A stretch of DNA of 64,000 nt from Vicinamibacterales bacterium (lineage in GTDB: Bacteria > Acidobacteriota > Vicinamibacteria > Vicinamibacterales > UBA8438). Positions 1 through 64,000 of the stretch are shown one piece after another. The first letter of the stretch is position 1; the number at the start of each line of letters is the position of its first letter. The position numbers and the translations under genes were made by a program. The notes under the pieces were generated by a model. It worked only from the letters and a program-made list of their open reading frames with translations, searched no databases and had not been told where the DNA came from. Location of the stretch: assembly GCA_965247955.1 (NCBI GenBank), contig OZ252042.1:2032323-2096322 (forward strand). Direction: 5' to 3'.

Positions 1-1
1 C

Positions 2-73
2 CGGCTGGAGCGGGCCGAGCAGGCGGCGGACAAGGCGCGGCAGCGGATGGTGGAGAAGGGGGCGGTGGCGTGA
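2..73 (+). CDS. 3' end of an upstream phage ORF (partial at window edge)
   Basis: Open frame from the window start (...RLERAEQAADKARQRMVEKGAVA*), stop TGA 71-73 overlapping the next GTG. Confidence 0.3.
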   Translation, partial: RLERAEQAADKARQRMVEKGAVA

Positions 74-234
74 GGCCGTTCCTCCTCGCCCTCCCCGAGG
101 ATGCCGATCTTGATCAGACGTGCCGTTTGGCGACGGCGCTGTTCAAGGCGCTGCCGGCACTCAATGGCGCGCTGCTGGCGGAGATGGCGTGCGTGGGCGT
201 GACGTTCCCGCCGGGTGACGTTGTGTCGGTCGTG

Positions 235-558
235 TCAGATGAACCCGAGCAGGGACGCCACCAGCCAGCCCAGACATCCAAGTCCGATCAGGTACAACAG
301 CACGCCGTGGGCGGTGAGCCGCCACGCCAGCCGTTCGATCCGAAAAATACCCTCGAAGTCAGGCTGACGAGCATAGCTGGCTGTGGGCTTCCAGCTGGCC
401 AGTTCCGCCAGGCCCCAGGACAGCGCGGCGAGCGCGGCGGCGATCACGAGGTCATCTCGCACGTTCGGAAGGTCCACGCTCAGAGTCGCCGTGAGGACCA
501 CGGCGGCGACCGCGATCATCGCCTGATACCACGTCAGCTGATTGAGTCTCTCAAGCAT
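235..558 (-). CDS. Small integral membrane protein, function unknown
   Basis: 107-aa ORF with several hydrophobic helices (AMIAVAAVVLTA..., VLLYLIGLGCLGWLVASLLGFI). The overlapping + frame is R/Q/G/H-rich and looks non-coding. Confidence 0.5.
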   Translation of the reverse strand: MLERLNQLTWYQAMIAVAAVVLTATLSVDLPNVRDDLVIAAALAALSWGLAELASWKPTASYARQPDFEGIFRIERLAWRLTAHGVLLYLIGLGCLGWLVASLLGFI

Positions 559-849
559 TGCGTTGTCGGCCTGTGGATTGTCTCACGGCAGGCAGCGGAG
601 CAGGCCCGTCAGAAGGTGCTCAAGCGGCCGGTGAAGGAAGTGGGAGGGGCGGCGTGAGCGGCTGGGCGTCGCTCGGACTACTCGTGCACTCCGCGCTGCT
701 CGTGTGCATGGCCTGGCGGTTGGGAAAGCTCATCGAAACAACGATTGAGCACGATGGCACCCTGGGCTGTCTGGTGGATGAGTTGCGTGATCTGGTGGAG
801 GGATTACGTCATGACCGAGCCGACGACCTGCCGCCGGATCCCGTCGGGG

Positions 850-1146
850 CTACTGGCCCTGAAGTTGTTGCCGTATTTCGTCCGCCCGTAACGATGCCTT
901 CTCCAGCAGATTCTCAGCAACCGCGATCACTTCAGTCTGAAGCGCATCGGAATCGTGTTGCGGAGGAATGCCCTGCGGGTAGTAAGGACCGCGCCGAATG
1001 AGTTCCATGATTTTATTTCTTGCTTGCTGGGCTTCGTCAGCGCTGCCGGTTGCCCACTTCTGGCCGTACAGGATTTCAAGCAGAAATTCATACACGGTGA
1101 GACGCGCATGGAGCCGTGTGATGCCTTCACGTGTGGTTTCTTCCAT
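850..1146 (-). CDS. Hypothetical protein (98 aa), divergent from the early operon
   Basis: Balanced amino-acid composition and locally lower GC. Divergently oriented to the 1276+ genes across a ~130-bp gap. Confidence 0.5.
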   Translation of the reverse strand: MEETTREGITRLHARLTVYEFLLEILYGQKWATGSADEAQQARNKIMELIRRGPYYPQGIPPQHDSDALQTEVIAVAENLLEKASLRADEIRQQLQGQ

Positions 1147-1275
1147 GAACTTCCTCCTGTCTGTGAACCGCGTTCAGGGGGATCGCGGGGCGGCTGTTCG
1201 AGCAGCCGTCTCGCACTCTACTCCACGGCTGTGGGCCGCGGATCAGGCCCGCCAGCAGGTACTAGGAGGGGCGGC

Positions 1276-1476
1276 GTGATGCCGGTCGTCGACACGAGCC
1301 GGGTGGCCTTCGAGCGGATCGCTCCGCGCCTCTCAACCCGCCAGCGCCTCATCCTATCCGCGTTGGAGACCTGGGGGGGGGCACCGCCGACCGCGTACGA
1401 GTTATTCGCTTGCCTGCGTGCCCAGGGTGTGGTGCGCGACCTGAACGACGTGCGCCCGGCGTCGGCCGTCGCGTGA
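1276..1476 (+). CDS. Small winged-helix DNA-binding-like protein; ends at a TGA that is in frame with the next ORF
   Basis: RBS aggagggg then GTG/ATG 1276/1279. Motif ...SALETWGGAPPTAYELFACLRAQGVVRDLNDVRPA... resembles wHTH regulators. TGA 1474-1476 interrupts where helix 3 and the wing would continue (GAAPAGGTGRQSSW). Confidence 0.45.
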   Translation: MMPVVDTSRVAFERIAPRLSTRQRLILSALETWGGAPPTAYELFACLRAQGVVRDLNDVRPASAVA

Positions 1477-1569
1477 GGAGCAGCGCCTGCAGGCGGAACA
1501 GGACGCCAGTCGTCGTGGACCGAGCGCGCTCGCCCGGTGGCTCCCGCCGACGGAGGCACGGAAGTTCGC

Positions 1570-1725
1570 ATGATCGAGACACTGCTCTGGGGCTTGATCG
1601 GGTTCGCGCTGGGGGGGCTGGCCGCGCTGGCACGGCTGAGCGCCGTGCGTGCTGCGCATTCCGCGGACCGCGTCTCCCCACGGACGCTCGCACGGCTCCG
1701 GCAGGCTCAGGAGGAGGACAGATGA
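1570..1725 (+). CDS. Small single-pass membrane protein
   Basis: ATG 1570, MIETLLWGLIGFALGGLAALARL... Stop overlaps the next ATG (ATGA at 1722-1725). Confidence 0.35.
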   Translation: MIETLLWGLIGFALGGLAALARLSAVRAAHSADRVSPRTLARLRQAQEEDR

Positions 1726-2549
1726 CGACCCTGGTCGCACAACCGGAGGAGATCCGGAGACACAAAAAGAGCCTCGGCGACCACCGAGGCTCGACCACCC
1801 AGAAAGGCGGTACAGCAATGACGAGTGCCAGTGTAGCAAATCGTCCGGTGGACACGCCACTGGACTCGGCTCCGAAGAAGGGCCCGTGGGCCGTCGGGGC
1901 CGAGTCCGACGAGCGCATGGCGATCATCGCGGATGCCCTGAATCGGTGTGACGACGGGCCGGCGCGTTCGAACACGGACACGGCGATCAGCACGCAGTGG
2001 GCGACCCGGGCCTACGTGGCGACGCGGTTCGATGGGCCCTATGCCCACGCGGAGGCGGTCGCCCGGTATCGGGCCGTGGCGGCGGCGCAGGCGAAGGCGG
2101 CGGACGACCGAGGCGCACTCAGTGAGGCGGATCGCCACTTGGTTGCGCTGATCGCGCTCCGCAGTCTCGACACCTACCACCAGAGCCTAGAAGGGCTGCA
2201 TGGTCCTCCGGGGGGCGACACCCGCACGTGGCAGGCGATGGATGCGGCGCGGCAGGCGCCGGTCGTCCGCGCGGATCTGGAGCACGCGTGGTACCACCTC
2301 GTGCACTACGACAGGTCTGGCGCCCTCACCGGTCGGCAGGTGCTCTGCCCGTCCTGTTACGAGCAGGCGCGGATCGACGCCGAGGCGCGCGGCGAAGCTC
2401 TGCCACGTCTCCGGCCTGGTCGTGCCACGTCGCACCCGACGGCGCCGGTGGTGGTGCGTCGGATTGACGCACCGGCGCAGATCCGGGACTACGAGCGGCG
2501 GCGCGCCTGTGATCGGTGTGGCCCGCATGTGAGGGGGGAGGTGGGCTAA
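1722..2549 (+). CDS. Hypothetical phage early protein with C-terminal Cys pairs (alternative start ATG 1818)
   Basis: RBS gaggagga plus ATG 1722. CPSCY...CDRCG motif. The hairpin at 1769-1792 lies inside the 5' end, so the 1818 start is also possible. Confidence 0.5.
   Translation: MTTLVAQPEEIRRHKKSLGDHRGSTTQKGGTAMTSASVANRPVDTPLDSAPKKGPWAVGAESDERMAIIADALNRCDDGPARSNTDTAISTQWATRAYVATRFDGPYAHAEAVARYRAVAAAQAKAADDRGALSEADRHLVALIALRSLDTYHQSLEGLHGPPGGDTRTWQAMDAARQAPVVRADLEHAWYHLVHYDRSGALTGRQVLCPSCYEQARIDAEARGEALPRLRPGRATSHPTAPVVVRRIDAPAQIRDYERRRACDRCGPHVRGEVG
1761..1792 (-). terminator. Rho-independent-terminator-like hairpin, U-tract on the minus strand
   Basis: Perfect 9-bp stem gagcctcgg/ccgaggctc (1769-1777/1784-1792) with a 6-nt loop. 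The A5 run 1764-1768 gives TTTTT after the stem on the minus strand. Confidence 0.4.
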
Positions 2550-3064
2550 TGGCGATCATCGCGAAAAAACCGGAGAGCACCTTCACGCCGTGCCCCGAAG
2601 GGCTTCATCACGCCGTCTGTGTGGACGTGATCGATCTCGGCGTGCTGCAAACCACCTGGGGCGACAAGCACAAGGTGCGGATCGTCTGGCAGGTGGAAGA
2701 GGAGAACACGGCCACCGGGCGACGGTTCGACGCGCGCAAGCACTACAACTTGTCGCTGCATGACAAGGCGTCCCTGCGGAAGGACCTGGAATCGTGGCGG
2801 GGCCGGAAGTTCTCGCCCGACGAGCTCACGGGGTTCGATCTGGAGCAGCTGATTGCGGCGAACTGTCAGGTCCAGGTCGTGCAGAACATCACGGACGAGG
2901 CGAAGGTGTACGCGAACGTGCAGGCGCTCGTCCCGCCGCCCAAGGGGACGCCCAAGTTGGTGCCGCTGGACTACACGCGGGTCACGGACCGCCCGACCGA
3001 CTCGGGCCAGGGGCAGGGCGGGGCGGGTGGAGGGGGCGACGAGCTCGACTCGGTCCCATTCTGA
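2549..3064 (+). CDS. Phage single-strand-DNA-binding-like protein
   Basis: Start overlaps the previous stop (TAATG). Gly-rich linker GQGQGGAGGGG followed by acidic tip DELDSVPF, like the SSB C-terminal D-D-D-I-P-F tail. Confidence 0.55.
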   Translation: MAIIAKKPESTFTPCPEGLHHAVCVDVIDLGVLQTTWGDKHKVRIVWQVEEENTATGRRFDARKHYNLSLHDKASLRKDLESWRGRKFSPDELTGFDLEQLIAANCQVQVVQNITDEAKVYANVQALVPPPKGTPKLVPLDYTRVTDRPTDSGQGQGGAGGGGDELDSVPF

Positions 3065-3066
3065 TC

Positions 3067-3938
3067 ATGGCACTCAGGACGCCAGCTCGGGGCCCGGCAC
3101 AACAGTTCGACACTCGTGTCGCGCGCGCGGTCGCCACGGCGGAGGGTCGGCGCGTGGATGGGCCACTTGGCCGCTTCTATACAGTGGACGGCGAGCTGTT
3201 CCCGTCCGTCACCCACGGCTTGAGCTGCATCAACAAGCCGGCGTTGGTCAACTGGGCGGCGACTCAGGAACGGACACTGGTGACGGCGGCGGCGGCGGAT
3301 CTGTATCTCGACCTGGTGAAGCCCCCCCCATGTCGCACCCGGCGTATGTCACCACGTTGCAGACACGCATCGGGAAGGAGAAAGCCCACAAGCGCGCGCT
3401 CACGAAGGCGGCGGACATCGGCACGCAGGTCCACGCCCTGATCGAGTGGAACCTGCGGCGCTCGCTGGGCCAGGAAGTCGGCCCGTTCCCCCGTGTGGTG
3501 GACGACGCGCAGTGGGCCTTTATGGCGTTCGAGGACTGGGCGACGTCCGTCTCCCTGAAACCGCTCCTCATTGAGCAGACCGTGTTCTCCCGGACGCATC
3601 GGTTCGCCGGCACGATGGATCTCTTGGCCGAGGTGAACGGGGTGCCGACGCTGGTGGACGTGAAGACCGGCAAGGCCGTCTACCGGGAGGCGCATCTGCA
3701 GAACGTGGCGTATCAGGTCGCGCTCGACGAGATGGGACACGGGGCGCCGGCGGCCGGGTGCATCGTGCGGCTGCCGAAGGTGCACACCGATCCCGCGTTT
3801 GAGGTCGTGGCGTCGCCGCCACGCGCCGAGCTCTTCCCGTCGTTCCTGGCGGTGCTCGAGGTGTGGCGCTGGTGGCATGAGGGTGAGCGCGAGTATCAGG
3901 CGCGCCGGCCGGGCGCGACGGCGGCGGGGGCGCGCTGA
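3067..3938 (+). pseudogene. PD-(D/E)XK (RecB/Cas4-like) exonuclease split by a frameshift at a C8 run
   Basis: N-terminus in frame 1 (MALRTP...DLYLDLVKPPP). C-terminus in frame 0 with D...VDVKTGK...QxxxY motifs (TMDLLAEV...LVDVKTGKAVYREAHLQNVAYQ). The frames switch at cccccccc 3322-3329. Confidence 0.65.
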
Positions 3939-3978
3939 CAGGGTGAGGCCCGATGATCCAAAGGACGGTGGCGACGGC

Positions 3979-4872
3979 GTGACGACACTGGTGCGGCGGG
4001 ACGCCACGGATCTAACGCACTACACCCCGGCGAAGGGGTTACAGCGGGTGGCCGTCTATGAAGCGGCGGAGCAGCACTACGCGCGAGCGAAGGACGTCAC
4101 CAAGCTAGAACAGGCCATCAGGGCCAAGCTGGAGGCCCAGGTGGCATTTGTTTACTGGTGGGACAGTGCCGGGCCTGGCTCAACTCGCGGGCGGCCTCAG
4201 AAAAAAGGTTTCAGGTCTGAAACATTTTCTCAGCGAGCAGGCACGCACGGTCTCCCGAATCGCCTCACGATCCATCGCTGGCGCCGCAAACTGAACGATC
4301 CCGCCGCCTTCGAGCGCACCTACACGCAGGCCGTCGAGCGGGCGCGACGGTTGTGTGAAGCGACGGCGACGGCGCACGTCGCCCAGAACAGCGGTGAGCA
4401 CGAGTGGTACACGCCGCGGGACTACATCGAGGCGGCCCGCGCGGTGATGGGCGGGATTGATTGCGATCCCGCGTCCTCGGCGTCGGCGAACGCGATCGTC
4501 CAGGCCACCCAGTTCTACACCCGTGACGACGATGGCCTTGTGCAGCCCTGGCAGGGCCGCGTCTGGATGAACCCGCCGTACGCGCATCTGCTGGTGGATC
4601 AGTTTTGCGAACGCCTCGCCGCGCATGTGTCCACCGGCACGGTGCCCGAGGCCGTCGTGCTGGTGAACAACGCGACGGAGACGCGCTGGTTCGCGCGGCT
4701 CGCGGCCGTGGCAGCGGCGATCTGTTTTCCCCTGGGGCGGGTGCGGTTTTGGAGCCCCGGCCACGACCCGGCGGCGCCGCTCCAGGGACAGGCCGTCGTC
4801 TATGTCGGCGCGCACATCACGCCGTTCCTGCGGGAGTTCGGGGCGTTTGGGCTCGTGGTGACGGTGGCATGA
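3979..4872 (+). CDS. Phage DNA N6-adenine methyltransferase (Dam-like)
   Basis: EWYTPRDYIEAAR...IDCDPAS...VWMNPPY motif set typical of phage Dam-family MTases. The GTG start is uncertain. Confidence 0.75.
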   Translation: MTTLVRRDATDLTHYTPAKGLQRVAVYEAAEQHYARAKDVTKLEQAIRAKLEAQVAFVYWWDSAGPGSTRGRPQKKGFRSETFSQRAGTHGLPNRLTIHRWRRKLNDPAAFERTYTQAVERARRLCEATATAHVAQNSGEHEWYTPRDYIEAARAVMGGIDCDPASSASANAIVQATQFYTRDDDGLVQPWQGRVWMNPPYAHLLVDQFCERLAAHVSTGTVPEAVVLVNNATETRWFARLAAVAAAICFPLGRVRFWSPGHDPAAPLQGQAVVYVGAHITPFLREFGAFGLVVTVA

Positions 4873-5276
4873 CGCAGCTCCGCAAGCACCGCGACGCGAT
4901 CTCTAACTACTTCGACCGGCTCGAACGTGGCATCGGGAAGCGCGGCAGCACGTTCACCGATGTGGATGCCGTCAGTCACGACGGAGACACGGGACGGTTT
5001 CTGTTTCGAGAGTTCAAGCAGGATGGCGAACGGCTCGATCCGGCGCAGCGGTGGGTGCTGCACGAGCTCGCGCACCTGCCCAGGTGCACGGTGTGGTTTG
5101 TGCGGAAGCGAGACGATGGGCGGATCGGCTGGGCGGTGTTTGGCTCGGGCCGTCGCGAAGAGGCGATTACGGAAGCCGACTACCGGCGGCGCTTGCAGGG
5201 CTGGTGGGACAACCAGCCGCCTGCGGTGCCCGTGGCGCACCGGGGCGAACTGGCCGCGTCGGAGATCGCCTGGTGA
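4869..5276 (+). CDS. Hypothetical phage protein
   Basis: ATGA overlap with the upstream gene. 135 aa with coding-like composition. Confidence 0.5.
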   Translation: MTQLRKHRDAISNYFDRLERGIGKRGSTFTDVDAVSHDGDTGRFLFREFKQDGERLDPAQRWVLHELAHLPRCTVWFVRKRDDGRIGWAVFGSGRREEAITEADYRRRLQGWWDNQPPAVPVAHRGELAASEIAW

Positions 5277-5308
5277 GTGGCGCCCGGAGCATCCAATCAG
5301 AGTGAACG

Positions 5309-6327
5309 ATGCCGGCTGATCGACTCACCCACCCCCGGATCGGACGGTCACGGAAGGTGATCACCCTCACCGACTTTGAGTTTCGGGTCTGGGACACCTA
5401 CCGGTGGGTGGCCGACGATTTTGGCGTGATGCCGAAATCCGCCGTCACGCTGCGGGGTGAGAACGACGCGCTGCGCGACCAGCACACCGACGCGGAGGTC
5501 GCCGCGGCGGTGCAGCGGTTGATCGACGTGGATCTGATCGTGGAATTTGATCATCAAGGCGCGCCCTTTGTGTGTTCGCTGACCTGGAACGAGCATCAAA
5601 AGATCACGTATCCGCGGCAGACGCACCTCCCCGCACCACCGCCGCAACTCGTAGACCGCATGGAGGTTACCGAGCGGAAGTTTTTTCGAAAATTTCATAA
5701 ATTTTTCAAAAAATCTCGCGCCTCGCGCGCGCGGGCGGGCGGGAAACGGCTAACGCTAACGGCTAAGGCTAACGCTAACGCTACGGGGGAAGAGTCTGAG
5801 AAGGGGGACCGGCTTCGACGCGCCCCGAGTCGCGGGCGTCAGCGCCGCGGCGACCTTCAGGCGAACTTCGAGCGATTCTGGCAGGCCTATCCGTGCAAAA
5901 TCGGCAAAGACGCAGCTCTCCGGGAGTTTCGGACACTCCGACCTGACAACGATTTGACCGACCGGATGATCACCGCCGTCGAGGCGCAACGGGCGTCCGC
6001 GCAGTGGCGCAAAGACGGCGGGGAGTTCATTCCACATCCGCGCACGTGGCTGCATCAGGGGCGGTGGAAGGACGAGGGCGTGCCCCTCTCCGCGACCAAT
6101 ACCCCGGTCGACCTCAAGCGTCTCCTGTGGCGCACTCTGGGACGCGATGGCCGGGGGTGTGGCTGGAGGCGGCCTCGGTCACGCGGACCGGGGCGACCGT
6201 GCGGCTCAAGACGACTACGCCCGACAAGCTCGCGCCGTATCACGACGCGCTGCTGGAGGCGGTGCGCGAGGAGCTGGGTGGCGACGTCGAGCTCGCCATC
6301 GTGGCGGCTGAGGCGGGTGGGGCGTAA
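5309..6327 (+). pseudogene. Phage replication-initiation-like protein, apparent 1-nt deletion in a G5 run
   Basis: FERFWQAYPCKIGKDAALREF...IPHPRTWLHQGRWKDE motif common in phage replication proteins. The C-terminal DnaA-domain-I-like segment (VWLEAASV...VRLKTTTPDKLAPYHDALLEAVREELG..VELAI) is in another frame. The switch is consistent with ggggg 6153-6157. Confidence 0.5.
5679..5785. promoter_or_regulatory. Candidate phage origin of replication inside the replication gene
   Basis: AT-rich tract aagttttttcgaaaatttcataaatttttcaaaaaatc, then a (CG)n/GC block, then about six tandem GCTAAC-type hexamers (5748-5783). Confidence 0.45.
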
Positions 6328-6548
6328 TGGCGTGTGCCACGGGGACCTGCACGCATCCGCTGGGCCCGACGAGGTGTCCTGTCTGCCGGTGGGCGTATGG
6401 GCCGGTCGTCGGCCACCACACGCCGGAGGACGACACGCGGCGGGTGCGCAACGTGACGCGCGACGGGGCACCGCGATTGGCGGGTGAGCGGACACGGACA
6501 GGCACTGCGTCCAAGCGGCGGGTCGGGCCGAGAGGACTCGCACGATGA
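6327..6548 (+). CDS. Small Cys-rich hypothetical protein
   Basis: TAATG overlap with the upstream gene. MACATGTCTHPLGPTRCPVCRW... The downstream part is R-rich, so the extent is uncertain. Confidence 0.3.
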   Translation: MACATGTCTHPLGPTRCPVCRWAYGPVVGHHTPEDDTRRVRNVTRDGAPRLAGERTRTGTASKRRVGPRGLAR

Positions 6549-6787
6549 CGACGACGAGGCGCCGTCGCCCCGTGCGCCAGCCGAAGCCGTTCGTCCTGAC
6601 GCCGAAGGCGACGCCCCCGCGGGAGTCCTAGTGGGTGGGGGTGCCTCGCGCCCAGTGGCGGGCGGCGGTGGCGGCACACGCGCAGCGCTGGCGCCGGACA
6701 GAAACCACCACGCCGCCGCCGGGGGTGTAACCGACGTGCGGTTCCGGACGAGCTGGTAGGCAGAGGCACCCGGATCAAGGAGGCGTC

Positions 6788-7006
6788 ATGTGGAATCACC
6801 AGAAGGGGTACATGAAAGAGATTCCCCTGGCCGGCGGGGTGCTGAGCGTCATGGGGACGTTTAATCCGCTGGACCTCGTCGGCGACGAGCGCACCCTGGT
6901 CTTTGCCATGGTGGATCTCCTGCTCGCGTTCGAGCGCGCGCAGCCGCACCCCGTGGGAGCCGATGGGGAGCGGGCGAGAGAAGCGACATCGGAGGACGAG
7001 GGGTAG
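6788..7006 (+). CDS. Hypothetical phage protein
   Basis: Strong RBS aaggagg 6 nt upstream of ATG 6788. Abuts the next ATG. Confidence 0.5.
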   Translation: MWNHQKGYMKEIPLAGGVLSVMGTFNPLDLVGDERTLVFAMVDLLLAFERAQPHPVGADGERAREATSEDEG

Positions 7007-7318
7007 ATGCCGCGCCGCGCCCCACGTCTCGACGCGAACCAGGACGTGATTGTCAACGTGCTCTGCGCGGTGCCGGACGTGTCGGTCTTCTCGCTCGCGG
7101 GCGTGGCGGCGGGCTGTCCGGATCTGCTCGTGGGGATCAAGGGCGTGACGCATCTGGTCGAAGTCAAGGACGGGGCGAAGCCGCCCTCGCGCCGCACGTG
7201 CACGCCGGAGCAGCAGCGGTGGATGGAGCGGTGGCACGGCGCGCCGGTGGTCGTGCTCACGGACGCACAGACGGCGCAGGACTGGGCTGAGCAACACAGG
7301 AACAGGAGAGACGCATGA
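7007..7318 (+). CDS. VRR-NUC-type (PD-(D/E)XK) nuclease
   Basis: ...GCPDLLVGIKGVTHLVEVKDG...TPEQQRWMERWHGAPVVVL matches the VRR-NUC D...E-x-K...Q..W pattern. Confidence 0.65.
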   Translation: MPRRAPRLDANQDVIVNVLCAVPDVSVFSLAGVAAGCPDLLVGIKGVTHLVEVKDGAKPPSRRTCTPEQQRWMERWHGAPVVVLTDAQTAQDWAEQHRNRRDA

Positions 7319-7555
7319 TCGCACTGGGACAACAGGTCATTGATCCGCTCACGGGTTTTACCGGCATCGTCACGTGCCGCTCCGAGTACCTCCACGGATG
7401 CGTCAGGCTGTGCGTGCAGCCCCGCTCGCGCCACAACGGAAAAATAGTCGACGGGGGAGTGGTTCGACGAAGCGCGACTCGAAGACACGAGCCTCGCCGC
7501 CACGGCGCCGGCCACCGGTGGCGGTCCCGCGCGGCCTGTCGATTCGTTCAGATGA
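7315..7555 (+). pseudogene. Small conserved phage protein with a 1-nt insertion in a G5 run
   Basis: MIALGQQVIDPLTGFTGIVTCRSEYLHGCVRLCVQP...GKIVDG continues as EWFDEARLEDTS... only if one G of 7453-7457 is removed. Confidence 0.5.
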
Positions 7556-7713
7556 GGTGCGTCTGGGGCTGCGCTGTCGATGCATGCCCGCCTACGACAA
7601 CGAGCACGAGCCGTATGCGGCGCAGTGGCTCACTCGGCGGCGCGGGCGTGGGTGGGGCGGCAGACGCAGTAGCCACGATGTAGCCACGATGTAGCCACTA
7701 ATAGGAGCACACG

Positions 7714-7911
7714 ATGCAGACGAGCCGGTACTACCTGAAGCATACGGCCGAGCCATTTGTCTACGCCGTTGAAGCGGATGACGAGGGCACGCTTCTCAAC
7801 GCGCTCGACGTGAGCGACGAGCACGAGCAGGGCGGGCTCTGCCCGCACATGCCGCAGGTCGCGGCGGTTTTCATCTGGGCCTATCGAGAGGTTGTGACGA
7901 TATGGCGATGA
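7714..7911 (+). CDS. Hypothetical phage protein
   Basis: RBS taggag upstream of ATG 7714; 65 aa. Confidence 0.45.
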   Translation: MQTSRYYLKHTAEPFVYAVEADDEGTLLNALDVSDEHEQGGLCPHMPQVAAVFIWAYREVVTIWR

Positions 7912-8009
7912 CTCCCGACCCGAACTGGTACGGCGTGGTCTTCATCCTGCTCGTCGGGATCGCGTGGGTGCTGCTCTTCGGACGATATGCCGATGACGAC
8001 CCGGAATGA
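7902..8009 (+). CDS. Very small membrane peptide (35 aa)
   Basis: MAMTPDPNWYGVVFILLVGIAWVLLFGRY... single TM. Not in the ORF track because it is under 60 aa. Confidence 0.3.
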   Translation: MAMTPDPNWYGVVFILLVGIAWVLLFGRYADDDPE

Positions 8010-8355
8010 GCCGACGATACGGCGCGATCTGTTCGTGTATCTCTCGGGGCCGATGACGGCGGCGCACGGGTACCGCGTCGAAGACACCGTGGCGGCTGGC
8101 GTGCGGGTGTTCTTCGACTGTGTCGCGCGGGGCATCCCGGCGTTTAGCCCGCACGCGATCGGCGCATTTCCCTCGACGTGGGCGATCGCCCGGCCGCACT
8201 GGTTGGCGTACGACTGTGCCGTGATCGATCGCTGCACGCACGTCCTGCTGCTGCCGCGCTGGGAGACGAGCGTGGGCGCGGTGGCCGAGCGGGCGTATGC
8301 GCTGCGCATCGGCACGCCGGTCATCACGTCCCTGGAGGAGCTGGAGGCGACGTGA
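7987..8355 (+). CDS. Nucleoside 2-deoxyribosyltransferase-like phage protein (DUF4406-like)
   Basis: VYLSGPMT... N-terminal motif and ...LLLPRWETSVGAVAERAYALRIGTPV C-terminal motif. Confidence 0.55.
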   Translation: MPMTTRNEPTIRRDLFVYLSGPMTAAHGYRVEDTVAAGVRVFFDCVARGIPAFSPHAIGAFPSTWAIARPHWLAYDCAVIDRCTHVLLLPRWETSVGAVAERAYALRIGTPVITSLEELEAT

Positions 8356-8546
8356 GGGGAAAGAAGCGGCGGCACAAACGTGAAGTGTCAGGCTCGGCAT
8401 AACCGCTGGCAGTGCGCGACGAGGATTCTCCGTTCGGCATCGACAAGTGGCTGTGCGCCATGTGGCTCGTCGTGAACTGCAAGAACGGTGTAAGCTCCGA
8501 TTTATGCACCGGCACGGGCGTAGGGTGCCGGGCTGTTGTTGTTGAC

Positions 8547-8828
8547 ATGAGACAGACGACGCGCTCGCACCGCCGCTATCGTCAGCTGCGCGCGCGCGTC
8601 CGGCGCGACCACCCGCTCTGTGCCCACTGCGCCGCCCACGGGCTGACCGTCGCGGGCACCGACGTCGACCACATCATCCCGCTCTCCCAGGGCGGATCGC
8701 TCATGGACCGCGCCAACGTGCAGCACCTGTGCGCCGCCTGTCACGACGCGAAGACGCGACAGCAGCGTTCCCGCCGCCGAGCCGGCGCGACCATCCACGG
8801 CGACCTCGTGAGGCCAGGGGGGGGGTGA
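8547..8828 (+). CDS. HNH endonuclease (packaging-associated)
   Basis: CAHC...DVDHIIPLSQGG...NVQHLCAACHDAKT. Located immediately upstream of terS, as in cos-type HK97-like phages. Confidence 0.8.
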   Translation: MRQTTRSHRRYRQLRARVRRDHPLCAHCAAHGLTVAGTDVDHIIPLSQGGSLMDRANVQHLCAACHDAKTRQQRSRRRAGATIHGDLVRPGGG

Positions 8829-8896
8829 AAGTACTGAAGCGGGCGTGGGCGGAAACCGCGCCCTGGCAGAAATATTTAGTGTCGCGAAATTGAGCG

Positions 8897-9334
8897 ATGC
8901 GAGGACGAAAGCCTAAACTGCGTGTCGTGAGGGAGTTAGAGTGAAATCACGGGAAGCGGCCCCTGCCGCCACCGGACCCGAGCGACCGGCTGCTGGGCCG
9001 GGCACCGCAGGGGTTGATGGAGCAGGAGCGGGCGACGTGGCGGCGGGTGGCGCGGGAGTGTCCGTGGCTGCGGCGGGCGGATCGGGCGCTGGTCGAGTTG
9101 TTCTGCCGGTCGTGGCTGCAGCTGACCGTGGCGGACCACCGCCTGGTCACGCGCGTCGTGGAGGGCGGCGATCTCCAGACGATGGCGGGGCTGCAGAAGA
9201 TGGTCGATCACGCCCGCGCGTCGTGCCTGCGGATGCTGGCGGAGATGGGGGCGACGGCGGCGAGCCGGGCGCGGGTGCTGGGTGAAACAGGGGCCAGTCA
9301 GGGTGACGATCTGGCCCGGAAGTACTTCGCATGA
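8897..9334 (+). pseudogene. terS: Terminase small subunit (P27-like) with in-frame TGA at codon 16
   Basis: MRGRKPKLRVVRELE*NHGKRPLPPPDP... TGA 8942-8944 sits where family members have Gly (..LEGNPGKRP..). The uninterrupted ORF starts only at TTG 9014/ATG 9017. Confidence 0.7.
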
Positions 9335-9441
9335 GAATTGAGCACCTCGCCTGCTACGCGCTGGAAATTGAACCGCACGACGTGGACATAGCCGTGGCCC
9401 GCTGGGAGGCGTACACGGGCCAGAAAGCGGTGCGGTCGTGA
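9331..9441 (+). CDS. Very small hypothetical ORF (36 aa)
   Basis: ATGA overlap with the terS stop. No recognisable motif. Confidence 0.25.
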   Translation: MRIEHLACYALEIEPHDVDIAVARWEAYTGQKAVRS

Positions 9442-9449
9442 TGGGCAGC

Positions 9450-9734
9450 TTATGCCGCGAACTGCAGTCGCACGCCACAGGCTGCGACGATTTTGAGGAG
9501 CGTGTCGATCTTCGGCGTGTTCTTGGCCGAGAGCGCCCGCGACAAGCCGGCCCGGTTCAAACCGGTTCGGCGCGCCAATTCCGAGACGCCGCCGATGGCG
9601 TCCGCGACATTCCGGAGTGCCATCAGGAGATCCTCATGGTCGCTCTCCGGATCGTCGAACACGGCGTTCAGGTAGGTGGCGATGGCCTCGGGGGTCGAGA
9701 GGTAATCACTCGTGGCGTACGGCACGGTTGGCAT
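9450..9734 (-). CDS. higA: Addiction-module antidote protein (HigA/XRE-HTH type)
   Basis: ...DYLSTPEAIATYLNAVFDD...LLMALRNVADAIGGVSELARRTGLNRAGLSRALSAKNTPKIDTLLKIVAACGVRL matches the antidote family partnered with RelE/HigB-like killers. Confidence 0.8.
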   Translation of the reverse strand: MPTVPYATSDYLSTPEAIATYLNAVFDDPESDHEDLLMALRNVADAIGGVSELARRTGLNRAGLSRALSAKNTPKIDTLLKIVAACGVRLQFAA

Positions 9735-10053
9735 AGCGTTTCTCCCGTTTGTAGTGGTTCCAGTATGTCTGCGCCTGTTGAATATCAGCGGACTGACGCT
9801 TCTTCGTCCCGCCGCCGAGCAGGATCACGAGGTGCTGTCCGTCCTGGCCGTAATACACGCGGTATCCAGGGCCGTAGTCGATCCGGAGTTCCGAGACGCC
9901 GTGACTGAGACGCTTGTGGTCGCCGAAGTTCCCCCGCGTGACACGGTCCAAACGCCGTGCGATCCGAATCCGCGCGTGGAGGTCGATACGCGCCATCCAG
10001 GCATCGAACGGGATGTCTCCCGGCTCGGTCTGGAACTTCCTGAGTTAGACCAT
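9706..10053 (-). pseudogene. higB: Addiction-module killer protein (RelE/HigB-like) with TAA at codon 3
   Basis: MV*LRKFQTEPGDIPFDAWMARIDLHARIRIARRLDRVTRGNFGDHKRLSHGVSELRIDYGPGYRVYY...LLGGGTKKRQSADIQQA. TAA at 10045-10047. The open ORF restarts at ATG 9996. Confidence 0.75.
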
Positions 10054-10106
10054 GCTGTAATTGTATACTGCGATATACGAACTGTCGAGCGGTGGAGCCA
10101 GGCGCC

Positions 10107-11870
10107 ATGACCGATCCGGTGACGGCCTACGCCGCCTCGGTCGTCTCGGGCGAGACGCTGGCCGGTCCACCGGTCCGCGCGGCGTGCCAGCGCCACCTGC
10201 GAGACCTGAAGCGCTCGGATCTCCGATTCGACGCAGTGGCCGCCCAGCGCGTGCTGGACTTTTTCCCCGAGGTGCTCCGGCTCCCGAAGGGCGACCATGC
10301 GGGGGCGCCGTTCCACCTACTCCCCTGGCAGCAATTCCTCGTTGGCTCGCTCTATGGCTGGCTCTGGCCCGACGGTCGCCGGCGGTTCCGTCGGGCCTAC
10401 GTCGAGACGGGGCGCGGGACTGGCAAATCCCCGCTCGCGGCGGGCCTCCTGCTCTACGCGATCACGGCGGACGGCGAGCATGCCGCTGAAGCCTACTGTG
10501 TGGCGCGGAACGCGGACCAAGCGCTGATCACCTTTCGCCTCGCGGCGCAGATTCGGGACCTCGCCCCGGCCTTGGCCGACCGCGTGCAGAAGTACGGCGG
10601 CGAACGACCGACGCGGCTGGTCCATCACGATAGCTGGTCCTTCGCCGAACGCACCACGACGTCTGACACGGGCGCGGGCAAGAGCGGGCTGAATCCGCAT
10701 CTGGTCATCGTGGACGAGTACCACGAGCACAAGACCTCGACGATGATGGAGCGCTACGACGCCGGGATGAAGGACCGGCCGCAGCCGCTCCGCCTCTGCA
10801 TCACGAACGCCGGGTCCGGCCAGAATATCCCCTGCTGGGACGAGCACCAGTATGCCGTGCGCGTCGCGGAGGGGTCGGTCAACGACGACCGCTATTTCGC
10901 GTACGTGTGTGCGCTCGATGTGGACGACGACCCCTGGGCGGACGAGGCGTGCTGGGTGAAGGTCAGTCCGTCGCTGCCCGTGATCCCTGGCCTCGCGTAT
11001 ATCCGGGACCAGGCCGCTAAGGCCCGCGGCATGCCGAGCAAACGCGCGGAGGTCAAGCGGTTCCAATTCTGCCGGTGGACCGATGCCGTGTCGCCGTGGA
11101 TCGATCCGGCCATGTGGGACCCCATTGTGGTCGAGGCCCTGGACGAGGCGTCGGTGGCGGAGGCCCCCTGCGTGGTCGGGCTCGACCTGAGCCGGACGCG
11201 GGACTTAACGGCCGCCGTCGCGGTTTAGTCGCTGCCCGAGGGCCGGTTCGCGGCGCGGGCGCATGCCTGGACGCCCAAGGACACCATCGAACAGCGGTCG
11301 GAGATCGAGTCTGTCCCATACAGCACGTGGGCGGCCGAGGGGTATCTGACCGCCACGCCTGGGGCCATCGTGGACTATGGATTCGTCGCCGCGTGGATTC
11401 AGGATCTCGTGGCGCGGTACGACGTGCGCGCGCTGGTCTATGACGCCTGGGGGCTCGCGCACTTTCGGGAGCGCATGGCGCAAGCGGGACTCGTCTTGTC
11501 GGAGACGCCGGACGGGGGTGGGCTCTATGCGGTGCCGCACAAGCAGGGCTTTCTGCCAGGGAAGGCGGAGCCGGGTCAGCCCGCGCTCTGGATGCACAGT
11601 TCCCTGGAGGCCTTGGAGCGGGCGGTTCTCGAGCGGACGATTGCGGTGGAGCGCAACGCGATGCTGCGGTGGGGGGTGCTCGGCGCGGCCGTGATCGAGG
11701 ACGGTGCGGGAAACCGGAAGCTGTCGAAAATCAAGGAGGAGTCGCGAACGGATGCGATGGTCGCCTTGACGATGGCCATGGGCTACGCGGCAGCGCAGCC
11801 GCCCGCGCCGGTGACGCGCACGGCCAGCGACTACATCTTGCACGAGCTGTATGAGTCCCCCGCGCCCTGA
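10107..11870 (+). pseudogene. terL: Terminase large subunit with in-frame TAG
   Basis: Walker A GRGTGKS, Walker B LVIVDEYHE, C-terminal nuclease region ...SKIKEESRTDAMVALTMAMGYA. 10092-11228 and 11370-11870 are the same frame, separated by TAG 11226-11228. Confidence 0.85.
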
Positions 11871-11886
11871 GAGGAGAACACCCCCG

Positions 11887-12168
11887 ATGACGAAAGAGCA
11901 CCGCGTCGTGTTTGCGCTGAGCGATCTGACGGCCATTCATCTGCGATGCGCGACGTGCGCCGCGCGGGTGGTCCTCAGCCTGGCACACCGTATCAGCACG
12001 CCGGAGCACTGCCCGGTGTGTGACGTCCGCTGGGTGCAGCCGGCCGGCGACCGGACTGCGGCGTGCCTGGAGGCCATCCGCACTTATCTGCAGAACGCGT
12101 CGCGTGACGCCATGCCCGTGGACCTTCTCTTCGAGCTGGACGAGAACGGAGTTGACAGTGGCGGATGA
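11887..12168 (+). CDS. Hypothetical small protein with Cys pairs
   Basis: RBS gagaggag upstream of ATG 11887. RCATCAARV...HCPVCDVRW. Confidence 0.45.
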   Translation: MTKEHRVVFALSDLTAIHLRCATCAARVVLSLAHRISTPEHCPVCDVRWVQPAGDRTAACLEAIRTYLQNASRDAMPVDLLFELDENGVDSGG

Positions 12169-13712
12169 TCGGCCGGGTCTTGTGCGGCGCACCCTGGAGT
12201 CCGTGGGCCTCGCCCGGTCGGAGATGACCTCGCTGGGGCGGCTCACCGCCTCGGCCGACGGAGCGAGCTCGGGCGGCCGCTACGTGCCGGCGGATACCAC
12301 CTGGTCGCAGATTCTTGACTACGCGAGCGAGGCGGGGGACGCCTGGCCGCTGGACTTCTACCGCGCCGGGTTGCCGATCGGCCGCGACGTCGCGGTCAGC
12401 TACGCGACACTGAATCGCTGTGTCACGCTGATTGCGGGCACCGTGGCGCAGCTGGTCACTGGAGGGAATCTCCGCGTGGTCGACCAAGACGGCCGTCGGC
12501 GCACGGGTCTCCAGGCGGACCGTGTGACCGAGGTGCTCGCGTACTCGCCGGACGGCGGGACCACACCGGCGCATCAGTTCATTGGCGATCTGGTCGCCGA
12601 CTACTGCCTCGACGGGAATGCGCTCATTGTGCCGACGGTGAGCGGAGACGGGACTCTCCAGCGACTCCGCCGCATGTCGCCCTGGGACAACGCCGTGACG
12701 TACGCGCGGACGGGTGAGGCGGTGTATCGGTTGACGCCGGTCGATGGGCCGCTGGCGACGGAGTATCACGCCGCGCGGGATGTGATTCATGCGCGCTGGG
12801 AACGACTGTTGCGGTCCGGCCGCACTCGGTCGACGCGGGACGGGTTCGCGCTGGCGCCGGTGATTGCCCTGCGACCGGCGCTCGATATTGGGCTCCAGGG
12901 AGACACGTACATCCGAAGAGTGGTTCCGGCGCGGCGCGCAGTCGAAGCTGTACATCAACTTCGACACGCCGCAGGGTGAGAAACCGCTCGTACTTGACGA
13001 GCGGAAGAAGCTTGTCGACTGGGTCCAGACGTACTCGCGCACGCGCGCACCGCTCGTGACCTTCGACGGGAAGAGCGGGTACTTGCAGGATACCCCGCAG
13101 GACCGCGAGGCGAAGGAGCTGCGGAAGTTTCAAGTGCAGGAAGTCGCGCGGGCGTTCGGTGTCCCCGCGCCGCTCTTGAACGTCGACATCACGAACTGGG
13201 GCAGCGGCATCGAGCAGTTGGCGAAGCTCTTCTTTCGCTTCGGGCTCCGCCAGCATCTCGACCGCATCCTGACGCCGTTCCAGGTGCGCCTGCTCCAGCC
13301 GGGCGATCGCTTCTGGGTGGACACGGCCGACCTGCTGCGCGGGGATGCCGACGCGATTCACCAGATGGTCATGGCGTTGCGCGGGGACGCGCAGCGGCCG
13401 GCGCTCGCGTCGCGCGAGGAGCTGCGCCATCTCGCGGGGTTGCCACGTGACGTCGACGGCGACCTGCCGGTGTGGCCACCTGCCGTGACGAACGCGTCCA
13501 CCGATCCACGGCCAGCGCCGGTTAACGACGGGGGGGCGGCCATGACGGCGACCGAATTTCAGGCCGCGCGGGGCGAGCTGGGGTTGACGATCGAGGCCCT
13601 GGCGGAGCGGCTGGGCGTGGACCCGCGCACGGTGCGGCGGTGGCAGGGTGGGGAGCGGACGGTATCCAGCCAGGCGGCGGCGGCGCTGCGAGGGCTCCTC
13701 CAGGCTGGATAG
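12158..13712 (+). pseudogene. Portal protein (HK97-type) with a frameshift near 12914 and an in-frame C-terminal XRE-like HTH
   Basis: The two ORFs 12020-12979 and 12864-13712 join as ...LQGDTYI/EEWFRRGAQSKLYINFD... Portal-like ...FGVPAPLLNVDITNWGSGIEQL... The last ~56 aa (MTATEFQAARGELGLTIEALAERLGVDPRTVRRWQGGER) are an HTH. Confidence 0.75.
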
Positions 13713-13740
13713 AGGGCCCCACCCGGAGTTTCGTCTGATA

Positions 13741-13852
13741 TTCGCCCGGACCAGTGGTCCGGACCGCCTGGTCCGGACTGGTCCGCCAGGGCGAAAAACC
13801 CCCTGAGTTTATTGAGGTGGTGGGCGGACCAGCGGTGGTCCGCGGCTGGTCC
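13741..13852. repeat. Array of palindromes built on the half-site CGGACC/GGTCCG
   Basis: ccggaccAGTggtccgg, ccggaccGCCTggtccgg, cggacTGgtccg, gcggaccAGCGGTggtccgc. The outer arms ttcgccc...gggcgaa enclose the first three. Confidence 0.7.
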
Positions 13853-13887
13853 TTGTCAGGGCGCACGCCTTTCTTCACCCTCGATAC

Positions 13888-14622
13888 ATGGATTCCAAGC
13901 AGGCGGCGCGGCTGCGCGCCCTCACGTTGGTCGACATCCTCCCGTCGGTCGCCGCGCGGTGGACCGACGCCCAGGCGCTGACGGCGCAGGCCGGCGAGGT
14001 AGAGATTCTTGTTTACGGGCCCATCGTCAGCGAGCGGGAAGCGGCCTTCGCGCGTGAGTTCCTCGGCATCGAATCGGCCACGGGCGAAGCGTTCCGGTCG
14101 GCGCTTGCCGCGATCCGCGGCGACGTGACGGTCCGGATCAACTCCCCGGGCGGCAACGTCCACGAGGCGTCGACGATGCTGACCGCGCTGCAGGAGCGCC
14201 GGTCGAGCGGCGCGGCGGTCAACGTGGTGGTCGACGGGCTGGCGGCGAGCGCGGCGAGCGTGCTGCTCACGGCCGCAAGCACGGTCCGGATCGCCGCGTT
14301 GGGCATCGTGGTGATTCACGAGATGCGCATGACGCCCGTTGCGGTGACCGGGACAGAGATGCGGCGGCTGGCGGATTTTCTCGATGAAATGAACGAGCGG
14401 TTCACGGCGTTGTACGCCGCACGGATGAAGCGGAACGACGCCGACGTGCGGGCGCTGCTGGCTAACGAGACGTCTTTCTCGGCGACGCAAGCGGTCGAGG
14501 TCGGCCTGGCGGACGAGGTGATCGCCGTCACGCAACCGGCGGCGACGAACACGACGGACACGGCGGTGACGGCACTCTTCCGGTGCCGCAACCTGCGCCT
14601 GGCGGCGCTGACGGAGATCTAG
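13888..14622 (+). CDS. ClpP-like head maturation protease (S14 family)
   Basis: VRINSPGGNVHEAS...GLAASAASVLL...VVIHE motifs. Position between portal and capsid. Confidence 0.85.
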   Translation: MDSKQAARLRALTLVDILPSVAARWTDAQALTAQAGEVEILVYGPIVSEREAAFAREFLGIESATGEAFRSALAAIRGDVTVRINSPGGNVHEASTMLTALQERRSSGAAVNVVVDGLAASAASVLLTAASTVRIAALGIVVIHEMRMTPVAVTGTEMRRLADFLDEMNERFTALYAARMKRNDADVRALLANETSFSATQAVEVGLADEVIAVTQPAATNTTDTAVTALFRCRNLRLAALTEI

Positions 14623-14632
14623 GGGGAAGCAG

Positions 14633-15657
14633 ATGAGATTCGATCCGAAAAAGCTGGCGGACCTCGTGGACGAGGAATCGCGGCTGAAACATGCACTGAC
14701 CGAGGTGAGCACGAAGCTCACCGGCCTCAAGGCCACCGACAAGACGTGGGACGAGGCGCGTCAGTCGGCCTACCTCATGGACCAGCAGGAGCATCAACAG
14801 CTGACGCGGGAGCTCCAGACGGTGCGCGCCGAACGGCAGCGCTGCGAGCTGCAGGAACCCGCGGCGGCCAAGCGGGCGTCAGTGACCGCGTTCGCGCGGT
14901 GGCTGCGCGGCGGGGAGACGGCGCTGGAAGCCCACGAGCGCGAGACCTACCTCGGCGAGATCACCGACGGCACGATCCCCGGTGGTGGCGGCCAGACGTT
15001 CCGCCTGCAAGCCGCGTCGGCCTCCGATGCCACCAGCGGCCAGGAGGCCGTACAGGAAGAGATCCCGCCGCGCATCATCGACCGGCTCGCCTTCTACGGC
15101 GGCGTCTCCCGCATGGCGCAACAGTTCCTGCCCGGCACCGGCGGCGAGTATCGAATCATGCAGATGGATGCGGCCAGCCAGGAGGGCGAGATCCTGGCCG
15201 CGCAGGATACCGCGGTGACCGAGCAGGCGCTCCCAAATATCGGCGTGCAAACGTTCGGCGCCAAGACGGCCAGCTCGAAGCCGATCCTGCTCACCCGGGA
15301 ACTCCAACAGGATGTCGTGTTCGACATTCAGACCTATGTCGAGCGGCAGGCGGTCCGACGGATGGGCCGGATCTGGAACAAGGCGTTCACGACGACGCAG
15401 GCGGGGACCGGGATGCCGGTCGGCGTGGTGTCGTCGGCGACGCCGGGGATCACCGCGGCGTCCCAGACGGCGATCACCTGGACCGAGCCGACAAACCTCA
15501 TCTACGCCGTCAACCGCGCCTATCGCGAGGCGGGCGAGCTGGGTGAGGGTGGGTTCGGCGGTGAGGGCGGCGGGATGCTGGGCTACATGCTCTCCGACGA
15601 TGCCGAGAAGGCGATGCGCGTGTTGGTCGATGCGGACGGCCGGCCGCTGTGGGTGCC
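14633..15657 (+). pseudogene. Major capsid protein (HK97 family), 5' portion, interrupted by an inserted island
   Basis: N-terminal coiled-coil delta-like region, then capsid core. Phage-like sequence stops after ...DADGRPLWVPS and continues as low-GC unrelated codons (FEFCKSLITKMLF...). Confidence 0.8.
15644..15657. repeat. Left copy of the 14-bp direct repeat ccgctgtgggtgcc (att core)
   Basis: Identical 14-mer at 25114-25127. A further 10-mer tccactcacg follows at 15715-15724 versus 25129-25138. Confidence 0.75.
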
Positions 15658-15826
15658 GTCGTTTGAGTTCTGTAAGTCATTGATTACAAAAATGTTATTC
15701 GCATGTTGGCCGCGTCCACTCACGTTTTCACATGCAATTGCTTGATGGGAACTACGCGGACCTCTGGGGACCCCTGAGCGGTATGGGCGTTGAGGCCCTG
15801 AAACCGCAGCCAAGGTTGCGAACGTC

Positions 15827-17330
15827 ATGAAGACGCCGCTGCTCGACTTCGTGCATGGGTTGGAGATCACGCAAGGTCGGTTGGCCGGCCAGCGGTTCGC
15901 GGTGTTGCCGTGGCAGCGTCGCTTTCTGCGGGGCGCGTTCCGGGCGGGTGTGTCGAGCGCCGGGCTGTCGGTGGCGCGGGGCAACGGGAAGACGACGCTG
16001 GTGGCGGCGATTGCGGTGGCCGCGCTCGTCGGCCCGCTGGTCCAGGTGCGCGGCAAGGTCGTGATCGTGGCGTCGAGCTTCCAGCAAGCGCGGATCGCGT
16101 TCGAACACATTCTGGCGTTCGTGCGGCCGTGGATCGCCCACGAGCCGAAGCGGTTTCGGATCTGGGACACGGCGCAGCAAGCCAGCCTTGCGGATCGGGA
16201 GCTGGGCGCGCGGGTGCGCTGTCTGGGCAGCGATCCGCGTCGAGCGCATGGCCTGGCCCCGGCGCTGGTGTTGGCCGACGAGCCGTCGCAGTGGCCGCCG
16301 AGCACGAGCGCGCGGATGCACGCGGCGCTGCTGACGGCGCTCGGGAAGATTCCGCACAGTCGGCTGATCGCGTTGGGGACGCGGCCGGCGGATACGGGCC
16401 ACTGGTTCTCGACGCTGCTCGGCGGCGGGCCCGGCATCTACGCGCAGTGTCACGCAGCCGCGCGTGACGATCCCCCATTTCAGACACGGACGTGGCGGAA
16501 GGCCAACCCGTCGCTCCGCTCGATGCCCGATCTCGAAGCGGCGATTCGGACAGAAGCGGATCGCGCGACGACGGACGCCTCGCTGCTCCCGGCGTTTCAG
16601 GCGCTGCGGTTGAACTTGGGTACCTCGAACACCGAACGGGCGGCGCTCTTGGCGGCCGCCACGTGGGAAGGCCTTGAGGCCGACGACGCGCCCCGCGCTG
16701 GCCCGTGCCTCTGGGGGATCGACGCGGGGACCACGGCGGCCATGACGGCGGCCTGTGCGTTCTGGCCCGAGAGCGGCCGCCTCGAAACCGTGGCAGCCTT
16801 TCCGAGTGCGCCGACACTGGCCGCACGCGGGCTGCAGGACGGCGTGGCCGATCTGTATCAACAGGATGGCCCGGCGGGGCGAACTCGTGACGCTGGGCGG
16901 CCGTGTCGTGCCACTAGGTGACTTCGTGCGCGTCGTCCGGGATCGCTTCGGGGTACCGGCGGCGATTGTCGCCGATCGGTGGCGCGAGGGTGAGCTGCGC
17001 GACGCGCTCGACGCGGCGGGGTTGCCCCGCTGCGCGTTCCTGCTGCGTGGCCAAGGCTACAAGGATGGGGCGGAAGATGTGCGGGCGTTTCGGACGGCGT
17101 GTCTGACGGGCCAGGTGAAACCGGCCGGGTCATTGCTGCTCAGGGCCGCCATGCGCGAAGCGACGGTGATTGCCGATCCGGCCGGCAACGAAAAACTCAG
17201 TAAGGCGAGTGAGGGCGGGCGACGGTTCCGGGCGAAGGACGACGCGGTGGCGGCGGCGATTCTGGCCGTCAGTGCCGGCGTGCGGCATGAGCGGCCCCGG
17301 CCGTCGCGCGTCTATCTCGGGGTGGCGTAA
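15827..17330 (+). pseudogene. Second-type terminase-large-subunit-like gene (copy B1), frameshift near 16860
   Basis: LPWQRRFLRGAF...ARGNGKTTLVAAIA (Walker A)...LVLADEP (Walker B). ORFs 15827-16921 and 16755-17330 join as ...DLYQQ/MARRGELVTLGG..., matching the intact paralogue at 25400-26908. Confidence 0.75.
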
Positions 17331-17611
17331 TGGCGGGCACCCGTGGCCGAACGGTGTATCGAGATCGGCGCTGGGCGCACGTCCGACGTGCCGTGCTCAA
17401 CCGGGCCGCGTGGCGCTGCGGGGTGTGCGGCGGTGTGGGGCGGCTTGAAGTCCACCATCGGCAGCCACTGGCTGTGGGCGGGCCCGCCTTTGCGATCGAC
17501 AACCTGGAGGTGCGCTGTCGGCGGTGTCACCTCACGGCGCATCATCCGCCCCGACACACCCCGTGGGATCAATTGGTGAACGAACTCTTGAACGAAGGGA
17601 TGCAGACATGA
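17330..17611 (+). CDS. HNH endonuclease (copy B1)
   Basis: WRCGVCG...LEVHHRQPL...NLEVRCRRCH. TAATG overlap with the upstream gene. Confidence 0.8.
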   Translation: MAGTRGRTVYRDRRWAHVRRAVLNRAAWRCGVCGGVGRLEVHHRQPLAVGGPAFAIDNLEVRCRRCHLTAHHPPRHTPWDQLVNELLNEGMQT

Positions 17612-18640
17612 CGAACGGACAGAAGCTCCAACTACGACTGAGTGAGATCAGGCAGTCGCTCAGCGAACTCTCGGGGCTTGACAGCCCGACGGACGCACAG
17701 CGGGCAGAGATGGCCACGCTGTCGACGGAATACCCCACGATCGAGACGCGCTGGCGGGCGGCCACCATTGCCGAGGCCGACGAACCAGAGACGCGCGCCG
17801 ACGACGGCGAAGACACCGAGCGGCGGGCGCTCGTCGAGCGGGCCGAACTGCGGAGCTACCTGCACGAGGCGGCCACCGGCCGCGCCGTCACCGGGGCCGA
17901 GTCGGAACTGCGCGCGGCCGTCTTTGGCGAACACGCCCGCGAGGGACTCGTGCCGTGGGAGGCCTTGCTGCCCCACGAGGCACGGGCGGATACGGCGACA
18001 ACGGCCCCCACGGACGTAGGGGCCTCGCAAGCCAGCATTCTCGGCCGGGTTGTTCGTCGGCACGGCCGCCAGCTATCTCGGTGTCAGCATGCCGCAGGTG
18101 AGCGTCGGCGAAGTCAATTACCCGGTGCTCTCGGCCGGCGTGTCGCCGGAGATGAAAAGCAAGGCCGCCGTGAAGGATGCCGAGGCCGCGACGATCAGCA
18201 CGACAGTCTTGGAACCACGTCGGCTCACCGCCCGATATTTGTTCAGCGTCGAAGACACGGCGCGGCTGCGCGGCATGGAAGAGGCGTTACGTCGGGATTT
18301 GAGTGGGGCGCTCGGGGAAAAGATCGACGATCAGATTTTGAATGGGAACGGCACGGCCCCGAACGTCAACGGGTTCGTGCACGCGCTCACCGCCCCGACG
18401 GCCCCGACGGCGATCGCCACCTTCGCGGACTTCGTCGGGGCGGCGAGTCAGGCGGTGGATGGCCGCTACGCGCGCAACCTCACGGGCGTGAAGACGCTCG
18501 TCGGGGCTGCGACGTACGCCTTGGCCGGCACACTCATGAACACGAGTGGTGACGTGGCCTTGAGCGACTACCTGATCGCGCGCAGCGGCGGGTTCCTCAC
18601 CTCGGCGCTGATTCCGGCTCCGCCGGCGAGCGCGTTTACG
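17608..18640 (+). pseudogene. Second-type major-capsid-like gene (copy B1): frameshift near 18047, 3' end truncated
   Basis: Coiled-coil N-terminus. ...ILGRV/FVGTAASYLGVSMPQVSVGEVNYPVL...RRLTARYLFSVEDTARL...DDQILNGNG is capsid-like. Similarity and GC drop at ~18640. Confidence 0.6.
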
Positions 18641-18795
18641 ATGAATTGTGGAGCGGAGACGCTACCACGTTACGAGGAGAGGTCAGCCGCTTCATCCTAT
18701 CTGCCCGAGGCATTCGCATCAGATCCTGAGCGACTCGCCAGTCCCGCCGTGTTTTCCGTCGCTCCAGACGGCACATGCTATTGTGAAGGCACGCG

Positions 18796-19338
18796 ATGAG
18801 GACTTTCGTGGGTCGCTTTCTGATACCCCTTGCGCTGTCAGGTGTACTGGTTGTTGCGCCCACACTGCGGGTGCTCTGCTACAGCTCATGCGTCCTCGAA
18901 GAGGGTCCGATGTCAGACACGATAGCTGCCTCGGATGCAGCGCCCGAGTGTCACAAACGCGACAGCCGTCACGATTCCACACGTGAATCCGGTTCTGCAC
19001 CCCCGCAAGGCGATTGCACGCATGAGGGTGACTCGTTCTCATCCGGCCTGTTAACTTCCGCGAAGTTAGTCGGAGATGACGCGCTGAGGATACCGGTGAT
19101 CGCGACGATCGCCGGCGGCCCACTTCGCGATCCGCTCGTCCGACATTCGTCGGGACTCCCGATCGAGACAGAGCGGCGATCGGTTACTCGGACGATTCCT
19201 CACTCCACTGCGGATCTGATCCGTCCACGCGCCCGACGCGCCTTCGGCGTCGGTGTCGTCGTTCCAAGTCACGAAATCGTAGGGCCCTCGGTCAGAAACT
19301 GTGACGGCCGGTCACCGCGCCGTCTCCAATTGGAGTGA
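18796..19338 (+). CDS. Putative secreted Cys/His-containing protein upstream of copA
   Basis: N-terminal signal-like helix FLIPLALSGVLVVAP. ...APECHKRDSRHDS...QGDCTHEGD. The extent of true coding is uncertain. Confidence 0.35.
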   Translation: MRTFVGRFLIPLALSGVLVVAPTLRVLCYSSCVLEEGPMSDTIAASDAAPECHKRDSRHDSTRESGSAPPQGDCTHEGDSFSSGLLTSAKLVGDDALRIPVIATIAGGPLRDPLVRHSSGLPIETERRSVTRTIPHSTADLIRPRARRAFGVGVVVPSHEIVGPSVRNCDGRSPRRLQLE

Positions 19339-19341
19339 CTC

Positions 19342-21066
19342 ATGGGTAGAAATTTTTCGAACGCGGCTGCCCGGCGACCATCGCGCCGGACGGTCGTCAA
19401 AGGACTGGCAGTCGGTGGCGCGGTAGCCAGTCTCGGCCTGTGGCGACCGTCCGCGTGGGCCTCCACCGATGTGGGGAGGCAACCGACCGCGCTCTCAGGG
19501 ACGGACTTCGACCTCACCATCGGCGAGAGGCTGATGGACTTCACCGGCTCACCCCGCCTCGCAGTCACCGTGAACGGTTCAGTTCCGGCTCCGACGCTAC
19601 ACTGGCGCGAGGGTGACTCGGTCACGCTGCGTGTGACGAACACACTCAGCGAGGACACATCGGTTCACTGGCACGGCATCTTGCTGCCAGCCAACATGGA
19701 CGGCGTCCCGGGGCTGAGCTTCAACGGGATTCGGCCGGGAGAGACGCACACGTATCGGTTCACAGTCCGGCAAGGGGGAACCTACTGGTATCACAGCCAT
19801 TCAGGGTTCCAGGAGCAAAAGGGGATGTACGGCGCACTCATCGTCGACCCCAGTGAGCCCGAGCCCTTCGGCTACGACCGTGACCACGTCGTGATGCTGT
19901 CGGACTGGACCGACGAGAACCCCGATCGGGTGTTCGCGAAACTCAAGAAGCAGGCCCACTACTACAACCTCCACCAGCGAACGCTCGGTGACTTCGTGCG
20001 GGATGTTCGCGGGCGCGGATTCGGACCGACCGTATCTGATCGACTGGCCTGGGGCGAGATGCGGATGACCCCGACCGACCTGGCGGATGTGACTGGCGCG
20101 ACATACACCTATCTGATGAACGGACACGCGCCCAACGGGAACTGGACGGGCCTCTTCCAGCCCGGTGAGCGCGTCCGGTTGCGGTTCGTCAACGGAGGAG
20201 CGGCAAGCTACTTCGACGTTCGGATTCCTGGTCTGAAGATGACGGTAGTGGCGGCTGACGGCCAGCACGTTCACCCGGTCACTGTGGACGAGTTTCGCAT
20301 CGCATCAGGCGAGACCTTGGATGTTCTCGTCAAGCCAGCGGGGCAGGACGCGTTCACGATCTGTGCACAGTCGATGGATCGGACAGGTTACGCCCGAGGC
20401 ACGCTGGCGGTTCGGGAAGGACTGAGCGCGCCGGTTCCCGAGGTCGACCCCCGACCCTTGCTCACGATGGCCGATGTGGGGCACGAGGTCCACGCCGGTC
20501 ACGAAATGGCCGCGATGAAAGGACACTCCGGCAGCGGTGCCATGCAATCCCATCCGGCAAGTGAGCACGGCAACCCTCTGGTCGATATGCAGACAATGCT
20601 GCCCGCGTCTCGTCTCGACGACCCAGGGATCGGCCTCCGTCGAAACGGTCGCCGCGTGCTGAGCTATGCGCATCTCAAGAGTCTCTTTGCCGATCCGGAC
20701 GGTCGCGAGCCAAGCAGGATCGTCGAGCTGCATCTGACAGGGCATATGGAGCGGTTCGTCTGGGCGTTCGACGGCATCAAGTTCTCCGATGCCGCTCCGC
20801 TGCAACTTACGTATGGTGAGCGAATGCGTGTCGTCCTGGTCAACGACACGATGATGGCTCATCCGATTCATCTGCACGGGATGTGGAGCGACATCGAGGA
20901 CGACGACGGTCAGTTCCACCTCCGCAAGCACGTGGTGGACATGCCGCCCGGCACCAGACGCAGCTTCCGCGTACGGGCCGATGCACTCGGTCGGTGGGCC
21001 TTTCATTGTCATCTGCTCTATCACATGGCAGCCGGGATGTTCCGGGAAGTGCGGGTTGACGCATGA
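19342..21066 (+). CDS. copA: Multicopper oxidase, copper resistance protein A
   Basis: Twin-arginine signal SRRTVVKGLAVGG...AWA. Copper-site motifs HWHG, WYHSH, HPIHLHG, HCHLLYHMAAGM. Confidence 0.9.
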   Translation: MGRNFSNAAARRPSRRTVVKGLAVGGAVASLGLWRPSAWASTDVGRQPTALSGTDFDLTIGERLMDFTGSPRLAVTVNGSVPAPTLHWREGDSVTLRVTNTLSEDTSVHWHGILLPANMDGVPGLSFNGIRPGETHTYRFTVRQGGTYWYHSHSGFQEQKGMYGALIVDPSEPEPFGYDRDHVVMLSDWTDENPDRVFAKLKKQAHYYNLHQRTLGDFVRDVRGRGFGPTVSDRLAWGEMRMTPTDLADVTGATYTYLMNGHAPNGNWTGLFQPGERVRLRFVNGGAASYFDVRIPGLKMTVVAADGQHVHPVTVDEFRIASGETLDVLVKPAGQDAFTICAQSMDRTGYARGTLAVREGLSAPVPEVDPRPLLTMADVGHEVHAGHEMAAMKGHSGSGAMQSHPASEHGNPLVDMQTMLPASRLDDPGIGLRRNGRRVLSYAHLKSLFADPDGREPSRIVELHLTGHMERFVWAFDGIKFSDAAPLQLTYGERMRVVLVNDTMMAHPIHLHGMWSDIEDDDGQFHLRKHVVDMPPGTRRSFRVRADALGRWAFHCHLLYHMAAGMFREVRVDA

Positions 21067-21917
21067 AGGGAACGAGGATCGTGCGCGCTGTGGCAGTGGC
21101 CGTTTTCGTCGCCGTATGGTCAGCGCTGCCCGATGCCCAGCAGGATCGACCGACCGCTTCTGCCGAGCACACGACCCACAAACGTGCTGGTCAGGAGCAG
21201 ATCGAGCCGACGACGCCCATCCCGCCGATCACGGAGGCCGACCGGGCTGCGGCGTTTCCGGACGTCGAGCCTCACGCGATTGGCGACAACGCGGTGTACA
21301 CGTTTGTTTTGCTCGACGAGCTGGAATGGCAGGGGGACCCGTCTGCGGGCGGGCTGAACTGGGACGCCAAGGGGTGGGTCGGGGGCGACCGAAATCGCCT
21401 GTGGTTCCGAGCGGAGGGCCAGGCAGATGACGGAAATCTCGACGATGCTGAGGCTCATGTGTTGTACGGGCGAGCCATTGCCCGCTGGTGGGATGTCGTG
21501 GTGGGTGTCCGCCAGGATGTGCGCCCCGGTCCCGCTCAGACCTGGGCCGCGTTCGGCGTGCAGGGGGTGGCTCCGTACTGGTTCGAGGTGGAGGCGACCG
21601 GCTATGTTAGCGACGGCGGACAGACAGCGGTTCGGTTGGAGGCGGATTACGAGCTACTGCTAACTAATCGCCTCGTGCTACGGCCACTCGTCGAGTTCAA
21701 TCTGTATGGCAAGAGCAACCTGGAACGAGGAATCGGCTCCGGTCTCAGTAGCGCGGACGTCGGCGTGCGGATGCGGTACGAGGTTCGTCGTGAGTTGGCT
21801 CCGTATGTCGGCGTGACATGGCACAACTCGTTTGGTGAGACGCGAGAGCTGGCTGAAGCGTCCGGCGACGGCGCATCTCGCCTGCGATTGGTCGCGGGTC
21901 TGCGGCTCTGGCACTGA
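21063..21917 (+). CDS. copB: Copper resistance protein B (outer membrane)
   Basis: ATGA overlap with copA. ...LDELEWQ...WVGGDRNRLWFRAEG...GVQGVAPYWFEVEATGYVS...GVRMRYEVRRELAPYVGVTW matches the CopB family pattern. Confidence 0.85.
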   Translation: MKGTRIVRAVAVAVFVAVWSALPDAQQDRPTASAEHTTHKRAGQEQIEPTTPIPPITEADRAAAFPDVEPHAIGDNAVYTFVLLDELEWQGDPSAGGLNWDAKGWVGGDRNRLWFRAEGQADDGNLDDAEAHVLYGRAIARWWDVVVGVRQDVRPGPAQTWAAFGVQGVAPYWFEVEATGYVSDGGQTAVRLEADYELLLTNRLVLRPLVEFNLYGKSNLERGIGSGLSSADVGVRMRYEVRRELAPYVGVTWHNSFGETRELAEASGDGASRLRLVAGLRLWH

Positions 21918-21935
21918 GCCGACCGACACCATGAA

Positions 21936-21973
21936 TTGTCCTGGACTCTGGACCTCACTCCAGGGTGCATACT
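21936..21973 (+). promoter_or_regulatory. MerR/CueR-type operator-promoter-like dyad
   Basis: Imperfect inverted repeat cctggact-N9-actccagg lying between a -35-like tggact and a -10-like catact with a long (~20 nt) spacer. Confidence 0.4.
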
Positions 21974-21983
21974 CTTCGTAGAG

Positions 21984-22100
21984 ATGTCGGACAAGAGGTA
22001 TCGCATCGGGGAACTGGTAACGCTCACCGGCTTAACTCCTGACGCGCTGCGCTTCTACGAGCGGCAAGGCGTGCTCGATGAGCGAACCCGCTCAGCTAGG
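21984..22100 (+). pseudogene. MerR-family regulator, N-terminal HTH fragment only
   Basis: MSDKRYRIGELVTLTGLTPDALRFYERQGVLDE... then similarity is lost. No dimerisation helix or metal-binding Cys. Confidence 0.6.
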
Positions 22101-22142
22101 CATGATCCGGGATCATCCGGGATCATCCGGGATGACCCCGGG
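22101..22142. repeat. 10-bp tandem repeat (gatcatccgg) x ~4
   Basis: catgatccgg gatcatccgg gatcatccgg gatgaccccgg, read directly. Confidence 0.8.
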
Positions 22143-22606
22143 ATGCGACTCGCGCGAGGACAACAACTTAGGGGGATCGGGCGACACAATTGTGGTGCAA
22201 GACTTTTGATCCATGAAAGTCCCTTCAAACGGCGTTTTCTGGGCGTTTTTGGGTGTGGCCGGGCCGGAGCCAGGTCATCGAGCTCGCCGCCGGTGGAGAC
22301 GGCCGCCGACACCGTCGGTGCGGCCATCGAGTCGGAAACGGCGCGCCTCGAGACGGAGACGCGCGGGCTGGTGGCTGATGCCGAAGCCGCGCTCGACGAC
22401 GCGCGCCCGGCGATCGACGAGCTCGATGACGAAGATGCCGCCGGACTGCGGGCGGACGTCGAGGCTGTGGAGTCTTCACTCGCCGCGGTCGAATCGGACC
22501 TTCAGGCTGAAGCCTATGCGGACGCCAATCAAGGCGCCCGGTCCGCCTTGTCCGCGGCCCGCGACATCGGGAGCTCGCCCAATGGGGCGCGGATTGCACC
22601 CGTGTC

Positions 22607-23539
22607 GTGTTCGGCAACCGGCTCGACACGCGCCCCGAAGACCCGGCGTCCCTGCGCAGCTTGGTGGCCCAGCGCACGCCCGTCTTGGTCATCATCGACA
22701 CTTTGACGCTCTTGGCGAGCGTGCTGGGCATTCGCGATCTCCACGGGGCCGGCGATCTCGGAGTGGCCTTAGCGGGCTTGGCCGCGCTCGCGCGAGACTC
22801 GGACGCGGCGATTGTCATCTTGCACCACAACCGCAAGAACCCGAGCGGCACGTCGACGACGGGTGACAAGTTCGGCGAATACCGCGACTCGACGGCGATT
22901 GGTGCGGCGGCCGATATGATCGTGTCGCTCAGCCCGGAATCGGGGGCGCGAACCCGCCGACTCACGCTCAAGGGGCGCTGGTTCGAGCCGACGCTCATCG
23001 TCACGCTCGGCCCCGAGGGCTACACGCTGCAACCGGCCGACGAGCCGACCGCCACGGACGAGACGACGGACACGCCCGCGCCACGCCCCTCTGACCAACG
23101 GGTGCTGCTGCACCTGCTCCGCTGCGACCCACAAGCGCGCCCCGGTGCAGCGGCGCTCGCGGAGGCTCTCGATTGCTCCGGCCGACGCTATCAGGATCTC
23201 CGCAAGGCGCTCGATGGGCTGGTTGATGCTGGCAACATCGACTACGACCAGCGACCCGGCACAACCAAGAAGCGTGATCAGGGGTATGCGCTGACGGCCC
23301 AAGGGCGCTCCCGAGCCGAGCACATGCGAATCGCACTGCTGAATGCGTGTTCCGCGATTTCCGCCAATGGGAAATTGAGCGGAAATCAGTCGGAAACCGA
23401 ATCGGAAATCGAGTCTGACACCAGTGGATTTCCATTTCCCGATTTCCCACAGGGGGGGGTGGGCGGAAATGGAAATGGAAATCCACTTAAGAATGCCAGT
23501 GTGGGCGGCCCCGATGGCGACGACTTCAGCCGGTTCTGA
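22607..23539 (+). pseudogene. RecA-like ATPase (AAA_25/RepA-type) of integrative elements, N-terminally truncated, with C-terminal winged helix
   Basis: Walker B-like PVLVIIDTLTLL and ...AIVILHHNRKN... are present but no Walker A upstream. C-terminal ...RVLLHLLRC...LAEALDCSGRRYQDLRKALDGLVDAGNI. Confidence 0.55.
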
Positions 23540-23567
23540 GCGCGTCTCGCTCAAGGGTGGCCTCACC

Positions 23568-23756
23568 GTGTCGGTTCAGGCGCTTCAGATCCTCTGGGAT
23601 CTCGAAGGCCGAGGGTTACAGTGCTGGCTCGATGGGGGCGTGCTCTGCATTGGCCCGACTGACATGATCACGCCCGACGATCGCGTGACGATCACCGACT
23701 ATCGTGATGAGCTGTACGCCCTGCTTGCGCCGAACGAGCGGGTGGCCTCAGCGTGA
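23568..23756 (+). CDS. Small hypothetical protein next to the integrase
   Basis: VSVQALQILWDLEGRGLQCWLDGGVLCIGP...ITDYRDELYALL. Start (GTG 23568) uncertain. Confidence 0.4.
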   Translation: MSVQALQILWDLEGRGLQCWLDGGVLCIGPTDMITPDDRVTITDYRDELYALLAPNERVASA

Positions 23757-23771
23757 GCGTAACGGGACCAC

Positions 23772-24965
23772 CTACCCGCTGAGGTAGGCCGCCCAGTCGT
23801 CCATCAGCCGGCGGCGGCGCTCGAATAAATCCGACCGCGCGTACGCCGCCTCGACCTTGTTGGGGTTGGTGTGCGCGAGCGCGGCTTCGATGACGTCGCG
23901 GGGATGATTCGTGCGTTCGGCGGCCCAATCCCGAAAGCTCGACCGAAAGCCATGTGGCACGGCCGCAATGCTCAATTTTTTGGTCCACCTCGACAGCGCG
24001 TTGTCAGACAGCGGCTTCCCCTGCCGGGGGAAGACGAGCCTGCTCCTGTCGCCCAGGCTCCGCGCGTCGGTCAGAATCGCGACGGCCCGTTCGCACAGCG
24101 GAACGCGGTGCTCACGCTGCATTTTCATGCGCGGGGCGGGGATGGTCCACACGGCCGCGTCCACGTCGACTTCGTCCCACCGGGCCAAGCGCACTTCTCC
24201 CGACCGGGCCGCCGTGAGCACCAGGAACTCAAACGCGAGCTTGATGGGGACCAAGGCAGCGGACGCTCGTACGGCCGCGATCGCGCTGGCCACCGCACTG
24301 TGGGACAGGGCGGGCATGTGGCGCTTTACGAGCGGCTTTCGCGGCCACGCCTGGGTCAGTGCGTCGCCGGTAGGATTGTCCAGCCGATAGCCTTGAGCCA
24401 CGGCCCACTTCATGACCGCCCCGATCTTCCGGCGCACGCGCCGCGCCGTGTCGGGCTTGGCGTGCCAGATCGGTGTGAGGATGGCGAGCACGTCGGCCGT
24501 CGTTATCTCGGAGACCACTCGCGTGCCGATGTGCGGATGGGCGTAGGTCTGAAGCCGCGCCTCCCAATCCCGCGCAGTCTGCGCGTTGCGCCAGCCGGGA
24601 CGGTGGAGCGCAATCACCTTGGCGGTGGCTTCCGCGAACGTGGGCACGCCCCGCGCAAGGTGCCGCTCAGCGAGTGGGTCTCCACCCGACCGGGCGAGCT
24701 TCCGGTTCACGAGCGCCTGTTCGCGCGCCTCGGCCAGCGACACGACCGCGCAGCCGCCGAGCCCGAGGGTCCGGGACCGGCCTCGGATCACGAGCCGTTG
24801 TTCCCAGCGGCGGGCGCCCGAGGGGTCGACGAGCAGATACAGGCCGTTGCCGTCGCAGTAGCGCCCGGCCTCGGCGACGGATCGGACAAAGGCGGCCGAA
24901 AGCGCCTTGTCGGGATGCCGCCCGCGTGGCTTGGTCCTGCGAGCTGTCTTGGGGTAGGTGTTCAC
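23772..24965 (-). CDS. int: Tyrosine recombinase/integrase, P4-type
   Basis: N-terminal ...YCDGNGLYLLVDPSGARRWEQR... (arm-binding domain). Catalytic region ...LTAARSGEVRLARW...HGFRSSFRDWAAE...EAALAHT...AYARSD (R..H-x-x-R..H..Y). Confidence 0.9.
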   Translation of the reverse strand: MNTYPKTARRTKPRGRHPDKALSAAFVRSVAEAGRYCDGNGLYLLVDPSGARRWEQRLVIRGRSRTLGLGGCAVVSLAEAREQALVNRKLARSGGDPLAERHLARGVPTFAEATAKVIALHRPGWRNAQTARDWEARLQTYAHPHIGTRVVSEITTADVLAILTPIWHAKPDTARRVRRKIGAVMKWAVAQGYRLDNPTGDALTQAWPRKPLVKRHMPALSHSAVASAIAAVRASAALVPIKLAFEFLVLTAARSGEVRLARWDEVDVDAAVWTIPAPRMKMQREHRVPLCERAVAILTDARSLGDRSRLVFPRQGKPLSDNALSRWTKKLSIAAVPHGFRSSFRDWAAERTNHPRDVIEAALAHTNPNKVEAAYARSDLFERRRRLMDDWAAYLSG

Positions 24966-25113
24966 AAACTATTCAACCAACAATTAATTTTATGAATATA
25001 GCGAAAGTAAGAGGAACAATCAAGACGATGAGTAGCGAAGATGTGTGTTTATTAAGCAATCTTACAAGAAATATGGCAGATGTTCTTGGAACGCCATGGA
25101 CAGCGAAAGCCTA

Positions 25114-25127
25114 CCGCTGTGGGTGCC
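25114..25127. repeat. Right copy of the 14-bp direct repeat ccgctgtgggtgcc
   Basis: Identical to 15644-15657. Contiguous 25-mer ccgctgtgggtgccttccactcacg here. Confidence 0.75.
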
Positions 25128-25248
25128 TTCCACTCACGAGGGGGCACCGTCGATGCTCAACGGCTATCCCTACGTCGTCAATGGCCACATGGACAGCGTG
25201 GCCGCAGGGAAGGTGCCCATCCTCTTCGGCAACTTCAGCTACTACGGC
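25114..25248 (+). pseudogene. Major capsid protein (HK97 family), internal 3' fragment
   Basis: PLWVPSTHEGAPSMLNGYPYVVNGHMDSVAAGKVPILFGNFSYYG continues the 14633-15657 reading frame logically. It ends again in low-GC unrelated sequence at ~25249. Confidence 0.7.
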
Positions 25249-25399
25249 AATAGGACAGGAATAGCCGTAACGCATTGCAGTAAATGCACTTATAAGATCG
25301 ATATGTCGTGTGAGGCTACGGTTCCGTCTACATGGGCCACTGCGGGGACCCCTGAGCGGCTTGGCTGTGCCGCGTGAGGGACCGGCGGGGGGAGTTGCG

Positions 25400-26908
25400 A
25401 TGCAACACACACGGACGCTGCTCGACTGGATCGGCGCGTTGACGGTGACGCAGGGGCGGCTCGCCGGGCAGCCGTTCGTCGTGCTGCCGTGGCAGCGGCG
25501 ATTCCTGCGGGGCGCGTTCGCGGACGGCGTCTCGAGCGCGGCCGTGTCGATGGGCCGGGGCAACGGCAAGTCGGCGTTCACGGCGGCGATTGTGACGGCG
25601 GCCATCGCGGGGCCGTTAGCGCGGGCGCGGGCCGACGTGGTGTGCGTCGCGTCGAGCTTCACGCAGGCGCGGATCATCTACGAGCACACCCTGGCGTTCC
25701 TGCAGCCGTGGCTCGAGACCGAGCCGTCCCGGTGGCGCATCCAGGATTCGGCGAACCGCGCGGTCATCGAGGATCGGACAACGGGGACGCGCGTCCGCTG
25801 CATCGGCTCGGACCCGAGGCGGGCGCATGGCCTCGCTCCGCTGTTGGTGTTAGCAGACGAACCGGCGCAATGGCCGGTGAACATCTCCGACCGGATGCGG
25901 GCCGCGCTCGACACGGCGCTTGGGAAGATCCCGCAGAGCCGGTTCATCGCGCTCGGGACCCGGCCGGCCGACGACGGGCATTGGTTCGCGCACCTGCTCC
26001 GTGGAGGGCCGGACGTCTACCGCCAGTGTCACGCGGCCAGGCGCGATGATCCGCCGTTCAGGAAACAGACATGGCGGCGAGCGAATCCGTCCTTGCCGCT
26101 GATGCCAGATCTTGAAGCGGCGATTCGGACGGAAGCCAAACGGGCGACGCGGGACTCGGCGCTGCTCCCGGCGTTTCAGGCGCTCCGCTTGAACTTGGGC
26201 ACCTCGGACACCGAACGGGCGGCGCTGCTGTCGGCCGGGACATGGGAGCGCACCGAGGGCGACGCGGCCCGTCAGGGACCGTGCATCTGGGGTATCGACG
26301 CGGGCGCGACGGCGGCCATGACGGCGTGTGCCGCCTTCTGGCCCGACACCGGCCGCTTGGAGACCGTCGCCGCGTTTCCGAGTGAACCGTCGTTGGCCGA
26401 CCGGGGCCTGCGGGATGGCGTGGGGGATCTGTATGCGGACATGGCGGTGCGTGGCGACCTGGTCACGCTCGGCGGGCACGTTGTACCGCTCGACGCCTTC
26501 CTGCGCGTCGCGCGGGATCGGTTCGACACGCCGACGGCGATTGTGGCGGATCGCTGGAGAGACGGCGAGTTGCGGGATGCGCTGGACGCGGCTGGCATTC
26601 CACGCTGCGCGTTCCTCTTGCGGGGCCAAGGCTTCAAGGATGGGGCGGAAGACGTGCGGGCGTTTCGGACGGCGTGCTTAACCGGCCGCGTCACACCTAT
26701 CGTGTCGCTGCTCTTGCGGGCGGCCATGCGCGAAGCGACGGTGATCGCCGATCCGGCTGGCAACGAGAAGTTGGCGAAGGCCACCGAAGGCGGGCGGCGG
26801 TTCCGCGCGAAGGATGACGCGGCGGCGGCGGCGATTCTCGCCGTCAGCGCCGGCGTCCGACACGAGCGCCCGAGGCCGTCGCGCGGCGTCTATCTCGGCG
26901 TCGCGTAA
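25400..26908 (+). CDS. Second-type terminase-large-subunit-like protein (copy B2, intact)
   Basis: RBS ggggggag plus ATG 25400. GRGNGKSAFTAAIV (Walker A), LVLADEP (Walker B). Collinear with copy B1 without a frameshift. Confidence 0.8.
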   Translation: MQHTRTLLDWIGALTVTQGRLAGQPFVVLPWQRRFLRGAFADGVSSAAVSMGRGNGKSAFTAAIVTAAIAGPLARARADVVCVASSFTQARIIYEHTLAFLQPWLETEPSRWRIQDSANRAVIEDRTTGTRVRCIGSDPRRAHGLAPLLVLADEPAQWPVNISDRMRAALDTALGKIPQSRFIALGTRPADDGHWFAHLLRGGPDVYRQCHAARRDDPPFRKQTWRRANPSLPLMPDLEAAIRTEAKRATRDSALLPAFQALRLNLGTSDTERAALLSAGTWERTEGDAARQGPCIWGIDAGATAAMTACAAFWPDTGRLETVAAFPSEPSLADRGLRDGVGDLYADMAVRGDLVTLGGHVVPLDAFLRVARDRFDTPTAIVADRWRDGELRDALDAAGIPRCAFLLRGQGFKDGAEDVRAFRTACLTGRVTPIVSLLLRAAMREATVIADPAGNEKLAKATEGGRRFRAKDDAAAAAILAVSAGVRHERPRPSRGVYLGVA

Positions 26909-27201
26909 TGGCCGGGCGACGGGGACGGACGGTGTATCGGGACCACCAATGGACGGGGGCGCGATCCCGTGCGTTGGCACGCGCGGCGTACCGGTGCCAG
27001 GTGTGCGGCGGCGCGGGACGGCTCGAAGTGCACCATCGGCGGCCGCTGGCTGTGGGCGGGGCCGCCTTTGCGATCGACAACCTGGAGGTGCGCTGCCGAC
27101 GGTGTCACTTCGCGGCGCATCATCCGCCCCGACACACCCCGTGGGATCGATTGGTGAACGAACTACTGGTCTACCGGGTCCAAGTCGGACCCCGTAGGTG
27201 A
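26908..27201 (+). CDS. HNH endonuclease (copy B2)
   Basis: YRCQVCG...LEVHHRRPL...NLEVRCRRCH. TAATG overlap. Confidence 0.8.
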   Translation: MAGRRGRTVYRDHQWTGARSRALARAAYRCQVCGGAGRLEVHHRRPLAVGGAAFAIDNLEVRCRRCHFAAHHPPRHTPWDRLVNELLVYRVQVGPRR

Positions 27202-27217
27202 ACGAAGGGATACAGAC

Positions 27218-27422
27218 ATGACGACTGGACAACGACTGCAATTGCGGCTGAGTGAGATCCGGCAGACGCTCAACGAGCTGTCGGGACTCGACACCCCGAC
27301 GGACGCACAGCGTACCGAGATGGCCACGCTGGCGACGGAATACCGCGCGAAGGAAACCCAGTGGCGGGCGGCCACCATCGCGGAGGCCGACGCGCCGGAG
27401 ACGCGCGCCGATGATGGCGAAG
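27218..27422 (+). pseudogene. Second-type capsid-like gene (copy B2), first ~68 codons only
   Basis: MTTGQRLQLRLSEIRQTLNELSGLDTPTDAQRTEMATL... parallels 17608-17812. Similarity ends exactly after ...ETRADDGE. Confidence 0.6.
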
Positions 27423-30269
27423 GGGCCGATCAGCCTGGTCATTGCCGCCATCGCGGCGGTGTATCTGGCGTGGAAGCACTGGGACGTCATTGAGGTGATC
27501 GTGGGCCGGGTCTTCTCGGTCGTCAAAACGTGGCTGGTCGACAAGTTCGGCGGGATGGTGGTGTTCGTCAAAGACGCGCTCACGAGAGTCATTGGGTTCT
27601 ATGTCCGCTTGTATGGACCAATTTTCACAGCGGTGCGCAAGGTCTACTCGGCCATCAAGACATGGCTGGTTGACTATTTGATGGCGGCCGTCGAGCAGAT
27701 CAAGGGGGCGGTGGCGGCCGTTGTGGGGTTCTTCCGGCGCGCGAAACAGGAGGCCGACACGCGCCGGATGCGTGAGGAAGTCAAGGCTGCCGCGGACAGG
27801 TTCACGGAGATTGGGAAAGAAGCGAAGGCAGTGGAAGACCGCCTGCGCGGCTTCGGCAAGCGAATCAAGCTCAACCCGGCGGCCTTCCGAGAGATGTCGG
27901 CGCGTGCCGCGGAGATGCGCGCCGAAGTGGACCGCCTCGGGACGGGCGCGCCAGCCAGCCTCAAACGGCTTGAGGCGGCACTCGACACGGCCCGGAAGGA
28001 AATGGGACTGACCGCGCAGTCGGCCAGCACCTATACCGAGGCGCTGGCGAAGGTACACGAGGAGGTCGCCGGCATCACCGAGGCCATGGGCACCGAGATC
28101 CGCGCGGAGCAGAAGCTGGGCGTGTCACTGGAGGACCTCTCGAAGAAGTTCGGGATCTCCACCGAGGCCCTGAAGCTCTACCTGGACTCCCTCGATGAGG
28201 CTGACACGCAGGTCGGCGAGTTGAGTGACGCAGTCCAGACGCTCGTCGATCGGCTCCGAGGCACGGACACGATCCAGGCCGCCCACGACTGGGCCGCCGC
28301 CCTGGAACAGGTGGGGGGCCTGACGACACTCACCGACGACGAGACCACGCAGCTCGTCGGCACGCTCGAGACGGCGATCACCAAGTGGCGCGCGCTGGGC
28401 GAGGCCGTGCCCACCGAGATCTACCAGCGATTCATCGAGGCGACGACGCGCCTGCGCCAGGTGCCGCTGGCCGATCTGGGCCTCATCGGGACGCGGCTTG
28501 ACCCCGAGCAGTTCTTCAAGCCTCTTCAGCAGCTGACGCTCAGTGAAATCGGCCCGATCGGCATTCCGCTGGAGCCAGAAATCACGCCACGATTCCGCAC
28601 CAAAATTGAAAGCGCCTTTACCGGCTTCGGCGCGGAGATCGGGCAGACGTTCGCGCGGGCGCTGGAAGGCGGCGGGCAATGGCTCGGGGCGATCCAATCG
28701 CTCGGCGTGCAGGCGGGCGACCGGCTCGGGACGTTCCTGTCCAAGGGCCTGGGCAAGCGGCTAACCGAAGAGACCAGTGTCTTCTCGAAGGGGATCGGCA
28801 ACTTCTTTGGCAAAGCGATGGGACAGGCGATCCCCGTCATCGGCCCGCTCATTGGCGCCGGCATCGGGAAGCTGTTCGGAGCCTTCACGAAGCCCTCGGA
28901 GGCCGAGCTGGCTGCCCGGCAGCAGGTCGCCGACTACCAGCACACCATCATTGAGGGACTGTCTTCGTCGCAGCTGGCCGAAGCGGCCGCGGCGGCGCGC
29001 GGCGCGTGGGCGGGCGACGAGCAGGGCGCCCAGTTCGTCATCGGCGTGCGTGATGCGTACGTCGCCGCGGGCCGCAGCGCCGCCGCGGCGATCGTCGCGC
29101 GCTACTGGGCCGCCTCCAAGGACGGCGGGCCCGAGGCCGTCGCCGCCCTCGAAGCGCAGATCGAGGCCGTCGTTCAGGTGGGGCGCGAACAGCAGCAGCG
29201 GCTTGCCGAGCTCGGCGCGCTCAAAGAGGCCGGCCAGGCCGCGTTCAATTCGGCGCAGATTGAGCCGTACATCGAAAAGCTGCTCGAAACCGGCACGATC
29301 ACCCAGCAGCAAGCGAGCCAGTTGCGTGGACTGGCCGACGAGGCGCACGTCGACTACCAGACGATGCAGCAGGCGGCGGAGAAATACGGCGTCGAGCTCT
29401 CGGCGCTCGGGCCGGCCTTCGACCAGGCACGCATCTCGGAGGCGGCGGCCGTCATCGTGAAGGACTTTGAGCTGCTCACGCAGGAAGGCGCGAACGTCAA
29501 CGGCGTGCTCCGCGGGATGCAGGACGAAGTGCAAGACCTGGTGTCAGATGCGCTCACGGCCGGCGTCGCCATCCCTGAGGGGATGAGGCCCATCATCGAA
29601 TCGCTCATCGAGCAGGGCCGGTTGACGGACGAGAACGGCGAGAAGCTAACCGACGTCTCGCAGCTCACCTTCGCCGAACCGCTTGCGGCGAAGTTCGACA
29701 CGCTCATCGAGAAGCTGACCGCGCTCATCGAGAAGATCACCGGCCGCGGCGGCATCACCGAGGCGATTGCGGGCATTCCCCGCGATGTGGATGTCGGCGT
29801 CGACGTGCGCTACCGCGAACATGGCCGCCCGGACGACTTCGGCGAGATGGAGATCGCCTTTGCCCAACACGGCACGCCCTTCCGGCACTTTGGCCGTGGG
29901 ACGCCGGCCGTGCTGCATGGGCTCGAGCGCGTCATGACGGGGATGGAAGGGCGGGGCATTGCGGCCGCGCTCGGGCGCATCCAGCAGGGGCTCGGGGCCA
30001 TTGCGGATCTGAGCGGCGTGCGGGCGCTCGCCGAGGGCGGGTTGGTGACGCGGCCGACGCTGGCCCTGCTCGGCGAGCGCGGGACCGAAGCCGTGATTCC
30101 ACACCACGCGCTCGCCGAGGCCGGCGGACGTGCGGCGGCGGACCGGCAGGCCCTCGATCGCCAACTGGACGAGCTGCGCGAGCTACGGCGCGTGCTGAAA
30201 CGGCAGGAGGCGGACTTGCCGTTCCGTCTGGGCCGCGTGGTGCGGGATGCCGTCGTGGAGGGCCGGTAA
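27411..30269 (+). CDS. Tail tape measure protein, 5'-truncated (junction at 27422/27423)
   Basis: ~950 aa. Hydrophobic repeat segment, long coiled-coil Ala/Glu/Leu-rich body, C-terminal ...AEGGLVTRPTLALLGERGTEAVIPH motif. No native N-terminus. Confidence 0.75.
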   Translation: MMAKGPISLVIAAIAAVYLAWKHWDVIEVIVGRVFSVVKTWLVDKFGGMVVFVKDALTRVIGFYVRLYGPIFTAVRKVYSAIKTWLVDYLMAAVEQIKGAVAAVVGFFRRAKQEADTRRMREEVKAAADRFTEIGKEAKAVEDRLRGFGKRIKLNPAAFREMSARAAEMRAEVDRLGTGAPASLKRLEAALDTARKEMGLTAQSASTYTEALAKVHEEVAGITEAMGTEIRAEQKLGVSLEDLSKKFGISTEALKLYLDSLDEADTQVGELSDAVQTLVDRLRGTDTIQAAHDWAAALEQVGGLTTLTDDETTQLVGTLETAITKWRALGEAVPTEIYQRFIEATTRLRQVPLADLGLIGTRLDPEQFFKPLQQLTLSEIGPIGIPLEPEITPRFRTKIESAFTGFGAEIGQTFARALEGGGQWLGAIQSLGVQAGDRLGTFLSKGLGKRLTEETSVFSKGIGNFFGKAMGQAIPVIGPLIGAGIGKLFGAFTKPSEAELAARQQVADYQHTIIEGLSSSQLAEAAAAARGAWAGDEQGAQFVIGVRDAYVAAGRSAAAAIVARYWAASKDGGPEAVAALEAQIEAVVQVGREQQQRLAELGALKEAGQAAFNSAQIEPYIEKLLETGTITQQQASQLRGLADEAHVDYQTMQQAAEKYGVELSALGPAFDQARISEAAAVIVKDFELLTQEGANVNGVLRGMQDEVQDLVSDALTAGVAIPEGMRPIIESLIEQGRLTDENGEKLTDVSQLTFAEPLAAKFDTLIEKLTALIEKITGRGGITEAIAGIPRDVDVGVDVRYREHGRPDDFGEMEIAFAQHGTPFRHFGRGTPAVLHGLERVMTGMEGRGIAAALGRIQQGLGAIADLSGVRALAEGGLVTRPTLALLGERGTEAVIPHHALAEAGGRAAADRQALDRQLDELRELRRVLKRQEADLPFRLGRVVRDAVVEGR

Positions 30270-30273
30270 GCCG

Positions 30274-31818
30274 ATGGGGGCGAGCCCGATCGTGATACAG
30301 CCGCAGTTGGCCTTGACACCGGACGTGTGGACGGACGTCAGCACGGACGTCGTGCAGGCGGATCAGATCCGCGTGAGCTACGGGATCCGAAGCAGCGGGC
30401 CGCTCGACCGCGTGGCGCAGACCGGGGTGGGGCTGTTCTCGATGCGCAACGATGCGGGGAACGCGGCCGGGGTGCAGGGCACCTACTCGCCGAATCACTC
30501 GGCCGCGCGCGCCGGCTTCGGCTATGGCACCGGATTCCGCCTGGCCGTGACGTATGACGGGACGACCTACTACAAGTTTCGCGGCCGGATCGTCGAGATC
30601 GATCCGGTGGCGGGCCAGTACGGCCTGCAGCGCACGCGGTGCCGCGCGGTGGACTGGCTGGAGGACCTGGCCGCGTTTCAGGTGCGGCGCGTCGCGGCGC
30701 AACGCGACCAGCGGGCGGACGACCTGCTGACGACGCTCATCACCGCCATGCCGAGCACGGCGCGCCCCGCCGCGCAGATTTTGGACCGCGGCACGGAGCC
30801 CTATCCGTACGCGTTCTACGACCTCGGCGGCGGGACGTCTGGGCGGGCGGTCGCGCAGAAGCTGATGCAGAGCGAGTTGGGACACCTTGCCGTCATCGGG
30901 GATACGACGCAGGGTGGGACCCTGCGGTTCTTTAATCGCCACCACCGCGCCACGGCCGACAGTGCCGTCACGGTGTCCAACACCATGCACGGCCTGCGGG
31001 TGCCGTCGGCGATCGATCAGGCCTTCAACGACGTACGCGTGACGATCAATCCCGTCCGGGTCGACCAGGCGGCCACGACCGTGTTGTGGGCCTTGACGAC
31101 CGAGCCGGCGAGCAGCCGGCCGGTGATTCCGGCGGGCCAGTCGCGGACGTTCTGGGGGGACTATCACGACCCCGACCGCGAGGCCCAGCTGATCGGCGGC
31201 ACGGACCAAGTCGCCCCGGTGGCCACGACCGATTACGCGGCGAACGCCGCGCAGGACGGCACCGGGGCCGACCTGACCGCGTCGTTCACCGTGGCGGCGT
31301 CGTTCTTTGGCGGCAGCGTGCAATTCGTTGTCACGAACACGGCGGCCGTCGACGGCACGCTCACGAAGCTCCAGTGTCGGGGGAAGGCCATCGAGGCGGT
31401 GGCGTCGCTCACGTTCGAGGCGTCGAGTGCGCAACCGTACGGCGAGCGCAGCCTGCGGCTGAACATGCCTTATCAGGTCGACCCCGAGGTCGGCCAAGGG
31501 GCGGCCACGTATCTGGAGGCGGTCTACCACGCCTTAGGGCAGCAGGTGACGTCGCTCACGATCCTCGCGAACGCCTCCGACACGCTGCTGACGCAGGCGC
31601 TCGCCCGCGAGCCGGGCGACCGGATCACCATTACGGAGACCGTGACGGGGCTGGCGATGGTGGACGCCTTCATTCAGGGCGTGGATTTGACGGTGGGCCC
31701 GGGCGATCTGGTGCGGTGCACGTGGCACCTGGCGCCGGCCGTGGACGGCGAGTTCTGGATTCTCGATGACCCGGTGGCCTCGGTGCTCGGGGTGTCGACG
31801 GTGTTGGGGTACGCGTGA
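30274..31818 (+). CDS. Distal tail / tail-tip protein
   Basis: 514 aa immediately after the tape measure gene. Assigned by position only. Confidence 0.5.
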   Translation: MGASPIVIQPQLALTPDVWTDVSTDVVQADQIRVSYGIRSSGPLDRVAQTGVGLFSMRNDAGNAAGVQGTYSPNHSAARAGFGYGTGFRLAVTYDGTTYYKFRGRIVEIDPVAGQYGLQRTRCRAVDWLEDLAAFQVRRVAAQRDQRADDLLTTLITAMPSTARPAAQILDRGTEPYPYAFYDLGGGTSGRAVAQKLMQSELGHLAVIGDTTQGGTLRFFNRHHRATADSAVTVSNTMHGLRVPSAIDQAFNDVRVTINPVRVDQAATTVLWALTTEPASSRPVIPAGQSRTFWGDYHDPDREAQLIGGTDQVAPVATTDYAANAAQDGTGADLTASFTVAASFFGGSVQFVVTNTAAVDGTLTKLQCRGKAIEAVASLTFEASSAQPYGERSLRLNMPYQVDPEVGQGAATYLEAVYHALGQQVTSLTILANASDTLLTQALAREPGDRITITETVTGLAMVDAFIQGVDLTVGPGDLVRCTWHLAPAVDGEFWILDDPVASVLGVSTVLGYA

Positions 31819-32219
31819 GGGGGCTGCCGCGCTGGACCTATCGTGATGGGCATCTCGTGCGGGACAGCGCGGCGTACGCGGCGGCGCAGGCGCGCGCGAT
31901 CGGCACACTCCGGGCACGGGGCCGCGATGTCGCGGTGTCCACGTCGCTCGATCCGATCGTGGCGCGGATCAATGAGAACCGGTGGATCGTCGACTGCGGG
32001 TGTGGCTCAGGCTGCTACGTCGATCTCGACGCCGGGACGCCGGTCGTCGCGCGCTGCTTTTACTGCGGGGCGATCCATACGCAGGTCGTGCTGCCCGCGA
32101 ACCGCACGGCCCTCGAAGCCGCGCTCCTCAGACGCCCGCGCGCCGCGACCCGGCACTGGCGGCCAGGCGAGACGGTCGCGGCGCTCGAGGCGGAGAATGC
32201 CGCACATGGGTGTGCCTGA
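31815..32219 (+). CDS. Hypothetical tail-module protein with Cys cluster
   Basis: GTGA overlap with the upstream gene. ...WIVDCGCGSGCYVD...RCFYCG. Confidence 0.45.
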   Translation: MRGLPRWTYRDGHLVRDSAAYAAAQARAIGTLRARGRDVAVSTSLDPIVARINENRWIVDCGCGSGCYVDLDAGTPVVARCFYCGAIHTQVVLPANRTALEAALLRRPRAATRHWRPGETVAALEAENAAHGCA

Positions 32220-32800
32220 TGGCGTGGACGCAACCGCGCACGTGGGTGGCCGGGGAGCTGGTGACCGCCGCCAGCATGAATACCCACGTGCGCGACCAGC
32301 TGCTGGCGATCGCGGAGGGCACCGCGACCCTGGACCACGTCACCCTGGACGGGCAGACGACGGCGCCAGCCGTCGCGCCGAGTGGCGACGGGCGGATCTA
32401 TTTCGACGCCGGGGCGGACCTGCTCAAAGCCTCGGTCGATGGCGGGGCGTATCGCCCGCTGGGCGGAGGCACGGTGTGGCCGCTGGGGGGGCATCCGGAC
32501 TTCCAACAGACCAGCGGCGCCTTCGAGGGCCTCTACGGGGCGGAAGTCCTCCAGCCGAGCTATGCGCGCACCGGGACCGTGCATGCGATGGCGCGGGTCG
32601 ACGGCGGCACCGGGCAGCTCCGCGTCTACAACGTGACGGACGCGGCCCTCGTCGGCACGGCGTGGGACGTGACGAACACGACCGTCGCCCTGGTCATCAG
32701 TGGGGAGCTGACGCTCGCGGCCGACACGCAGTATCGCGTCGAGGCGAAGCGGGGGACGACGTGGATCAAGGTCTGGGGCGCAAAGTTCGTGGAGAGCTAA
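32219..32800 (+). CDS. Tail-associated protein
   Basis: ATG overlaps the previous TGA. N-terminus MAWTQPRTWVAGELVTAASMNTHVRDQL is typical of small phage fibre/baseplate-associated proteins. Confidence 0.45.
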   Translation: MAWTQPRTWVAGELVTAASMNTHVRDQLLAIAEGTATLDHVTLDGQTTAPAVAPSGDGRIYFDAGADLLKASVDGGAYRPLGGGTVWPLGGHPDFQQTSGAFEGLYGAEVLQPSYARTGTVHAMARVDGGTGQLRVYNVTDAALVGTAWDVTNTTVALVISGELTLAADTQYRVEAKRGTTWIKVWGAKFVES

Positions 32801-32813
32801 GGAGGAAAACACG

Positions 32814-33530
32814 ATGCCAGCAGCTCGTATCGCGCGCAGTGCACTGATCGCCGCGGTCGCCGGCCTGATCGGCGGCCTGGGGGGCGCGCTCATCGCGCAG
32901 CCCGCCGGGCGGTTCATCCACCCGACCGCCGTCACGATTGCGAACACCGCGGCCGACGCGCTCGATGTCTCGGGCGGGGCGCAGTTCGGGAGCGGCGACG
33001 TCGCGCTGGTCGGCACGGACGGCAAGATCAACGGGCCGCTGTCCACCACGATCCTCGACGACCTCGACGGCGCCAACCTGACGGACCTGGATGCGTCGAA
33101 TCTCGACAGCGGCACGATGCCGATGGCGCGGATGCCGGACAATGTCCTCGTCGACGCCGTGTTCGACACCGACGCGGCGGTCACGACCAGCACGACGAGC
33201 ACCTGGGTCGATACGGGGCTCAGCCTCACGATCACCGTCGACAACGCGACCAATGACGTGGTGCTGATGGTCTGGCAGCACATCTCCTCGTCGGGCGCCA
33301 ATACGAACTGCCAGCTCCGATTCATGCGGGGCACGACGGCGCTGACCACCACCGCCACGAAGGCCAATGGCGACCACTTTAAAGCCGTGCATATCGAGGA
33401 AGACGCCAACCCCGGCAGTGGCGCTCACACCTATAAGACGCAGCTCAACCACACCGGCACCACCGGCACGTGCTATACCGAGGAGAACTCCAAGCAGTCC
33501 GTCCTGTGGGCCTATGAGATGCAGGACTAA
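32814..33530 (+). CDS. Tail fibre protein
   Basis: RBS aaggagg. ...GANLTDLDASNLDSGTMPMARMP... fibre N-terminal motif. Thr/Ser-rich C-terminal domain. Confidence 0.6.
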   Translation: MPAARIARSALIAAVAGLIGGLGGALIAQPAGRFIHPTAVTIANTAADALDVSGGAQFGSGDVALVGTDGKINGPLSTTILDDLDGANLTDLDASNLDSGTMPMARMPDNVLVDAVFDTDAAVTTSTTSTWVDTGLSLTITVDNATNDVVLMVWQHISSSGANTNCQLRFMRGTTALTTTATKANGDHFKAVHIEEDANPGSGAHTYKTQLNHTGTTGTCYTEENSKQSVLWAYEMQD

Positions 33531-33541
33531 GGGGGCGCGCG

Positions 33542-33775
33542 ATGACGGAAGTGCAGCACGCGCTCACGGCGGCGTTCGGACCCATCGAGCGGCGGCTTGA
33601 CGGCATCGAGCGGCGGCAGATTGCGCAGGGCGAGCTGATCGCCCGGCTCGATGAGCGGTTCCCGAAGCCGCGGTGGAACGGGCACGCGAAGCCGGCCGTC
33701 TCGGGGGCGGCGCTGATGGGGGTGATCTGGGCGCTGGTCGAGGTCATCAAGACGATGGCTGCTGCCACGCCGTAG
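33542..33775 (+). CDS. Small protein with C-terminal TM helix
   Basis: ...AVSGAALMGVIWALVEVIKTMAAA. 77 aa. Confidence 0.4.
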   Translation: MTEVQHALTAAFGPIERRLDGIERRQIAQGELIARLDERFPKPRWNGHAKPAVSGAALMGVIWALVEVIKTMAAATP

Positions 33776-33886
33776 CAGAGGGACGAGTCGGACACGAGAT
33801 GTCATAACGAACCTCGGTCGTTTCTAGGGTAGCGCCCGAAGCCGCCTGGCCAGGCGGGGAACGACCATCACAGGGCCACGAGAGCG

Positions 33887-33940
33887 AGGCCGTCTCTCTG
33901 AGGGTGCACGTCACCCTCGGGTGAGGCGGCCTTTGTTCTT
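33887..33940 (+). terminator. Compound hairpin followed by a T-rich tract
   Basis: Outer stem aggccg/cggcct (33887-33892/33927-33932). Inner stem gagggtg/caccctc (33900-33906/33912-33918). Then ttgttctt. Confidence 0.5.
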
Positions 33941-33972
33941 GGTGGTGACACAGGGGAAAGGAGCACGACGCG

Positions 33973-34437
33973 ATGGACGGACAACACGACGAACCCCGGC
34001 GCTCACGACGCGTGATCGCGGGGCTGGAGGCGGCCCTGCTGGCGCTGTGGCTTGGCGGGGGCACCGCCTGGGCGCAGGCGCCCCCGGTGGAGGCGGTCGC
34101 CCTGGGCGACGTGACGCTGCCCCAGGCCGTGCGCGCCGATGGCGTGCCTCTGCCCCCAGGCGCCTACGAGCTCCGCCTGACCGGCGAGGCCGTCCCGTCC
34201 GTGGTAGGCCAGACCGACGGCGCCGCGCGCTGGGTCGCGTTCTGCCACGAGGACACCGTCGCCGGGCGTGCGCTGGCCACGCGCATTCCCGCCCACGCGA
34301 TCGGGGCCGTGGCCAACGGCTCGCCCCCACGGGAGGGCGAAACGCGGGTCGAGCGGCTGCGGGGCGGCGACTATCTGCGGATCTGGCTCCATCGAGACGG
34401 CGTGCACTACCTGCTGCACCTGCCGCTGGGGCGATAA
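33973..34437 (+). CDS. Secreted protein of unknown function (moron-like)
   Basis: RBS aaaggag. Signal peptide ...VIAGLEAALLALWLGGGTAWAQA. Confidence 0.55.
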   Translation: MDGQHDEPRRSRRVIAGLEAALLALWLGGGTAWAQAPPVEAVALGDVTLPQAVRADGVPLPPGAYELRLTGEAVPSVVGQTDGAARWVAFCHEDTVAGRALATRIPAHAIGAVANGSPPREGETRVERLRGGDYLRIWLHRDGVHYLLHLPLGR

Positions 34438-34454
34438 GGGAGGACGAGGGACGT

Positions 34455-34664
34455 ATGGAGAAACGACAACTGCTCGGTGTCGTGCTCGTGGCGGGCCTGC
34501 TGCTCAGCGGCTGCGCCGTGCGGACGCAGTTTCAGGGCTGCCTCATCCGCTGCCCGGACATGACGAAGGACCCGGACCAACTCGAGGCCGAAGGCGCGCG
34601 CGATCGGACGCTGGCGCAGGTCTCACGCTGGGCGCCGCTCGCGCCTGTGGAGGACGCACAATGA
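34455..34664 (+). CDS. Small lipoprotein
   Basis: MEKRQLLGVVLVAGLLLSGC lipobox. RBS ggaggacgaggg. Confidence 0.55.
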   Translation: MEKRQLLGVVLVAGLLLSGCAVRTQFQGCLIRCPDMTKDPDQLEAEGARDRTLAQVSRWAPLAPVEDAQ

Positions 34665-35251
34665 CACGACAACGCTCACGTTTCATGCGGCTGGTGCCGG
34701 CGATGGGCCTGGTCGGGGGCCTGTGCCTGCTGGCGGCCTGCCAGTTCCCGACGAACCCCAGCCCCCCGTGCGTGGTGGTGGGGTCCGGCTCGGGCACCCC
34801 GACTCCGATCACGGTCAACATTGATCATTGCGGTCCCGCGAACATCCTCAATAACCGACCCGGCCCGGTCACGGCCGGCGGGGGCACCGGCGGAGAGGGC
34901 GGCGACGGCGGCCAGGGGGATGAGGGGACCCCTCCGGTCGAGGGGAGCAGCACGGGTCCCCCGGCCATTACGCCATCGGGCATGAATGCGGACGGCGCCG
35001 TGCTCTACCAGATCGGGCCGGGCCAGACGTTCGTACGCACGGGCGGCGACGCCAACACGGTCTGGTGCCGGCCGGCCTCGGACTGCAACGGTGAGGGCGG
35101 CAATCGCACGCCCCGAAATATGGCGAGTCCGCCGGGGGCGTGGATCGCGGAGGGGCATGCGTTCTTTCGCCGGTCGGGCACGGTGGGAACGATGGTCACG
35201 TTCACGGTGGACGGCGCCACGCTCACGCACGAGTTTTCAACAGGAGGATAG
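34661..35251 (+). CDS. Lipoprotein with Gly/Pro-rich linker
   Basis: ATGA overlap. ...MGLVGGLCLLAAC lipobox. GGGTGGEGGDGGQGDEG linker. Confidence 0.55.
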   Translation: MTRQRSRFMRLVPAMGLVGGLCLLAACQFPTNPSPPCVVVGSGSGTPTPITVNIDHCGPANILNNRPGPVTAGGGTGGEGGDGGQGDEGTPPVEGSSTGPPAITPSGMNADGAVLYQIGPGQTFVRTGGDANTVWCRPASDCNGEGGNRTPRNMASPPGAWIAEGHAFFRRSGTVGTMVTFTVDGATLTHEFSTGG

Positions 35252-35253
35252 CC

Positions 35254-35403
35254 ATGCCACGACAGACCGACACGTCGTTTGAGCAGCATACCGACTCGTT
35301 CTTATTCACCCTGGCCAACAAGGGCTACACGGGGCGGGCGGTCGTGATCGTCATGACCGCCGTCTTCGTGCTGGGCGTCATCGTCGGCGCGCGAGTGTTT
35401 TGA
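35254..35403 (+). CDS. Small TM protein of the lysis cassette
   Basis: RBS aggagga plus ATG 35254. ...GRAVVIVMTAVFVLGVIVGARVF. Confidence 0.4.
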   Translation: MPRQTDTSFEQHTDSFLFTLANKGYTGRAVVIVMTAVFVLGVIVGARVF

Positions 35404-35792
35404 TGGCGATCATTGGCGCGATCGCGGCACTGCTGCCCCTGATTGAAAAGCTCATCCCTGATAAGGATGCGCGAGAGAAGGCCACGGCCGAGCTGAATCG
35501 GCTTGATCAGGCGGGCGAGCTGCAAGTGATGCTCGCCCAGATCGTGGCGAATCGATCTGAGGGCCGACACGCCTCGATGTTCGTCTCGGGCTGGCGGCCC
35601 ATGGTGGGGTGGATTTGCGCCGTCGCGCTGGGCAACAACTTTCTGATCGTGCCCTACGTGGACGCGGTGCAGCCACTCGACATGGGCGTGATGATGCCGA
35701 TCCTGATGGGGATGCTCGGGCTCGGCGGCATGCGCACGTGGGAGCGGCTCAGCGGGAAGGAGCGTCAGCGGATCAATGAGTCTAACAGCTGA
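35403..35792 (+). CDS. Holin (three-TM holin family)
   Basis: ...SMFVSGWRPMVGWICAVALGNNFLIVP...ILMGMLGLGGMRTWERLSG matches the 3-TM holin pattern. Directly upstream of the endolysin. Confidence 0.7.
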   Translation: MAIIGAIAALLPLIEKLIPDKDAREKATAELNRLDQAGELQVMLAQIVANRSEGRHASMFVSGWRPMVGWICAVALGNNFLIVPYVDAVQPLDMGVMMPILMGMLGLGGMRTWERLSGKERQRINESNS

Positions 35793-35804
35793 TACGCTGG
35801 TCCG

Positions 35805-36314
35805 ATGACGATCGACCAGATCCTCGACGACCTGATTCGACGTGAGGGCGGCTACGTCCACGACCCGGCGGACCGGGGCGGGCCGACCAAGTACGGCATT
35901 ACGCAGCGGACACTGCGAGCGTGGCGCGGCCACCCCGTGATTCCCGGCGACGTGCGCGCGATGACGCAGAGCGAGGCGCGGGCGATCTACCAGCGCCGGT
36001 ATGTGGACGAGCCCGGATTCGCCAGGCTCCCCGATCCGCTGCGCGCACAGGTGGTCGATGACGGCGTGCTCTCGGGGCCGCGCCAGGCCGTGAAGAATCT
36101 GCAACGGGCGATCGGCGGCGTCACGGTCGACGGCCGGCTCGGCCCGAAGACGCGCGCGGCGCTGCGGCAGCAGGGCGTGGCCGCCGTGCATGCCCAGCTC
36201 ATCCAGGTGCGGGCGGCGCGCATCGGGCGGATCGTCCACCGCGACCCGTCCCAGGCCCGGTTTCTCACAAGCTGGCTCGCGCGCATTACCGCCTTCGCGG
36301 AGGACCTGGCATGA
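35805..36314 (+). CDS. Endolysin, glycoside hydrolase family 108 with peptidoglycan-binding C-terminus
   Basis: ...LIRREGGYVHDPADRGGPTKYGIT... (GH108 catalytic EGGY motif) and ...VDGRLGPKTRAAL... (PG_binding_3-like). Confidence 0.85.
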   Translation: MTIDQILDDLIRREGGYVHDPADRGGPTKYGITQRTLRAWRGHPVIPGDVRAMTQSEARAIYQRRYVDEPGFARLPDPLRAQVVDDGVLSGPRQAVKNLQRAIGGVTVDGRLGPKTRAALRQQGVAAVHAQLIQVRAARIGRIVHRDPSQARFLTSWLARITAFAEDLA

Positions 36315-36514
36315 CGCCATCGGAGAAGCCGAACGATGCCAACGCGGCGACGGCGGTTGTCGCTGTCGGGTTGATAGTCGCCGGGGTCGACTGCTTCCTG
36401 TATGTGGCATGGGTGCTGGGCGGCTGGACCGGTGTGGTGGCGTTGGGCGGCGTGCTCTGCCTCATGCTGGCCTGCACCGCAGCACACGCATATGAGACGG
36501 GCAGGACAGACTAA
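36311..36514 (+). CDS. Two-TM membrane protein (lysis accessory?)
   Basis: ATGA overlap with the endolysin. AVVAVGLIVAGVDCFLYVAWVLGGWTGVVALGGVLCLMLA. Confidence 0.45.
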   Translation: MTPSEKPNDANAATAVVAVGLIVAGVDCFLYVAWVLGGWTGVVALGGVLCLMLACTAAHAYETGRTD

Positions 36515-36620
36515 GCTGACGCGCTCGCATCGCCGCTACCGCCATCTTCGGGACCGCGTCCGTCTCGACCAGCCGCTCTGCCCACATTGCCAGGCGAACG
36601 GCGATTTGCTCTGGACCTAG
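36492..36620 (+). pseudogene. HNH endonuclease, N-terminal fragment
   Basis: MRRAGQTKLTRSHRRYRHLRDRVRLDQPLCPHCQANG... parallels the first ~37 aa of 8547-8828 (MRQTTRSHRRYRQLRARVRRDHPLCAHCAAHG) and then stops. Confidence 0.55.
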
Positions 36621-36674
36621 CCGATCAGACGTGAGGAGCGGGGCCGGCCGCTGGGAGCACAGGCTTCCCCGAAC

Positions 36675-36842
36675 GAGCCTGTGAGGCTGGTGCCCGCTCT
36701 CTCGCAGTGGTCGGGAGGCAGGTCGTCGTGCCGGTCGGAGCCTGTGAGGCTGAGTGAGCACCGGTGCGCACGTGTATAAGGTGCGCACGGATATAGTAAG
36801 GTTAGGGGTGAAAGTATTAGCCAAAGTTGCATAAAAGTTGCA
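36675..36842. repeat. Cluster of short duplicated motifs in the AT-rich right arm
   Basis: gagcctgtgaggctg x2 (36675, 36738). ggtgcgcacg x2 (36763, 36780). aaagttgca x2 (36823, 36834). Confidence 0.65.
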
Positions 36843-36892
36843 CGACGATATTATTGGTCGAAACTACTATCTAAATACACTATTTGGTGGGT

Positions 36893-36937
36893 CTGTCACG
36901 CCGGAGGTCGCGAGTTCGAGTCTCGTCGGCCCCGCCA
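36893..36937 (+). tRNA. 3' fragment of tRNA-Asp(GTC), from anticodon loop to CCA; att remnant, not a complete gene
   Basis: Loop CTGTCAC (anticodon GTC), variable loop aggtc, T-arm gcgag-ttcgagt-ctcgt, acceptor cggcccc, discriminator G, CCA. No matching 5' acceptor, D-arm or anticodon-stem strand upstream. Confidence 0.65.
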
Positions 36938-37100
36938 TCTTCCCTGCCTCGCATGACCCTAGGTGGTGATCCACTTGGACGAAGGATGGCCGCCAGGATC
37001 CTTTCCTTCCGGATGTTTTCTGCCTTGATCAGCGATCGGACACCGGCCGACAGGACACTGAGCTGGTGCTTCATGCGTGTTACGATTCGACGAGGTTTCG

Positions 37101-38165
37101 ATGTCATTCCGGCTGGTCGTCGGTCACCATGCCCTGGTGTTGCTGGTAGCGAAGGCGGTCGAGAATGATTCCTTGCCGCCGAGCCTGCTATTCACAGGTC
37201 CGGATGGCGTAGGGAAGCGCCTCGTTGCGCAGGCCATCGCGCAAGCACTCAACTGCGACTCACCGGTCCGTTCACTGCAGTACCTGGCTGATGTCGCTAG
37301 GAGTCAGACGGATAGAACGCCGGAGCTCGATGCCTGTGATTGCTGTGCCTCCTGCAAGCGGATCGCGCGGGGCACTTACGCCGATGTCGTCAATGTCGTA
37401 CCTGGGGAAAACGGATCAATCACCGTCGAACAGATACGCAAGGTCATTGATCAAACAGCGTATCGTCCATTCGAAGGCCGTCGTCGTGTCGTGATCATCA
37501 ACGAGGCCGATCGGTTGGTCCAGCCGGCACAGAACGCGTTGCTGAAAACGCTGGAGGAACCACCGGCTTCCTCGCAGTTCGTCCTGGTAACCTCACGGCC
37601 AGACACATTGCGCGACACCGTACGTTCGAGATGTCCGCAGTTGCGGTTCGGGCAGCTTGAAGCGACAGACATCGCACAGGTATTAGTTGGCACTCACGGG
37701 TTTGCCGTGCGTGACGCTCGCGCCGCGGCTGCGACCGCGTGGGGGAGCCTCGGCCGGGCGCTTGAGAGCGTGACCGGTGAATTTACCGTTTCTCGAGATG
37801 CCGCCGTCAGTGTGCTGCAAGCACTATCAGCCGCACGGGATCCTCGCGCCCGCTTGGAGGGAGGCAAAATGCTCTTGACGGAAAAGCGCCGCGGACGTTT
37901 AACGCCGACTGTTGAGCGGAACGAGATGCTACGACGCCTCCAAGCGTTGACGTCTTTGCTTCGCGACATAGAGCTCCTGTCGGTCAGCGGAAATATGCGA
38001 GGATTGGCTAACGCCGATCTAAGGGATAGTCTCGCGGCTCTGGCACCGTTGTATGGCCGTGGCAGGAGCCGAAACGCGTTTTGGGCGGTTGACCGCGCGT
38101 TAGAGGCGGTCGGTCGTAATGTGAGTCCGAAGGTCATTGCCGACTGGCTTGCGTGTCAAATGTAG
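37101..38165 (+). CDS. holB: DNA polymerase III subunit delta'
   Basis: ...LLFTGPDGVGKRLVAQAIAQALNC...CCASCKRIARGTYADV...VVIINEADRLVQPAQNALLKTLEEPP...SRCPQLRF. Confidence 0.85.
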   Translation: MSFRLVVGHHALVLLVAKAVENDSLPPSLLFTGPDGVGKRLVAQAIAQALNCDSPVRSLQYLADVARSQTDRTPELDACDCCASCKRIARGTYADVVNVVPGENGSITVEQIRKVIDQTAYRPFEGRRRVVIINEADRLVQPAQNALLKTLEEPPASSQFVLVTSRPDTLRDTVRSRCPQLRFGQLEATDIAQVLVGTHGFAVRDARAAAATAWGSLGRALESVTGEFTVSRDAAVSVLQALSAARDPRARLEGGKMLLTEKRRGRLTPTVERNEMLRRLQALTSLLRDIELLSVSGNMRGLANADLRDSLAALAPLYGRGRSRNAFWAVDRALEAVGRNVSPKVIADWLACQM

Positions 38166-38267
38166 GCGGACAGGTCGAACAGATTGGTTGTTGTAGGCCT
38201 TGAACCCGACTAGCTGAAACTTGGTGGGGCAGAGCTTCAGTCCTGTCCATGCAGAGAGAACGCATAT

Positions 38268-39044
38268 ATGGATATCCGTCAATACGTGAGTGTGAAGTTT
38301 AACTCGGTCGGTCGAACACATGTATTCCTCTTGCCAGAGATTAAGTTCAAAACACCACTCGAACCGGGAGACCCAGTTGTTGTTACGCATGGAGAATCCC
38401 ACGCGTTTGGCTCGGTCACGCAATCAATTCCTCAAATCGTCGAGCGTAAGGCGCTAAACGACGAGACACCGCAAAAAGTACTGAGAAAAGGCACGAAACA
38501 GGACGTCACCACGCGGCTGAAGCACCAACATCGGGAACGCGAGGCGTTGCGGATCGGCAACATGAAGATCCGTGAGCATAATCTTTCGATGAAGCTGGTG
38601 CAGGTTGAACAGGTGTTCAATAGCTCGCGACTTGTCTTCTATTTCACGGCGGATGGTCGGGTTGATTTCCGCTCGCTGGTCCGCGCGCTGGCGGCCGAGT
38701 TCCGTTGTCGAATTGACATGCGCCAGATTGGCGCGCGGGACGATGCCAAGTTACTTGGTGGCTACGGTACGTGCGGACGGCCACTGTGCTGCACTACTTG
38801 GCTCCCGAGCTTTAAGCCGATTTCGATCAAGATGGCGAAACAGCAAAACCTAAGTCTGAATCCGTCTCGGTTGTCAGGGCTCTGCGGCCGACTGAAGTGT
38901 TGCCTGCGTTATGAGTTGCCGAACGCCGCCGGAGAGCAGTTCGCCGGTTGCGCCAATGAGAGCTCCTGCAGCCGCAGCGGTGGCTGTGGTGGGGGTTGCA
39001 CTAGTGATGGGTGTGGCTCAGGTAGCTGTAGCGGTTGCGCGTAG
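38268..39044 (+). CDS. PSP1 domain protein (YaaT/RicT-like)
   Basis: ...GRPLCCTTWLPSFKPISIKMAKQQNLSLNPSRLSGLCGRLKCCLRYE. Cys/Gly-rich tail. Conserved position next to holB. Confidence 0.8.
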   Translation: MDIRQYVSVKFNSVGRTHVFLLPEIKFKTPLEPGDPVVVTHGESHAFGSVTQSIPQIVERKALNDETPQKVLRKGTKQDVTTRLKHQHREREALRIGNMKIREHNLSMKLVQVEQVFNSSRLVFYFTADGRVDFRSLVRALAAEFRCRIDMRQIGARDDAKLLGGYGTCGRPLCCTTWLPSFKPISIKMAKQQNLSLNPSRLSGLCGRLKCCLRYELPNAAGEQFAGCANESSCSRSGGCGGGCTSDGCGSGSCSGCA

Positions 39045-39058
39045 CGCTAAACTTTTCC

Positions 39059-39955
39059 ATGGGCTTACCCCGCGTCGGCATCACGGTTGGAGATCCATCA
39101 GGAATTGGACCGGAGATCTCAAACAAAGCGGTCGGGGATCGACATGTTACTGACGTCTGCAAGCCGGTACTCTATGGTTCAGTTCAGGAGCTCCAAGACA
39201 GGTTCCCGGTAGGCGGCGTCCCGTCTGCCGATAGCGGTCGCGCTGCGTACGATGCCGTTTGCCGTGCCACCGCTGACGCGCTTGCTGGTCGCCTCGACGC
39301 CATCACCACGGCTCCTATCAATAAGGCAGCTTGGGCGCTCGCCGGTATTCCATGGCGCGGTCACACTGACCTGTTGGCACACCTGACCGGTGCCGAGCAG
39401 GTCGCGATGATGTTCTATGCTGAGCAACTGCGCGTCGTGCTGGCCACTGTCCACGTGGCACTCGCCGATGTGCCCCGTTTCCTGACGCGCAAACGGGTTG
39501 AGAAGACAATCCAGTTGGCGAATGATGCGTTACCGCGCTTCGGTTTCGCCCATCCTCGGCTTGCCTTGGCGGGCCTCAACCCACATGCAGGCGAGAAGGG
39601 TTTAATGGGGGATGAAGAGGCTCGGATTCTGCAGCCAGCGGTGAATGCATCACGAGATGCCGGTATCAACGTCACGGGTCCGCTTCCGGGCGATACGGTC
39701 TTCGTGCGAGCACTCAATGGCGACTTCGACGCCGTCGTGGCCTGTTATCACGATCAGGGACTAATTCCAGTCAAAATGATCGCGTTTGGTCGGGCTGTCA
39801 ACATTACACTCGGTCTGCCGGTCGTGCGCACTTCAGTCGATCACGGGACGGCTAACGATATTGCCGGTAAGGGGATCGCCGACCCGTCCAGTATGATCGA
39901 GGCCGTTCGGCTGGCCGCACACCTTGCATCCGTGCGAGGCACGGTTGACCGCTGA
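39059..39955 (+). CDS. pdxA: 4-hydroxythreonine-4-phosphate dehydrogenase
   Basis: GITVGDPSGIGPEI...TAPINK...GHTDLLA...NPHAGE.G.MG.EE...YHDQGLIP.K...VRTSVDHGTA. Confidence 0.85.
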   Translation: MGLPRVGITVGDPSGIGPEISNKAVGDRHVTDVCKPVLYGSVQELQDRFPVGGVPSADSGRAAYDAVCRATADALAGRLDAITTAPINKAAWALAGIPWRGHTDLLAHLTGAEQVAMMFYAEQLRVVLATVHVALADVPRFLTRKRVEKTIQLANDALPRFGFAHPRLALAGLNPHAGEKGLMGDEEARILQPAVNASRDAGINVTGPLPGDTVFVRALNGDFDAVVACYHDQGLIPVKMIAFGRAVNITLGLPVVRTSVDHGTANDIAGKGIADPSSMIEAVRLAAHLASVRGTVDR

Positions 39956-39990
39956 CTTCAGTTCGGTGTCGACTGCTTGGCTCACTTTAG

Positions 39991-40461
39991 ATGACCGACA
40001 CGCCAAGACACGAACGCCTGCTTGCTGACAATCGTAAGGCGCGTCACGACTATCACCTCTTCGAGACGTGGGAAGCTGGAATCGTGCTGCTCGGCACTGA
40101 GGTGAAAGCGATTCGAGAGGGGCAGGTCAATCTGAAAGAAAGCTACGGGCGAGTCGAAGGCGGCGAGGTCTTCCTCTACAACGTCCACATCAGCGCGTAC
40201 AGCCACCGCGGCTACGCCGATCACGAGCCGCTTCGTCGCCGAAAACTACTGCTCAACAGGACGGAGATCCGAAAACTGGTTGGTAAGACAACCGAGCGAG
40301 GCTTCACACTTGTGCCCGTGCGAATGTATTTCAGGAACGGGCGAGTGAAGGTCGCCATCAGCCTGGCAAAGGGAAAGAAGACGCACGATAAACGGGAAAC
40401 GATCCGTCGTCGGGAAATCGAACGCGAGACGCGTGCCATGGTCAAGGAACGAATACGGTGA
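39991..40461 (+). CDS. smpB: SsrA-binding protein
   Basis: ...NRKARHDYHLFETWEAGIVLLGTEVKAIREG...HISAYSH...EPLRRRKLLLNRTEIRKL...GFTLVPVRMYF.NGRVKV.ISLAKGKK.HDKRE. Confidence 0.9.
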   Translation: MTDTPRHERLLADNRKARHDYHLFETWEAGIVLLGTEVKAIREGQVNLKESYGRVEGGEVFLYNVHISAYSHRGYADHEPLRRRKLLLNRTEIRKLVGKTTERGFTLVPVRMYFRNGRVKVAISLAKGKKTHDKRETIRRREIERETRAMVKERIR

Positions 40462-41336
40462 AGGTGCTTGTCACGGGTGCTGGGGGACAGCTTGGGAGGG
40501 TTATTACCCACGCGTTTACTGCCTCTCACGAGGTTGTTGGCCTGACAAGGGCAGAGCTTGATATTACCCAGCACCTTAGGGTGCTTGAGGTCGTGCGGTC
40601 GCTGGAGCCCTCAGTGATCATTAATTGCGCTGCCTACAACGACGTCGACGGCGCTGAGAGTGAGATCGTTCGGGCCATGGCGGTGAATGCCTTTGCGGTT
40701 CGCTCCCTGGCCGCCGCCTCTAGCTGCGTGGGAGCAACGTTGATTCATTACAGCACCGACTTCGTGTTCGATGGAACCGCTCACGAACCTTACACCGAAG
40801 AGGACGCGCCCAACCCGCAAGGTGTCTACGCTACGTCCAAACTGCTTGGAGAGTGGTTTGCGGCTGATGTTCGCCAGCATTATGTGCTTCGCGTGGAGAG
40901 CCTGTTCGGCGGGAGCGTTCTCGGACTGGATGAATCTGAGCGCTCACAGGGTAGCAGTGTTGATCGAATGGCCAACGCTATCATGGGCGGTCGCGCCGTT
41001 CGAGCGTTCATCGACCGTACAGTGTCGCCAAGCTATGTCACTGATGTGGTAAACGCCACGTCGAGATTACTGGCCGGCACGGCTCCTTCGGGGCTCTACC
41101 ATTGCGTCGGTTCTGGCATGGCAACGTGGTTCGAAGTTGCGACGGAGCTAACCCGTTGTCTCGGGAAGAAAGCACGGATTGAGCCTGTTGCAACAGTGGA
41201 CGTGAAACTTCGCGCGCGACGACCGCTATTCTGTGCTCTTTCAAATTCTAAGCTGGCGTCGTTGGGTATCGACCTGCCGCCTTGGCAGGATGCAGTCGGG
41301 CGTTATGCGACGGCTCGCCTGACGATAAGTAGGTGA
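40458..41336 (+). CDS. rfbD: dTDP-4-dehydrorhamnose reductase
   Basis: MKVLVTGAGGQLG...LDIT...INCAAYNDVDGAE...STDFVFDG...PYTEEDAPNP..VYATSKLLGE. Confidence 0.8.
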   Translation: MKVLVTGAGGQLGRVITHAFTASHEVVGLTRAELDITQHLRVLEVVRSLEPSVIINCAAYNDVDGAESEIVRAMAVNAFAVRSLAAASSCVGATLIHYSTDFVFDGTAHEPYTEEDAPNPQGVYATSKLLGEWFAADVRQHYVLRVESLFGGSVLGLDESERSQGSSVDRMANAIMGGRAVRAFIDRTVSPSYVTDVVNATSRLLAGTAPSGLYHCVGSGMATWFEVATELTRCLGKKARIEPVATVDVKLRARRPLFCALSNSKLASLGIDLPPWQDAVGRYATARLTISR

Positions 41337-41451
41337 CTTTCGCACAGATCTCGCGGCATTGCTCGGGTAGTATTCGTGATGAATGGTTCGAATTTGAGAA
41401 ATAGTTAAACCAGAAGGAAGCAACGAAGATCCAAAGTGAGATCCGAACGCG

Positions 41452-42450
41452 ATGATGGAACGAGACAGAACCGTGAGTGAAGGCAATTCGATTGAGGGGT
41501 TAGCCCCAGACAGACCCGGTCGAGTGAGACGCATTGCGCGGACGTTGCACGAGCGGTTCGGCAGGTCAAAGCAGCAAAAACGGATCGAGCATCTGACTAG
41601 GCTCGTCGAACGAGTTCTCTCGAACCAGAAGCAGGACGAGAAGTGGCGCATGATCTTTCGACGCCAACTAAACGCGATCATCAGGCATAACTACATCGCA
41701 GCTAGTGACCTTGGTGCTTCTCACGGGCTGTCTGGGCGGCGTTTTCGTCTCCGATCCCAGAATGAGGAGGATGGCGTTATTCTGGCGCTGCTGGAAGCGG
41801 CCGGTGTTGCGTCGCGACGTTTCGTGGAGATTGGCTGCGGGCGTAGTGGCGGTAATTCGGCGGTATTGGCTCACGAGTTCGGTTGGAGCGGGCTGATGGT
41901 GGATGCCAGCCGCAAGGCGATCGAACAAGTTCGCCAGGCACTCAAAGCGAATCTAGGGGTCCTGGCCGTTCGAGCTCAGGTGACATGCGATACGTTAGAT
42001 GAGCTGCTTAGCAGCTACGGGATGACAGGCGAGGTCGACTTGTTGTCGATCGATATCGATAGCACCGACTATTGGTTGCTAGAGTCCATGAACAGCTGCT
42101 CGCCGCGTGTGGTCGTGTTGGAATACAACGCTTTGTTTGGAGCAGACCGCGCGGTCACGCTGCCTAATACGCCCATGCCTATGAATGCCCCGAAAGGATA
42201 CTTTGGTGCGTCGCTCGCGGCCCTCGAGAAGCTTGCACGACGAAAGGGATATCGGCTCGTTGTTTGCGAGGATGCGGGCGTCAACGCGTTTTTCCTTCGA
42301 AACGACTTAGCACCAGACATTCCGGGATTGACTCCGGCGCAAGCGTATCGACCGCTGCTGGACAAGTGGGACGTGATGGATACTCGAGTCAAACAGATCG
42401 ACATATATAAACGAATTGCTGAGCACGGGCTACCGCTGGTCGAAGTATGA
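41452..42450 (+). CDS. Class-I SAM-methyltransferase-fold protein (FkbM-like), function unknown
   Basis: ...QNEEDGVILALLEA..FVEIGCGRSGGNSAVLAHEFGWSGLMVDAS...DLLSIDIDSTDYW. Confidence 0.5.
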   Translation: MMERDRTVSEGNSIEGLAPDRPGRVRRIARTLHERFGRSKQQKRIEHLTRLVERVLSNQKQDEKWRMIFRRQLNAIIRHNYIAASDLGASHGLSGRRFRLRSQNEEDGVILALLEAAGVASRRFVEIGCGRSGGNSAVLAHEFGWSGLMVDASRKAIEQVRQALKANLGVLAVRAQVTCDTLDELLSSYGMTGEVDLLSIDIDSTDYWLLESMNSCSPRVVVLEYNALFGADRAVTLPNTPMPMNAPKGYFGASLAALEKLARRKGYRLVVCEDAGVNAFFLRNDLAPDIPGLTPAQAYRPLLDKWDVMDTRVKQIDIYKRIAEHGLPLVEV

Positions 42451-42768
42451 GAAAAATTTGAACGCGAGTTTTTACCTAATGAATCCGTCACACAAGCCAC
42501 GATTGGGCCGCGGGTTGGCGTTATTCCGAAACCTGATAGCCTATCATGCCGTCTACGTTCCGTTGGACGAAGCGCTCAAGACCTTATTACGAACGTGTGA
42601 CGTGAAACTGGTCCGAGCTGCCGGAGTGGGTGAACGTACCGGTTTCCTGCGAGTCGTTTAGTGACGGCGCCGTCGCCTTTAGTGATTCTGAGGCTTCGTA
42701 TATTCAAGACATCCTGACCGAGGGACAATCTGATTCACCACAAGCGCATCCTATCATGTCTCGTTGGC

Positions 42769-44082
42769 TTGTCTCTAGTCTTGAAGCTTGTGGCCTTCGC
42801 CGTCATCTGGCGCGTTGATCCGCAACGTGTCGTTACTGGCGACACGGCGAGCTATGAGAACCCGGCGTTGGCGCTCGTCGAGACCGGACGGTTTAACACA
42901 GGGCGACACAAGGGAGCCAAGCCGGAGACCTTGCGCACTCCTGGCTACCCGGTTTTCCTCGCCGGCCTCTACACCCTCTTCGGAGAGCGTCGAGACATCG
43001 TGGTGGTCACGCAGGTGCTGCTAAGCACCTGCACGGTGCTCCTACTCTACGGTTTGGGGTTCCAGCTTTCGATGCCGACTTCCGCATTGGCGGCCGCCGC
43101 GTTTCTTATCTTGGACCCGTTGTCATTTGTCTACAGCCAATTGCTTTTCAGCGAGACGCTCTTCACGTTTGTTCTGATGCTGTCTTTATGGTGTGCGATA
43201 AAGCTACTGCTAGGTGGGCCGGTCTGGTGGAGTGGTGCGTTTGGCCTTAGCCTGGCAGCGGCGACGATGATTCGCCCAATCGCATACTACTTAATAGTGC
43301 CGTCGATCATCGGTCTCGTGCTCTACGGCCGGATCGCTCTCCGCTGGAAGGGACGTGAGATAGCAACCGCCGCTCTACTCGTGTTGATCCCGTGGTGTGC
43401 GCTTGTGGAAGGGTGGCGGGTGCGGAACTACACCGCGACCGGGAGCATCGTATTCAGTCAGATACAGCCATACAACCTGCTTTGGTATCGGGGAGGCGGC
43501 ATTGTGGCGGTCCGTGACGGGGTGTCGTTCGAAGACGCCCGCACGCAGATCGCCGCGTCCTTGCCGGATATGAACGAATGGTCGGTTGCTGACATCAACG
43601 CGCGCTACGTGAGCGAAGGTCTAACGCTCATACGCGACCATCCCTTGCTATTTCTCCGAAACCAGCTGTTTGGTGTTTTTAAGGTCACTGTCGGTCCGGG
43701 CCGTTCAGATCTAGGCCACTACGTTTCTGGTATCCCGTATGCGGAGGTTTCACCGGAGGCAGTCTGGTTCGGCGACGGCAGACTAGTACGCAGCGTCTCA
43801 GACCACTCAGGGAGTCGTAGTGTGGTGCTTTATTCGATCGTGTACACAGCGCTACTGTATGCCGGAGTGGGGTGGGGAATCGTTGCGATGCTGTATAAGA
43901 CGACCAGGCGGGCCCCGGACCTTTTTCTTTGGGGGGTCGTTATTTACCTGATTGTTATGGCGGCCGGCCCAGAAAGCTACGCTCGCTTCCGCGTGCCGGT
44001 CATGCCGATTCTCGCGCTTTACGCTGGGTGCGGCTGGGACCACTTCAAGGTGATGGCGCGGTCGACTGGGAAGCGTTCGTGA
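42769..44082 (+). CDS. Polytopic membrane glycosyltransferase, ArnT/PMT (GT-C) like; true start probably upstream
   Basis: ...GDTASYENPALALVETGRF...RTPGYPVFLAGLY plus >10 TM helices. The frame is open from 42718 and encodes the rest of TM1, but there is no canonical start before TTG 42769. Confidence 0.65.
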   Translation: MSLVLKLVAFAVIWRVDPQRVVTGDTASYENPALALVETGRFNTGRHKGAKPETLRTPGYPVFLAGLYTLFGERRDIVVVTQVLLSTCTVLLLYGLGFQLSMPTSALAAAAFLILDPLSFVYSQLLFSETLFTFVLMLSLWCAIKLLLGGPVWWSGAFGLSLAAATMIRPIAYYLIVPSIIGLVLYGRIALRWKGREIATAALLVLIPWCALVEGWRVRNYTATGSIVFSQIQPYNLLWYRGGGIVAVRDGVSFEDARTQIAASLPDMNEWSVADINARYVSEGLTLIRDHPLLFLRNQLFGVFKVTVGPGRSDLGHYVSGIPYAEVSPEAVWFGDGRLVRSVSDHSGSRSVVLYSIVYTALLYAGVGWGIVAMLYKTTRRAPDLFLWGVVIYLIVMAAGPESYARFRVPVMPILALYAGCGWDHFKVMARSTGKRS

Positions 44083-44411
44083 GTAACGACAAGTGCGACG
44101 CAGTGTTGTTTAGCTGGGTCTTGATGGGGATGACGGCTCGTTGCTCCAGCCACTCGTGAGTTCATTGCTCTAACAGCGAAGATTGACGCTGAAAAGAGTA
44201 CCGTAGATCTTTCCGGACAGCAAGAAACAGGGGAGCCTCTTGGTCTGAAAGCTCTCCTGTAATCGCCCTGGGATTCGGTTTACCGTTGCGATAGACGGAC
44301 CGCTACAGAGCCGGCAGTGTCACTCGGTTGGTGTCGAGCATTATCAACTCAGTGTCCACCTTCTTTAGGTAGAGGTGCCGACCCTCTCGTTGCGCCGGTC
44401 ACTCCAATTCA

Positions 44412-45515
44412 TCACCCATCGAGCGCTTCTTCTACGAGTGTTTCAACGACCTGTCCGATCGCCAGGCACGCTGTAAGCCCCGGGGAGTCAATCCCGGCGG
44501 CATGGATGAGTCGAGGCACCTCATAGTCTCGACGGATCAGAAAATCGGTAAATGGCTGGCCCGGCAGGCTAAGCTGCGCGCGGATGCCGCTGCCGCCGAG
44601 ACGCAGGTCATCAGGCTTTAGCATCGGCAGGATCTGTTGGGACGAGGTGTAGAAGGTATTGACCGGAAGCCGGTCACGCTCGTAATCGTCTTTGGTGGTC
44701 TGGTGCCGTGCGGTTGGCCCGATCGTCACTGCACCCCCCGTTGTTCTCGTGAGGTGCACCCCGAGACTTTGATCAGTCGGATCCGGGAGAGGATAGATCA
44801 GGCCATTGACGAGATAGCGCTTGGTTGGCACAAGCTCGGCGTACTCTCATCGTACTAGATAGATCGCGAAGGTCTCTCCGCCGAGCGCCTTTGAACACTG
44901 GTCCGCGTAGAGGCCAGCCGCATTGACGACAACACGGGCCCGAATCGTTTCTCGGGGTGTCAGGATCTCCACTACGTCTCGCTGTGCCACACCAGATTGG
45001 ACACTAGTGCCAGGCAACCACGCAACGTCCTTGGCAAGCGCCAAGCGAAGCAGCGTTCTCACGAGGGATTCCGCTTCTACGATTCCGGTTGACGGTGACC
45101 AGAGGGCCGCTATCGCGTGGACGTGTGGCTCTCGTCGGTAGACGAAATCTGGCTCGACCATGATCAGGTCTTCCACGCCGTTGGATATCCCACGGCGCTC
45201 GAGTTCTAGGAGCTGCGCCATTTCTGAGTGGGTTGACGTTACGATGAATTTCCCACATCGTGCATGCGGAACACCATACGTCTCACAGAACGAGTACAGG
45301 AGCTCTCGGCCCTTGACACACAGGCGGGCTTTTGCCGAGTCGGCTGGATAGTAAATGCCGGCGTGAATGACCCCGCTGTTGTGTGTGCTGCACTCGAGTC
45401 CTGGCCGTATATGCCGCTCGAGCACACATACCGTTCGACCTTGATCGGCAACCGCGTTTGCGATCGCGAGTCCTGTGACTCCAGCGCCCACAATAACTAC
45501 GTCGATTGTTTCCAT
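44412..45515 (-). pseudogene. FAD-dependent oxidoreductase (L-2-hydroxyglutarate-oxidase-like) with in-frame TGA
   Basis: VVIVGAGVTGLA dinucleotide motif, ...NAAGLYAD... ORFs 44847-45515 and 44412-44831 are one frame: ...[33 protein letters not shown] 44847-44849 replaces the Gly of the conserved RGEY motif. Confidence 0.7.
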
Positions 45516-45628
45516 ATCCTGATCGGTCTAACCACTTGAAGTTGGTGGCCAGACGCAGCATGACACGGATCATACGGGCAAGTTCGTGTCGTTTGCTCGT
45601 TCAGGAGCAATCCTTTTAGAATCATTGC

Positions 45629-46930
45629 GTGAAAGCTTCACTTCAAGATCGGATCCGAGACCGAATAGCGCCGATCGGTGTTATCGGCCTTGGTTACGTG
45701 GGGCTTCCGCTCGCCGTCGAGTTCGCCCGTGCGGGGTTCGTTGTGACAGGGGTAGACATCGACCCTGAAAAGGTCTCCGCCATCAATGCAGGTAAGAGCT
45801 ACATTTCTGACGTCGACGAAATAGAGCTTCGAGCGGTCGTTGACAGCGGTCGACTCACGGCAACTACAGATGACGCATCACTAGGCGAGGCCGACATCCT
45901 CGACATCTGTGTGCCGACTCCTCTGCGGAAGACCCGTGACCCAGATCTGTCGTACGTGATTCAAGCAGTTGAGGTGGCAGCTGCCCACCTGCGCTCGGGG
46001 CAGTTGATTGTCCTCGAGTCAACGACATACCCGGGAACGACCGATGAGGTCGTCAAGCCGGCCCTGGAGTCGAAAGGGTTGAGAGCCGGTGTCGACTACC
46101 TGCTAGCGTTCTCGCCAGAGCGAGTCGATCCGGGGAACACCCAGTTCACGACGCGGAACATCCCAAAGATCGTTGGTGGTATCGATCAGGCCAGTACCGA
46201 CGCGGCGGCGCTCCTCTACGAACAGATCGTCGATCAGGTCGTTCCGGTCAGTTCAGCTCGTGTCGCTGAAATGGTTAAGTTGCTCGAAAATACGTTCCGA
46301 GCCGTTAACATCGGTCTCGTGAATGAGATCGCGCTGATGTGTCGAAAGCTGGACGTCGACGTCTGGGAGGTGATCGACGCTGCGAAAACCAAGCCCTTTG
46401 GGTTCATGCCGTTCTATCCGGGTCCGGGTCTTGGCGGGCATTGTATCCCGGTCGATCCCTTCTACCTCTCGTGGAAAGCGCGGCAGAACGGATTTGAGAG
46501 CCGCTTCATCGAGTTAGCTGGGCAGGTGAACGCATCGATGCCGGCCTACGTGGTCGAACGGGTCGCCGACGCACTCAACAGTGAACACAAAGCGATCAAC
46601 GGTTCGCATATCCACCTGTTCGGGGTGACATACAAGCGGGACGTCGGTGACCTGCGCGAGTCACCTGCCCTTGACACCATAGCCATCCTCGTCCGCCGTG
46701 GGGCTCGCGTCACTTACACCGACCCGTTTGTACCGTCGTTAGACGACGGCCACAGCAGTTTGACGCACGTGCCGGAAGCCGAGGCGTTCAAGGAGTTACC
46801 AGATTGCGCCGTGATCTGCGCCGATCATTCGTTTTTTAATTACGAGGCGATAGCTAAACGAATGCCTCTAGTGGTGGATACCCGTAACGCACTCGCCGCG
46901 TTCCGCTCGAAGAAGATATTCACATTGTAA
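45629..46930 (+). CDS. Nucleotide-sugar dehydrogenase (UDP-N-acetyl-hexosamine dehydrogenase-like, WbpA/WecC type)
   Basis: IGVIGLGYVGLPLAVEFA...VPTPL...ESTTYPGTT...GGHCIPVDP... Confidence 0.75.
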   Translation: MKASLQDRIRDRIAPIGVIGLGYVGLPLAVEFARAGFVVTGVDIDPEKVSAINAGKSYISDVDEIELRAVVDSGRLTATTDDASLGEADILDICVPTPLRKTRDPDLSYVIQAVEVAAAHLRSGQLIVLESTTYPGTTDEVVKPALESKGLRAGVDYLLAFSPERVDPGNTQFTTRNIPKIVGGIDQASTDAAALLYEQIVDQVVPVSSARVAEMVKLLENTFRAVNIGLVNEIALMCRKLDVDVWEVIDAAKTKPFGFMPFYPGPGLGGHCIPVDPFYLSWKARQNGFESRFIELAGQVNASMPAYVVERVADALNSEHKAINGSHIHLFGVTYKRDVGDLRESPALDTIAILVRRGARVTYTDPFVPSLDDGHSSLTHVPEAEAFKELPDCAVICADHSFFNYEAIAKRMPLVVDTRNALAAFRSKKIFTL

Positions 46931-47518
46931 CTGACGGATCGGACTTTGGTGAGCTTTTGAGATCAGGACTTGCCGCTCTGGTTGGCTTCCCTTAAGCTGC
47001 GAAGCTCGGTGGCAAGGTGCTAATCGCACTTTTCAGCACAGCCAGCTCCTTCCCTTGCGCCTTGAGCACGTCTAGACATTCTCTGTAACTTCTTCTTGTG
47101 CAGTTTGATCCCGTAATCCTATTTCTGACGTAGCCGGTTCAGTTTGCGGTTCCTCTGAACCCACTGGGTGGCGTAGTTACGCAGATCTGGAGCGACCTGG
47201 ATGTCCGTGCCGGTCTTGCGCTGGAATCGTCGTATGTTATACACTAGACACAGTTTAATGTCGTTGTCTCCTGGCCTATTGACTCTGTGGCGACCCTGGG
47301 AGAACAAACGGGTTCGCATATTCCTGCACACCAGCCCACGAAGGTTCTGTCGGATTCGGCCACGGGCGAAGTGTGCATGCAGAACCCCGTAGCCGACCTC
47401 AAGGGCAGAACTCGGTACCAGGTGCCGAAGCTGTGCTTAAAGTTTGTTCCGCGGTTCTCGGTCACGGTCAGTCACGCGCATGCGTGTGACTGAGAAAGCG
47501 GAGCTGTATCCTTTACTA

Positions 47519-48142
47519 ATGGCATCACACACAGCCAAGTTTCTTGTACAGGCGAGTCAGATCGCACATCTTGTCGACCAAGACGCCATAGAACGCCTGG
47601 TCGCCGAGCTCGTGGTACTCCGTGAGCGCGCGGGGCGACTGTTCTTGCTGGGTGTCGGTGGCAGCGCAGCCAACTGCGGCCACGCTGCCAACGACTTCCG
47701 GAAATTGACCGCCATCGAGGCCTATGCGCCGACTGACAATGTAGCCGAGCTGACCGCACGTACGAACGACGAAGGTTGGGACACAGTCTTCGCGGCCTGG
47801 CTGCGGATCAGTCATGCCGGTACCAAGGACGCAGTGTTGGTGTTGTCGGTCGGCGGCGGCGATCTAGAACGCAACGTGAGTCCTAATATCGTCCGAGCGC
47901 TTGATGAGGCACGGACGCGCGGGACCCGTATCTTCGGTATCGTGGGTCGTGACGGCGGCTATACCAAGGCCATCGGCGACGAGGTCATCGTCGTACCGAC
48001 AGTTGACCCAGCGCTTGTCACTCCGTACACCGAAGCCTTTCAGGCGGTCATCTGGCATTGTGTCGTGAGCCACCCAATGCTCGTTTCGAAACCACCGAAG
48101 TGGGAGAGTCTCAACACACCGACCGCGATCAACGACGCGTGA
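47519..48142 (+). CDS. gmhA: Sedoheptulose-7-phosphate isomerase-like SIS protein (alternative start ATG 47480)
   Basis: ...GRLFLLGVGGSAANCGHAANDF...VLVLSVGGG...GTRIFGIVGRDGG... Confidence 0.65.
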   Translation: MASHTAKFLVQASQIAHLVDQDAIERLVAELVVLRERAGRLFLLGVGGSAANCGHAANDFRKLTAIEAYAPTDNVAELTARTNDEGWDTVFAAWLRISHAGTKDAVLVLSVGGGDLERNVSPNIVRALDEARTRGTRIFGIVGRDGGYTKAIGDEVIVVPTVDPALVTPYTEAFQAVIWHCVVSHPMLVSKPPKWESLNTPTAINDA

Positions 48143-48672
48143 GGACTCAGGCGGTCTTTCTCGACCGAGACGGGGTAATCAACGAAACGTTTGTGCGTCA
48201 AGGTAAGCCGTACGCACCAGAGACCCTTGAAGAATTCAACCTACTTCCACGCGTCGAAACAGCGCTGGCCCGGCTGCAAGTGGCCGACTACCGGCTCATC
48301 GTTGTGACGAACCAGCCGGACGTTGGTGCTGGTCGTCAAAGCCGTGAAGTGGTCGAGGCAATGCATGCGCGGCTCCGAGACGCGCTGCCAGTCGATGACA
48401 TTCGCGTCTGCTATCACCAGGACGCAGATAAGTGCGAGTGCCGAAAACCGAAGCCAGGCCTCCTGCTCGGAGCTGCCCGTGATTGGGCGATAGCGCTCGA
48501 TCGGTCGTATATGGTCGGTGACCGGTGGCGCGACGTTAACGCGGGGCGGGCAGCCGGCTGCCAGACCATTCTGGTGCGAAGCGGTCACGATGAGCCAGTG
48601 CAGGACCAGCCAGACGCCGTAGTTGATTCTCTGTTCGAAGCGAGTAGTCTGATCGTTGACGGTCGTCTCTGA
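48139..48672 (+). CDS. gmhB: D-glycero-D-manno-heptose 1,7-bisphosphate phosphatase (HAD-IIIA)
   Basis: AVFLDRDGVIN (DxDG), ...VVTNQPDVG...CECRKPKPGLL...MVGDRWRDVNAGRAAG. GTGA overlap with gmhA. Confidence 0.75.
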   Translation: MRTQAVFLDRDGVINETFVRQGKPYAPETLEEFNLLPRVETALARLQVADYRLIVVTNQPDVGAGRQSREVVEAMHARLRDALPVDDIRVCYHQDADKCECRKPKPGLLLGAARDWAIALDRSYMVGDRWRDVNAGRAAGCQTILVRSGHDEPVQDQPDAVVDSLFEASSLIVDGRL

Positions 48673-48694
48673 TGTAGGACGTGAGGAGGCTGCA

Positions 48695-49462
48695 GTGAAC
48701 CAACTACGAATTAAGTTGTTTGCGGATGGCGCCCGTCTTGAAGTGATCGCGCGTATGGCGGCCACCCCCGTCATCAAAGGCTTCACTACAAATCCGACAC
48801 TGATGCGAAAGGCTGGCGTCACGGATTATCATGCATTCGCTCGCGAGGCGCTGGCGCTGGTGCGTGACCGGCCGATATCGTTCGAGGTTTTCTCAGATGA
48901 CTTCGACGAAATGGAGCAGCAGGCCTTCGAAATCGCATCATGGGCCGACAATGTCTTCGTTAAGATACCGGTGACTAACACGCGGGGAGAGTTCTCCGGA
49001 CAGCTCCTGCGTCGCCTGTCGTCGAGGGGGGTGCAGCTCAACGTTACGGCACTCTTGACCGCGGAGCAGGTCACACGTGTAGCCGAATGTCTTGAGGTCG
49101 GAACCCGTAACTTCGTGTCGGTCTTCGCCGGACGAATTGCCGACGCCGGCTGCGATCCGGTGCCGATTATCGAAGAATCGTTGACACAGTTGGTGCCGCT
49201 GCCTTTTACTGAGCTCATCTGGGCAAGTCCACGCGAGGTCTTCAACGTCGTACAGGCCGATACCGTGGGGTGCCACATCATAACAGCGACTGATGACGTG
49301 CTCGCCAAGCTACCTATTCTTGGAAAAGATCTGGATGAGTTCTCGCTCGAGACGGTTCAGATGTTCAGACGTGATGCCGTGGCAGCGGGGTACACGATCG
49401 AGCTCTCCAAGTCCACGTCCCCACGGAAGCGCACGAAGACCAGACCGGCGGCAGCGCGATGA
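48695..49462 (+). CDS. Transaldolase/fructose-6-phosphate-aldolase family protein
   Basis: RBS gtgaggagg. ...KLFADGA...IKGFTTNPTLMRKAG...FVKIPVT..G...LNVTALLT... Confidence 0.65.
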   Translation: MNQLRIKLFADGARLEVIARMAATPVIKGFTTNPTLMRKAGVTDYHAFAREALALVRDRPISFEVFSDDFDEMEQQAFEIASWADNVFVKIPVTNTRGEFSGQLLRRLSSRGVQLNVTALLTAEQVTRVAECLEVGTRNFVSVFAGRIADAGCDPVPIIEESLTQLVPLPFTELIWASPREVFNVVQADTVGCHIITATDDVLAKLPILGKDLDEFSLETVQMFRRDAVAAGYTIELSKSTSPRKRTKTRPAAAR

Positions 49463-50484
49463 AGTCCCTTGCTGAGAAGAAGGATTGTTTAGGCAAAGTC
49501 TTGGTGACCGGTGGTGCCGGGTACGTTGGGTCAGTGCTTGCACCAAAGCTGCTGGCGGCCGGCTATGACGTGGTCGTCTACGATTTGATGCTATTTGGCG
49601 ATCAGGGGCTCGTGCCAGATCCGCGGTTGCAAATTGTACGCGGAGACATCCGTGACATGGTAGCGCTGAGGCACGTGCTTGCTGGAGTCGACAGCGTGAT
49701 CCATTTGGCGGCCATAGCCAACGATCCGAGTTTCGAACTCGACCCGGAGCTGAGTCGGTCGATTAACTACGACTGCTTCGAACCGCTGGTCGTTGCGTGC
49801 CGCGACGCGGGGGTTAAGAGGTTCATCAACGCCTCGACCAGTTCAGTCTATGGCGTTAGTGACGCGCCGGAGGTGACAGAGGAGCACCCGTTGGTTCCGG
49901 TGAGTGAGTACAACAAGTACAAGGGGTTGGCTGAGCCGATCCTGTTGAGATATCAAGCTCGGGACTTCACGACGGTGATCATTCGGCCTGCCACCGTCTG
50001 TGGTTACTCTCCTCGGATGCGGCTCGACCTGACTGTTAACATCCTGACCAATCACGCCGTCAACCGTGGCAAGATCACCGTGTTCGGCGGCGCTCAGAAG
50101 CGGCCGAACATTCACATCGACGACATTGCTGAGCTTTACGTCGAGCTTCTTACTATGCCGGCGGCGAAAATCGGCGGGGAGATCTTTAACGCCGCATATC
50201 AGAACAATACGGTGCTCGAGTTGGCGAACATTGTGAAAGATGTCGTCGAGCAAGAGATGTCCGAGATGGCTCCAATCGCTCTCGAGACCACACCCAGCGA
50301 CGATCCACGTTCGTATCACGTAACGTCACGCAAGATTAATGAGCAGCTCGAGTGGAAGCCTAAGCGGAACATTAAGGATGCTGTGCGCGATGTTTGCGCA
50401 GCGTTCCGCGCCGGTAAGCTGCCAGGCAGCATGGACGACCCGCGGTACTTCAACGTGAAGGCCACACAGCTGGCACTTACATGA
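49459..50484 (+). CDS. NAD-dependent epimerase/dehydratase (SDR)
   Basis: VLVTGGAGYVGS...STSSVYG...YNKYK (YxxxK). Confidence 0.75.
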   Translation: MKSLAEKKDCLGKVLVTGGAGYVGSVLAPKLLAAGYDVVVYDLMLFGDQGLVPDPRLQIVRGDIRDMVALRHVLAGVDSVIHLAAIANDPSFELDPELSRSINYDCFEPLVVACRDAGVKRFINASTSSVYGVSDAPEVTEEHPLVPVSEYNKYKGLAEPILLRYQARDFTTVIIRPATVCGYSPRMRLDLTVNILTNHAVNRGKITVFGGAQKRPNIHIDDIAELYVELLTMPAAKIGGEIFNAAYQNNTVLELANIVKDVVEQEMSEMAPIALETTPSDDPRSYHVTSRKINEQLEWKPKRNIKDAVRDVCAAFRAGKLPGSMDDPRYFNVKATQLALT

Positions 50485-51488
50485 CCGAAGCTCGGACGGT
50501 GGTCGTGACCGGTGCGGCCGGGTTCATCGGCAGCCACATGGTGGATCTTGCGCTGGCGCGAGGGTGCCGTGTGCGCGCGCTCGATAGTCTCGTGACTGGT
50601 CGACGTGCCAACCTTGCGCACGTTGAGGGCCAGCCGGGTTTCACGTTTCACGTTGTCGACCTTCGGGACCTTTCCCCAGAGTCTGAGCTGTTTGAGGGAG
50701 TTGACTTCGTCTTCCATTTTGCTGGTATCGGCGACATCGTGCCATCAATTGACCGGCCGACGGATTATTTATCAACAAACGTAATGGGTACGGTCCACGC
50801 GCTCGAGGCGGCGCGGCACGCGGGTGTCCGTAAGTTCGTGTACGCGGCATCTTCTTCCTGCTATGGGCTTGCCACCGAACTCCCGACGACCGAAAGGGCT
50901 CCCATCTCTCCAGAGTATCCATACGCTCTCAGCAAGTATCAGGGTGAGCAGGCAGTGCTGCATTGGGGGCAGGTCTACGAGTTGCCAGTCGTCTCGATCC
51001 GGATCTTCAACGCCTATGGGCCACGGTCCCGGACTACCGGTGCGTACGGCGCAGTGTTCGGAGTCTTCCTGGCGCAGAAGCTGGCTGGAAAACCGTTCAC
51101 GGTTGTCGGCGACGGAACGCAGACGCGCGACTTTGTGTTTGTCACCGACCTCGCTCGAGTCTTCCTTATCGCAGCCGAGTCAGAGCGTGTTCAGGAGGTC
51201 TACAACATCGGCGCTGGCCAGCCCCAGTCAGTCAACCGGCTCGTCGAACTGCTCGGTGGGGAGGTCGTTTACCTACCCAAGCGTCCTGGCGAGCCCGACT
51301 GCACCTGGGCCGACATCACAAAGGCTGGGGTCGAGCTCGGCTGGGCGCCGGAGGTACCGTTCGAGGAGGGCTTGTCGCAGATGCTTGCTCAGATCGATTA
51401 CTGGCGCCACGCGCCAGTCTGGGATCTGGATTCAATCGCGGCTGCTACGAAGAGCTGGTTCTCCACGTTGTCGGATAAGCACTCATGA
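50481..51488 (+). CDS. NAD-dependent epimerase/dehydratase (SDR)
   Basis: VVVTGAAGFIGSH...ASSSCYG...YALSK (YxxxK). ATGA overlap. Confidence 0.75.
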   Translation: MTEARTVVVTGAAGFIGSHMVDLALARGCRVRALDSLVTGRRANLAHVEGQPGFTFHVVDLRDLSPESELFEGVDFVFHFAGIGDIVPSIDRPTDYLSTNVMGTVHALEAARHAGVRKFVYAASSSCYGLATELPTTERAPISPEYPYALSKYQGEQAVLHWGQVYELPVVSIRIFNAYGPRSRTTGAYGAVFGVFLAQKLAGKPFTVVGDGTQTRDFVFVTDLARVFLIAAESERVQEVYNIGAGQPQSVNRLVELLGGEVVYLPKRPGEPDCTWADITKAGVELGWAPEVPFEEGLSQMLAQIDYWRHAPVWDLDSIAAATKSWFSTLSDKHS

Positions 51489-53037
51489 CGATGAAGCCGA
51501 AGACGAACAACTACCAAAGAAAAATCAAAACACGTGAGGAGCTTCGTGAAGTTATTGGTACGCGGCCACGCACTCGAAAGGTCATCATGTGCATGGCACG
51601 TTCGACCTTGTCCATCCTGGACACGTTCGGCACTTGATGTATGCAAAGAGCAAAGCAGAGATTCTTGTTGCGAGCCTTACCTGCGACGCCTTCATTGCCA
51701 AGGCACACTTTCGTCCGTTCGTGCCGCAGCAACTTCGTGCGATGAATCTTGCTGCGCTCGAAATGGTCGACTATGTGCTGATTGACGAGAACGAGACCCC
51801 TGTAGTCAACATTAACTTTCTGCAGCCGGATTATTTTGCAAAAGGGTATGAGTACTTTGATGGCGTGGTTGGGCCGAAGACGCAGGAAGAAATCGATGCA
51901 CTGAGCAGCTTCGGTGGTGAAGCGATCTTTACACCTGGTGACATCGTATTCTCATCTTCCGCGTTCATCGAAAACGCGCGCCCAAACATTGCTGCCGAGA
52001 AGCTTCTGACACTGATGGAGTCGGAGTCCGTCACTTTTAATGATTTGAGAGCGACGCTCGATAAGTTTGCAGGTCTTCGGGTGCATATTCTAGGTGACAC
52101 GATCGTCGACTCGTATATATACGGCTCGACCATCGGCAGTAGCACAAGTAAGACTCCGACACTGAGTGTTCGGTATGAGCGTGAAGTCGACTACGTTGGC
52201 GGTGCTGCCGTTGTCGCTAGACATGTTAGGCAAGCAGGCGCCGAAGTTATCTTCACGACCGTTTTGGGGGATGATGCGCGGAAGGATTTCGTGCTAGAGG
52301 AAATGAATAAGTACGGGATTCAATGTCGAGCCATCGTCGATAGTACACGTCCAACGACGCAGAAGAATGTCTTTATTGCTGACAGTTATCGATTACTCAA
52401 GATCGACAAGGTCGACAATCGGTCGATCTCTGAAACGATCCGCGATGAGATTGTGACCTATCTGCGCGACCAGACGGTCGACGCCTATATATTTAGCGAT
52501 TTTCGGCACGGCATCTTTAGCCGTGCGACGACGCCGATATTCATCGACGCTTTGGATGCAAGAGCTCTCCGTATAGCGGACAGTCAGGTGGCGAGTCGGT
52601 GGGGAAATATTCTGGAGTTCGAAGGGTTTGATCTCATCACGCCGAACGAGAAGGAAGCGCGTTTTGCTATGGGCGACCAAGACTCCGTAATTCGACCGTT
52701 GGCGCTTGAGCTCTACAAGCGTGCGCGGTGTAAGACGCTGATACTCAAGATCGGCGATCGCGGCATCCTTACCTACAGGGAGGGTAGCAACGATGTCCGA
52801 GCGTTCTTCTCGATCGACAGTTTTGCAACCCACGTAGTCGATCCGGTGGGTGCCGGCGACGCGCTCCTCTCCTATGGAGCGCTGAGTCAGGTGGCGAGCC
52901 GGTGTCCCGTGCAGTCTTCAATCATTGGTAGTCTTGCGGCGGCAGTCGAGTGTGAACGGGAGGGCAACCGTCCGGTGAGCCAAGAGGAAGTTCTGGCGAA
53001 GATGAGCCTCATCGAGCGGCAGGTGAATTACGAATGA
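51485..53037 (+). pseudogene. Bifunctional heptose-phosphate nucleotidyltransferase/kinase (HldE-like, domain order reversed), frameshift near 51589
   Basis: Frame 2: MTMKPKT...KIKTREELREVIGTRPRTRKVIM. Then frame 1: (V)HGTFDLVHPGHVRHL (cytidylyltransferase HxGH). The C-terminal half is a PfkB kinase (...DPVGAGDALLS...). Confidence 0.7.
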
Positions 53038-54011
53038 GAGTTGTGATCGTCGGCTTGGGCGTGCAAGGGAAGAAGCGACAACGTATTGCTGGAGCCGATG
53101 TCGTAGCGACCGTCGATCCAGTAGTGAACGTTGCGGACTTCACGAAGATCGAGGAGGTGCCGCTCAAGACCTACGATGCCGCGTGCGTCTGCACGCCTGA
53201 CGATACCAAGATTCAGCTCGTAGAGTACCTCCTTAACTGTGGAAAGCACGTTCTCGTTGAGAAGCCTCTACTGGCTGTGCATGATGATGTGCTAGTGCGC
53301 CTGGACGAAGCTCATCGTCGAATGGGAAGCGCGTGTTACACGGCGTACAACCACCGCTTTGAACCGCACCTGGTCCGCCTTAAGGAGTTCATTGACGCAC
53401 AGGACATTGGCGACGTGTACCTGGTGCGGGGGTTCTACGGCAATGGGACTGCCCGCGATGTCAAGGGTTCACCCTGGCGTGACCGGGGCCTGGGTGTTGT
53501 GGCGGATCTTGGGTCTCACTTGCTCGATTTGGCGTTGTTCTGTTTCGGTCGTCCCCCGGGTCTACCAGAAGTATGGAGTGCCAACAGATTTGAAAACGCT
53601 GCTTTTGATCACGTTACCTTTGGGTTTTCCGGACGTCCTGTGATGGAGTTGGAGGCAACATTACTATCGTGGCGAAACAGTTTTCGCTGGGACGTTTACG
53701 GGGAGACTGGCAGCGCGCACGTGGACTGCCTGTGTAAGTGGGGGCCAAGCACGCTCACGGTCAGGAAGCGTGTGTATCCGAGTGGAAGGCCACAGGAGGA
53801 CACGCAGAGTTTAAGCCAAGCTGATCCGACGTGGGAGGCTGAGTACCAGTATTTTAAGCAACTCTGCCGTTCGGGTGGGACCAATCTAGAGAACGATCGA
53901 TGGATAAACCTGATGCTGCAGCATATTGCGCGCGCTCTGACGGTTCCGTTTGGGGATGTGGTGGCTGACGTTAGCGCGCACGCGTCCAGTAGGCGTGGTC
54001 TCGCGACATGA
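53034..54011 (+). CDS. Gfo/Idh/MocA-family oxidoreductase
   Basis: MRVVIVGLGVQGKKR...CTPDDTK...GKHVLVEKPL... Confidence 0.7.
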   Translation: MRVVIVGLGVQGKKRQRIAGADVVATVDPVVNVADFTKIEEVPLKTYDAACVCTPDDTKIQLVEYLLNCGKHVLVEKPLLAVHDDVLVRLDEAHRRMGSACYTAYNHRFEPHLVRLKEFIDAQDIGDVYLVRGFYGNGTARDVKGSPWRDRGLGVVADLGSHLLDLALFCFGRPPGLPEVWSANRFENAAFDHVTFGFSGRPVMELEATLLSWRNSFRWDVYGETGSAHVDCLCKWGPSTLTVRKRVYPSGRPQEDTQSLSQADPTWEAEYQYFKQLCRSGGTNLENDRWINLMLQHIARALTVPFGDVVADVSAHASSRRGLAT

Positions 54012-55312
54012 TCGGTTTTGCCGGCCTCTCCCATCTAGGTCTCGTCTCGGGCATCGCGGCGGCAGCGAAATCAGGTGAGCCGGTTCGAGCCTACGATCCG
54101 GATCCATTGCTTTGTGAGCAGTTGCGTCGCGGAAGGCTGCCTATTGTCGAGCCTGAACTTGACGCGTTGATGGCCCGCTGCAACGACAAACTACGGTTCG
54201 ACACCGATCTCACCGCACTAGCTGAGTGCAACGTGATCTATCTCGCAATGGATGTGCCGACCGATCATGAGGGCAATAGCGAGCTAGCGCCGGTACGATC
54301 GCTTGTCGAACGTGTCGCTGGCGTTGCATCTCCAGGAACGGCACTGGTTGTACTCAGCCAAGTGCCCCCTGGCTTCACGAGGCGCTTGTCGCTCAATATC
54401 GACGCGCTAGCGACACGTCAGCTACAACTTTTCTATCAGGTGGAAACGTTGGTTTTTGGTCAGGCGGTTGAACGCGCGCTTCACCCAGAACGCATCATAG
54501 TTGGGTGTGTCGGTTCAGATACCAGCGTTCCGCAAGCCTACCGCCGATTCCTTGAGCATTTCGATTGTCCTGTTTTGGTCATGCGCTACGAAAGTGCCGA
54601 GTTGACCAAGATTGCCATCAATATGTTTCTCGTGTCGTCGGTGTCCACGACTAATATGCTGGCTGGCGTCTGTGAGGCAACTGGAGCCGAATGGTCAGAA
54701 ATTGTGCCTGGGTTGCGTCTGGACCGGAGAATCGGTGAACACGCGTACTTAGTACCTGGTCTCGGTATTGGCGGAAGCAATCTTGTACGTGATCTCGCGA
54801 CGCTGCAGCATATCGCGGCCGAGACTGGTGCCGATGTGGACCTCGTCCAGCAGTGGTTTGACCTTAGTCGCTTTCGTCGAGATTGGGCGCTCCGTGTAAT
54901 TCACCGACAAGTCATGACCAAGCTGTCGAATCCCGTAGTATCGGTGTGGGGTCTGACATACAAGCCGAATACTGGGTCAATGGTTAATTCACCGGCCTTG
55001 CATCTTCTAGAGGCGTTGAGTGATTGCTCGATTCGAACGTACGATCCTGTGGCCAGGCTTGACTCTGCTTATTACCCGGACGTGGTGTCGTGTTCGAATC
55101 CAATAGATGCCGCATGCGGTGCAGATGTCGTTGTCGTTATGACCGCGTGGGACGAATTCGGACGCGTCGATATAGAACGATTGAGTGCGACTATGCGTGG
55201 GCGCGTCATTATTGACCCGTTTGGCGTGCTGGCTGAGGCTGATTGCGATATGAGAGGGTTGGACTACCATCGGCTCGGTTCTCAATACAGAGGAAACGCA
55301 ATTGCATGTTAA
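54008..55312 (+). CDS. UDP-glucose/GDP-mannose-dehydrogenase-family protein (divergent N-terminus)
   Basis: Family-like ...ESAELTKIAINMFL...GLGIGGSNL... and a C-terminal UDP-binding-like region. The Rossmann motif is atypical (FAGLSHLG). Confidence 0.6.
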   Translation: MIGFAGLSHLGLVSGIAAAAKSGEPVRAYDPDPLLCEQLRRGRLPIVEPELDALMARCNDKLRFDTDLTALAECNVIYLAMDVPTDHEGNSELAPVRSLVERVAGVASPGTALVVLSQVPPGFTRRLSLNIDALATRQLQLFYQVETLVFGQAVERALHPERIIVGCVGSDTSVPQAYRRFLEHFDCPVLVMRYESAELTKIAINMFLVSSVSTTNMLAGVCEATGAEWSEIVPGLRLDRRIGEHAYLVPGLGIGGSNLVRDLATLQHIAAETGADVDLVQQWFDLSRFRRDWALRVIHRQVMTKLSNPVVSVWGLTYKPNTGSMVNSPALHLLEALSDCSIRTYDPVARLDSAYYPDVVSCSNPIDAACGADVVVVMTAWDEFGRVDIERLSATMRGRVIIDPFGVLAEADCDMRGLDYHRLGSQYRGNAIAC

Positions 55313-56205
55313 AGCATCAAAATGAGACACCAGTCACACCAAATAGGTGTGTTGTTCTAGGAGCGCACGGCTTCGTCGCGCGTTACGTGATAAATGCACT
55401 CCGCGGCGGTGGTTCGTCGGTTCTCGAACTTTCATCGACGGATGTTGACCTTTGCCAACCAGAATCCGTAGATCAGCTTCAGGAGATCTTTCAATCTGAT
55501 GACAGCGTTGTATTCGTGTCTGCGCTTACACCAGACAAAGGTCGGGACATCCGGACTCTGATGCGAAACCTCTCGATGGCCGAGCATGTCTGCGCGGCCA
55601 TGTCTGTCTCGCCGTGTTCGCATCTCGTTTATGTGAGTTCAGATGCTGTCTATCGAGACGACGTGGCTCTCGTACGCGAAACCTCGTGTTGTGATCCGTC
55701 GAGCTTTCACGGAGTGATGCACCTTGCTCGTGAACGGATGCTACAGAAGACGGCGCAGGATGCTGGCGTGCCGTTGGCAATTTTGAGAGGCTCGCTGTTG
55801 TATGGCGCTGGCGACACCCATAATGGCTATGGGCCAAATCGGTTTTTGAGAACAGCGCTGGATTCCAGAAGCATCACCTTATTTGGAGGTGGTGAAGAAA
55901 AACGTGATCATATGTGGGTGGGTGATCTTGCCACACTTATTACATCGTGCCTTACCCATCGAAGCGACGGGATTTTGAACGTGGCGACTGGCCAGTCCGT
56001 ATCTTTTTTTGATGCGGCGCAGGTGATCGGAGCACTGGTTGGCAACGACGTTCGTATTGAACAAAAGCCGCGCGGCGTCGCCATTACTCATCGAAACTTT
56101 GATGTAACTGCATGCCTGAAGAGTTTTCCGTCCTTCCAGTATGCGTTGTTTAAAAACGGGATCGCTGAGACGCACCAAGTCGTAGTACGTACCACTGCGT
56201 CCTGA
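55306..56205 (+). CDS. NAD-dependent epimerase/dehydratase-family protein
   Basis: VVLGAHGFVARY...VYVSSDAVY...HGVMHLARE... Overlaps the upstream stop. Confidence 0.6.
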   Translation: MLKHQNETPVTPNRCVVLGAHGFVARYVINALRGGGSSVLELSSTDVDLCQPESVDQLQEIFQSDDSVVFVSALTPDKGRDIRTLMRNLSMAEHVCAAMSVSPCSHLVYVSSDAVYRDDVALVRETSCCDPSSFHGVMHLARERMLQKTAQDAGVPLAILRGSLLYGAGDTHNGYGPNRFLRTALDSRSITLFGGGEEKRDHMWVGDLATLITSCLTHRSDGILNVATGQSVSFFDAAQVIGALVGNDVRIEQKPRGVAITHRNFDVTACLKSFPSFQYALFKNGIAETHQVVVRTTAS

Positions 56206-56229
56206 CACCCCCTTCGCGTCGGGGATTGC

Positions 56230-56661
56230 TTGGCTCTCTTGAATGATGTGGCAGCTGTCGCGCTCCTGCGAAACGACGGCTCGGTGTTGCTTCAACATCG
56301 AGACAATAAACCAGGATTAAATCATGCGGGCTTGTGGGTTCTTCCGGGTGGTCACCGTGAGCCTGGTGAAACCATAGAGCAATGTGCCAGACGAGAATTT
56401 GTCGAGGAGACAGCCTATTGGTGTGCTGACCTGCACTGGTTATTAAGCCGAGACGTACAGACAGACCTTGGCGATCGGTACAGGTTGACTGTGTTTTGGT
56501 CCCGTTACGATGATATGCAGCCAGTGAAATGTTTCGAGGGGCAAGACCTCCGATTTGTCGAACGAGTAGTGGCGTTAGAGTTACCGGCCCCAGAGTTTCT
56601 CGTTGAGCTATGGGATCGATCGATTACCGCAGCACAGACGTATCGTGCACGTGACCGATGA
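56230..56661 (+). CDS. NUDIX hydrolase
   Basis: Nudix box [23 protein letters not shown]. Confidence 0.75.
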
Positions 56662-57311
56662 GGGAAATCAATCTTCTGGATTCGTACCCACGAATCAAGC
56701 GTTCCCTTGCTGAGAATCGTTCGGCAAGCTTAGAGAATCGAGCAATCGCAAGGATGTTCGGGCGAGAATATTTCGATGGTGAACGCACGCAAGGCTACGG
56801 TGGTTATCGCTATGACGGTCGATGGATTGCAGTGGCTACCAGAATTAGGGACTTCTATGGTGTGACTGCTGGCGACCGGGTGTTGGATGTTGGGTGCGCA
56901 AAGGGATTTATGCTGCACGACCTGCGTCAGGTTATTCCAGGTATTAAGGTTTATGGCTTTGACCTTTCGGAGTACGCGATCCAGCAGTCCATGGAAGATG
57001 TCAGGTGTCGTCTGTCAGTCGGTAGCGCTGAACACCTGCCGTACGCAAATGACTCCTTCGATCTCGTTGTGTCCATCAACGCCATTCACAATCTTCCTAG
57101 GGTTCAATGCCTAGAGGCTGTCCGTGAGATTCAGCGAGTTAGTCGCCGCCACAAGTACATCCAAATTGATTCGTGGCTTAATGACGAACAACGGGAGAAT
57201 CTTGAGCGCTGGGTTCTCACGGCAGAAACGTACTTTGATCCTGAAGGATGGCGATCGTTATTCCGGCAAGCAGGATATACGGGGGACTACTATTGGACAC
57301 TTACCGAATGA
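56658..57311 (+). CDS. Class I SAM-dependent methyltransferase
   Basis: ...[11 protein letters not shown]...[10 protein letters not shown]...[13 protein letters not shown]. Confidence 0.75.
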
Positions 57312-57375
57312 GCGCAGCACGGAAGACTCCGTTACGTTTCGGCGTTTCACAACGTCGTATGTGAGAGATAAATCT

Positions 57376-58368
57376 ATGCATGGAATGGACGATTCGAGTG
57401 TTGTCTCGCAGGTGCAAGTCGAGCTATATCGACAGATGTTACGCATCCGCATGCTTGAGGAAAAAATTGTCAAGCTGTACCCAGAGCAGGAAATGCGGTG
57501 CCCTGTTCACCTATCGATCGGCCAAGAGGCGCCCCCGGTCGGCGTCTGTGCGCACCTCGTGCCAGAGGACCTCGTCTTGAGCGCACATCGATCCCACGGG
57601 CACTATTTGGCGAAGGGGGGAAATCTTAAGGCGATGGTGGCCGAGCTCTACGGCAAGGCGACTGGGTGTTCGTCCGGTATTGGTGGTTCCATGCACCTAG
57701 TTGATCTCAATGCCGGTTTCTTGGGGGCCGTTCCCATCGTGGGTTCGACAATACCCATCGCCGTCGGTGCGGCATGGGGTTCGGTGTTGCAGCAGGAGTC
57801 GCGCGTGATCGTGAGCTTTTTCGGAGAAGCAGCCGTTGAGGAGGGCGTTTTTCACGAGGCAGCCAAGTTTGCAGCCGTTCGGAAGTTGCCGGTCGTGTTC
57901 GTATGCGAGAACAACCTGTATTCGGTGTATTCGCCGCTATCTGTCCGTTGCCCAGATGAAACTGAGGTATCAGATATTGCGAAGGGGCACGGAATCTGGA
58001 CACGTCGGTCTGATGGAAATAATGTGATTGGTGTGTATGCGCTGGCGGATGAAGCCATTGGTCGAGCACGTGCCGGCCTTGGCCCCTCGTTTCTTGAGTT
58101 CATGACCTATCGATGGATGGAGCACTGTGGTCCCAATTATGACAACGACCTTGGCTATCGAACTGTAGCTGAATTTGAGGAGTGGAAACAGCGTTGTCCT
58201 ATCAAACGCATGGAGAGATATCTTAGTGAAAACGGCCTGGTTACTTCGGATGAACACGTTCAGCTGAAAACTGATCTAGAGAGTGAAATCGAAGAAGCCT
58301 TCGAATCCGCCAAGCGCGCGCCGTTTCCAGCTGCCGGACAACTCATGGCGAACGTCTACGCGGGTTAA
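57376..58368 (+). CDS. ThDP-dependent dehydrogenase E1 component, alpha subunit
   Basis: ...HLSIGQEA...SAHRSHGHYLAKG...GGSMH...FFGEAAVEEGVFHEAAKFAAVRKLPVVFVCENNLYS... Confidence 0.8.
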   Translation: MHGMDDSSVVSQVQVELYRQMLRIRMLEEKIVKLYPEQEMRCPVHLSIGQEAPPVGVCAHLVPEDLVLSAHRSHGHYLAKGGNLKAMVAELYGKATGCSSGIGGSMHLVDLNAGFLGAVPIVGSTIPIAVGAAWGSVLQQESRVIVSFFGEAAVEEGVFHEAAKFAAVRKLPVVFVCENNLYSVYSPLSVRCPDETEVSDIAKGHGIWTRRSDGNNVIGVYALADEAIGRARAGLGPSFLEFMTYRWMEHCGPNYDNDLGYRTVAEFEEWKQRCPIKRMERYLSENGLVTSDEHVQLKTDLESEIEEAFESAKRAPFPAAGQLMANVYAG

Positions 58369-58382
58369 TTGCGTTACTAGTG

Positions 58383-59444
58383 ATGGATAGACAGCTCAAG
58401 TTCTGGGAAGCCATTCATGAAGCCACCGATTTATGCATGGCGAAGGATGGGTCCGTGCATCTCTTTGGTCTCGGTGTGCCAGACCCGAAGGGAGTCTTTG
58501 GTACGACAGCCGGTCTCCAGGAGAAATACGGAACCGATCGTGTGACCGACATGCCGGCTTCAGAGAATGGGATGACCGGTGTTGCTATCGGATCCGCCCT
58601 AATGGGAGCGCGTCCGATCATGGTTCACCAGCGACTCGATTTTGCCCTGCTCGCGCTGGAACAGATTGTCAATCAGGCGGCGAAATGGCACTACATGTTC
58701 TCTGGTCAAATGCGGGTGCCGCTCGTTATTCGAATGCTCATCGGTCGTGGGTGGGGACAAGGGCCGCAGCATTCGCAGAGTCTGCACAGTTGGTTCGCAC
58801 ATATTCCGGGCTTGCGGGTTGTGATGCCAGCGACACCATATGATGCCAAGGGCTTACTGATTGCGAGCGTTGAGGATGACAACCCCGTTATTTGCTTAGA
58901 GCATCGGTGGCTGTACAACGTCAGTGGTCCGGTTCCTGAGTCGGTCTATCGTGTTCCACTGGGTGAGGCACGCGTATTGCGACAGGGAAGCGATCTGACG
59001 ATTGTGTCGTGTTCATATATGACGCTTGAAGCGCTCCGCGCGGCTGATGCCTTAGTGACGGTCGGTGTCGAGACTGAGGTGATTGACCTGCGTTCGATTC
59101 GACCTTGGGATGAACGCCTGGTCCTTGATTCTGTTCGAAAGACCGGCCGTCTACTTGTTGTTGACATGAGTTGGAAAACCATGGGATTCGGGGCCGAGGT
59201 AGTGGCCACTGTTGCTGAACGTCTATGGGGGGTGCTCAGAACGCCACCGCGCCGACTTGGCTTTCCGGAATGTCCGGTACCGACGTCACCGGCGCTGGCA
59301 CAGCACTATTACCCGCGCGCGGTCGATGTGTTGACTGTTGCGACCGAAATCATGCAATTAGAGAGTGTTCCATTACTGGTGCTGCCAGACGAGGATGGTC
59401 AGCCACTTGATGTTCCTGACCCGAGTTTTTCAGGTCCCTTCTAG
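58383..59444 (+). CDS. ThDP-dependent dehydrogenase E1 component, beta subunit
   Basis: ...RVTDMPASENGMTGVAIGSALMGARPI...GQGPQHSQSLHSWFAHIPGLRVVMPATPYDAKGLL... Confidence 0.8.
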   Translation: MDRQLKFWEAIHEATDLCMAKDGSVHLFGLGVPDPKGVFGTTAGLQEKYGTDRVTDMPASENGMTGVAIGSALMGARPIMVHQRLDFALLALEQIVNQAAKWHYMFSGQMRVPLVIRMLIGRGWGQGPQHSQSLHSWFAHIPGLRVVMPATPYDAKGLLIASVEDDNPVICLEHRWLYNVSGPVPESVYRVPLGEARVLRQGSDLTIVSCSYMTLEALRAADALVTVGVETEVIDLRSIRPWDERLVLDSVRKTGRLLVVDMSWKTMGFGAEVVATVAERLWGVLRTPPRRLGFPECPVPTSPALAQHYYPRAVDVLTVATEIMQLESVPLLVLPDEDGQPLDVPDPSFSGPF

Positions 59445-59511
59445 TGACTAGCCTGCTGGTGAGGTGCCGTCAACGATAACGAAATTAAACTTTAGTTAAG
59501 GAGCATAACGA

Positions 59512-60502
59512 TTGAAGACGTACGTGATTCTTGGCGGCAACGGAGTATTTGGTGTGCACACGGCACAGTACCTATTAGAACAGGACGATACACGCTCAGT
59601 CATTTGCGTGGGGCGGAACTCAGAAAAACCAGAGGCATAACTCGTTAGGGCTTGGTCGAGGCGACTCGCGATACGAATACCACCAGATCCACCTCGTGTA
59701 CGAGCAGGATCGCTTATTTGAGTTGTTCGATCGAGCCAAGCCAGAAGTCATCATGAACTTTGCGGCTTTAGCGCACGGCGCGTCATGGACGAAGTCGTGG
59801 CGCTTTTACGACAGTAACGTCACGGCGCTCGCCAAAATCGTCGAGGGGTTAAGCGAGCGTGACTATCTTCGGCGCTATATCCAGGTGGGCAGCTCTGAAC
59901 TCTACGGGGACGTTGATGCGCCGGCCGGAGAAGATGCACCGCTTCGGCCGAATAGTCCCTACGGCGTATCTAAGATGGCTGGAGACCTGCACCTGCTTTC
60001 GATGTTCAATGTGCGTCAGTTCCCAATGAACATCATCCGTCCATCCAACGCCTACGGGGAAGGGCAGCAGATGTATCGCGTGGTACCACGTGCCGTCGTT
60101 GCCGGTTTGACGAATCGAAAGATTCCGCTCCAAGGTGGCGGCAGGGCACGGAAATCGTACTTTCACGCAAGAGATCTAGCCGTTGCGCTTTATCTCATGG
60201 TGCAGAAGGCACCCTTAGGTCGAATTTACAATGTTGGCCCACCAGAACCAATTTCCATTCGGGATCTAGTCGCGGGCGTCGCGCGTGCGCTCGGTATGCC
60301 CTTCGAAGAGTTGTGTGAAGTAACACCGGGTCGTGAAGGAGAAGACTCACAGTACTGGCTGGATAGTTCGGCGATTAAGCAAGATCTCGGATGGGAACAA
60401 CAGATCAGCCTTGAGGATGGCCTTGGACGAATGGTCCGATGGGGTCAAGTGCATCTCGACTTCTTGCGTGACGAGTCCGCTGAGTTTGTTCTTCGAGCAT
60501 GA
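59512..60502 (+). pseudogene. NAD-dependent sugar epimerase/dehydratase (SDR) with a frameshift near 59638
   Basis: RBS taaggag plus TTG 59512: MKTYVILGGNGVFGVHTAQYLL...GRNSEKPEA*. It continues in the next frame as NSLGLGRGDSRYEYHQIHLVYEQD...SSELYG...YGVSK. Confidence 0.7.
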
Positions 60503-60507
60503 GTTAA

Positions 60508-61608
60508 ATGGCATTCGATGTTCGCTACGTAAGTTTGGCGCCGCGCGAGCCGGAACTCAGGTCCGAGCTATTGCAGCTATTTGAGCAGGTGATCGATAGC
60601 GGGCAATTCATTCTGGGTCCTGAGGTGTCGGCATTCGAGCAGTGGTTCGCCGACTATTGTGGCGTGCGACATGCGGTCGGGGTGGCGAGCGGTACTGCTG
60701 CTTTGGAGTTAACGCTTGAAGCGTTAGGCCTATCGGATGGAGATGAAGTCATCACTGCACCGAATTCCTTTATTGCGTCAGCATCAGCAATCGCGCGGGT
60801 GGGTGGGCGTCCAGTGTTTGCGGATGTCGGATCGGACATGAATCTCGATCCATCGGCGATCGAAGCAGTGATGTCGCCGCGAACTCGAGGGGTTGTTCCG
60901 GTTCACCTCACCGGGCGTCCTGCTCGAATGCCTGAGATCATGGAAGTGGCGGCTCGGCATGACGCGTTTGTGCTCGAAGATGCTGCACAGGCCGTTGGTG
61001 CAAAGTTGGGCGGGCGCCCTGTTGGTAGCTGGGGACGCGCTGCAGCGTTCAGCCTGCACCCCCTGAAGAACCTGCATGCATTCGGAGATGCCGGGATCGT
61101 GACAACGAACGACCCCGATCTCACTGAACGCCTGGTTCGTGCTCGGAGTCACGGGCTCCGCGATCGAAACACCTGTGAGTTCTGGAGCAGCAATGAGCGA
61201 CTGGACGCGTTACAGGCAGCGTTCTTGCGGATTCAGTCTGGCTATCTGGAGGCGTGGACTGAAGAGCGCCGGCGACTGGCCTTGAGGTACAACGGAGCCC
61301 TTGCGTCGTCCGTAACCGTTCCCACTGAGGGTTCCGGTGAACGTCACGTTTACCAAACGTACGTCATTCAATGCGACCGACGCGACGACCTGCAGCGACA
61401 CCTTCGGTCCAACGGCGTCGAGGTAATCGTGCATTATCCGGTTCCCATTCACAGACAGCCGGCGGCCCGGTCGTTGGGTTATGGTCCTGATGCTTTTCCT
61501 GTCGTCAGCCAACAGGCTGAGCGTATTTTGAGCCTGCCACTCTATCCCGGACTGACGACCGCTGATCAGGATCGAGTGATTGAGCTGATCACGGGGTTTT
61601 ATCGATGA
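60508..61608 (+). CDS. DegT/DnrJ/EryC1/StrS-family sugar aminotransferase
   Basis: ...GPEVSAFEQWFADYCGVRHAVGVASGTAALEL...AAFSLHPLKNL (PLP Lys). Confidence 0.85.
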   Translation: MAFDVRYVSLAPREPELRSELLQLFEQVIDSGQFILGPEVSAFEQWFADYCGVRHAVGVASGTAALELTLEALGLSDGDEVITAPNSFIASASAIARVGGRPVFADVGSDMNLDPSAIEAVMSPRTRGVVPVHLTGRPARMPEIMEVAARHDAFVLEDAAQAVGAKLGGRPVGSWGRAAAFSLHPLKNLHAFGDAGIVTTNDPDLTERLVRARSHGLRDRNTCEFWSSNERLDALQAAFLRIQSGYLEAWTEERRRLALRYNGALASSVTVPTEGSGERHVYQTYVIQCDRRDDLQRHLRSNGVEVIVHYPVPIHRQPAARSLGYGPDAFPVVSQQAERILSLPLYPGLTTADQDRVIELITGFYR

Positions 61609-62735
61609 CTGACGACAGCCCCAGTGCTGTGACGCCCGTTCGGTACGCATATCTGGACCAACAATTCTCAGACGTCGACGCGTATTTTAAGGACCTGCGC
61701 GAGTGGGTATCGACCGGCGAGTTCACCATCGGTCCCTATGTGGAGGCGTTCGAGCAAAAGTTTGCGGAATACATCGGCGTGAAATACGCGGTTGGCACGA
61801 ACACCGGCACGGGTGCGTTAATTCTTGCGCTTCGGGCCGCCGGAATCGGGCGTGGAGATGAGGTCATCACGGTCCCCAACACGTTCGTTGCGACAGTCGG
61901 GGCCATCGTTGCGGTTGGTGCGACGCCGGTGTTCGTGGATTGCGACGACCGTTATCAAATCGACGTCGATCGCATTCCAGCGGCGGTGACGTCACGCACG
62001 AAGGCGATCGTTCCGGTGCATTGGGCCGGGTGTCCCTGTGACATTGAGCGCGTCATGGACATTGCGAGCGAACACCAACTTAAAGTAGTGGAAGATGCGT
62101 GCCCTGCCGTCGGGGCGAAGGTTAATGGTCGGTGTGTGGGCACGTTCGGCCACGTCAACGCATTTAGCATGCATCCGTTGAAGCCACTCAATGTTTGGGG
62201 AGACGGTGGAATTGTCGTGACTAACGACAAAAAAACTGCCACGTGGTTGCGGTTATATCGCAATCATGGTCTGACCGACCGTGATCATGTGACGTTTTGG
62301 GGGGTCAACGAAAGACTGCAGCCCGTCCAAGCCATTATTGCGAGTCGACTCTTAGATTCGATGGAAACGCTGATCGCAAGGCGTAATGAAAATGCGAGGC
62401 AATTGGATGAGGGGCTGCGTGACCTGGTCGGTCACATCTCACCACCGGACCGACCGCCAAAATATCGCGAGGTGTATCAACTCTACCTCGTTCGTGCTAC
62501 GCGTCGAGATGCACTGATGGAGCATCTGACGAGCCGTGGTGTCGAATGTCGCGTGCATTATCCCATTCCGCTTCACCTTCAGGACGCTGCGAAGGATCTC
62601 GGCTACCGAGTCGGGTCGTTTCCTGCGTGTGAACAACAAGCCTCTGAAATACTCACCATTCCAGCGCATCAGCACGTTACCCGCCAGCAGTTGGACTACG
62701 TACTCGAGTGCGTGCACGCGTTCTATCGGGAATAG
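61605..62735 (+). CDS. DegT/DnrJ/EryC1/StrS-family sugar aminotransferase (second paralogue)
   Basis: ...GPYVEAFEQKFAEYIGVKYAVGTNTGTGALIL...NAFSMHPLKPL. ATGA overlap. Confidence 0.85.
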   Translation: MTDDSPSAVTPVRYAYLDQQFSDVDAYFKDLREWVSTGEFTIGPYVEAFEQKFAEYIGVKYAVGTNTGTGALILALRAAGIGRGDEVITVPNTFVATVGAIVAVGATPVFVDCDDRYQIDVDRIPAAVTSRTKAIVPVHWAGCPCDIERVMDIASEHQLKVVEDACPAVGAKVNGRCVGTFGHVNAFSMHPLKPLNVWGDGGIVVTNDKKTATWLRLYRNHGLTDRDHVTFWGVNERLQPVQAIIASRLLDSMETLIARRNENARQLDEGLRDLVGHISPPDRPPKYREVYQLYLVRATRRDALMEHLTSRGVECRVHYPIPLHLQDAAKDLGYRVGSFPACEQQASEILTIPAHQHVTRQQLDYVLECVHAFYRE

Positions 62736-62771
62736 CGTGAGGAGGTAGAGCGGCTCCTCGAGAAGCATGTC

Positions 62772-64000
62772 GTGGGTTACTCTGATTATTTACGAAAGAT
62801 ATCGGTTGGCGGTCAGCCGGCGCTGCTCTGTCGCCCGTCGGGTCGCCACTATGGGCACTGCGCCCTTGAGCTATTAATGGCCTTCACGTTCAGTCGTCTT
62901 ACCGGTATGCGGGTGTATGTTGTGCAGCCAAACCCCGTCGTGAATTCGTCGCTCTTCGAAGTTAGAGCCGATGAAGTCGACATCGTGCACTGTGCCGGTT
63001 GGCGATCACTGCGGCTCAAACTGCGATGGAAACTTAAAGCATTCGAGGTGTTCGCGGTTGCACTATCAACCGAGTTGGCTTATGAGGCGCACTGGTACGC
63101 GCAGCGGAAATACTTTCCAGCCTTACTGATTCGTTGGTGCAAGGCGAGCACTCGTTGGTTCGATGCTCTGGGAAAAGGCAGCTTCGAATATAAAGCCACG
63201 AAAGGCACATCTCATAATCCTTATAAGAACATGGCAAAGCTGCTCGACGATCTCGGCTCGCCTGTTGACATCGATGGATTGATTGGCCAAGCCATGGACG
63301 AGGTTCATCAAGCCAAGAACACGAAACTTTACTTATTCCGTCGCAACATCGAGCAACCACTCAACACGTATTTGCCGGCCGATATGTGCGCTGATCTTCG
63401 AGAGCGTTTGAGCCAACTGGGGATACAACCCGCAACGAAGATGGTGACGGTTCATGCGCGTGAATCTGGATTTCATCAGGGTGAAGAAATACAAGATGCG
63501 AGCGTCATCTTGTTGGAAGGCCGAAAGTTGGGACGCCGAAAATTTAATAATCGGACCGATATCGTGAGGAACGCAAGAATCGATTCGTACTCGCAAGCTA
63601 TCGACTACCTTGTTAATGAAGGATACGCCGTGGTGCGTCTAGGTGACCCACTCATGGAGCCTTACCACAGGGCTGGGCTATTCGATCTGGCGACATCGCC
63701 CATACGCACGCCTGCCCTGGAGCTATATTGCTTGTTACAGAGCGAGTTCGTTCTGTGTGGAGAGTCCGGTCCTTATTCGGTGAGCTATCTCACCAACACG
63801 CCGTCGGTTCTAGTGAATGCTACGGATCCGATTAGTGGGTATCCGGTTCGCAAGGATCGTCTTTATATTCTTAAACGAGTCCACGATCGTTCAACCGGTC
63901 AGCCGCTTCGACTCAACGACATGTTGACACATCGATACCTCAGCAAGATGCGGCAGATAATCTTATTCCAGTATGTAGACAACACTTCAGATGAGATCTT
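62772..64000 (+). CDS. Glycosyltransferase-like protein, partial (runs off the window end); absent from the ORF track
   Basis: Frame 0 is open from the TAG at 62733-62735 to position 64000. First start GTG 62772. ...VTVHARESGF...NARIDSYSQAIDYLVNEGYAVVRLGDP...LYCLLQSEFVLCGESGP... resembles an uncharacterised GT family. Confidence 0.6.
   Translation, partial: MGYSDYLRKISVGGQPALLCRPSGRHYGHCALELLMAFTFSRLTGMRVYVVQPNPVVNSSLFEVRADEVDIVHCAGWRSLRLKLRWKLKAFEVFAVALSTELAYEAHWYAQRKYFPALLIRWCKASTRWFDALGKGSFEYKATKGTSHNPYKNMAKLLDDLGSPVDIDGLIGQAMDEVHQAKNTKLYLFRRNIEQPLNTYLPADMCADLRERLSQLGIQPATKMVTVHARESGFHQGEEIQDASVILLEGRKLGRRKFNNRTDIVRNARIDSYSQAIDYLVNEGYAVVRLGDPLMEPYHRAGLFDLATSPIRTPALELYCLLQSEFVLCGESGPYSVSYLTNTPSVLVNATDPISGYPVRKDRLYILKRVHDRSTGQPLRLNDMLTHRYLSKMRQIILFQYVDNTSDEI

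Follow-up and report, generated by a model that had tools for sequence, protein, structure and literature searches.

A capsid gene split at a short repeat

What divides the major capsid gene of a resident prophage in this stretch of DNA, and why should an integrase-bearing element lie there? The HK97-type capsid gene of the prophage (phage A) breaks after position 15661 of the window, which is the whole 64,000-nucleotide stretch that was analyzed, and continues from 25114. Between the two parts lies an element, E1 (15658-25113; 9,456 bp), flanked by a 14-bp direct repeat. Our preferred account, to which we assign a probability of roughly 0.8, is that E1 is a decayed member of a satellite-like family sitting in the capsid gene of its helper, with a second element (E2) beside it and a deletion that came later. 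The features at the junctions are as follows.

14633..15661, + strand: phage A major capsid gene, 5′ part (about residues 1-344 of 437; Pfam PF05065; 95% identity to P0001)
15644..15657: attL core CCGCTGTGGGTGCC, exact copies in the window n=2
15658..15826, + strand: E1 left arm and leader (left-end alignment of nine family members, motif search, GC)
23772..24965, − strand: E1 P4-type tyrosine integrase, apparently intact (Pfam Arm-DNA-bind_3, Phage_int_M, Phage_integrase)
24966..25113: E1 right, integrase-proximal arm (36% GC, promoter scan, repeated 8-mer)
25114..25256, + strand: attR core (25114-25127) and middle fragment of capsid A (about residues 339-386; Pfam; 95% nucleotide identity to L001 11015-11157)

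Several comparisons establish that the two parts once formed one gene. The open reading frame at 14633-15745 matches positions 4-193 of the Pfam Phage_capsid profile, and the one at 25045-25377 matches positions 183-233. An intact, collinear protein of 437 amino acids (P0001, 95% identical) corresponds to 14633-15661 through its residues 1-344 and to 25114-25257 through its residues 339-386. At the DNA level, positions 5480-11031 of an intact related prophage (L001) match 10106-15660 of the window and the match then resumes at 25114-25256, the overlap being the repeat. The sequence-only reading had allowed that capsid homologues might end at PLWVPS, which they do not, and that the similarity of 25114-25248 might be spurious, whereas 25114-25256 is 95% identical in nucleotides to the intact gene. 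The empty site is also found in related sequences: L001 lacks both E1 and E2, and L002 lacks E1. On the left side of E1 the capsid reading frame enters 27 unrelated codons and then stops, and the frame on the attR side has an N-terminus unrelated to capsid; thus, as had been proposed, the 3′ end of the target is not restored. Portal and ClpP protease genes lie on one side of the insertion and a tape-measure remnant on the other. Intact relatives of phage A carry a full late operon.

The repeat spans the PLWVP codons. The core CCGCTGTGGGTGCC occurs exactly twice in the window (15644 and 25114) versus 0.01 copies expected from shuffled sequences, and the same 14-mer is present within the intact capsid genes of L001, L002, L003 and L091. 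The integrase, which had been recognized as P4-type and adjacent to an AT-rich arm, matches its three Pfam domains at 55, 93 and 67 bits, respectively, all above the curated cut-offs. Taken together, the split gene, the repeat and the empty sites demonstrate that E1 entered the prophage major capsid gene by tyrosine-integrase recombination at this core.

Both arms of E1 are low in GC: 45% for the first 105 nucleotides of the left arm and 36% for the right arm, versus 68% for the capsid gene. A motif that is invariant in the family, GGGGACCCCTG, lies at 15766-15776, and its distance from the left junction is 100-110 nucleotides in every intact family member and about 105 nucleotides in E1. The 10-mer TCCACTCACG does recur, at 15715-15724 within the left arm and at 25129, as first noticed, but reading it as part of an interrupted 25-bp repeat is not supported. 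The 57 bp thought to interrupt that repeat are normal arm DNA because the distance from the E1 junction to GGGGACCCCTG fits that of intact family members. The right arm carries a predicted promoter-like site (25023-24995, promoter scan) directed at the integrase gene, as well as two copies of AGCGAAAG, one at 25000 and one at 25102 adjoining the core; this 8-mer is also found upstream of the L004 integrase at the equivalent position. Homology past both junctions is imperfect, as is typical for attP/attB pairs.

Recurrent use of the capsid site

The E1 attL junction is known from this window alone, and the right junction recurs in L095, a contig from a different sample. Its integrase (P0253) is 98% identical to that of E1 and occupies the same capsid site; integrase and arm taken together show 98.1% identity and the arm by itself 96%, with no difference in the core. 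However, the capsid DNA beside the core is only 87.6% identical, and it continues intact to the stop codon and connector genes, while the DNA beside the integrase is unrelated to E1. Because integrase, arm and core are shared but the capsid gene has diverged, the capsid core is a recurrently used attachment site, and the comparison of these sequences points to independent integrations of E1 and the L095 element at the same codon.

This second junction also bears on whether the prophage contig was artificially joined to unrelated sequence during assembly. The sequence was apparently taken from a metagenome-assembled genome, and it contains several single-base frameshifts. Nevertheless, the right junction of E1 in L095 and the junction of E2 in L002 were assembled independently, the 14-bp core stands at both joins and is correctly oriented, AT-rich arms lie next to the integrase, and an analogous nested arrangement was assembled in L091. 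We therefore regard an assembly chimera as extremely improbable.

A different concern is that a generic copper-resistance island might have landed by accident at a capsid sequence that resembles its normal attB, with no functional link to phage. The interior of E1 is mostly cargo or debris, related integrases abound and integrate at many sites outside phages, and off-target events are documented for the helper-embedded satellites considered below. Nevertheless, the same integrase lineage and core appear in the second, diverged capsid gene of L095, and CCGCTGTGGGTGCC was not found adjoining any related integrase at another site. Furthermore, E1 begins on the left with a canonical family arm, after which come terL, HNH and capsid genes, and this type of phage has received two more family insertions in its late genes, E2 and the L091 element. 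An accidental landing is therefore unlikely.

A family of related elements

The layout of the family was derived from the intact members L023, L076, L090, L091, L092, L093 and L094, each a unit of about 9-10 kb. From the left, the order is low-GC arm, GGGGACCCCTG leader, TerL, HNH, capsid, S78 prohead protease, a conserved 104-residue protein and portal; AlpA excisionase, a replicase (AAA_25 or DUF3631), variable cargo and the P4-type integrase on the opposite strand follow on the right. The protease, portal, TerL, HNH and capsid genes were assigned with Pfam and PHROGs on L023 and L091, and the 104-residue protein between protease and portal is without annotation in either collection. No tail, lysis or holin genes were found in the approximately 9-kb units of L023, L090, L091, L092, L093 and L094, and terS, head-tail adaptor and connector genes gave no Pfam or PHROG match in the family. 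Given this gene content, with integrase, AlpA and replicase and without tail or lysis genes, the elements resemble capsid-forming satellites. They are probably hosted by Acidobacteriota or Gemmatimonadota.

The L091 element is an intact member inside an intact relative of phage A, where a core of about 14 bp coincides with the last codons of a tail-completion gene. However, among members found independently of the capsid gene, only one of seven resides in a phage A prophage. The remaining ones use tRNA-Gln (two), tRNA-Glu and chromosomal genes, and the L093 member adjoins an apparent tRNA 3′ end that was recognized by eye and was not called by ARAGORN. Therefore, prophage embedding is one option of the family and not its rule. 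Phage A late genes were found near none of the 79 loci with integrases of 60-75% identity. Given its physical association with these elements, phage A is the presumed helper.

Gene content and decay of E1

E1 encodes its own terminase, HNH and capsid genes (Pfam), which are followed by cargo and a replication gene fragment.

15827..17330, + strand: large terminase gene (Pfam TerL_ATPase), split by a 1-nucleotide insertion at 16864
17330..17611, + strand: HNH endonuclease gene (Pfam PF01844)
17608..18670, + strand: HK97-type capsid gene (capsid B), residues 1-356 of 413 (Pfam PF05065; tblastn with the L094 capsid)
19342..21066, + strand: cargo copA multicopper oxidase (Pfam)
21063..21917, + strand: cargo copB (Pfam)
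22607..23539, + strand: AAA_25 (RepA/primase-like) replication gene, C-terminal fragment (Pfam AAA_25 profile positions 128-193 only)

The terL gene is 81-94% identical in protein sequence to the TerL of L094 over its two frames, and 76% identical in nucleotides to the copy in E2. Capsid B carries a frameshift near 18047 and is truncated at its 3′ end. These single-base frameshifts could be long-read assembly errors. The copA/copB stretch stands where the family has its protease, 104-residue protein, portal and AlpA genes, and a MerR-type helix-turn-helix reading frame begins at 21936. Homologues of the family protease, portal and AlpA were not found anywhere in the window. E1 still holds both att sites, its integrase, broken terL and capsid genes, the HNH gene and the replicase fragment. 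However, because it is without AlpA, portal and protease, it is unable now to behave in the manner that we propose below for the family.

The right third of E1, comprising the AAA_25 fragment and the integrase, is like modules also present in non-family elements, so that E1 may have arisen by the fusion of two elements. In that case, its left part would be what remains of a satellite and its right part an unrelated island with integrase, replicase and copper genes; both would have used one attB, in tandem or nested, before an internal deletion joined them. Capsid B stops abruptly at 18670, and the AAA_25 gene is without its 5′ part. The closest relatives of the fragment (51-53% identity) adjoin related integrases in L045, L046 and L069, which are without the family head genes, and in L095 the 98% identical integrase is adjoined by DNA that has no relation to E1. 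On the other hand, a third, internal copy of CCGCTGTGGGTGCC was not found in the window, and L094, an intact family member, has the same AlpA, AAA_25 and integrase layout with an intact AAA_25 gene at the equivalent position. One element whose interior was replaced would thus be enough to explain E1, and we consider a two-element origin possible but somewhat unlikely.

A second element and a later deletion

The capsid fragment to the right of E1 is broken a second time, at 25256, and capsid residues 385-437 are absent from the whole window. An internal repeat of about 2 kb pairs 15837-17812 with 25416-27422. At the second break begins the left end of E2, another member of the same family as E1, which was also inserted in this capsid gene, 130 bp downstream.

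25257..25399, + strand: E2 left arm and leader (left-end alignment, motif search)
25400..26908, + strand: E2 large terminase gene, intact (Pfam; 94-96% identity to TerL of L023, L090 and L091)
26908..27201, + strand: E2 HNH gene (Pfam)
27218..27433, + strand: E2 capsid gene, first 72 codons (tblastn with the L090 capsid B, residues 1-72 only)
27434..30269, + strand: phage A tape-measure gene remnant (L001 homology from residue 621 of 1327, starting at 28014)

In E2, GGGGACCCCTG lies at 25344-25354, 87 nucleotides from the junction and about 20 nucleotides less than in E1. L002 has an identical E2 junction in a capsid gene that shows no other break. The E2 capsid fragment ends at a deletion junction (27433/27434). 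The window has nothing that corresponds to positions 11157-17013 of L001, a stretch with the final part of the capsid gene, the connector, tail-completion, tail-tube and chaperone genes and the beginning of the tape-measure gene. The rest of E2 was lost in one later deletion, together with the end of the capsid gene and the phage A genes for head-tail joining and the tail tube. Thus, the locus is not a lone simple island in a prophage that is normal elsewhere; it comprises two related elements in one gene, a secondary deletion of large extent and an E1 that has decayed extensively.

The 143-bp fragment between the elements (25114-25256) could instead be read as a replacement segment brought in with the attP of E2, which would make E1 and E2 a simple tandem pair at a single core. 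Long target-like segments are frequent in elements that integrate inside genes (PMC10111431), and E2 directly follows the fragment both in the window and in L002. However, L001 is about as similar to the fragment (94.6%) as to the 5′ capsid part (95.9%), and the same holds for L091 (89% and 88%, respectively). The E2 arm starts at 25257, at a near-canonical distance from the leader motif, and partial homology reaches past 25256 into that arm, which is what a true crossover would leave. Moreover, such a segment would not restore the gene. We consider this origin of the fragment very unlikely and retain the view that two family members integrated separately into one capsid gene.

Relation to known satellites and islands

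The arrangement had been taken for an undescribed strategy. However, helper-embedded PICIs (HE-PICIs) were described in E. coli in 2023 and partly tested experimentally (Tommasini, Mageeney, Williams; PMC10111431). Their founder, Eco567.11capE of E. coli NRG857c, is an 11-kb PICI with its own capsid gene that lies in a lambda-like capsid gene. HE-PICIs have no replacement sequence, their helpers are often truncated, and off-target integration events are on record (PMC10111431). The likeness to E1 is extensive. Both are integrase-bearing elements of about 10-11 kb that lie inside a prophage late gene and disrupt it, and E1, like the founder, carries a capsid gene and sits in a major capsid gene. 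The identity block is short in both (10 bp in HE-PICIs, 14 bp in E1), and neither carries a replacement sequence. In both cases related elements use several different late-gene sites, one helper can hold two satellites, truncated helpers are frequent, and relatives occur at tRNA or chromosomal sites.

The differences are equally clear. The E1 and L091 integrases are only 25% and 23% identical, respectively, to the 11capE integrase (BLASTP; NC_017634 1199503-1200738), which places the E1 integrase outside the 11capE clade. HE-PICI attP sites carry a doubled tgTGTATTGCa motif at fixed distances (PMC10111431), whereas the doubled TGTATTGC is absent from the reconstructed attP of E1 and of the L091 element, with one mismatch allowed. 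PICI zones run in the order integrase, AlpA, Bro, replication and late genes, with the HE-PICI integrase co-oriented with the helper late gene (PMC10111431). The order in the E1 family is inverted, with head and packaging genes first and the integrase last and antisense, so that the late operon shares its direction with all family genes except the integrase. The E1 family also has its own TerL, HNH, portal and protease, its presumed helper is not lambdoid, and its hosts are apparently of Acidobacteriota or Gemmatimonadota type, whereas those of HE-PICIs are Enterobacteriaceae. The helper-embedding strategy is therefore already known (PMC10111431), and what differs here is an unrelated integrase lineage, the architecture and probably distant hosts.

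With capsid-forming PICIs (cfPICIs), for which we followed the core set as used in SatelliteFinder (de Sousa et al. 2023; PMC10085698), the E1 family shares integrase, AlpA, primase/replicase, HNH, TerL, capsid, protease and portal, and a lack of tail and holin genes. It differs in that terS, head-tail adaptor and connector were not recognized, in its size of 9-10 kb versus a cfPICI median of 14 kb, and in its occurrence outside Proteobacteria and Firmicutes; its gene order is also unlike that of cfPICIs. Islands of the P4 type that target tRNA genes have the same integrase domain architecture, and sister elements of E1 lie at tRNA-Gln and tRNA-Glu 3′ ends. In contrast, the sites of E1, E2 and the L091 element lie in phage late genes that encode proteins, and the targets of E1 and E2 are destroyed. 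Finally, E1 recalls "regulated gene integrity" elements, a class named in PMC10111431 in which a gene is split until the element excises, since its target would likewise be expressible only after precise excision. Here, however, the target gene belongs to another mobile element, and capsid A in the window cannot be rebuilt because its 3′ end is deleted.

A possible mode of action

The earlier proposal that such an element would both hitch-hike on a resident phage and disable it is plausible. On the basis of the anatomy described above and the experimentally studied E. coli analogue, we speculate that an embedded satellite would be replicated passively with the induced helper. Perhaps transcription of the late operon, which runs in the same direction, would read through into its genes. 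Production of helper capsids would be blocked until the satellite excises, and the satellite might be packaged in capsids of its own, borrowing only tails and lysis functions. The partners in the window are all dead and the locus is a fossil, which has perhaps been kept for its copper resistance.

An integrative element interrupts the prophage capsid gene

The major capsid gene (capsid A) of phage A, the HK97-type prophage in the window, is divided into two pieces by an integrated element, termed here E1. The sequence-only reading had proposed such a split, and three lines of evidence bear it out. First, the Pfam Phage_capsid profile matches the ORF at 14633-15745 over profile positions 4-193 and the ORF at 25045-25377 over positions 183-233. 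Second, the spliced capsid A protein used as a database query recovers intact 437-aa homologues with end-to-end coverage, the best being 95% identical, and in the alignment the left piece ends with ...DADGRPLWVPS and the right piece extends from PLWVPSTHEG... to ...FGNFSYYG. Third, tblastn with a capsid homologue places residues 1-344 at 14633-15661 and residues 333-386 at 25096-25257. Residues 385-437 of capsid A have no tblastn match anywhere in the window.

The 14-mer CCGCTGTGGGTGCC, previously noted as shared by both break points, is indeed present there in exactly two copies in the window, versus 0.01 expected. The two cores are separated by 9,456 bp, and the E1 arms inside the repeats have 45% and 36% GC, versus 68% in the capsid gene. 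The integrase carries three P4-type domains and, as had been described, lies next to the AT-rich (36% GC) arm, and the interpretation of the locus as a site-specific integration into the capsid gene is correct.

Features of E1 and its attachment sites
14633-15661 and 25114-25256: capsid A gene, left and right pieces
15658-25113: E1
23772-24965, minus strand: E1 integrase with three P4-type domains
24966-25127 joined to 15658-15826: predicted E1 attP
Predicted repaired attB (uninterrupted capsid site): contains ...GGCCGGCCGCTGTGGGTGCCTTCCAC...

Empty sites and reuse of the insertion site

The sequence-only reading had called for a search of related genomes for an uninterrupted capsid gene, and two were found. 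L001, the contig carrying the best intact capsid homologue, has a normal late operon (in order: HNH, terS, TerL, portal, ClpP protease, capsid, connectors, tail completion, tail tube, chaperones, tape measure). Its DNA matches the window at 10106-15660 and then at 25114-25256, and these matches overlap by the repeat only. In a second related contig, L002, the capsid gene is likewise uninterrupted across the E1 site.

Exact look-ups gave no database record for the integrase or the truncated capsid ORF of the window. The protein-database integrase closest to that of E1 (P0253, 98% identical) resides on L095, a contig from another sample. There, the integrase adjoins the same arm and core, beyond which an intact 3′ part of the capsid gene continues into the connector genes. 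An assembly chimera is excluded for practical purposes by the empty sites in L001 and L002 and by this same right junction in L095. Furthermore, the integrase and arm of L095 are 98.1% identical to those of the window, whereas the adjoining capsid DNA is only 87.6% identical, which indicates that one element lineage integrated at an identical codon in two capsid genes that have diverged. Judging from these sequences, the E1 capsid site looks like a cognate attB.

A family of elements carrying their own head genes

Large terminase, HNH, and second HK97-type capsid genes lie directly after the left arm of E1, and the possibility that the element is anonymous low-GC DNA is therefore rejected. The same terL-HNH-capsid block is repeated at 25416-27422 with 76% nucleotide identity. 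Integrase and terminase searches yielded intact relatives at loci L023, L076, L090, L091, L092, L093, and L094, which share a common plan of ~9-10 kb.

Gene order common to intact family members
First part: arm and leader, TerL (~500 aa), HNH, capsid protein (412 aa), S78 prohead protease, 104-aa protein, portal (348 aa)
Second part: AlpA, replicase (DUF3631 or AAA_25), cargo (TIR protein, methylase/nuclease, others), antisense P4-type integrase

The intact members carry no tail or lysis genes, and neither terS nor a head-tail adaptor was recognised in the family. One leader motif, GGGGACCCCTG, is invariant in all members examined (window 15766-15776 and 25344-25354; L023, L076, L090-L094). 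The motif precedes the start of terL by ~57 nt, with the left junction 100-110 nt away in the family (105 nt in E1), and it could serve as a satellite cos/pac site or as a regulatory site. A cos-like motif common to satellite and phage A was considered and rejected, as phage A has only a one-mismatch version of GGGGACCCCTG at 34924, which is not conserved in L001.

This conserved arm length also rules out the earlier suggestion that the attachment site is a 25-bp repeat interrupted on the left by a 57-bp insertion. Because the E1 spacing is the family norm, the 57 bp between the 14-mer and the 10-mer TCCACTCACG are ordinary arm DNA. The 10-mer itself occurs at 15715-15724, inside the E1 left arm, and at 25129-25138, directly after the attR core. 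It is a window-specific variant of the capsid sequence, for which relatives carry TCCACGCGCG; 0.17 matches are expected over the whole window, and a chance occurrence at this position is unlikely. No arm-type repeat of at least 8 nt is common to both E1 arms. The sole arm repeat found is AGCGAAAG, which occurs twice in the integrase-proximal arm (25000-25007 and 25102-25109). Its copy abutting the core is conserved at the same place (~9850) in a 75% identical element at locus L004, and the motif is a candidate integrase-binding site.

E1 is a gutted member of this family. Its terL has a 1-nt insertion at 16864, and its capsid gene has a frameshift near 18047 and ends at residue 356 of 413. The genes for the protease, the 104-aa protein, the portal, and AlpA are gone from E1. 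Their position is taken by copA, copB, and a MerR-type fragment, after which come an AAA_25 replicase, reduced to its C-terminal part, and the integrase. The E1 copy is a fossil inside a dead prophage. The copper module (19342-22100) encodes a CopA multicopper oxidase with a TAT signal, CopB, and the MerR-type helix-turn-helix fragment, and its GC content (63%) is close to that of E1 itself.

More than 3,000 relatives of TerL were found, many of them on 8-13 kb contigs. Approximately 30 of the best 120 reside on contigs in this range, which is about the size of a whole element, and such contigs may be free or packaged satellite genomes. A JGI metagenome scan with the TerL alignment gave only phage terminases of 24% identity. 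IMG/VR held TerL relatives that are only 35-39% identical and that are without terminal repeats, and it held no relatives of capsid A.

A second element occupies the same capsid gene

At 25256, the right capsid piece gives way to a second family arm, with the leader motif 87 nt away. This arm begins a truncated second element (E2), of which an intact terL, the HNH gene, and the first 72 capsid codons remain. The same E2/capsid junction is present in L002, and partial capsid-gene homology continues ~20 nt into the E2 arm, as at a real crossover. One might suppose that the 143-bp capsid fragment was carried in by E2. However, against each reference gene the two capsid A pieces show much the same similarity, indicating that the fragment is phage DNA, and this similarity together with the homology past the junction led us to reject that origin.

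E2 ends at 27433/27434, where its capsid gene runs directly into an internal part of the phage tape-measure gene. In comparison with L001, the window lacks ~5.9 kb of phage DNA, which extends from the capsid 3′ end through the genes for connectors, tail completion, the tail tube, and the chaperones into the 5′ portion of the tape-measure gene. The remainder of E2 is absent as well, and a single deletion explains both losses. E2 and the capsid gene have diverged to a similar degree (~11%) from their L002 counterparts, and therefore a single old insertion is possible. E1 appears to have arrived later, given that its integrase and the L095 integrase are 98% identical.

Insertions into late genes are an option for the family

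Other insertions were found in relatives of phage A. L091 holds an intact family member within an apparently intact relative, where a ~14-bp core in the final codons of the tail-completion gene is the insertion site; the element separates this gene from the tail-tube gene. In L003, a terL 5′ fragment fused to alpA lies just after the connector genes of another relative. Together, the E1, E2, L091, and L003 insertions fall at three or more different sites within a 6-kb segment of the phage A-type late operon. In all cases, the satellite head genes are co-directional with the late genes.

Three insertion sites in the late operon
Capsid codon ~340
Capsid codon ~384
3′ end of the tail-completion gene

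An IS256-family transposase (Pfam Transposase_mut) additionally breaks a capsid A homologue in L003 (within 10862-12443); the break lies ~25 nt downstream of the 14-mer that forms the E1 core.

Seven members were recovered by searches that did not refer to the capsid gene, and L091 alone among them is embedded. The other six are at tRNA-Gln (two), at tRNA-Glu, beside an apparent tRNA 3′ end that was spotted by eye and that ARAGORN does not call (L093), or within chromosomal genes. We also considered whether the integrase family as a whole targets phage A. This was rejected because none of 79 loci with 60-75% identical integrases in representative genomes has capsid A or other phage A late genes close by, or the core. 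Integrase identities cluster by site (72-94% among tRNA users, 74-79% among L091, L090, and L023, and 99% between E1 and L095), which argues that late-gene targeting arose more than once. Late-gene embedding is thus an option for the family, not a rule.

Some single MAGs of Vicinamibacterales and Longimicrobiales carry at least 4-5 copies of this P4-type integrase family at 60-75% identity (loci L004-L082), and these integrases seldom adjoin a tRNA gene. This multiplicity suggests a large radiation of integrative elements at protein-coding or intergenic sites. The window itself contains no tRNA genes, and Rfam gives no match within 8000-37500.

Relation to helper-embedded and capsid-forming PICIs

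The sequence-only reading did not recognise this arrangement as a described strategy, but the concept has been published as helper-embedded PICIs (HE-PICIs), which are the direct precedent (PMC10111431). The founder, Eco567.11capE, is an 11-kb PICI that lies within a lambda-like capsid gene and brings along a capsid gene of its own (PMC10111431). HE-PICIs provide no replacement sequence for the interrupted gene, two can reside in one helper, many of their helpers seem truncated, and their relatives occupy tRNA or chromosomal sites (PMC10111431). Even the earlier reasoning that such an element would both hitch-hike on and disable its phage follows a logic already proposed there (PMC10111431).

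Membership in the HE-PICI clade nevertheless fails on features that define it. The E1 and L091 integrases are only 25% and 23% identical, respectively, to that of 11capE (NC_017634), the characteristic HE-PICI attP motif is absent, and gene order and integrase orientation differ. The gene set is essentially that of capsid-forming PICIs (cfPICIs), although without a recognised terS or head-tail adaptor and in a different order. By analogy, then, the locus appears to work like an HE-PICI and the family looks like cfPICIs, outside the described HE-PICI clade. In our literature search, a single integrase clade, from Enterobacteriaceae and with lambdoid helpers, accounted for all helper-embedded satellites documented so far. 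The MAGs that carry the present relatives are labelled Vicinamibacterales, Longimicrobiales, Latescibacterota, and the like. What is new is the lineage, the capsid-forming architecture with the integrase last, the independent origin of the integrase, and the double occupancy of one capsid gene.

Alongside the observed junctions, empty sites, recurrence of the site, family anatomy, and intact nested example, we propose a broader interpretation. Perhaps a widespread family of small capsid-forming satellites outside Proteobacteria and Firmicutes has gained, independently and repeatedly, the habit of integrating into the late genes of one HK97-type siphophage lineage, represented by phage A, which would serve as its helper. 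Each element would plug into the helper late operon, where its head genes might be expressed by read-through, would block helper capsid production, and would borrow only helper tails. This would amount to convergent evolution of a helper-embedded life-style by elements whose integrase lineage is unrelated and whose architecture is inverted. We consider this proposal somewhat less probable than an even bet (roughly 45%).

The locus and its relatives suggest an independent origin of the strategy in distant, mostly uncultured soil or sponge-type lineages, where the satellites would build their own heads. If true, embedding would offer satellites in general a way to solve the problems of timing and of finding a helper. 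For annotation, a broken capsid gene plus an extra terminase in a prophage may signify a nested satellite and not an assembly error. Nested fossils can also carry adaptive cargo, which here is copper resistance.

Other features of the prophage and its flank

A 70-bp direct repeat (81% identical) has one copy at 8558-8627, forming the 5′ end of HNH in phage A, and the other at 36518-36585, at the right end of the high-GC block. Just past the second copy, near 36.7 kb, GC content drops from 68% to 56%. The lysis genes are directly upstream of HNH in L001 and L002 and are at 34.5-36.5 kb in the window. Prophage ends, a tandem remnant, or a rearrangement are each possible explanations for the repeat and the displaced lysis genes.

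The phage A TerL (10092-11870) is split between overlapping ORFs near 11228, and the portal (12020-13712) is similarly split with a net +1 shift near 12915. Either prophage decay or long-read indel errors could account for these splits; the chromosomal genes past 37 kb seem intact. The C-terminal part of the portal (12864-13712) ends in a helix-turn-helix domain (Pfam HTH_3/HTH_23), which is an unusual fusion, and a helix-turn-helix is also flagged in the 509-516-aa portals of L001 and L002. The chromosomal flank (37077-64000) begins with a DNA polymerase III delta′ (holB-like) gene and continues with a lower-GC (56%) cluster of sugar-nucleotide/polysaccharide genes.

Follow-up and report, generated by a model that had tools for sequence, protein, structure and literature searches.

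To our knowledge, nearly all phage satellites recognized so far come from Proteobacteria and Firmicutes. P4 re-sizes the capsid of its helper phage with Sid, Psu, and Delta and has a primase, whereas the elements described here encode their own capsid, portal, and terminase. P4-like satellites with defense hotspots were reported by Rousset et al. (2022; PMC9122126); as far as the part of that report drawn on here goes, our elements resemble them in a P4-type tyrosine integrase, tRNA integration of some members, and a variable slot for antiphage genes.

Two other kinds of satellite are closer. Helper-embedded PICIs (HE-PICIs; Tommasini, Mageeney, and Williams, 2023; PMC10111431) are, in the sections of that study used here, small satellites with an integrase and AlpA that lie inside the late genes of helper prophages. 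Our elements share this layout. Within a single helper lineage, both use a number of distinct sites spread over several late genes, and both have off-target chromosomal copies and helpers that are often truncated. HE-PICIs are co-oriented with the late operon; in our elements, this applies to the head module and AlpA but not to the integrase. In both, attP carries no replacement sequence, and the late gene is therefore disrupted. The same sections name the capsid gene as the commonest target, record two satellites in one helper, and describe the model HE-PICI 11capE as likewise without terS (PMC10111431). Capsid-forming PICIs (cf-PICIs), defined for SatelliteFinder by de Sousa et al. (2023; PMC10085698), are thought to make their own capsids and to take only tails from the helper. 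Like our elements, they are integrative elements, of about 10 to 14 kb, with int, alpA, terL, HNH, capsid, prohead protease, and portal genes and no tail or holin genes. Type A cf-PICIs are exclusively proteobacterial, variants occur in Firmicutes, and Acidobacteriota are unmentioned (PMC10085698).

In our literature search, no paper dealt with satellites of phages in Acidobacteriota, and the helper-embedded layout appeared in a single paper, there for enterobacteria only (PMC10111431, in the sections used). Here, we describe two elements, E1 and E2, from a soil member of this phylum. Judged by gene content and boundaries, they are probably decayed helper-embedded, capsid-forming phage satellites belonging to a family of 9- to 10.6-kb integrative elements.

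Two diverged elements interrupt one prophage capsid gene

The window, a stretch of 64,000 nucleotides, comes from a 2.49-Mb genome (a metagenome-type single contig of a soil Acidobacteriota) that we surveyed for repeats and motifs. It contains a 67% GC island inside a 56% GC chromosome. Global alignment of positions 15766 to 17812 with 25344 to 27422 gave 75.7% nucleotide identity across 2,043 aligned bases, and a repeat search and BLAST of the genome paired 15837 to 17812 collinearly with 25416 to 27422. These results bear out the original prediction of collinear paralogues that are neither a recent duplication nor an assembly repeat, and identify two diverged, related mobile elements. The similarity greatly exceeds what chance would produce. 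Both copies carry the shared start sequence GGGGACCCCTGAGCGG; the first start had been placed correctly at 15766, and the second, at 25344, one base early. In each copy, TerL, HNH, and the beginning of a capsid gene follow. HNH matches PF01844 in both (E = 4e-08), and in an intact paralogue, E3, TerL matches phrog_9 (E = 7.8e-56; the Pfam TerL_ATPase score is slightly below its cutoff) and the capsid matches PF05065 (37.6 bits). The predicted TAATG coupling of TerL and HNH is seen at 17328 to 17332 and 26906 to 26910. No portal, protease, or TerS gene was found within either window copy.

The interrupted gene encodes the major capsid protein of an HK97-like helper prophage that is itself defective, its own TerL and portal genes being split. 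The 5' part of the capsid gene (14633 to 15657, forward strand; PF05065, E = 3e-19; phrog_10) covers codons 1 to 342, is 95% identical to residues 1 to 344 of the intact 437-aa homologue P0001, and ends in the left copy of a 14-bp core. The right copy of this core (25114 to 25127) opens a second piece (25114 to 25249, forward strand) with codons ~341 to 386, which ends at the E2 junction, CTACTACGGCA. The peptide between the elements, PLWVPSTHEG...FGNFSYYG, corresponds to P0001 residues 333 to 386, and the joined gene is collinear end to end with intact 437-aa homologues. An intact prophage, L086, runs straight over the E1 site: its positions 5480 to 11031 match window 10106 to 15660, its positions 11015 to 11157 match 25114 to 25256 (95%), and the two matching stretches overlap by 17 nt including the core. 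Both sites are empty in L086 and L087. L080 has an empty E1 site but carries an insertion with a homologous arm at exactly the E2 nucleotide, and L081 has an empty E2 site. Both elements are inserted, as predicted, in a single capsid gene, 122 to 125 bp apart; the insertions lie in the 3' third of this prophage gene.

E1 spans about 15658 to 25113. Its attL core, CCGCTGTGGGTGCC (15644 to 15657), is repeated exactly at 25114 to 25127. L086 and L087, whose capsid genes are uninterrupted, each have this 14-mer once in that gene. The left att arm (15658 to 15765; 44% GC) is similar by eye to the left arm of a tRNA-integrated relative, L036r. At attL, the capsid frame enters this low-GC arm and stops after 29 foreign codons, and there is no replacement for the interrupted gene. 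The motif GGGGACCCCTGAGC (15766 to 15779, forward strand) marks the left edge of the conserved block and is a candidate packaging or regulatory site specific to the satellite. It is followed on the same strand by a TerL pseudogene (15827 to 17330) in two pieces, 15827 to 16921 and 16755 to 17330, with a 1-nt insertion near 16859 and one in-frame TGA; tblastn with the intact E3 TerL recovers residues 3 to 367 and 370 to 524 in separate frames. The HNH gene (17330 to 17611, forward strand; PF01844, E = 3.9e-08) starts in the TerL stop codon (TAATG). The satellite capsid pseudogene (17608 to 18622, forward strand) is frameshifted near 18050 and truncated at residue ~343 of 412: E3 MCP residues 1 to 154 and 151 to 343 match in two frames with no match further (tblastn), and the second frame matches PF05065. 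The frameshifts predicted in both genes of the first copy agree with the tblastn frames and, for TerL, with the indel map.

The remainder of E1 is rearranged (18640 to 23770, Pfam annotation). It holds, all on the forward strand, an unknown open reading frame (ORF; 18796 to 19338), copA (19342 to 21066), copB (21063 to 21917), a MerR-type stub (from 21936), and an AAA_25 RepA-like fragment (22607 to 23539). E1 lost its protease, portal, and AlpA genes to this copAB-bearing rearrangement, and tblastn finds none of the three in E1. A P4-type tyrosine integrase with an open frame of 397 aa (23772 to 24965, reverse strand) has Arm-DNA-bind_3, Phage_int_M, and Phage_integrase domains and is 62% identical to the integrase of E3; the integrase-proximal right att arm (24966 to 25113; 36% GC) follows. 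The integrase-proximal part of E1, the AAA_25 fragment, resembles generic islands of the integrase clade, so that two elements using the same site may have combined to form E1 as a hybrid; homologues of this region lie beside other integrases of the same clade.

E2 (25250 to ~27429) begins with a left att arm (25250 to 25343; 48% GC) that is homologous, by eye, to the arm at the same junction in L080. The segments preceding the two copies are low in GC as predicted (44% and 48%, against ~70% in the copies), but they are diverged, homologous att arms rather than different sequences. E2 retains, on the forward strand, the GGGGACCCCTGAGC motif (25344 to 25357), a TerL gene that is intact, as had been proposed (25400 to 26908; 502 aa from the ATG at 25400; 92% identical to E3 TerL), an HNH gene (26908 to 27201; PF01844, E = 4.1e-08), and only the first ~70 codons of the satellite capsid gene (27218 to 27429; E3 MCP residues 1 to 72 at 89% identity). 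The capsid reading ends at ~27423 to 27430, where the 3' part of the helper tape-measure gene continues (27423 to 30269, forward strand; phrog_58 and other tape-measure families). Residues 621 to 1283 of the 1,327-aa L086 tape-measure protein match 28014 to 30128, and the window lacks any equivalent of L086 11158 to ~17000. A deletion thus took the rest of E2 together with ~5 kb of the helper's late region, from the final ~51 codons of the capsid gene through the head-tail and tail-tube genes to the 5' part of the tape-measure gene, fusing the capsid stub to the tape-measure gene. In their present state, the window elements are a graveyard.

An intact copy and relatives define the element family

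E3, the third and intact copy, lies at 1.655 to 1.665 Mb in the same genome, and relatives occur in other genomes of the Vicinamibacterales. The family order is att arm, GGGGACCCCTG site, TerL, HNH, an HK97-fold capsid protein with an N-terminal coiled-coil, S78 prohead protease, a small ORF, portal, AlpA, a variable cargo slot, P4-type tyrosine integrase, and att arm, in about 9 to 10.6 kb. Among relatives whose loci reach far enough, the order from TerL to portal (or AlpA) is found in E3, L005, L006, L007, L035, L036, L037, L079, L070/71, L073, L076, and L008; L038 departs from it in having its portal match another ~7 kb downstream, and L072 in having TerL-HNH in the opposite orientation to the remaining genes. 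TerL-HNH-capsid, which had been taken for a module without portal or protease, is accordingly not the native unit: E3 and ~12 relatives continue through protease and portal to AlpA, and these genes are missing from the window copies because those copies are truncated. Direct repeats with tRNA 3' ends bound L070/71 (10.6 kb), L008 (10.5 kb), and L072 (10.2 kb).

The prohead protease matches PF04586 (E = 2e-20), and the portal matches PF04860 (49.7 bits). AlpA in E3 matches PF05930 (Phage_AlpA, E = 6e-18), and sequence inspection identifies homologous ORFs in L005, L006, and L007. The 104-aa conserved ORF between protease and portal has no Pfam or PHROG match; its AlphaFold model is all-helical (pLDDT 70), and HK97 gp6 has the joint-highest TM score among the PDB matches listed, although the match is weak and not significant (TM 0.46/0.50; E = 4.6). 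We regard the ORF as a putative head-tail connector. No candidate head-tail adaptor was found in the elements. The cargo slot holds SIR2_2 (SIR2-like) genes and N6_N4 DNA methylases.

ORF lists of att-bounded members contain no tail-tube, tape-measure, or lysis genes; the sole tail-related match is a 162-aa Dit-like ORF in L071. As predicted for the window copies, TerS is missing, and none was found in any member of the family: in E-type elements, the att arm abuts the motif 60 to 90 nt upstream of TerL and no ORF intervenes, and in relatives, ORFs upstream of TerL are not conserved and have no Pfam match. ORF lists of E3, L005, L006, L007, and L071 show no primase-replicase or replication zone, and small ORFs of L037, L038, L035, and L071 have only HTH or Dit-like Pfam matches and no primase match.

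The order, content, and open frames of the six-gene head block are kept from Acidobacteriota to a Rhodospirillaceae metagenome-assembled genome (MAG) at 45 to 95% TerL identity, which argues for selection on function. The satellite head genes form a separate lineage. TerL is only 25 to 30% identical to that of the helper and is therefore not a recent capture from it, and among deposited phages, no match to it is better than 28% identity. The family is rare, occurring in 6 of 104 genomes of the bacterial family.

A conserved DNA site and diverse integration sites

The genome has just three occurrences of GGGGACCCCTG, and all of them precede a TerL copy. The GGGGACCCCTG/GGGGACCCCTGAGC motif is retained down to 45% TerL identity and is absent from helper prophages. 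GPLSG, encoded at this site, had been interpreted as the tail peptide of a cut upstream gene. The motif is kept in relatives whose upstream sequence is noncoding or holds an unrelated ORF, and the GPLSG-coding stretch is better read as a conserved near-palindromic DNA site.

Integration into helper late genes is seen for E1 (14-bp repeat), E2 (occupied site in L080), and, at further sites of the same prophage lineage, for L007 and L005. L007 cleanly interrupts a Tail_completion_gp17 gene and has a 9-bp repeat. The two junctions of L005, clearly a hybrid, fall in different genes, the left one in a capsid gene and the right one in the tail-tube gene (Phage_TTP_12). All four cores are unoccupied in L086 and L087, as are the capsid YYG and tail-tube cores in L007. 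At all six late-gene junctions (6/6), the head module and AlpA are co-oriented with the helper late genes and the integrase is on the opposite strand. Off-target and tRNA sites are also used (E3, L006, L036, and L079).

Between elements, the att arms have diverged but are still homologous, and next to the integrase lies an equivalent arm. The integrases belong to a generalist clade: the 28 other integrase loci that we sampled, out of 401 genomes of the order, are flanked by chromosomal genes and not by late genes. In our tree, satellite integrases within Vicinamibacterales are clustered but not monophyletic, and the two tail-gene-targeting types are sisters (100/100).

Discussion

On the best reading, these elements are a variant of HE-PICIs and cf-PICIs that extends both kinds to a new phylum. 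The named HE-PICI examples are enterobacterial in the sections of PMC10111431 used here, whereas ours come from Acidobacteriota. Our integrase lies opposite to the late genes at the far end, and we find no primase or replication zone. In the attP of HE-PICIs, the same sections describe an arm motif, tgTGTATTGCantgTGTATTGCa, that is doubled with a fixed spacing; TGTATTGC, allowing at most one mismatch, is absent from the reconstructed attPs of E1, E3, L006, and L007. The full private head and packaging set (TerL, HNH, MCP, protease, and portal) is here a conserved core rather than an occasional capture. Of the cf-PICI components, the integrase, AlpA regulator, large terminase, HNH, capsid, prohead protease, and portal are present and no holin was found. 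Neither terS, a primase-replicase, nor a recognizable head-tail adaptor was detected in the elements, leaving 7 of 11 core components clearly present (8 if the small ORF is a connector), versus 9 in the weakest cf-PICI type, and the size of 9 to 10.6 kb compares with a median of 14 kb (PMC10085698).

Could the window modules instead be leftovers of ordinary complete temperate phages, nested or in tandem, that later lost their tail and lysis genes, and no distinct satellite family? The copies are truncated and rearranged, the helper is mosaic and decayed, and the head genes belong to standard HK97-type families. However, at least nine independent loci lack tail and lysis genes and are closed off within 9 to 10.6 kb by att repeats, tRNA genes, or an integrase, three tRNA-bounded members have exact terminal repeats 10.2 to 10.6 kb apart, and no deposited phage TerL exceeds 28% identity. 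This explanation is already weakened, and we consider it quite improbable. An assembly artifact, in which a chimeric or misjoined long-read MAG contig produced the interrupted gene and duplicated modules, might be suspected from the single metagenome-type contig and the GC contrast between island and chromosome. It is very hard to sustain: at 24% divergence, the copies are not a collapsed repeat, E1 carries an integrase and matched att arms and is flanked by an exact target-site repeat, the E2 junction recurs in the independent assembly L080, and L007 contains an analogous clean insertion.

It is also unlikely that generic islands of this integrase clade captured a helper-type head block and are passive, or act as head-module exchange cassettes, forming no capsids of their own, their late-gene insertions reflecting att-core similarity rather than parasitism. 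The clade is abundant and mostly accompanies non-phage islands, the AAA_25 module beside the E1 integrase is common to such islands, and the consulted part of PMC10111431 reports capture of helper late-gene clusters by HE-PICIs. Against this stand the intact frames of a six-gene block conserved across 45 to 95% TerL identity, the distance of its TerL from that of the helper (25 to 30% identity), and a private conserved site absent from helpers.

If E1 and E2 are indeed decayed satellites, such elements would build and fill their own heads and take tails, lysis, and probably induction and replication from a helper phage. E1 and E2 integrated site specifically at two different cores, CCGCTGTGGGTGCC and CTACTACGGCA, in the helper capsid gene. 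We infer that an integrated element splits the helper late gene, that late transcription of the helper reads through into the satellite head module, and that Int and AlpA excise the element and restore the gene. The element's own TerL and HNH would then package satellite DNA via a private site, possibly the GGGGACCCCTG motif.

A broader reading, which we offer tentatively and hold at slightly less than an even chance, joins these features into an undescribed Vicinamibacterales satellite lineage that would combine two strategies so far seen apart in enterobacteria: making its own capsids and terminase, as cf-PICIs do, and embedding in late genes of its helper prophage, as HE-PICIs do. Sister subtypes of integrase and arm would have diversified onto at least four cores of one helper lineage (a pair in the capsid gene and one each in the tail-completion and tail-tube genes) in addition to tRNA sites, and a helper head or tail gene would be held hostage until excision. 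Such elements would package themselves with their own TerL and HNH, without TerS, through the private GGGGACCCCTG site, and would ferry cargo for defense or metal resistance between hosts whose GC contents differ widely.

If the satellite reading is correct, late-gene embedding and private capsids would be solutions that have arisen repeatedly and at a great distance from the model systems, in one of the most abundant phyla of soil. The att cores and empty-site comparators could then be searched for in soil metagenomes and viromes, and the elements would account for "broken prophage capsid genes" and for stand-alone TerL-HNH-capsid blocks that annotation pipelines would call defective prophages. 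The cargo slot, with its SIR2-like, methylase, and copAB genes, marks them as carriers of defense and resistance genes in soil bacteria.

Two diverged copies of a head-gene module

The window holds two collinear copies of one module, copy 1 (15766-17812) in element E1 and copy 2 (25344-27422) in element E2; their alignment shows 75.7% identity and no more than three indels, all small. Both open with GGGGACCCCTGAGCGG, as the original prediction stated, and encode TerL, an HNH endonuclease coupled to TerL by TAATG, and a capsid protein's N-terminal coiled coil. The predicted frameshifts of copy 1 are likewise present, as a 1-nt insertion near 16859 in TerL and a shift near 18050 in the capsid gene, which ends at residue ~343 of 412. 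TerL of copy 2 is indeed intact, and its capsid gene runs for ~70 codons to a junction with the tape-measure gene. A third member, E3 (genome positions 1655435-1660398), is intact and 88% identical to copy 2.

Both window copies are dead, or close to it. The integrase frame of E1 is still open and its att cores are intact; the element has lost AlpA, protease and portal, and carries two frameshifted head genes and a copAB block. In E2, everything past capsid codon ~70 was lost by a deletion that also took about 5-6 kb of helper late genes, as positions 11158 to ~17000 of L086, an uninterrupted relative of the helper prophage, have no window counterpart. The E1 protease-portal-AlpA part is replaced at 18640-22606 by copA (a multicopper oxidase with a TAT signal), copB and a MerR-type stub: metal-resistance cargo within a degraded satellite that itself lies in a degraded prophage.

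The helper prophage

The genome around the window is a single contig of 2.49 Mb (98% complete, 56% GC), and window positions 1-37000 form a prophage-type island of 67% GC. No megablast match to 14600-28000 was found among deposited phages, and Rfam and tRNA scans across the window found nothing. The helper late genes lie on the + strand: TerS (9014-9334), a split TerL (10092-11870), a split portal gene (12020-13712), ClpP protease (13888-14622) and the major capsid gene (PF05065, starting at 14633), followed further on by the tape-measure gene, tail-region ORFs without family matches, holin and endolysin. L086 has the order HNH, TerS-like ORF, TerL, portal, ClpP, MCP (437 aa), connector, head completion, gp10-like, tail completion gp17, tail tube, chaperone and tape measure (1327 aa). 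A wider scan showed this capsid type to be almost missing from the order's species-representative genomes.

The helper portal gene has a C-terminal HTH-like region (12864-13712) with PHROG transcription-regulator matches. Since faint HTH_3/HTH_23 matches also fall on the portals of three related prophages (L080, L086 and L087), the portal-HTH fusion is conserved and no local accident. The prophage flanks at 1-8400 and 30217-36700 are 87-99% identical to a second prophage of the same genome (1426547-1466703), whereas the block between them, running from the head genes to the tape measure (8.5-30 kb), belongs to the L086 type, a pattern that resembles a module swap. The lysis genes precede HNH/TerS in L086 and are found at the right end in the window.

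Two insertions in one capsid gene

E1 is flanked by an exact 14-mer, CCGCTGTGGGTGCC, at 15644-15657 and 25114-25127. The capsid 5' part joined to the sequence after the right core is collinear with 437-aa homologues at 95% identity and full coverage, and the joined protein is short of about 51 C-terminal residues. In DNA alignments, L086 5480-11031 corresponds to window 10106-15660 and L086 11015-11157 to window 25114-25256; the two L086 stretches overlap by 17 nt, including the 14-bp core, so that the intact prophage is continuous across the E1 site. E2 starts directly after CTACTACGGCA (end 25249). In the independent assembly L080, whose E1 site is empty, this junction recurs together with a homologous arm and a TerL of 93% identity; the E2 site is empty (CTACTACGGCATTCGG) in L081, L086 and L087. 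E1 and E2 thus inserted independently into one capsid gene, 122 bp apart, in line with the ~120 bp originally proposed.

Each element has a ~100-nt low-GC arm directly left of the motif upstream of TerL and a ~150-nt low-GC arm past the integrase start; by eye, these arms are diverged yet related between elements, and for the E3 type the predicted attP junction would join ...GCTAGTATCTCGTTCT to the left arm. We rejected assembly junk or foreign filler as an explanation of these segments, as they are homologous between elements and sit exactly between target core and conserved block, with a counterpart beside each integrase.

The same capsid gene in L081 (ENA ERZ25766727 contig) carries an IS256-type transposase (Transposase_mut, 10890-12300) about 15 nt downstream of the E1 core. 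At L081 13232-13393, the 5' fragment of a satellite TerL gene, leader included, forms a fusion with a late gene and is connected to an AlpA ORF.

The intact element and its relatives

E3 shows the native gene order: TerL (phrog_9, E=8e-56), HNH, MCP (PF05065), S78 prohead protease, a 104-aa ORF, portal (PF04860), AlpA (PF05930), cargo and integrase. The cargo, about 2.6 kb of lower GC, encodes a SIR2_2 protein and an unknown ORF, and beyond it lies a P4-type tyrosine integrase on the strand opposite to the head genes. This order recurs in two loci of one Vicinamibacterales MAG (L005 and L006), two of another (L007 and L036), three further relatives (L035, L037 and L079), a Rhodospirillaceae MAG (L008) and the metagenome and IMG/VR contigs L070-L076, with TerL-HNH inverted in L072 relative to the rest; L038 has the same genes, with its portal match ~7 kb further downstream. 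TerL-profile scans gave five loci in metagenomes, four in IMG/VR and no more. The original description of a module with no portal, protease or TerS holds family-wide for TerS; for portal and protease it is true of the truncated window copies and not of the family.

Cargo varies by member, with DNA methylases in L006 and L007 and copA/copB in E1. Exact tRNA 3'-end repeats bound three members at 10.6, 10.5 and 10.2 kb (L070/71, L008 and L072, respectively), whose gene content includes no tail-tube, tape-measure or lysis genes. Neither TerS nor primase was recognized among the members examined.

Fold comparison of the 104-aa "connector" ORF gave no clear connector match. In two distant members this ORF is fused to a long C-terminal extension (L073 5611-8955 and L008 14544-15314), repeat-rich and 1114 aa long in L073, that could be a decoration or adaptor domain. 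The tRNA-Ser-integrated member L071 encodes, between AlpA and TerL (9203-9691), a Dit-like tail protein of 162 aa (PF21821, E=8e-17); no other tail-related gene was seen in the family, and this protein may serve to adapt the element to the tails of the helper. Among deposited phages, the best TerL matches (28%) are unannotated Ralstonia records (ON170149, ON170171, ON170322 and ON170310) of only 12.9-18.7 kb, which may themselves be satellites or fragments.

A conserved motif upstream of TerL

GGGGACCCC is a near-perfect palindrome. GGGGACCCCTG occurs three times in 2.49 Mb, always upstream of a TerL copy. The motif lies 60-90 nt ahead of TerL even in members with TerL identity as low as 45%, and is retained after att arms, non-coding (GA)n and unrelated ORFs alike. 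The GPLSG/GDP-stop peptide had been read as the tail of a cut upstream gene, perhaps TerS; we rejected this reading, as L035, L037 and L038 have either no ORF or an unrelated one upstream and nevertheless retain the DNA motif. A cos site common to element and helper is unsupported, the motif being absent from the helper prophages L086 and L087. Its conservation in varied upstream DNA and this absence from helpers suggest a cis-acting site private to the element, for which a packaging (cos/pac) site serving the element's own TerL and HNH would be the obvious candidate.

Other insertion sites and integrases

L007 is a clean insertion in a Tail_completion_gp17 gene with a 9-bp repeat, TGACGTATC. 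The left junction of L005 falls in a capsid gene, after TACTACTACGGC (empty site visible in the L007 capsid gene), and the right junction in the Phage_TTP_12 tail-tube gene at CTCGTTYTC (intact gene visible in L007). The genes between these junctions are missing, as would be expected from recombination between two satellites at two sites. All four cores are unoccupied in L086 and L087, and the head module is co-oriented with helper late genes at 6/6 late-gene junctions. E3 shares its integrase and right arm with L005, yet lies in a host intergenic region at TCRTTCT, which we read as an off-target event; its genome offers no close match to the L007-type tail-tube gene that carries this target, only two partial matches of <50% identity. 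A tRNA gene lies directly left of the element in L036 and L079, and a few kb past the portal in L076.

The integrase clade occurs in 53 of 401 genomes of the order, often in at least four copies each. It is not late-gene-tropic as a whole: 28 of 30 sampled loci adjoin ordinary chromosomal or other island genes, with no tRNA on the integrase side at those 28. Satellite-borne integrases cluster in the tree (4 changes versus 8.9 expected) and are not monophyletic; the tail-tube and tail-completion types are fully supported sisters. The E1 integrase groups with two non-satellite islands, and because the AAA_25 fragment beside it is common to generic islands, E1 may be a hybrid in which two elements with a shared att site were combined. 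An integrase of E2 type was never seen, since every E2-type copy is truncated or runs off its contig.

Relation to known satellites and mobile DNA of the host

According to PMC10111431, helper-embedded PICIs (HE-PICIs) integrate in prophage late genes, most often the capsid gene, at several sites per helper lineage; they are co-oriented with these genes, bring no replacement sequence, occur also as off-target copies and often lie in truncated helpers. Most of this layout is common to the present family, whereas the HE-PICI arm motif is absent and the integrase is on the opposite strand. Capsid-forming PICIs (cf-PICIs) have a private head and no tails (PMC10085698), as does this family, in which 7 of 11 cf-PICI core components are clearly represented, or 8 should the small ORF be a connector. 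Neither TerS nor a primase-replicase was recognized. Because the family lacks defining features of both groups, we file the family as related to HE-PICIs and cf-PICIs and a member of neither. A literature search for phage satellites in Acidobacteriota found no relevant paper. We infer the life style of these elements, as satellites using a helper, from sequence.

At 2.49 Mb and 56% GC, the host genome compares with mostly 4-7 Mb for others of its family. It contains several islands of 65-70% GC (1.4225-1.4675 Mb, 1.655-1.660 Mb and about 1.95-2.07 Mb), prophages or islands related to one another and to elements of high-GC relatives; mobile DNA thus seems to pass between hosts that differ widely in base composition. 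In this Vicinamibacterales family the P4-type integrase clade has undergone extreme expansion, with up to 111 first-look candidates in one genome. Among the neighboring genes are VirB4/VirB11-like ATPases and more integrases, suggesting that the family's island repertoire is large and unexplored.
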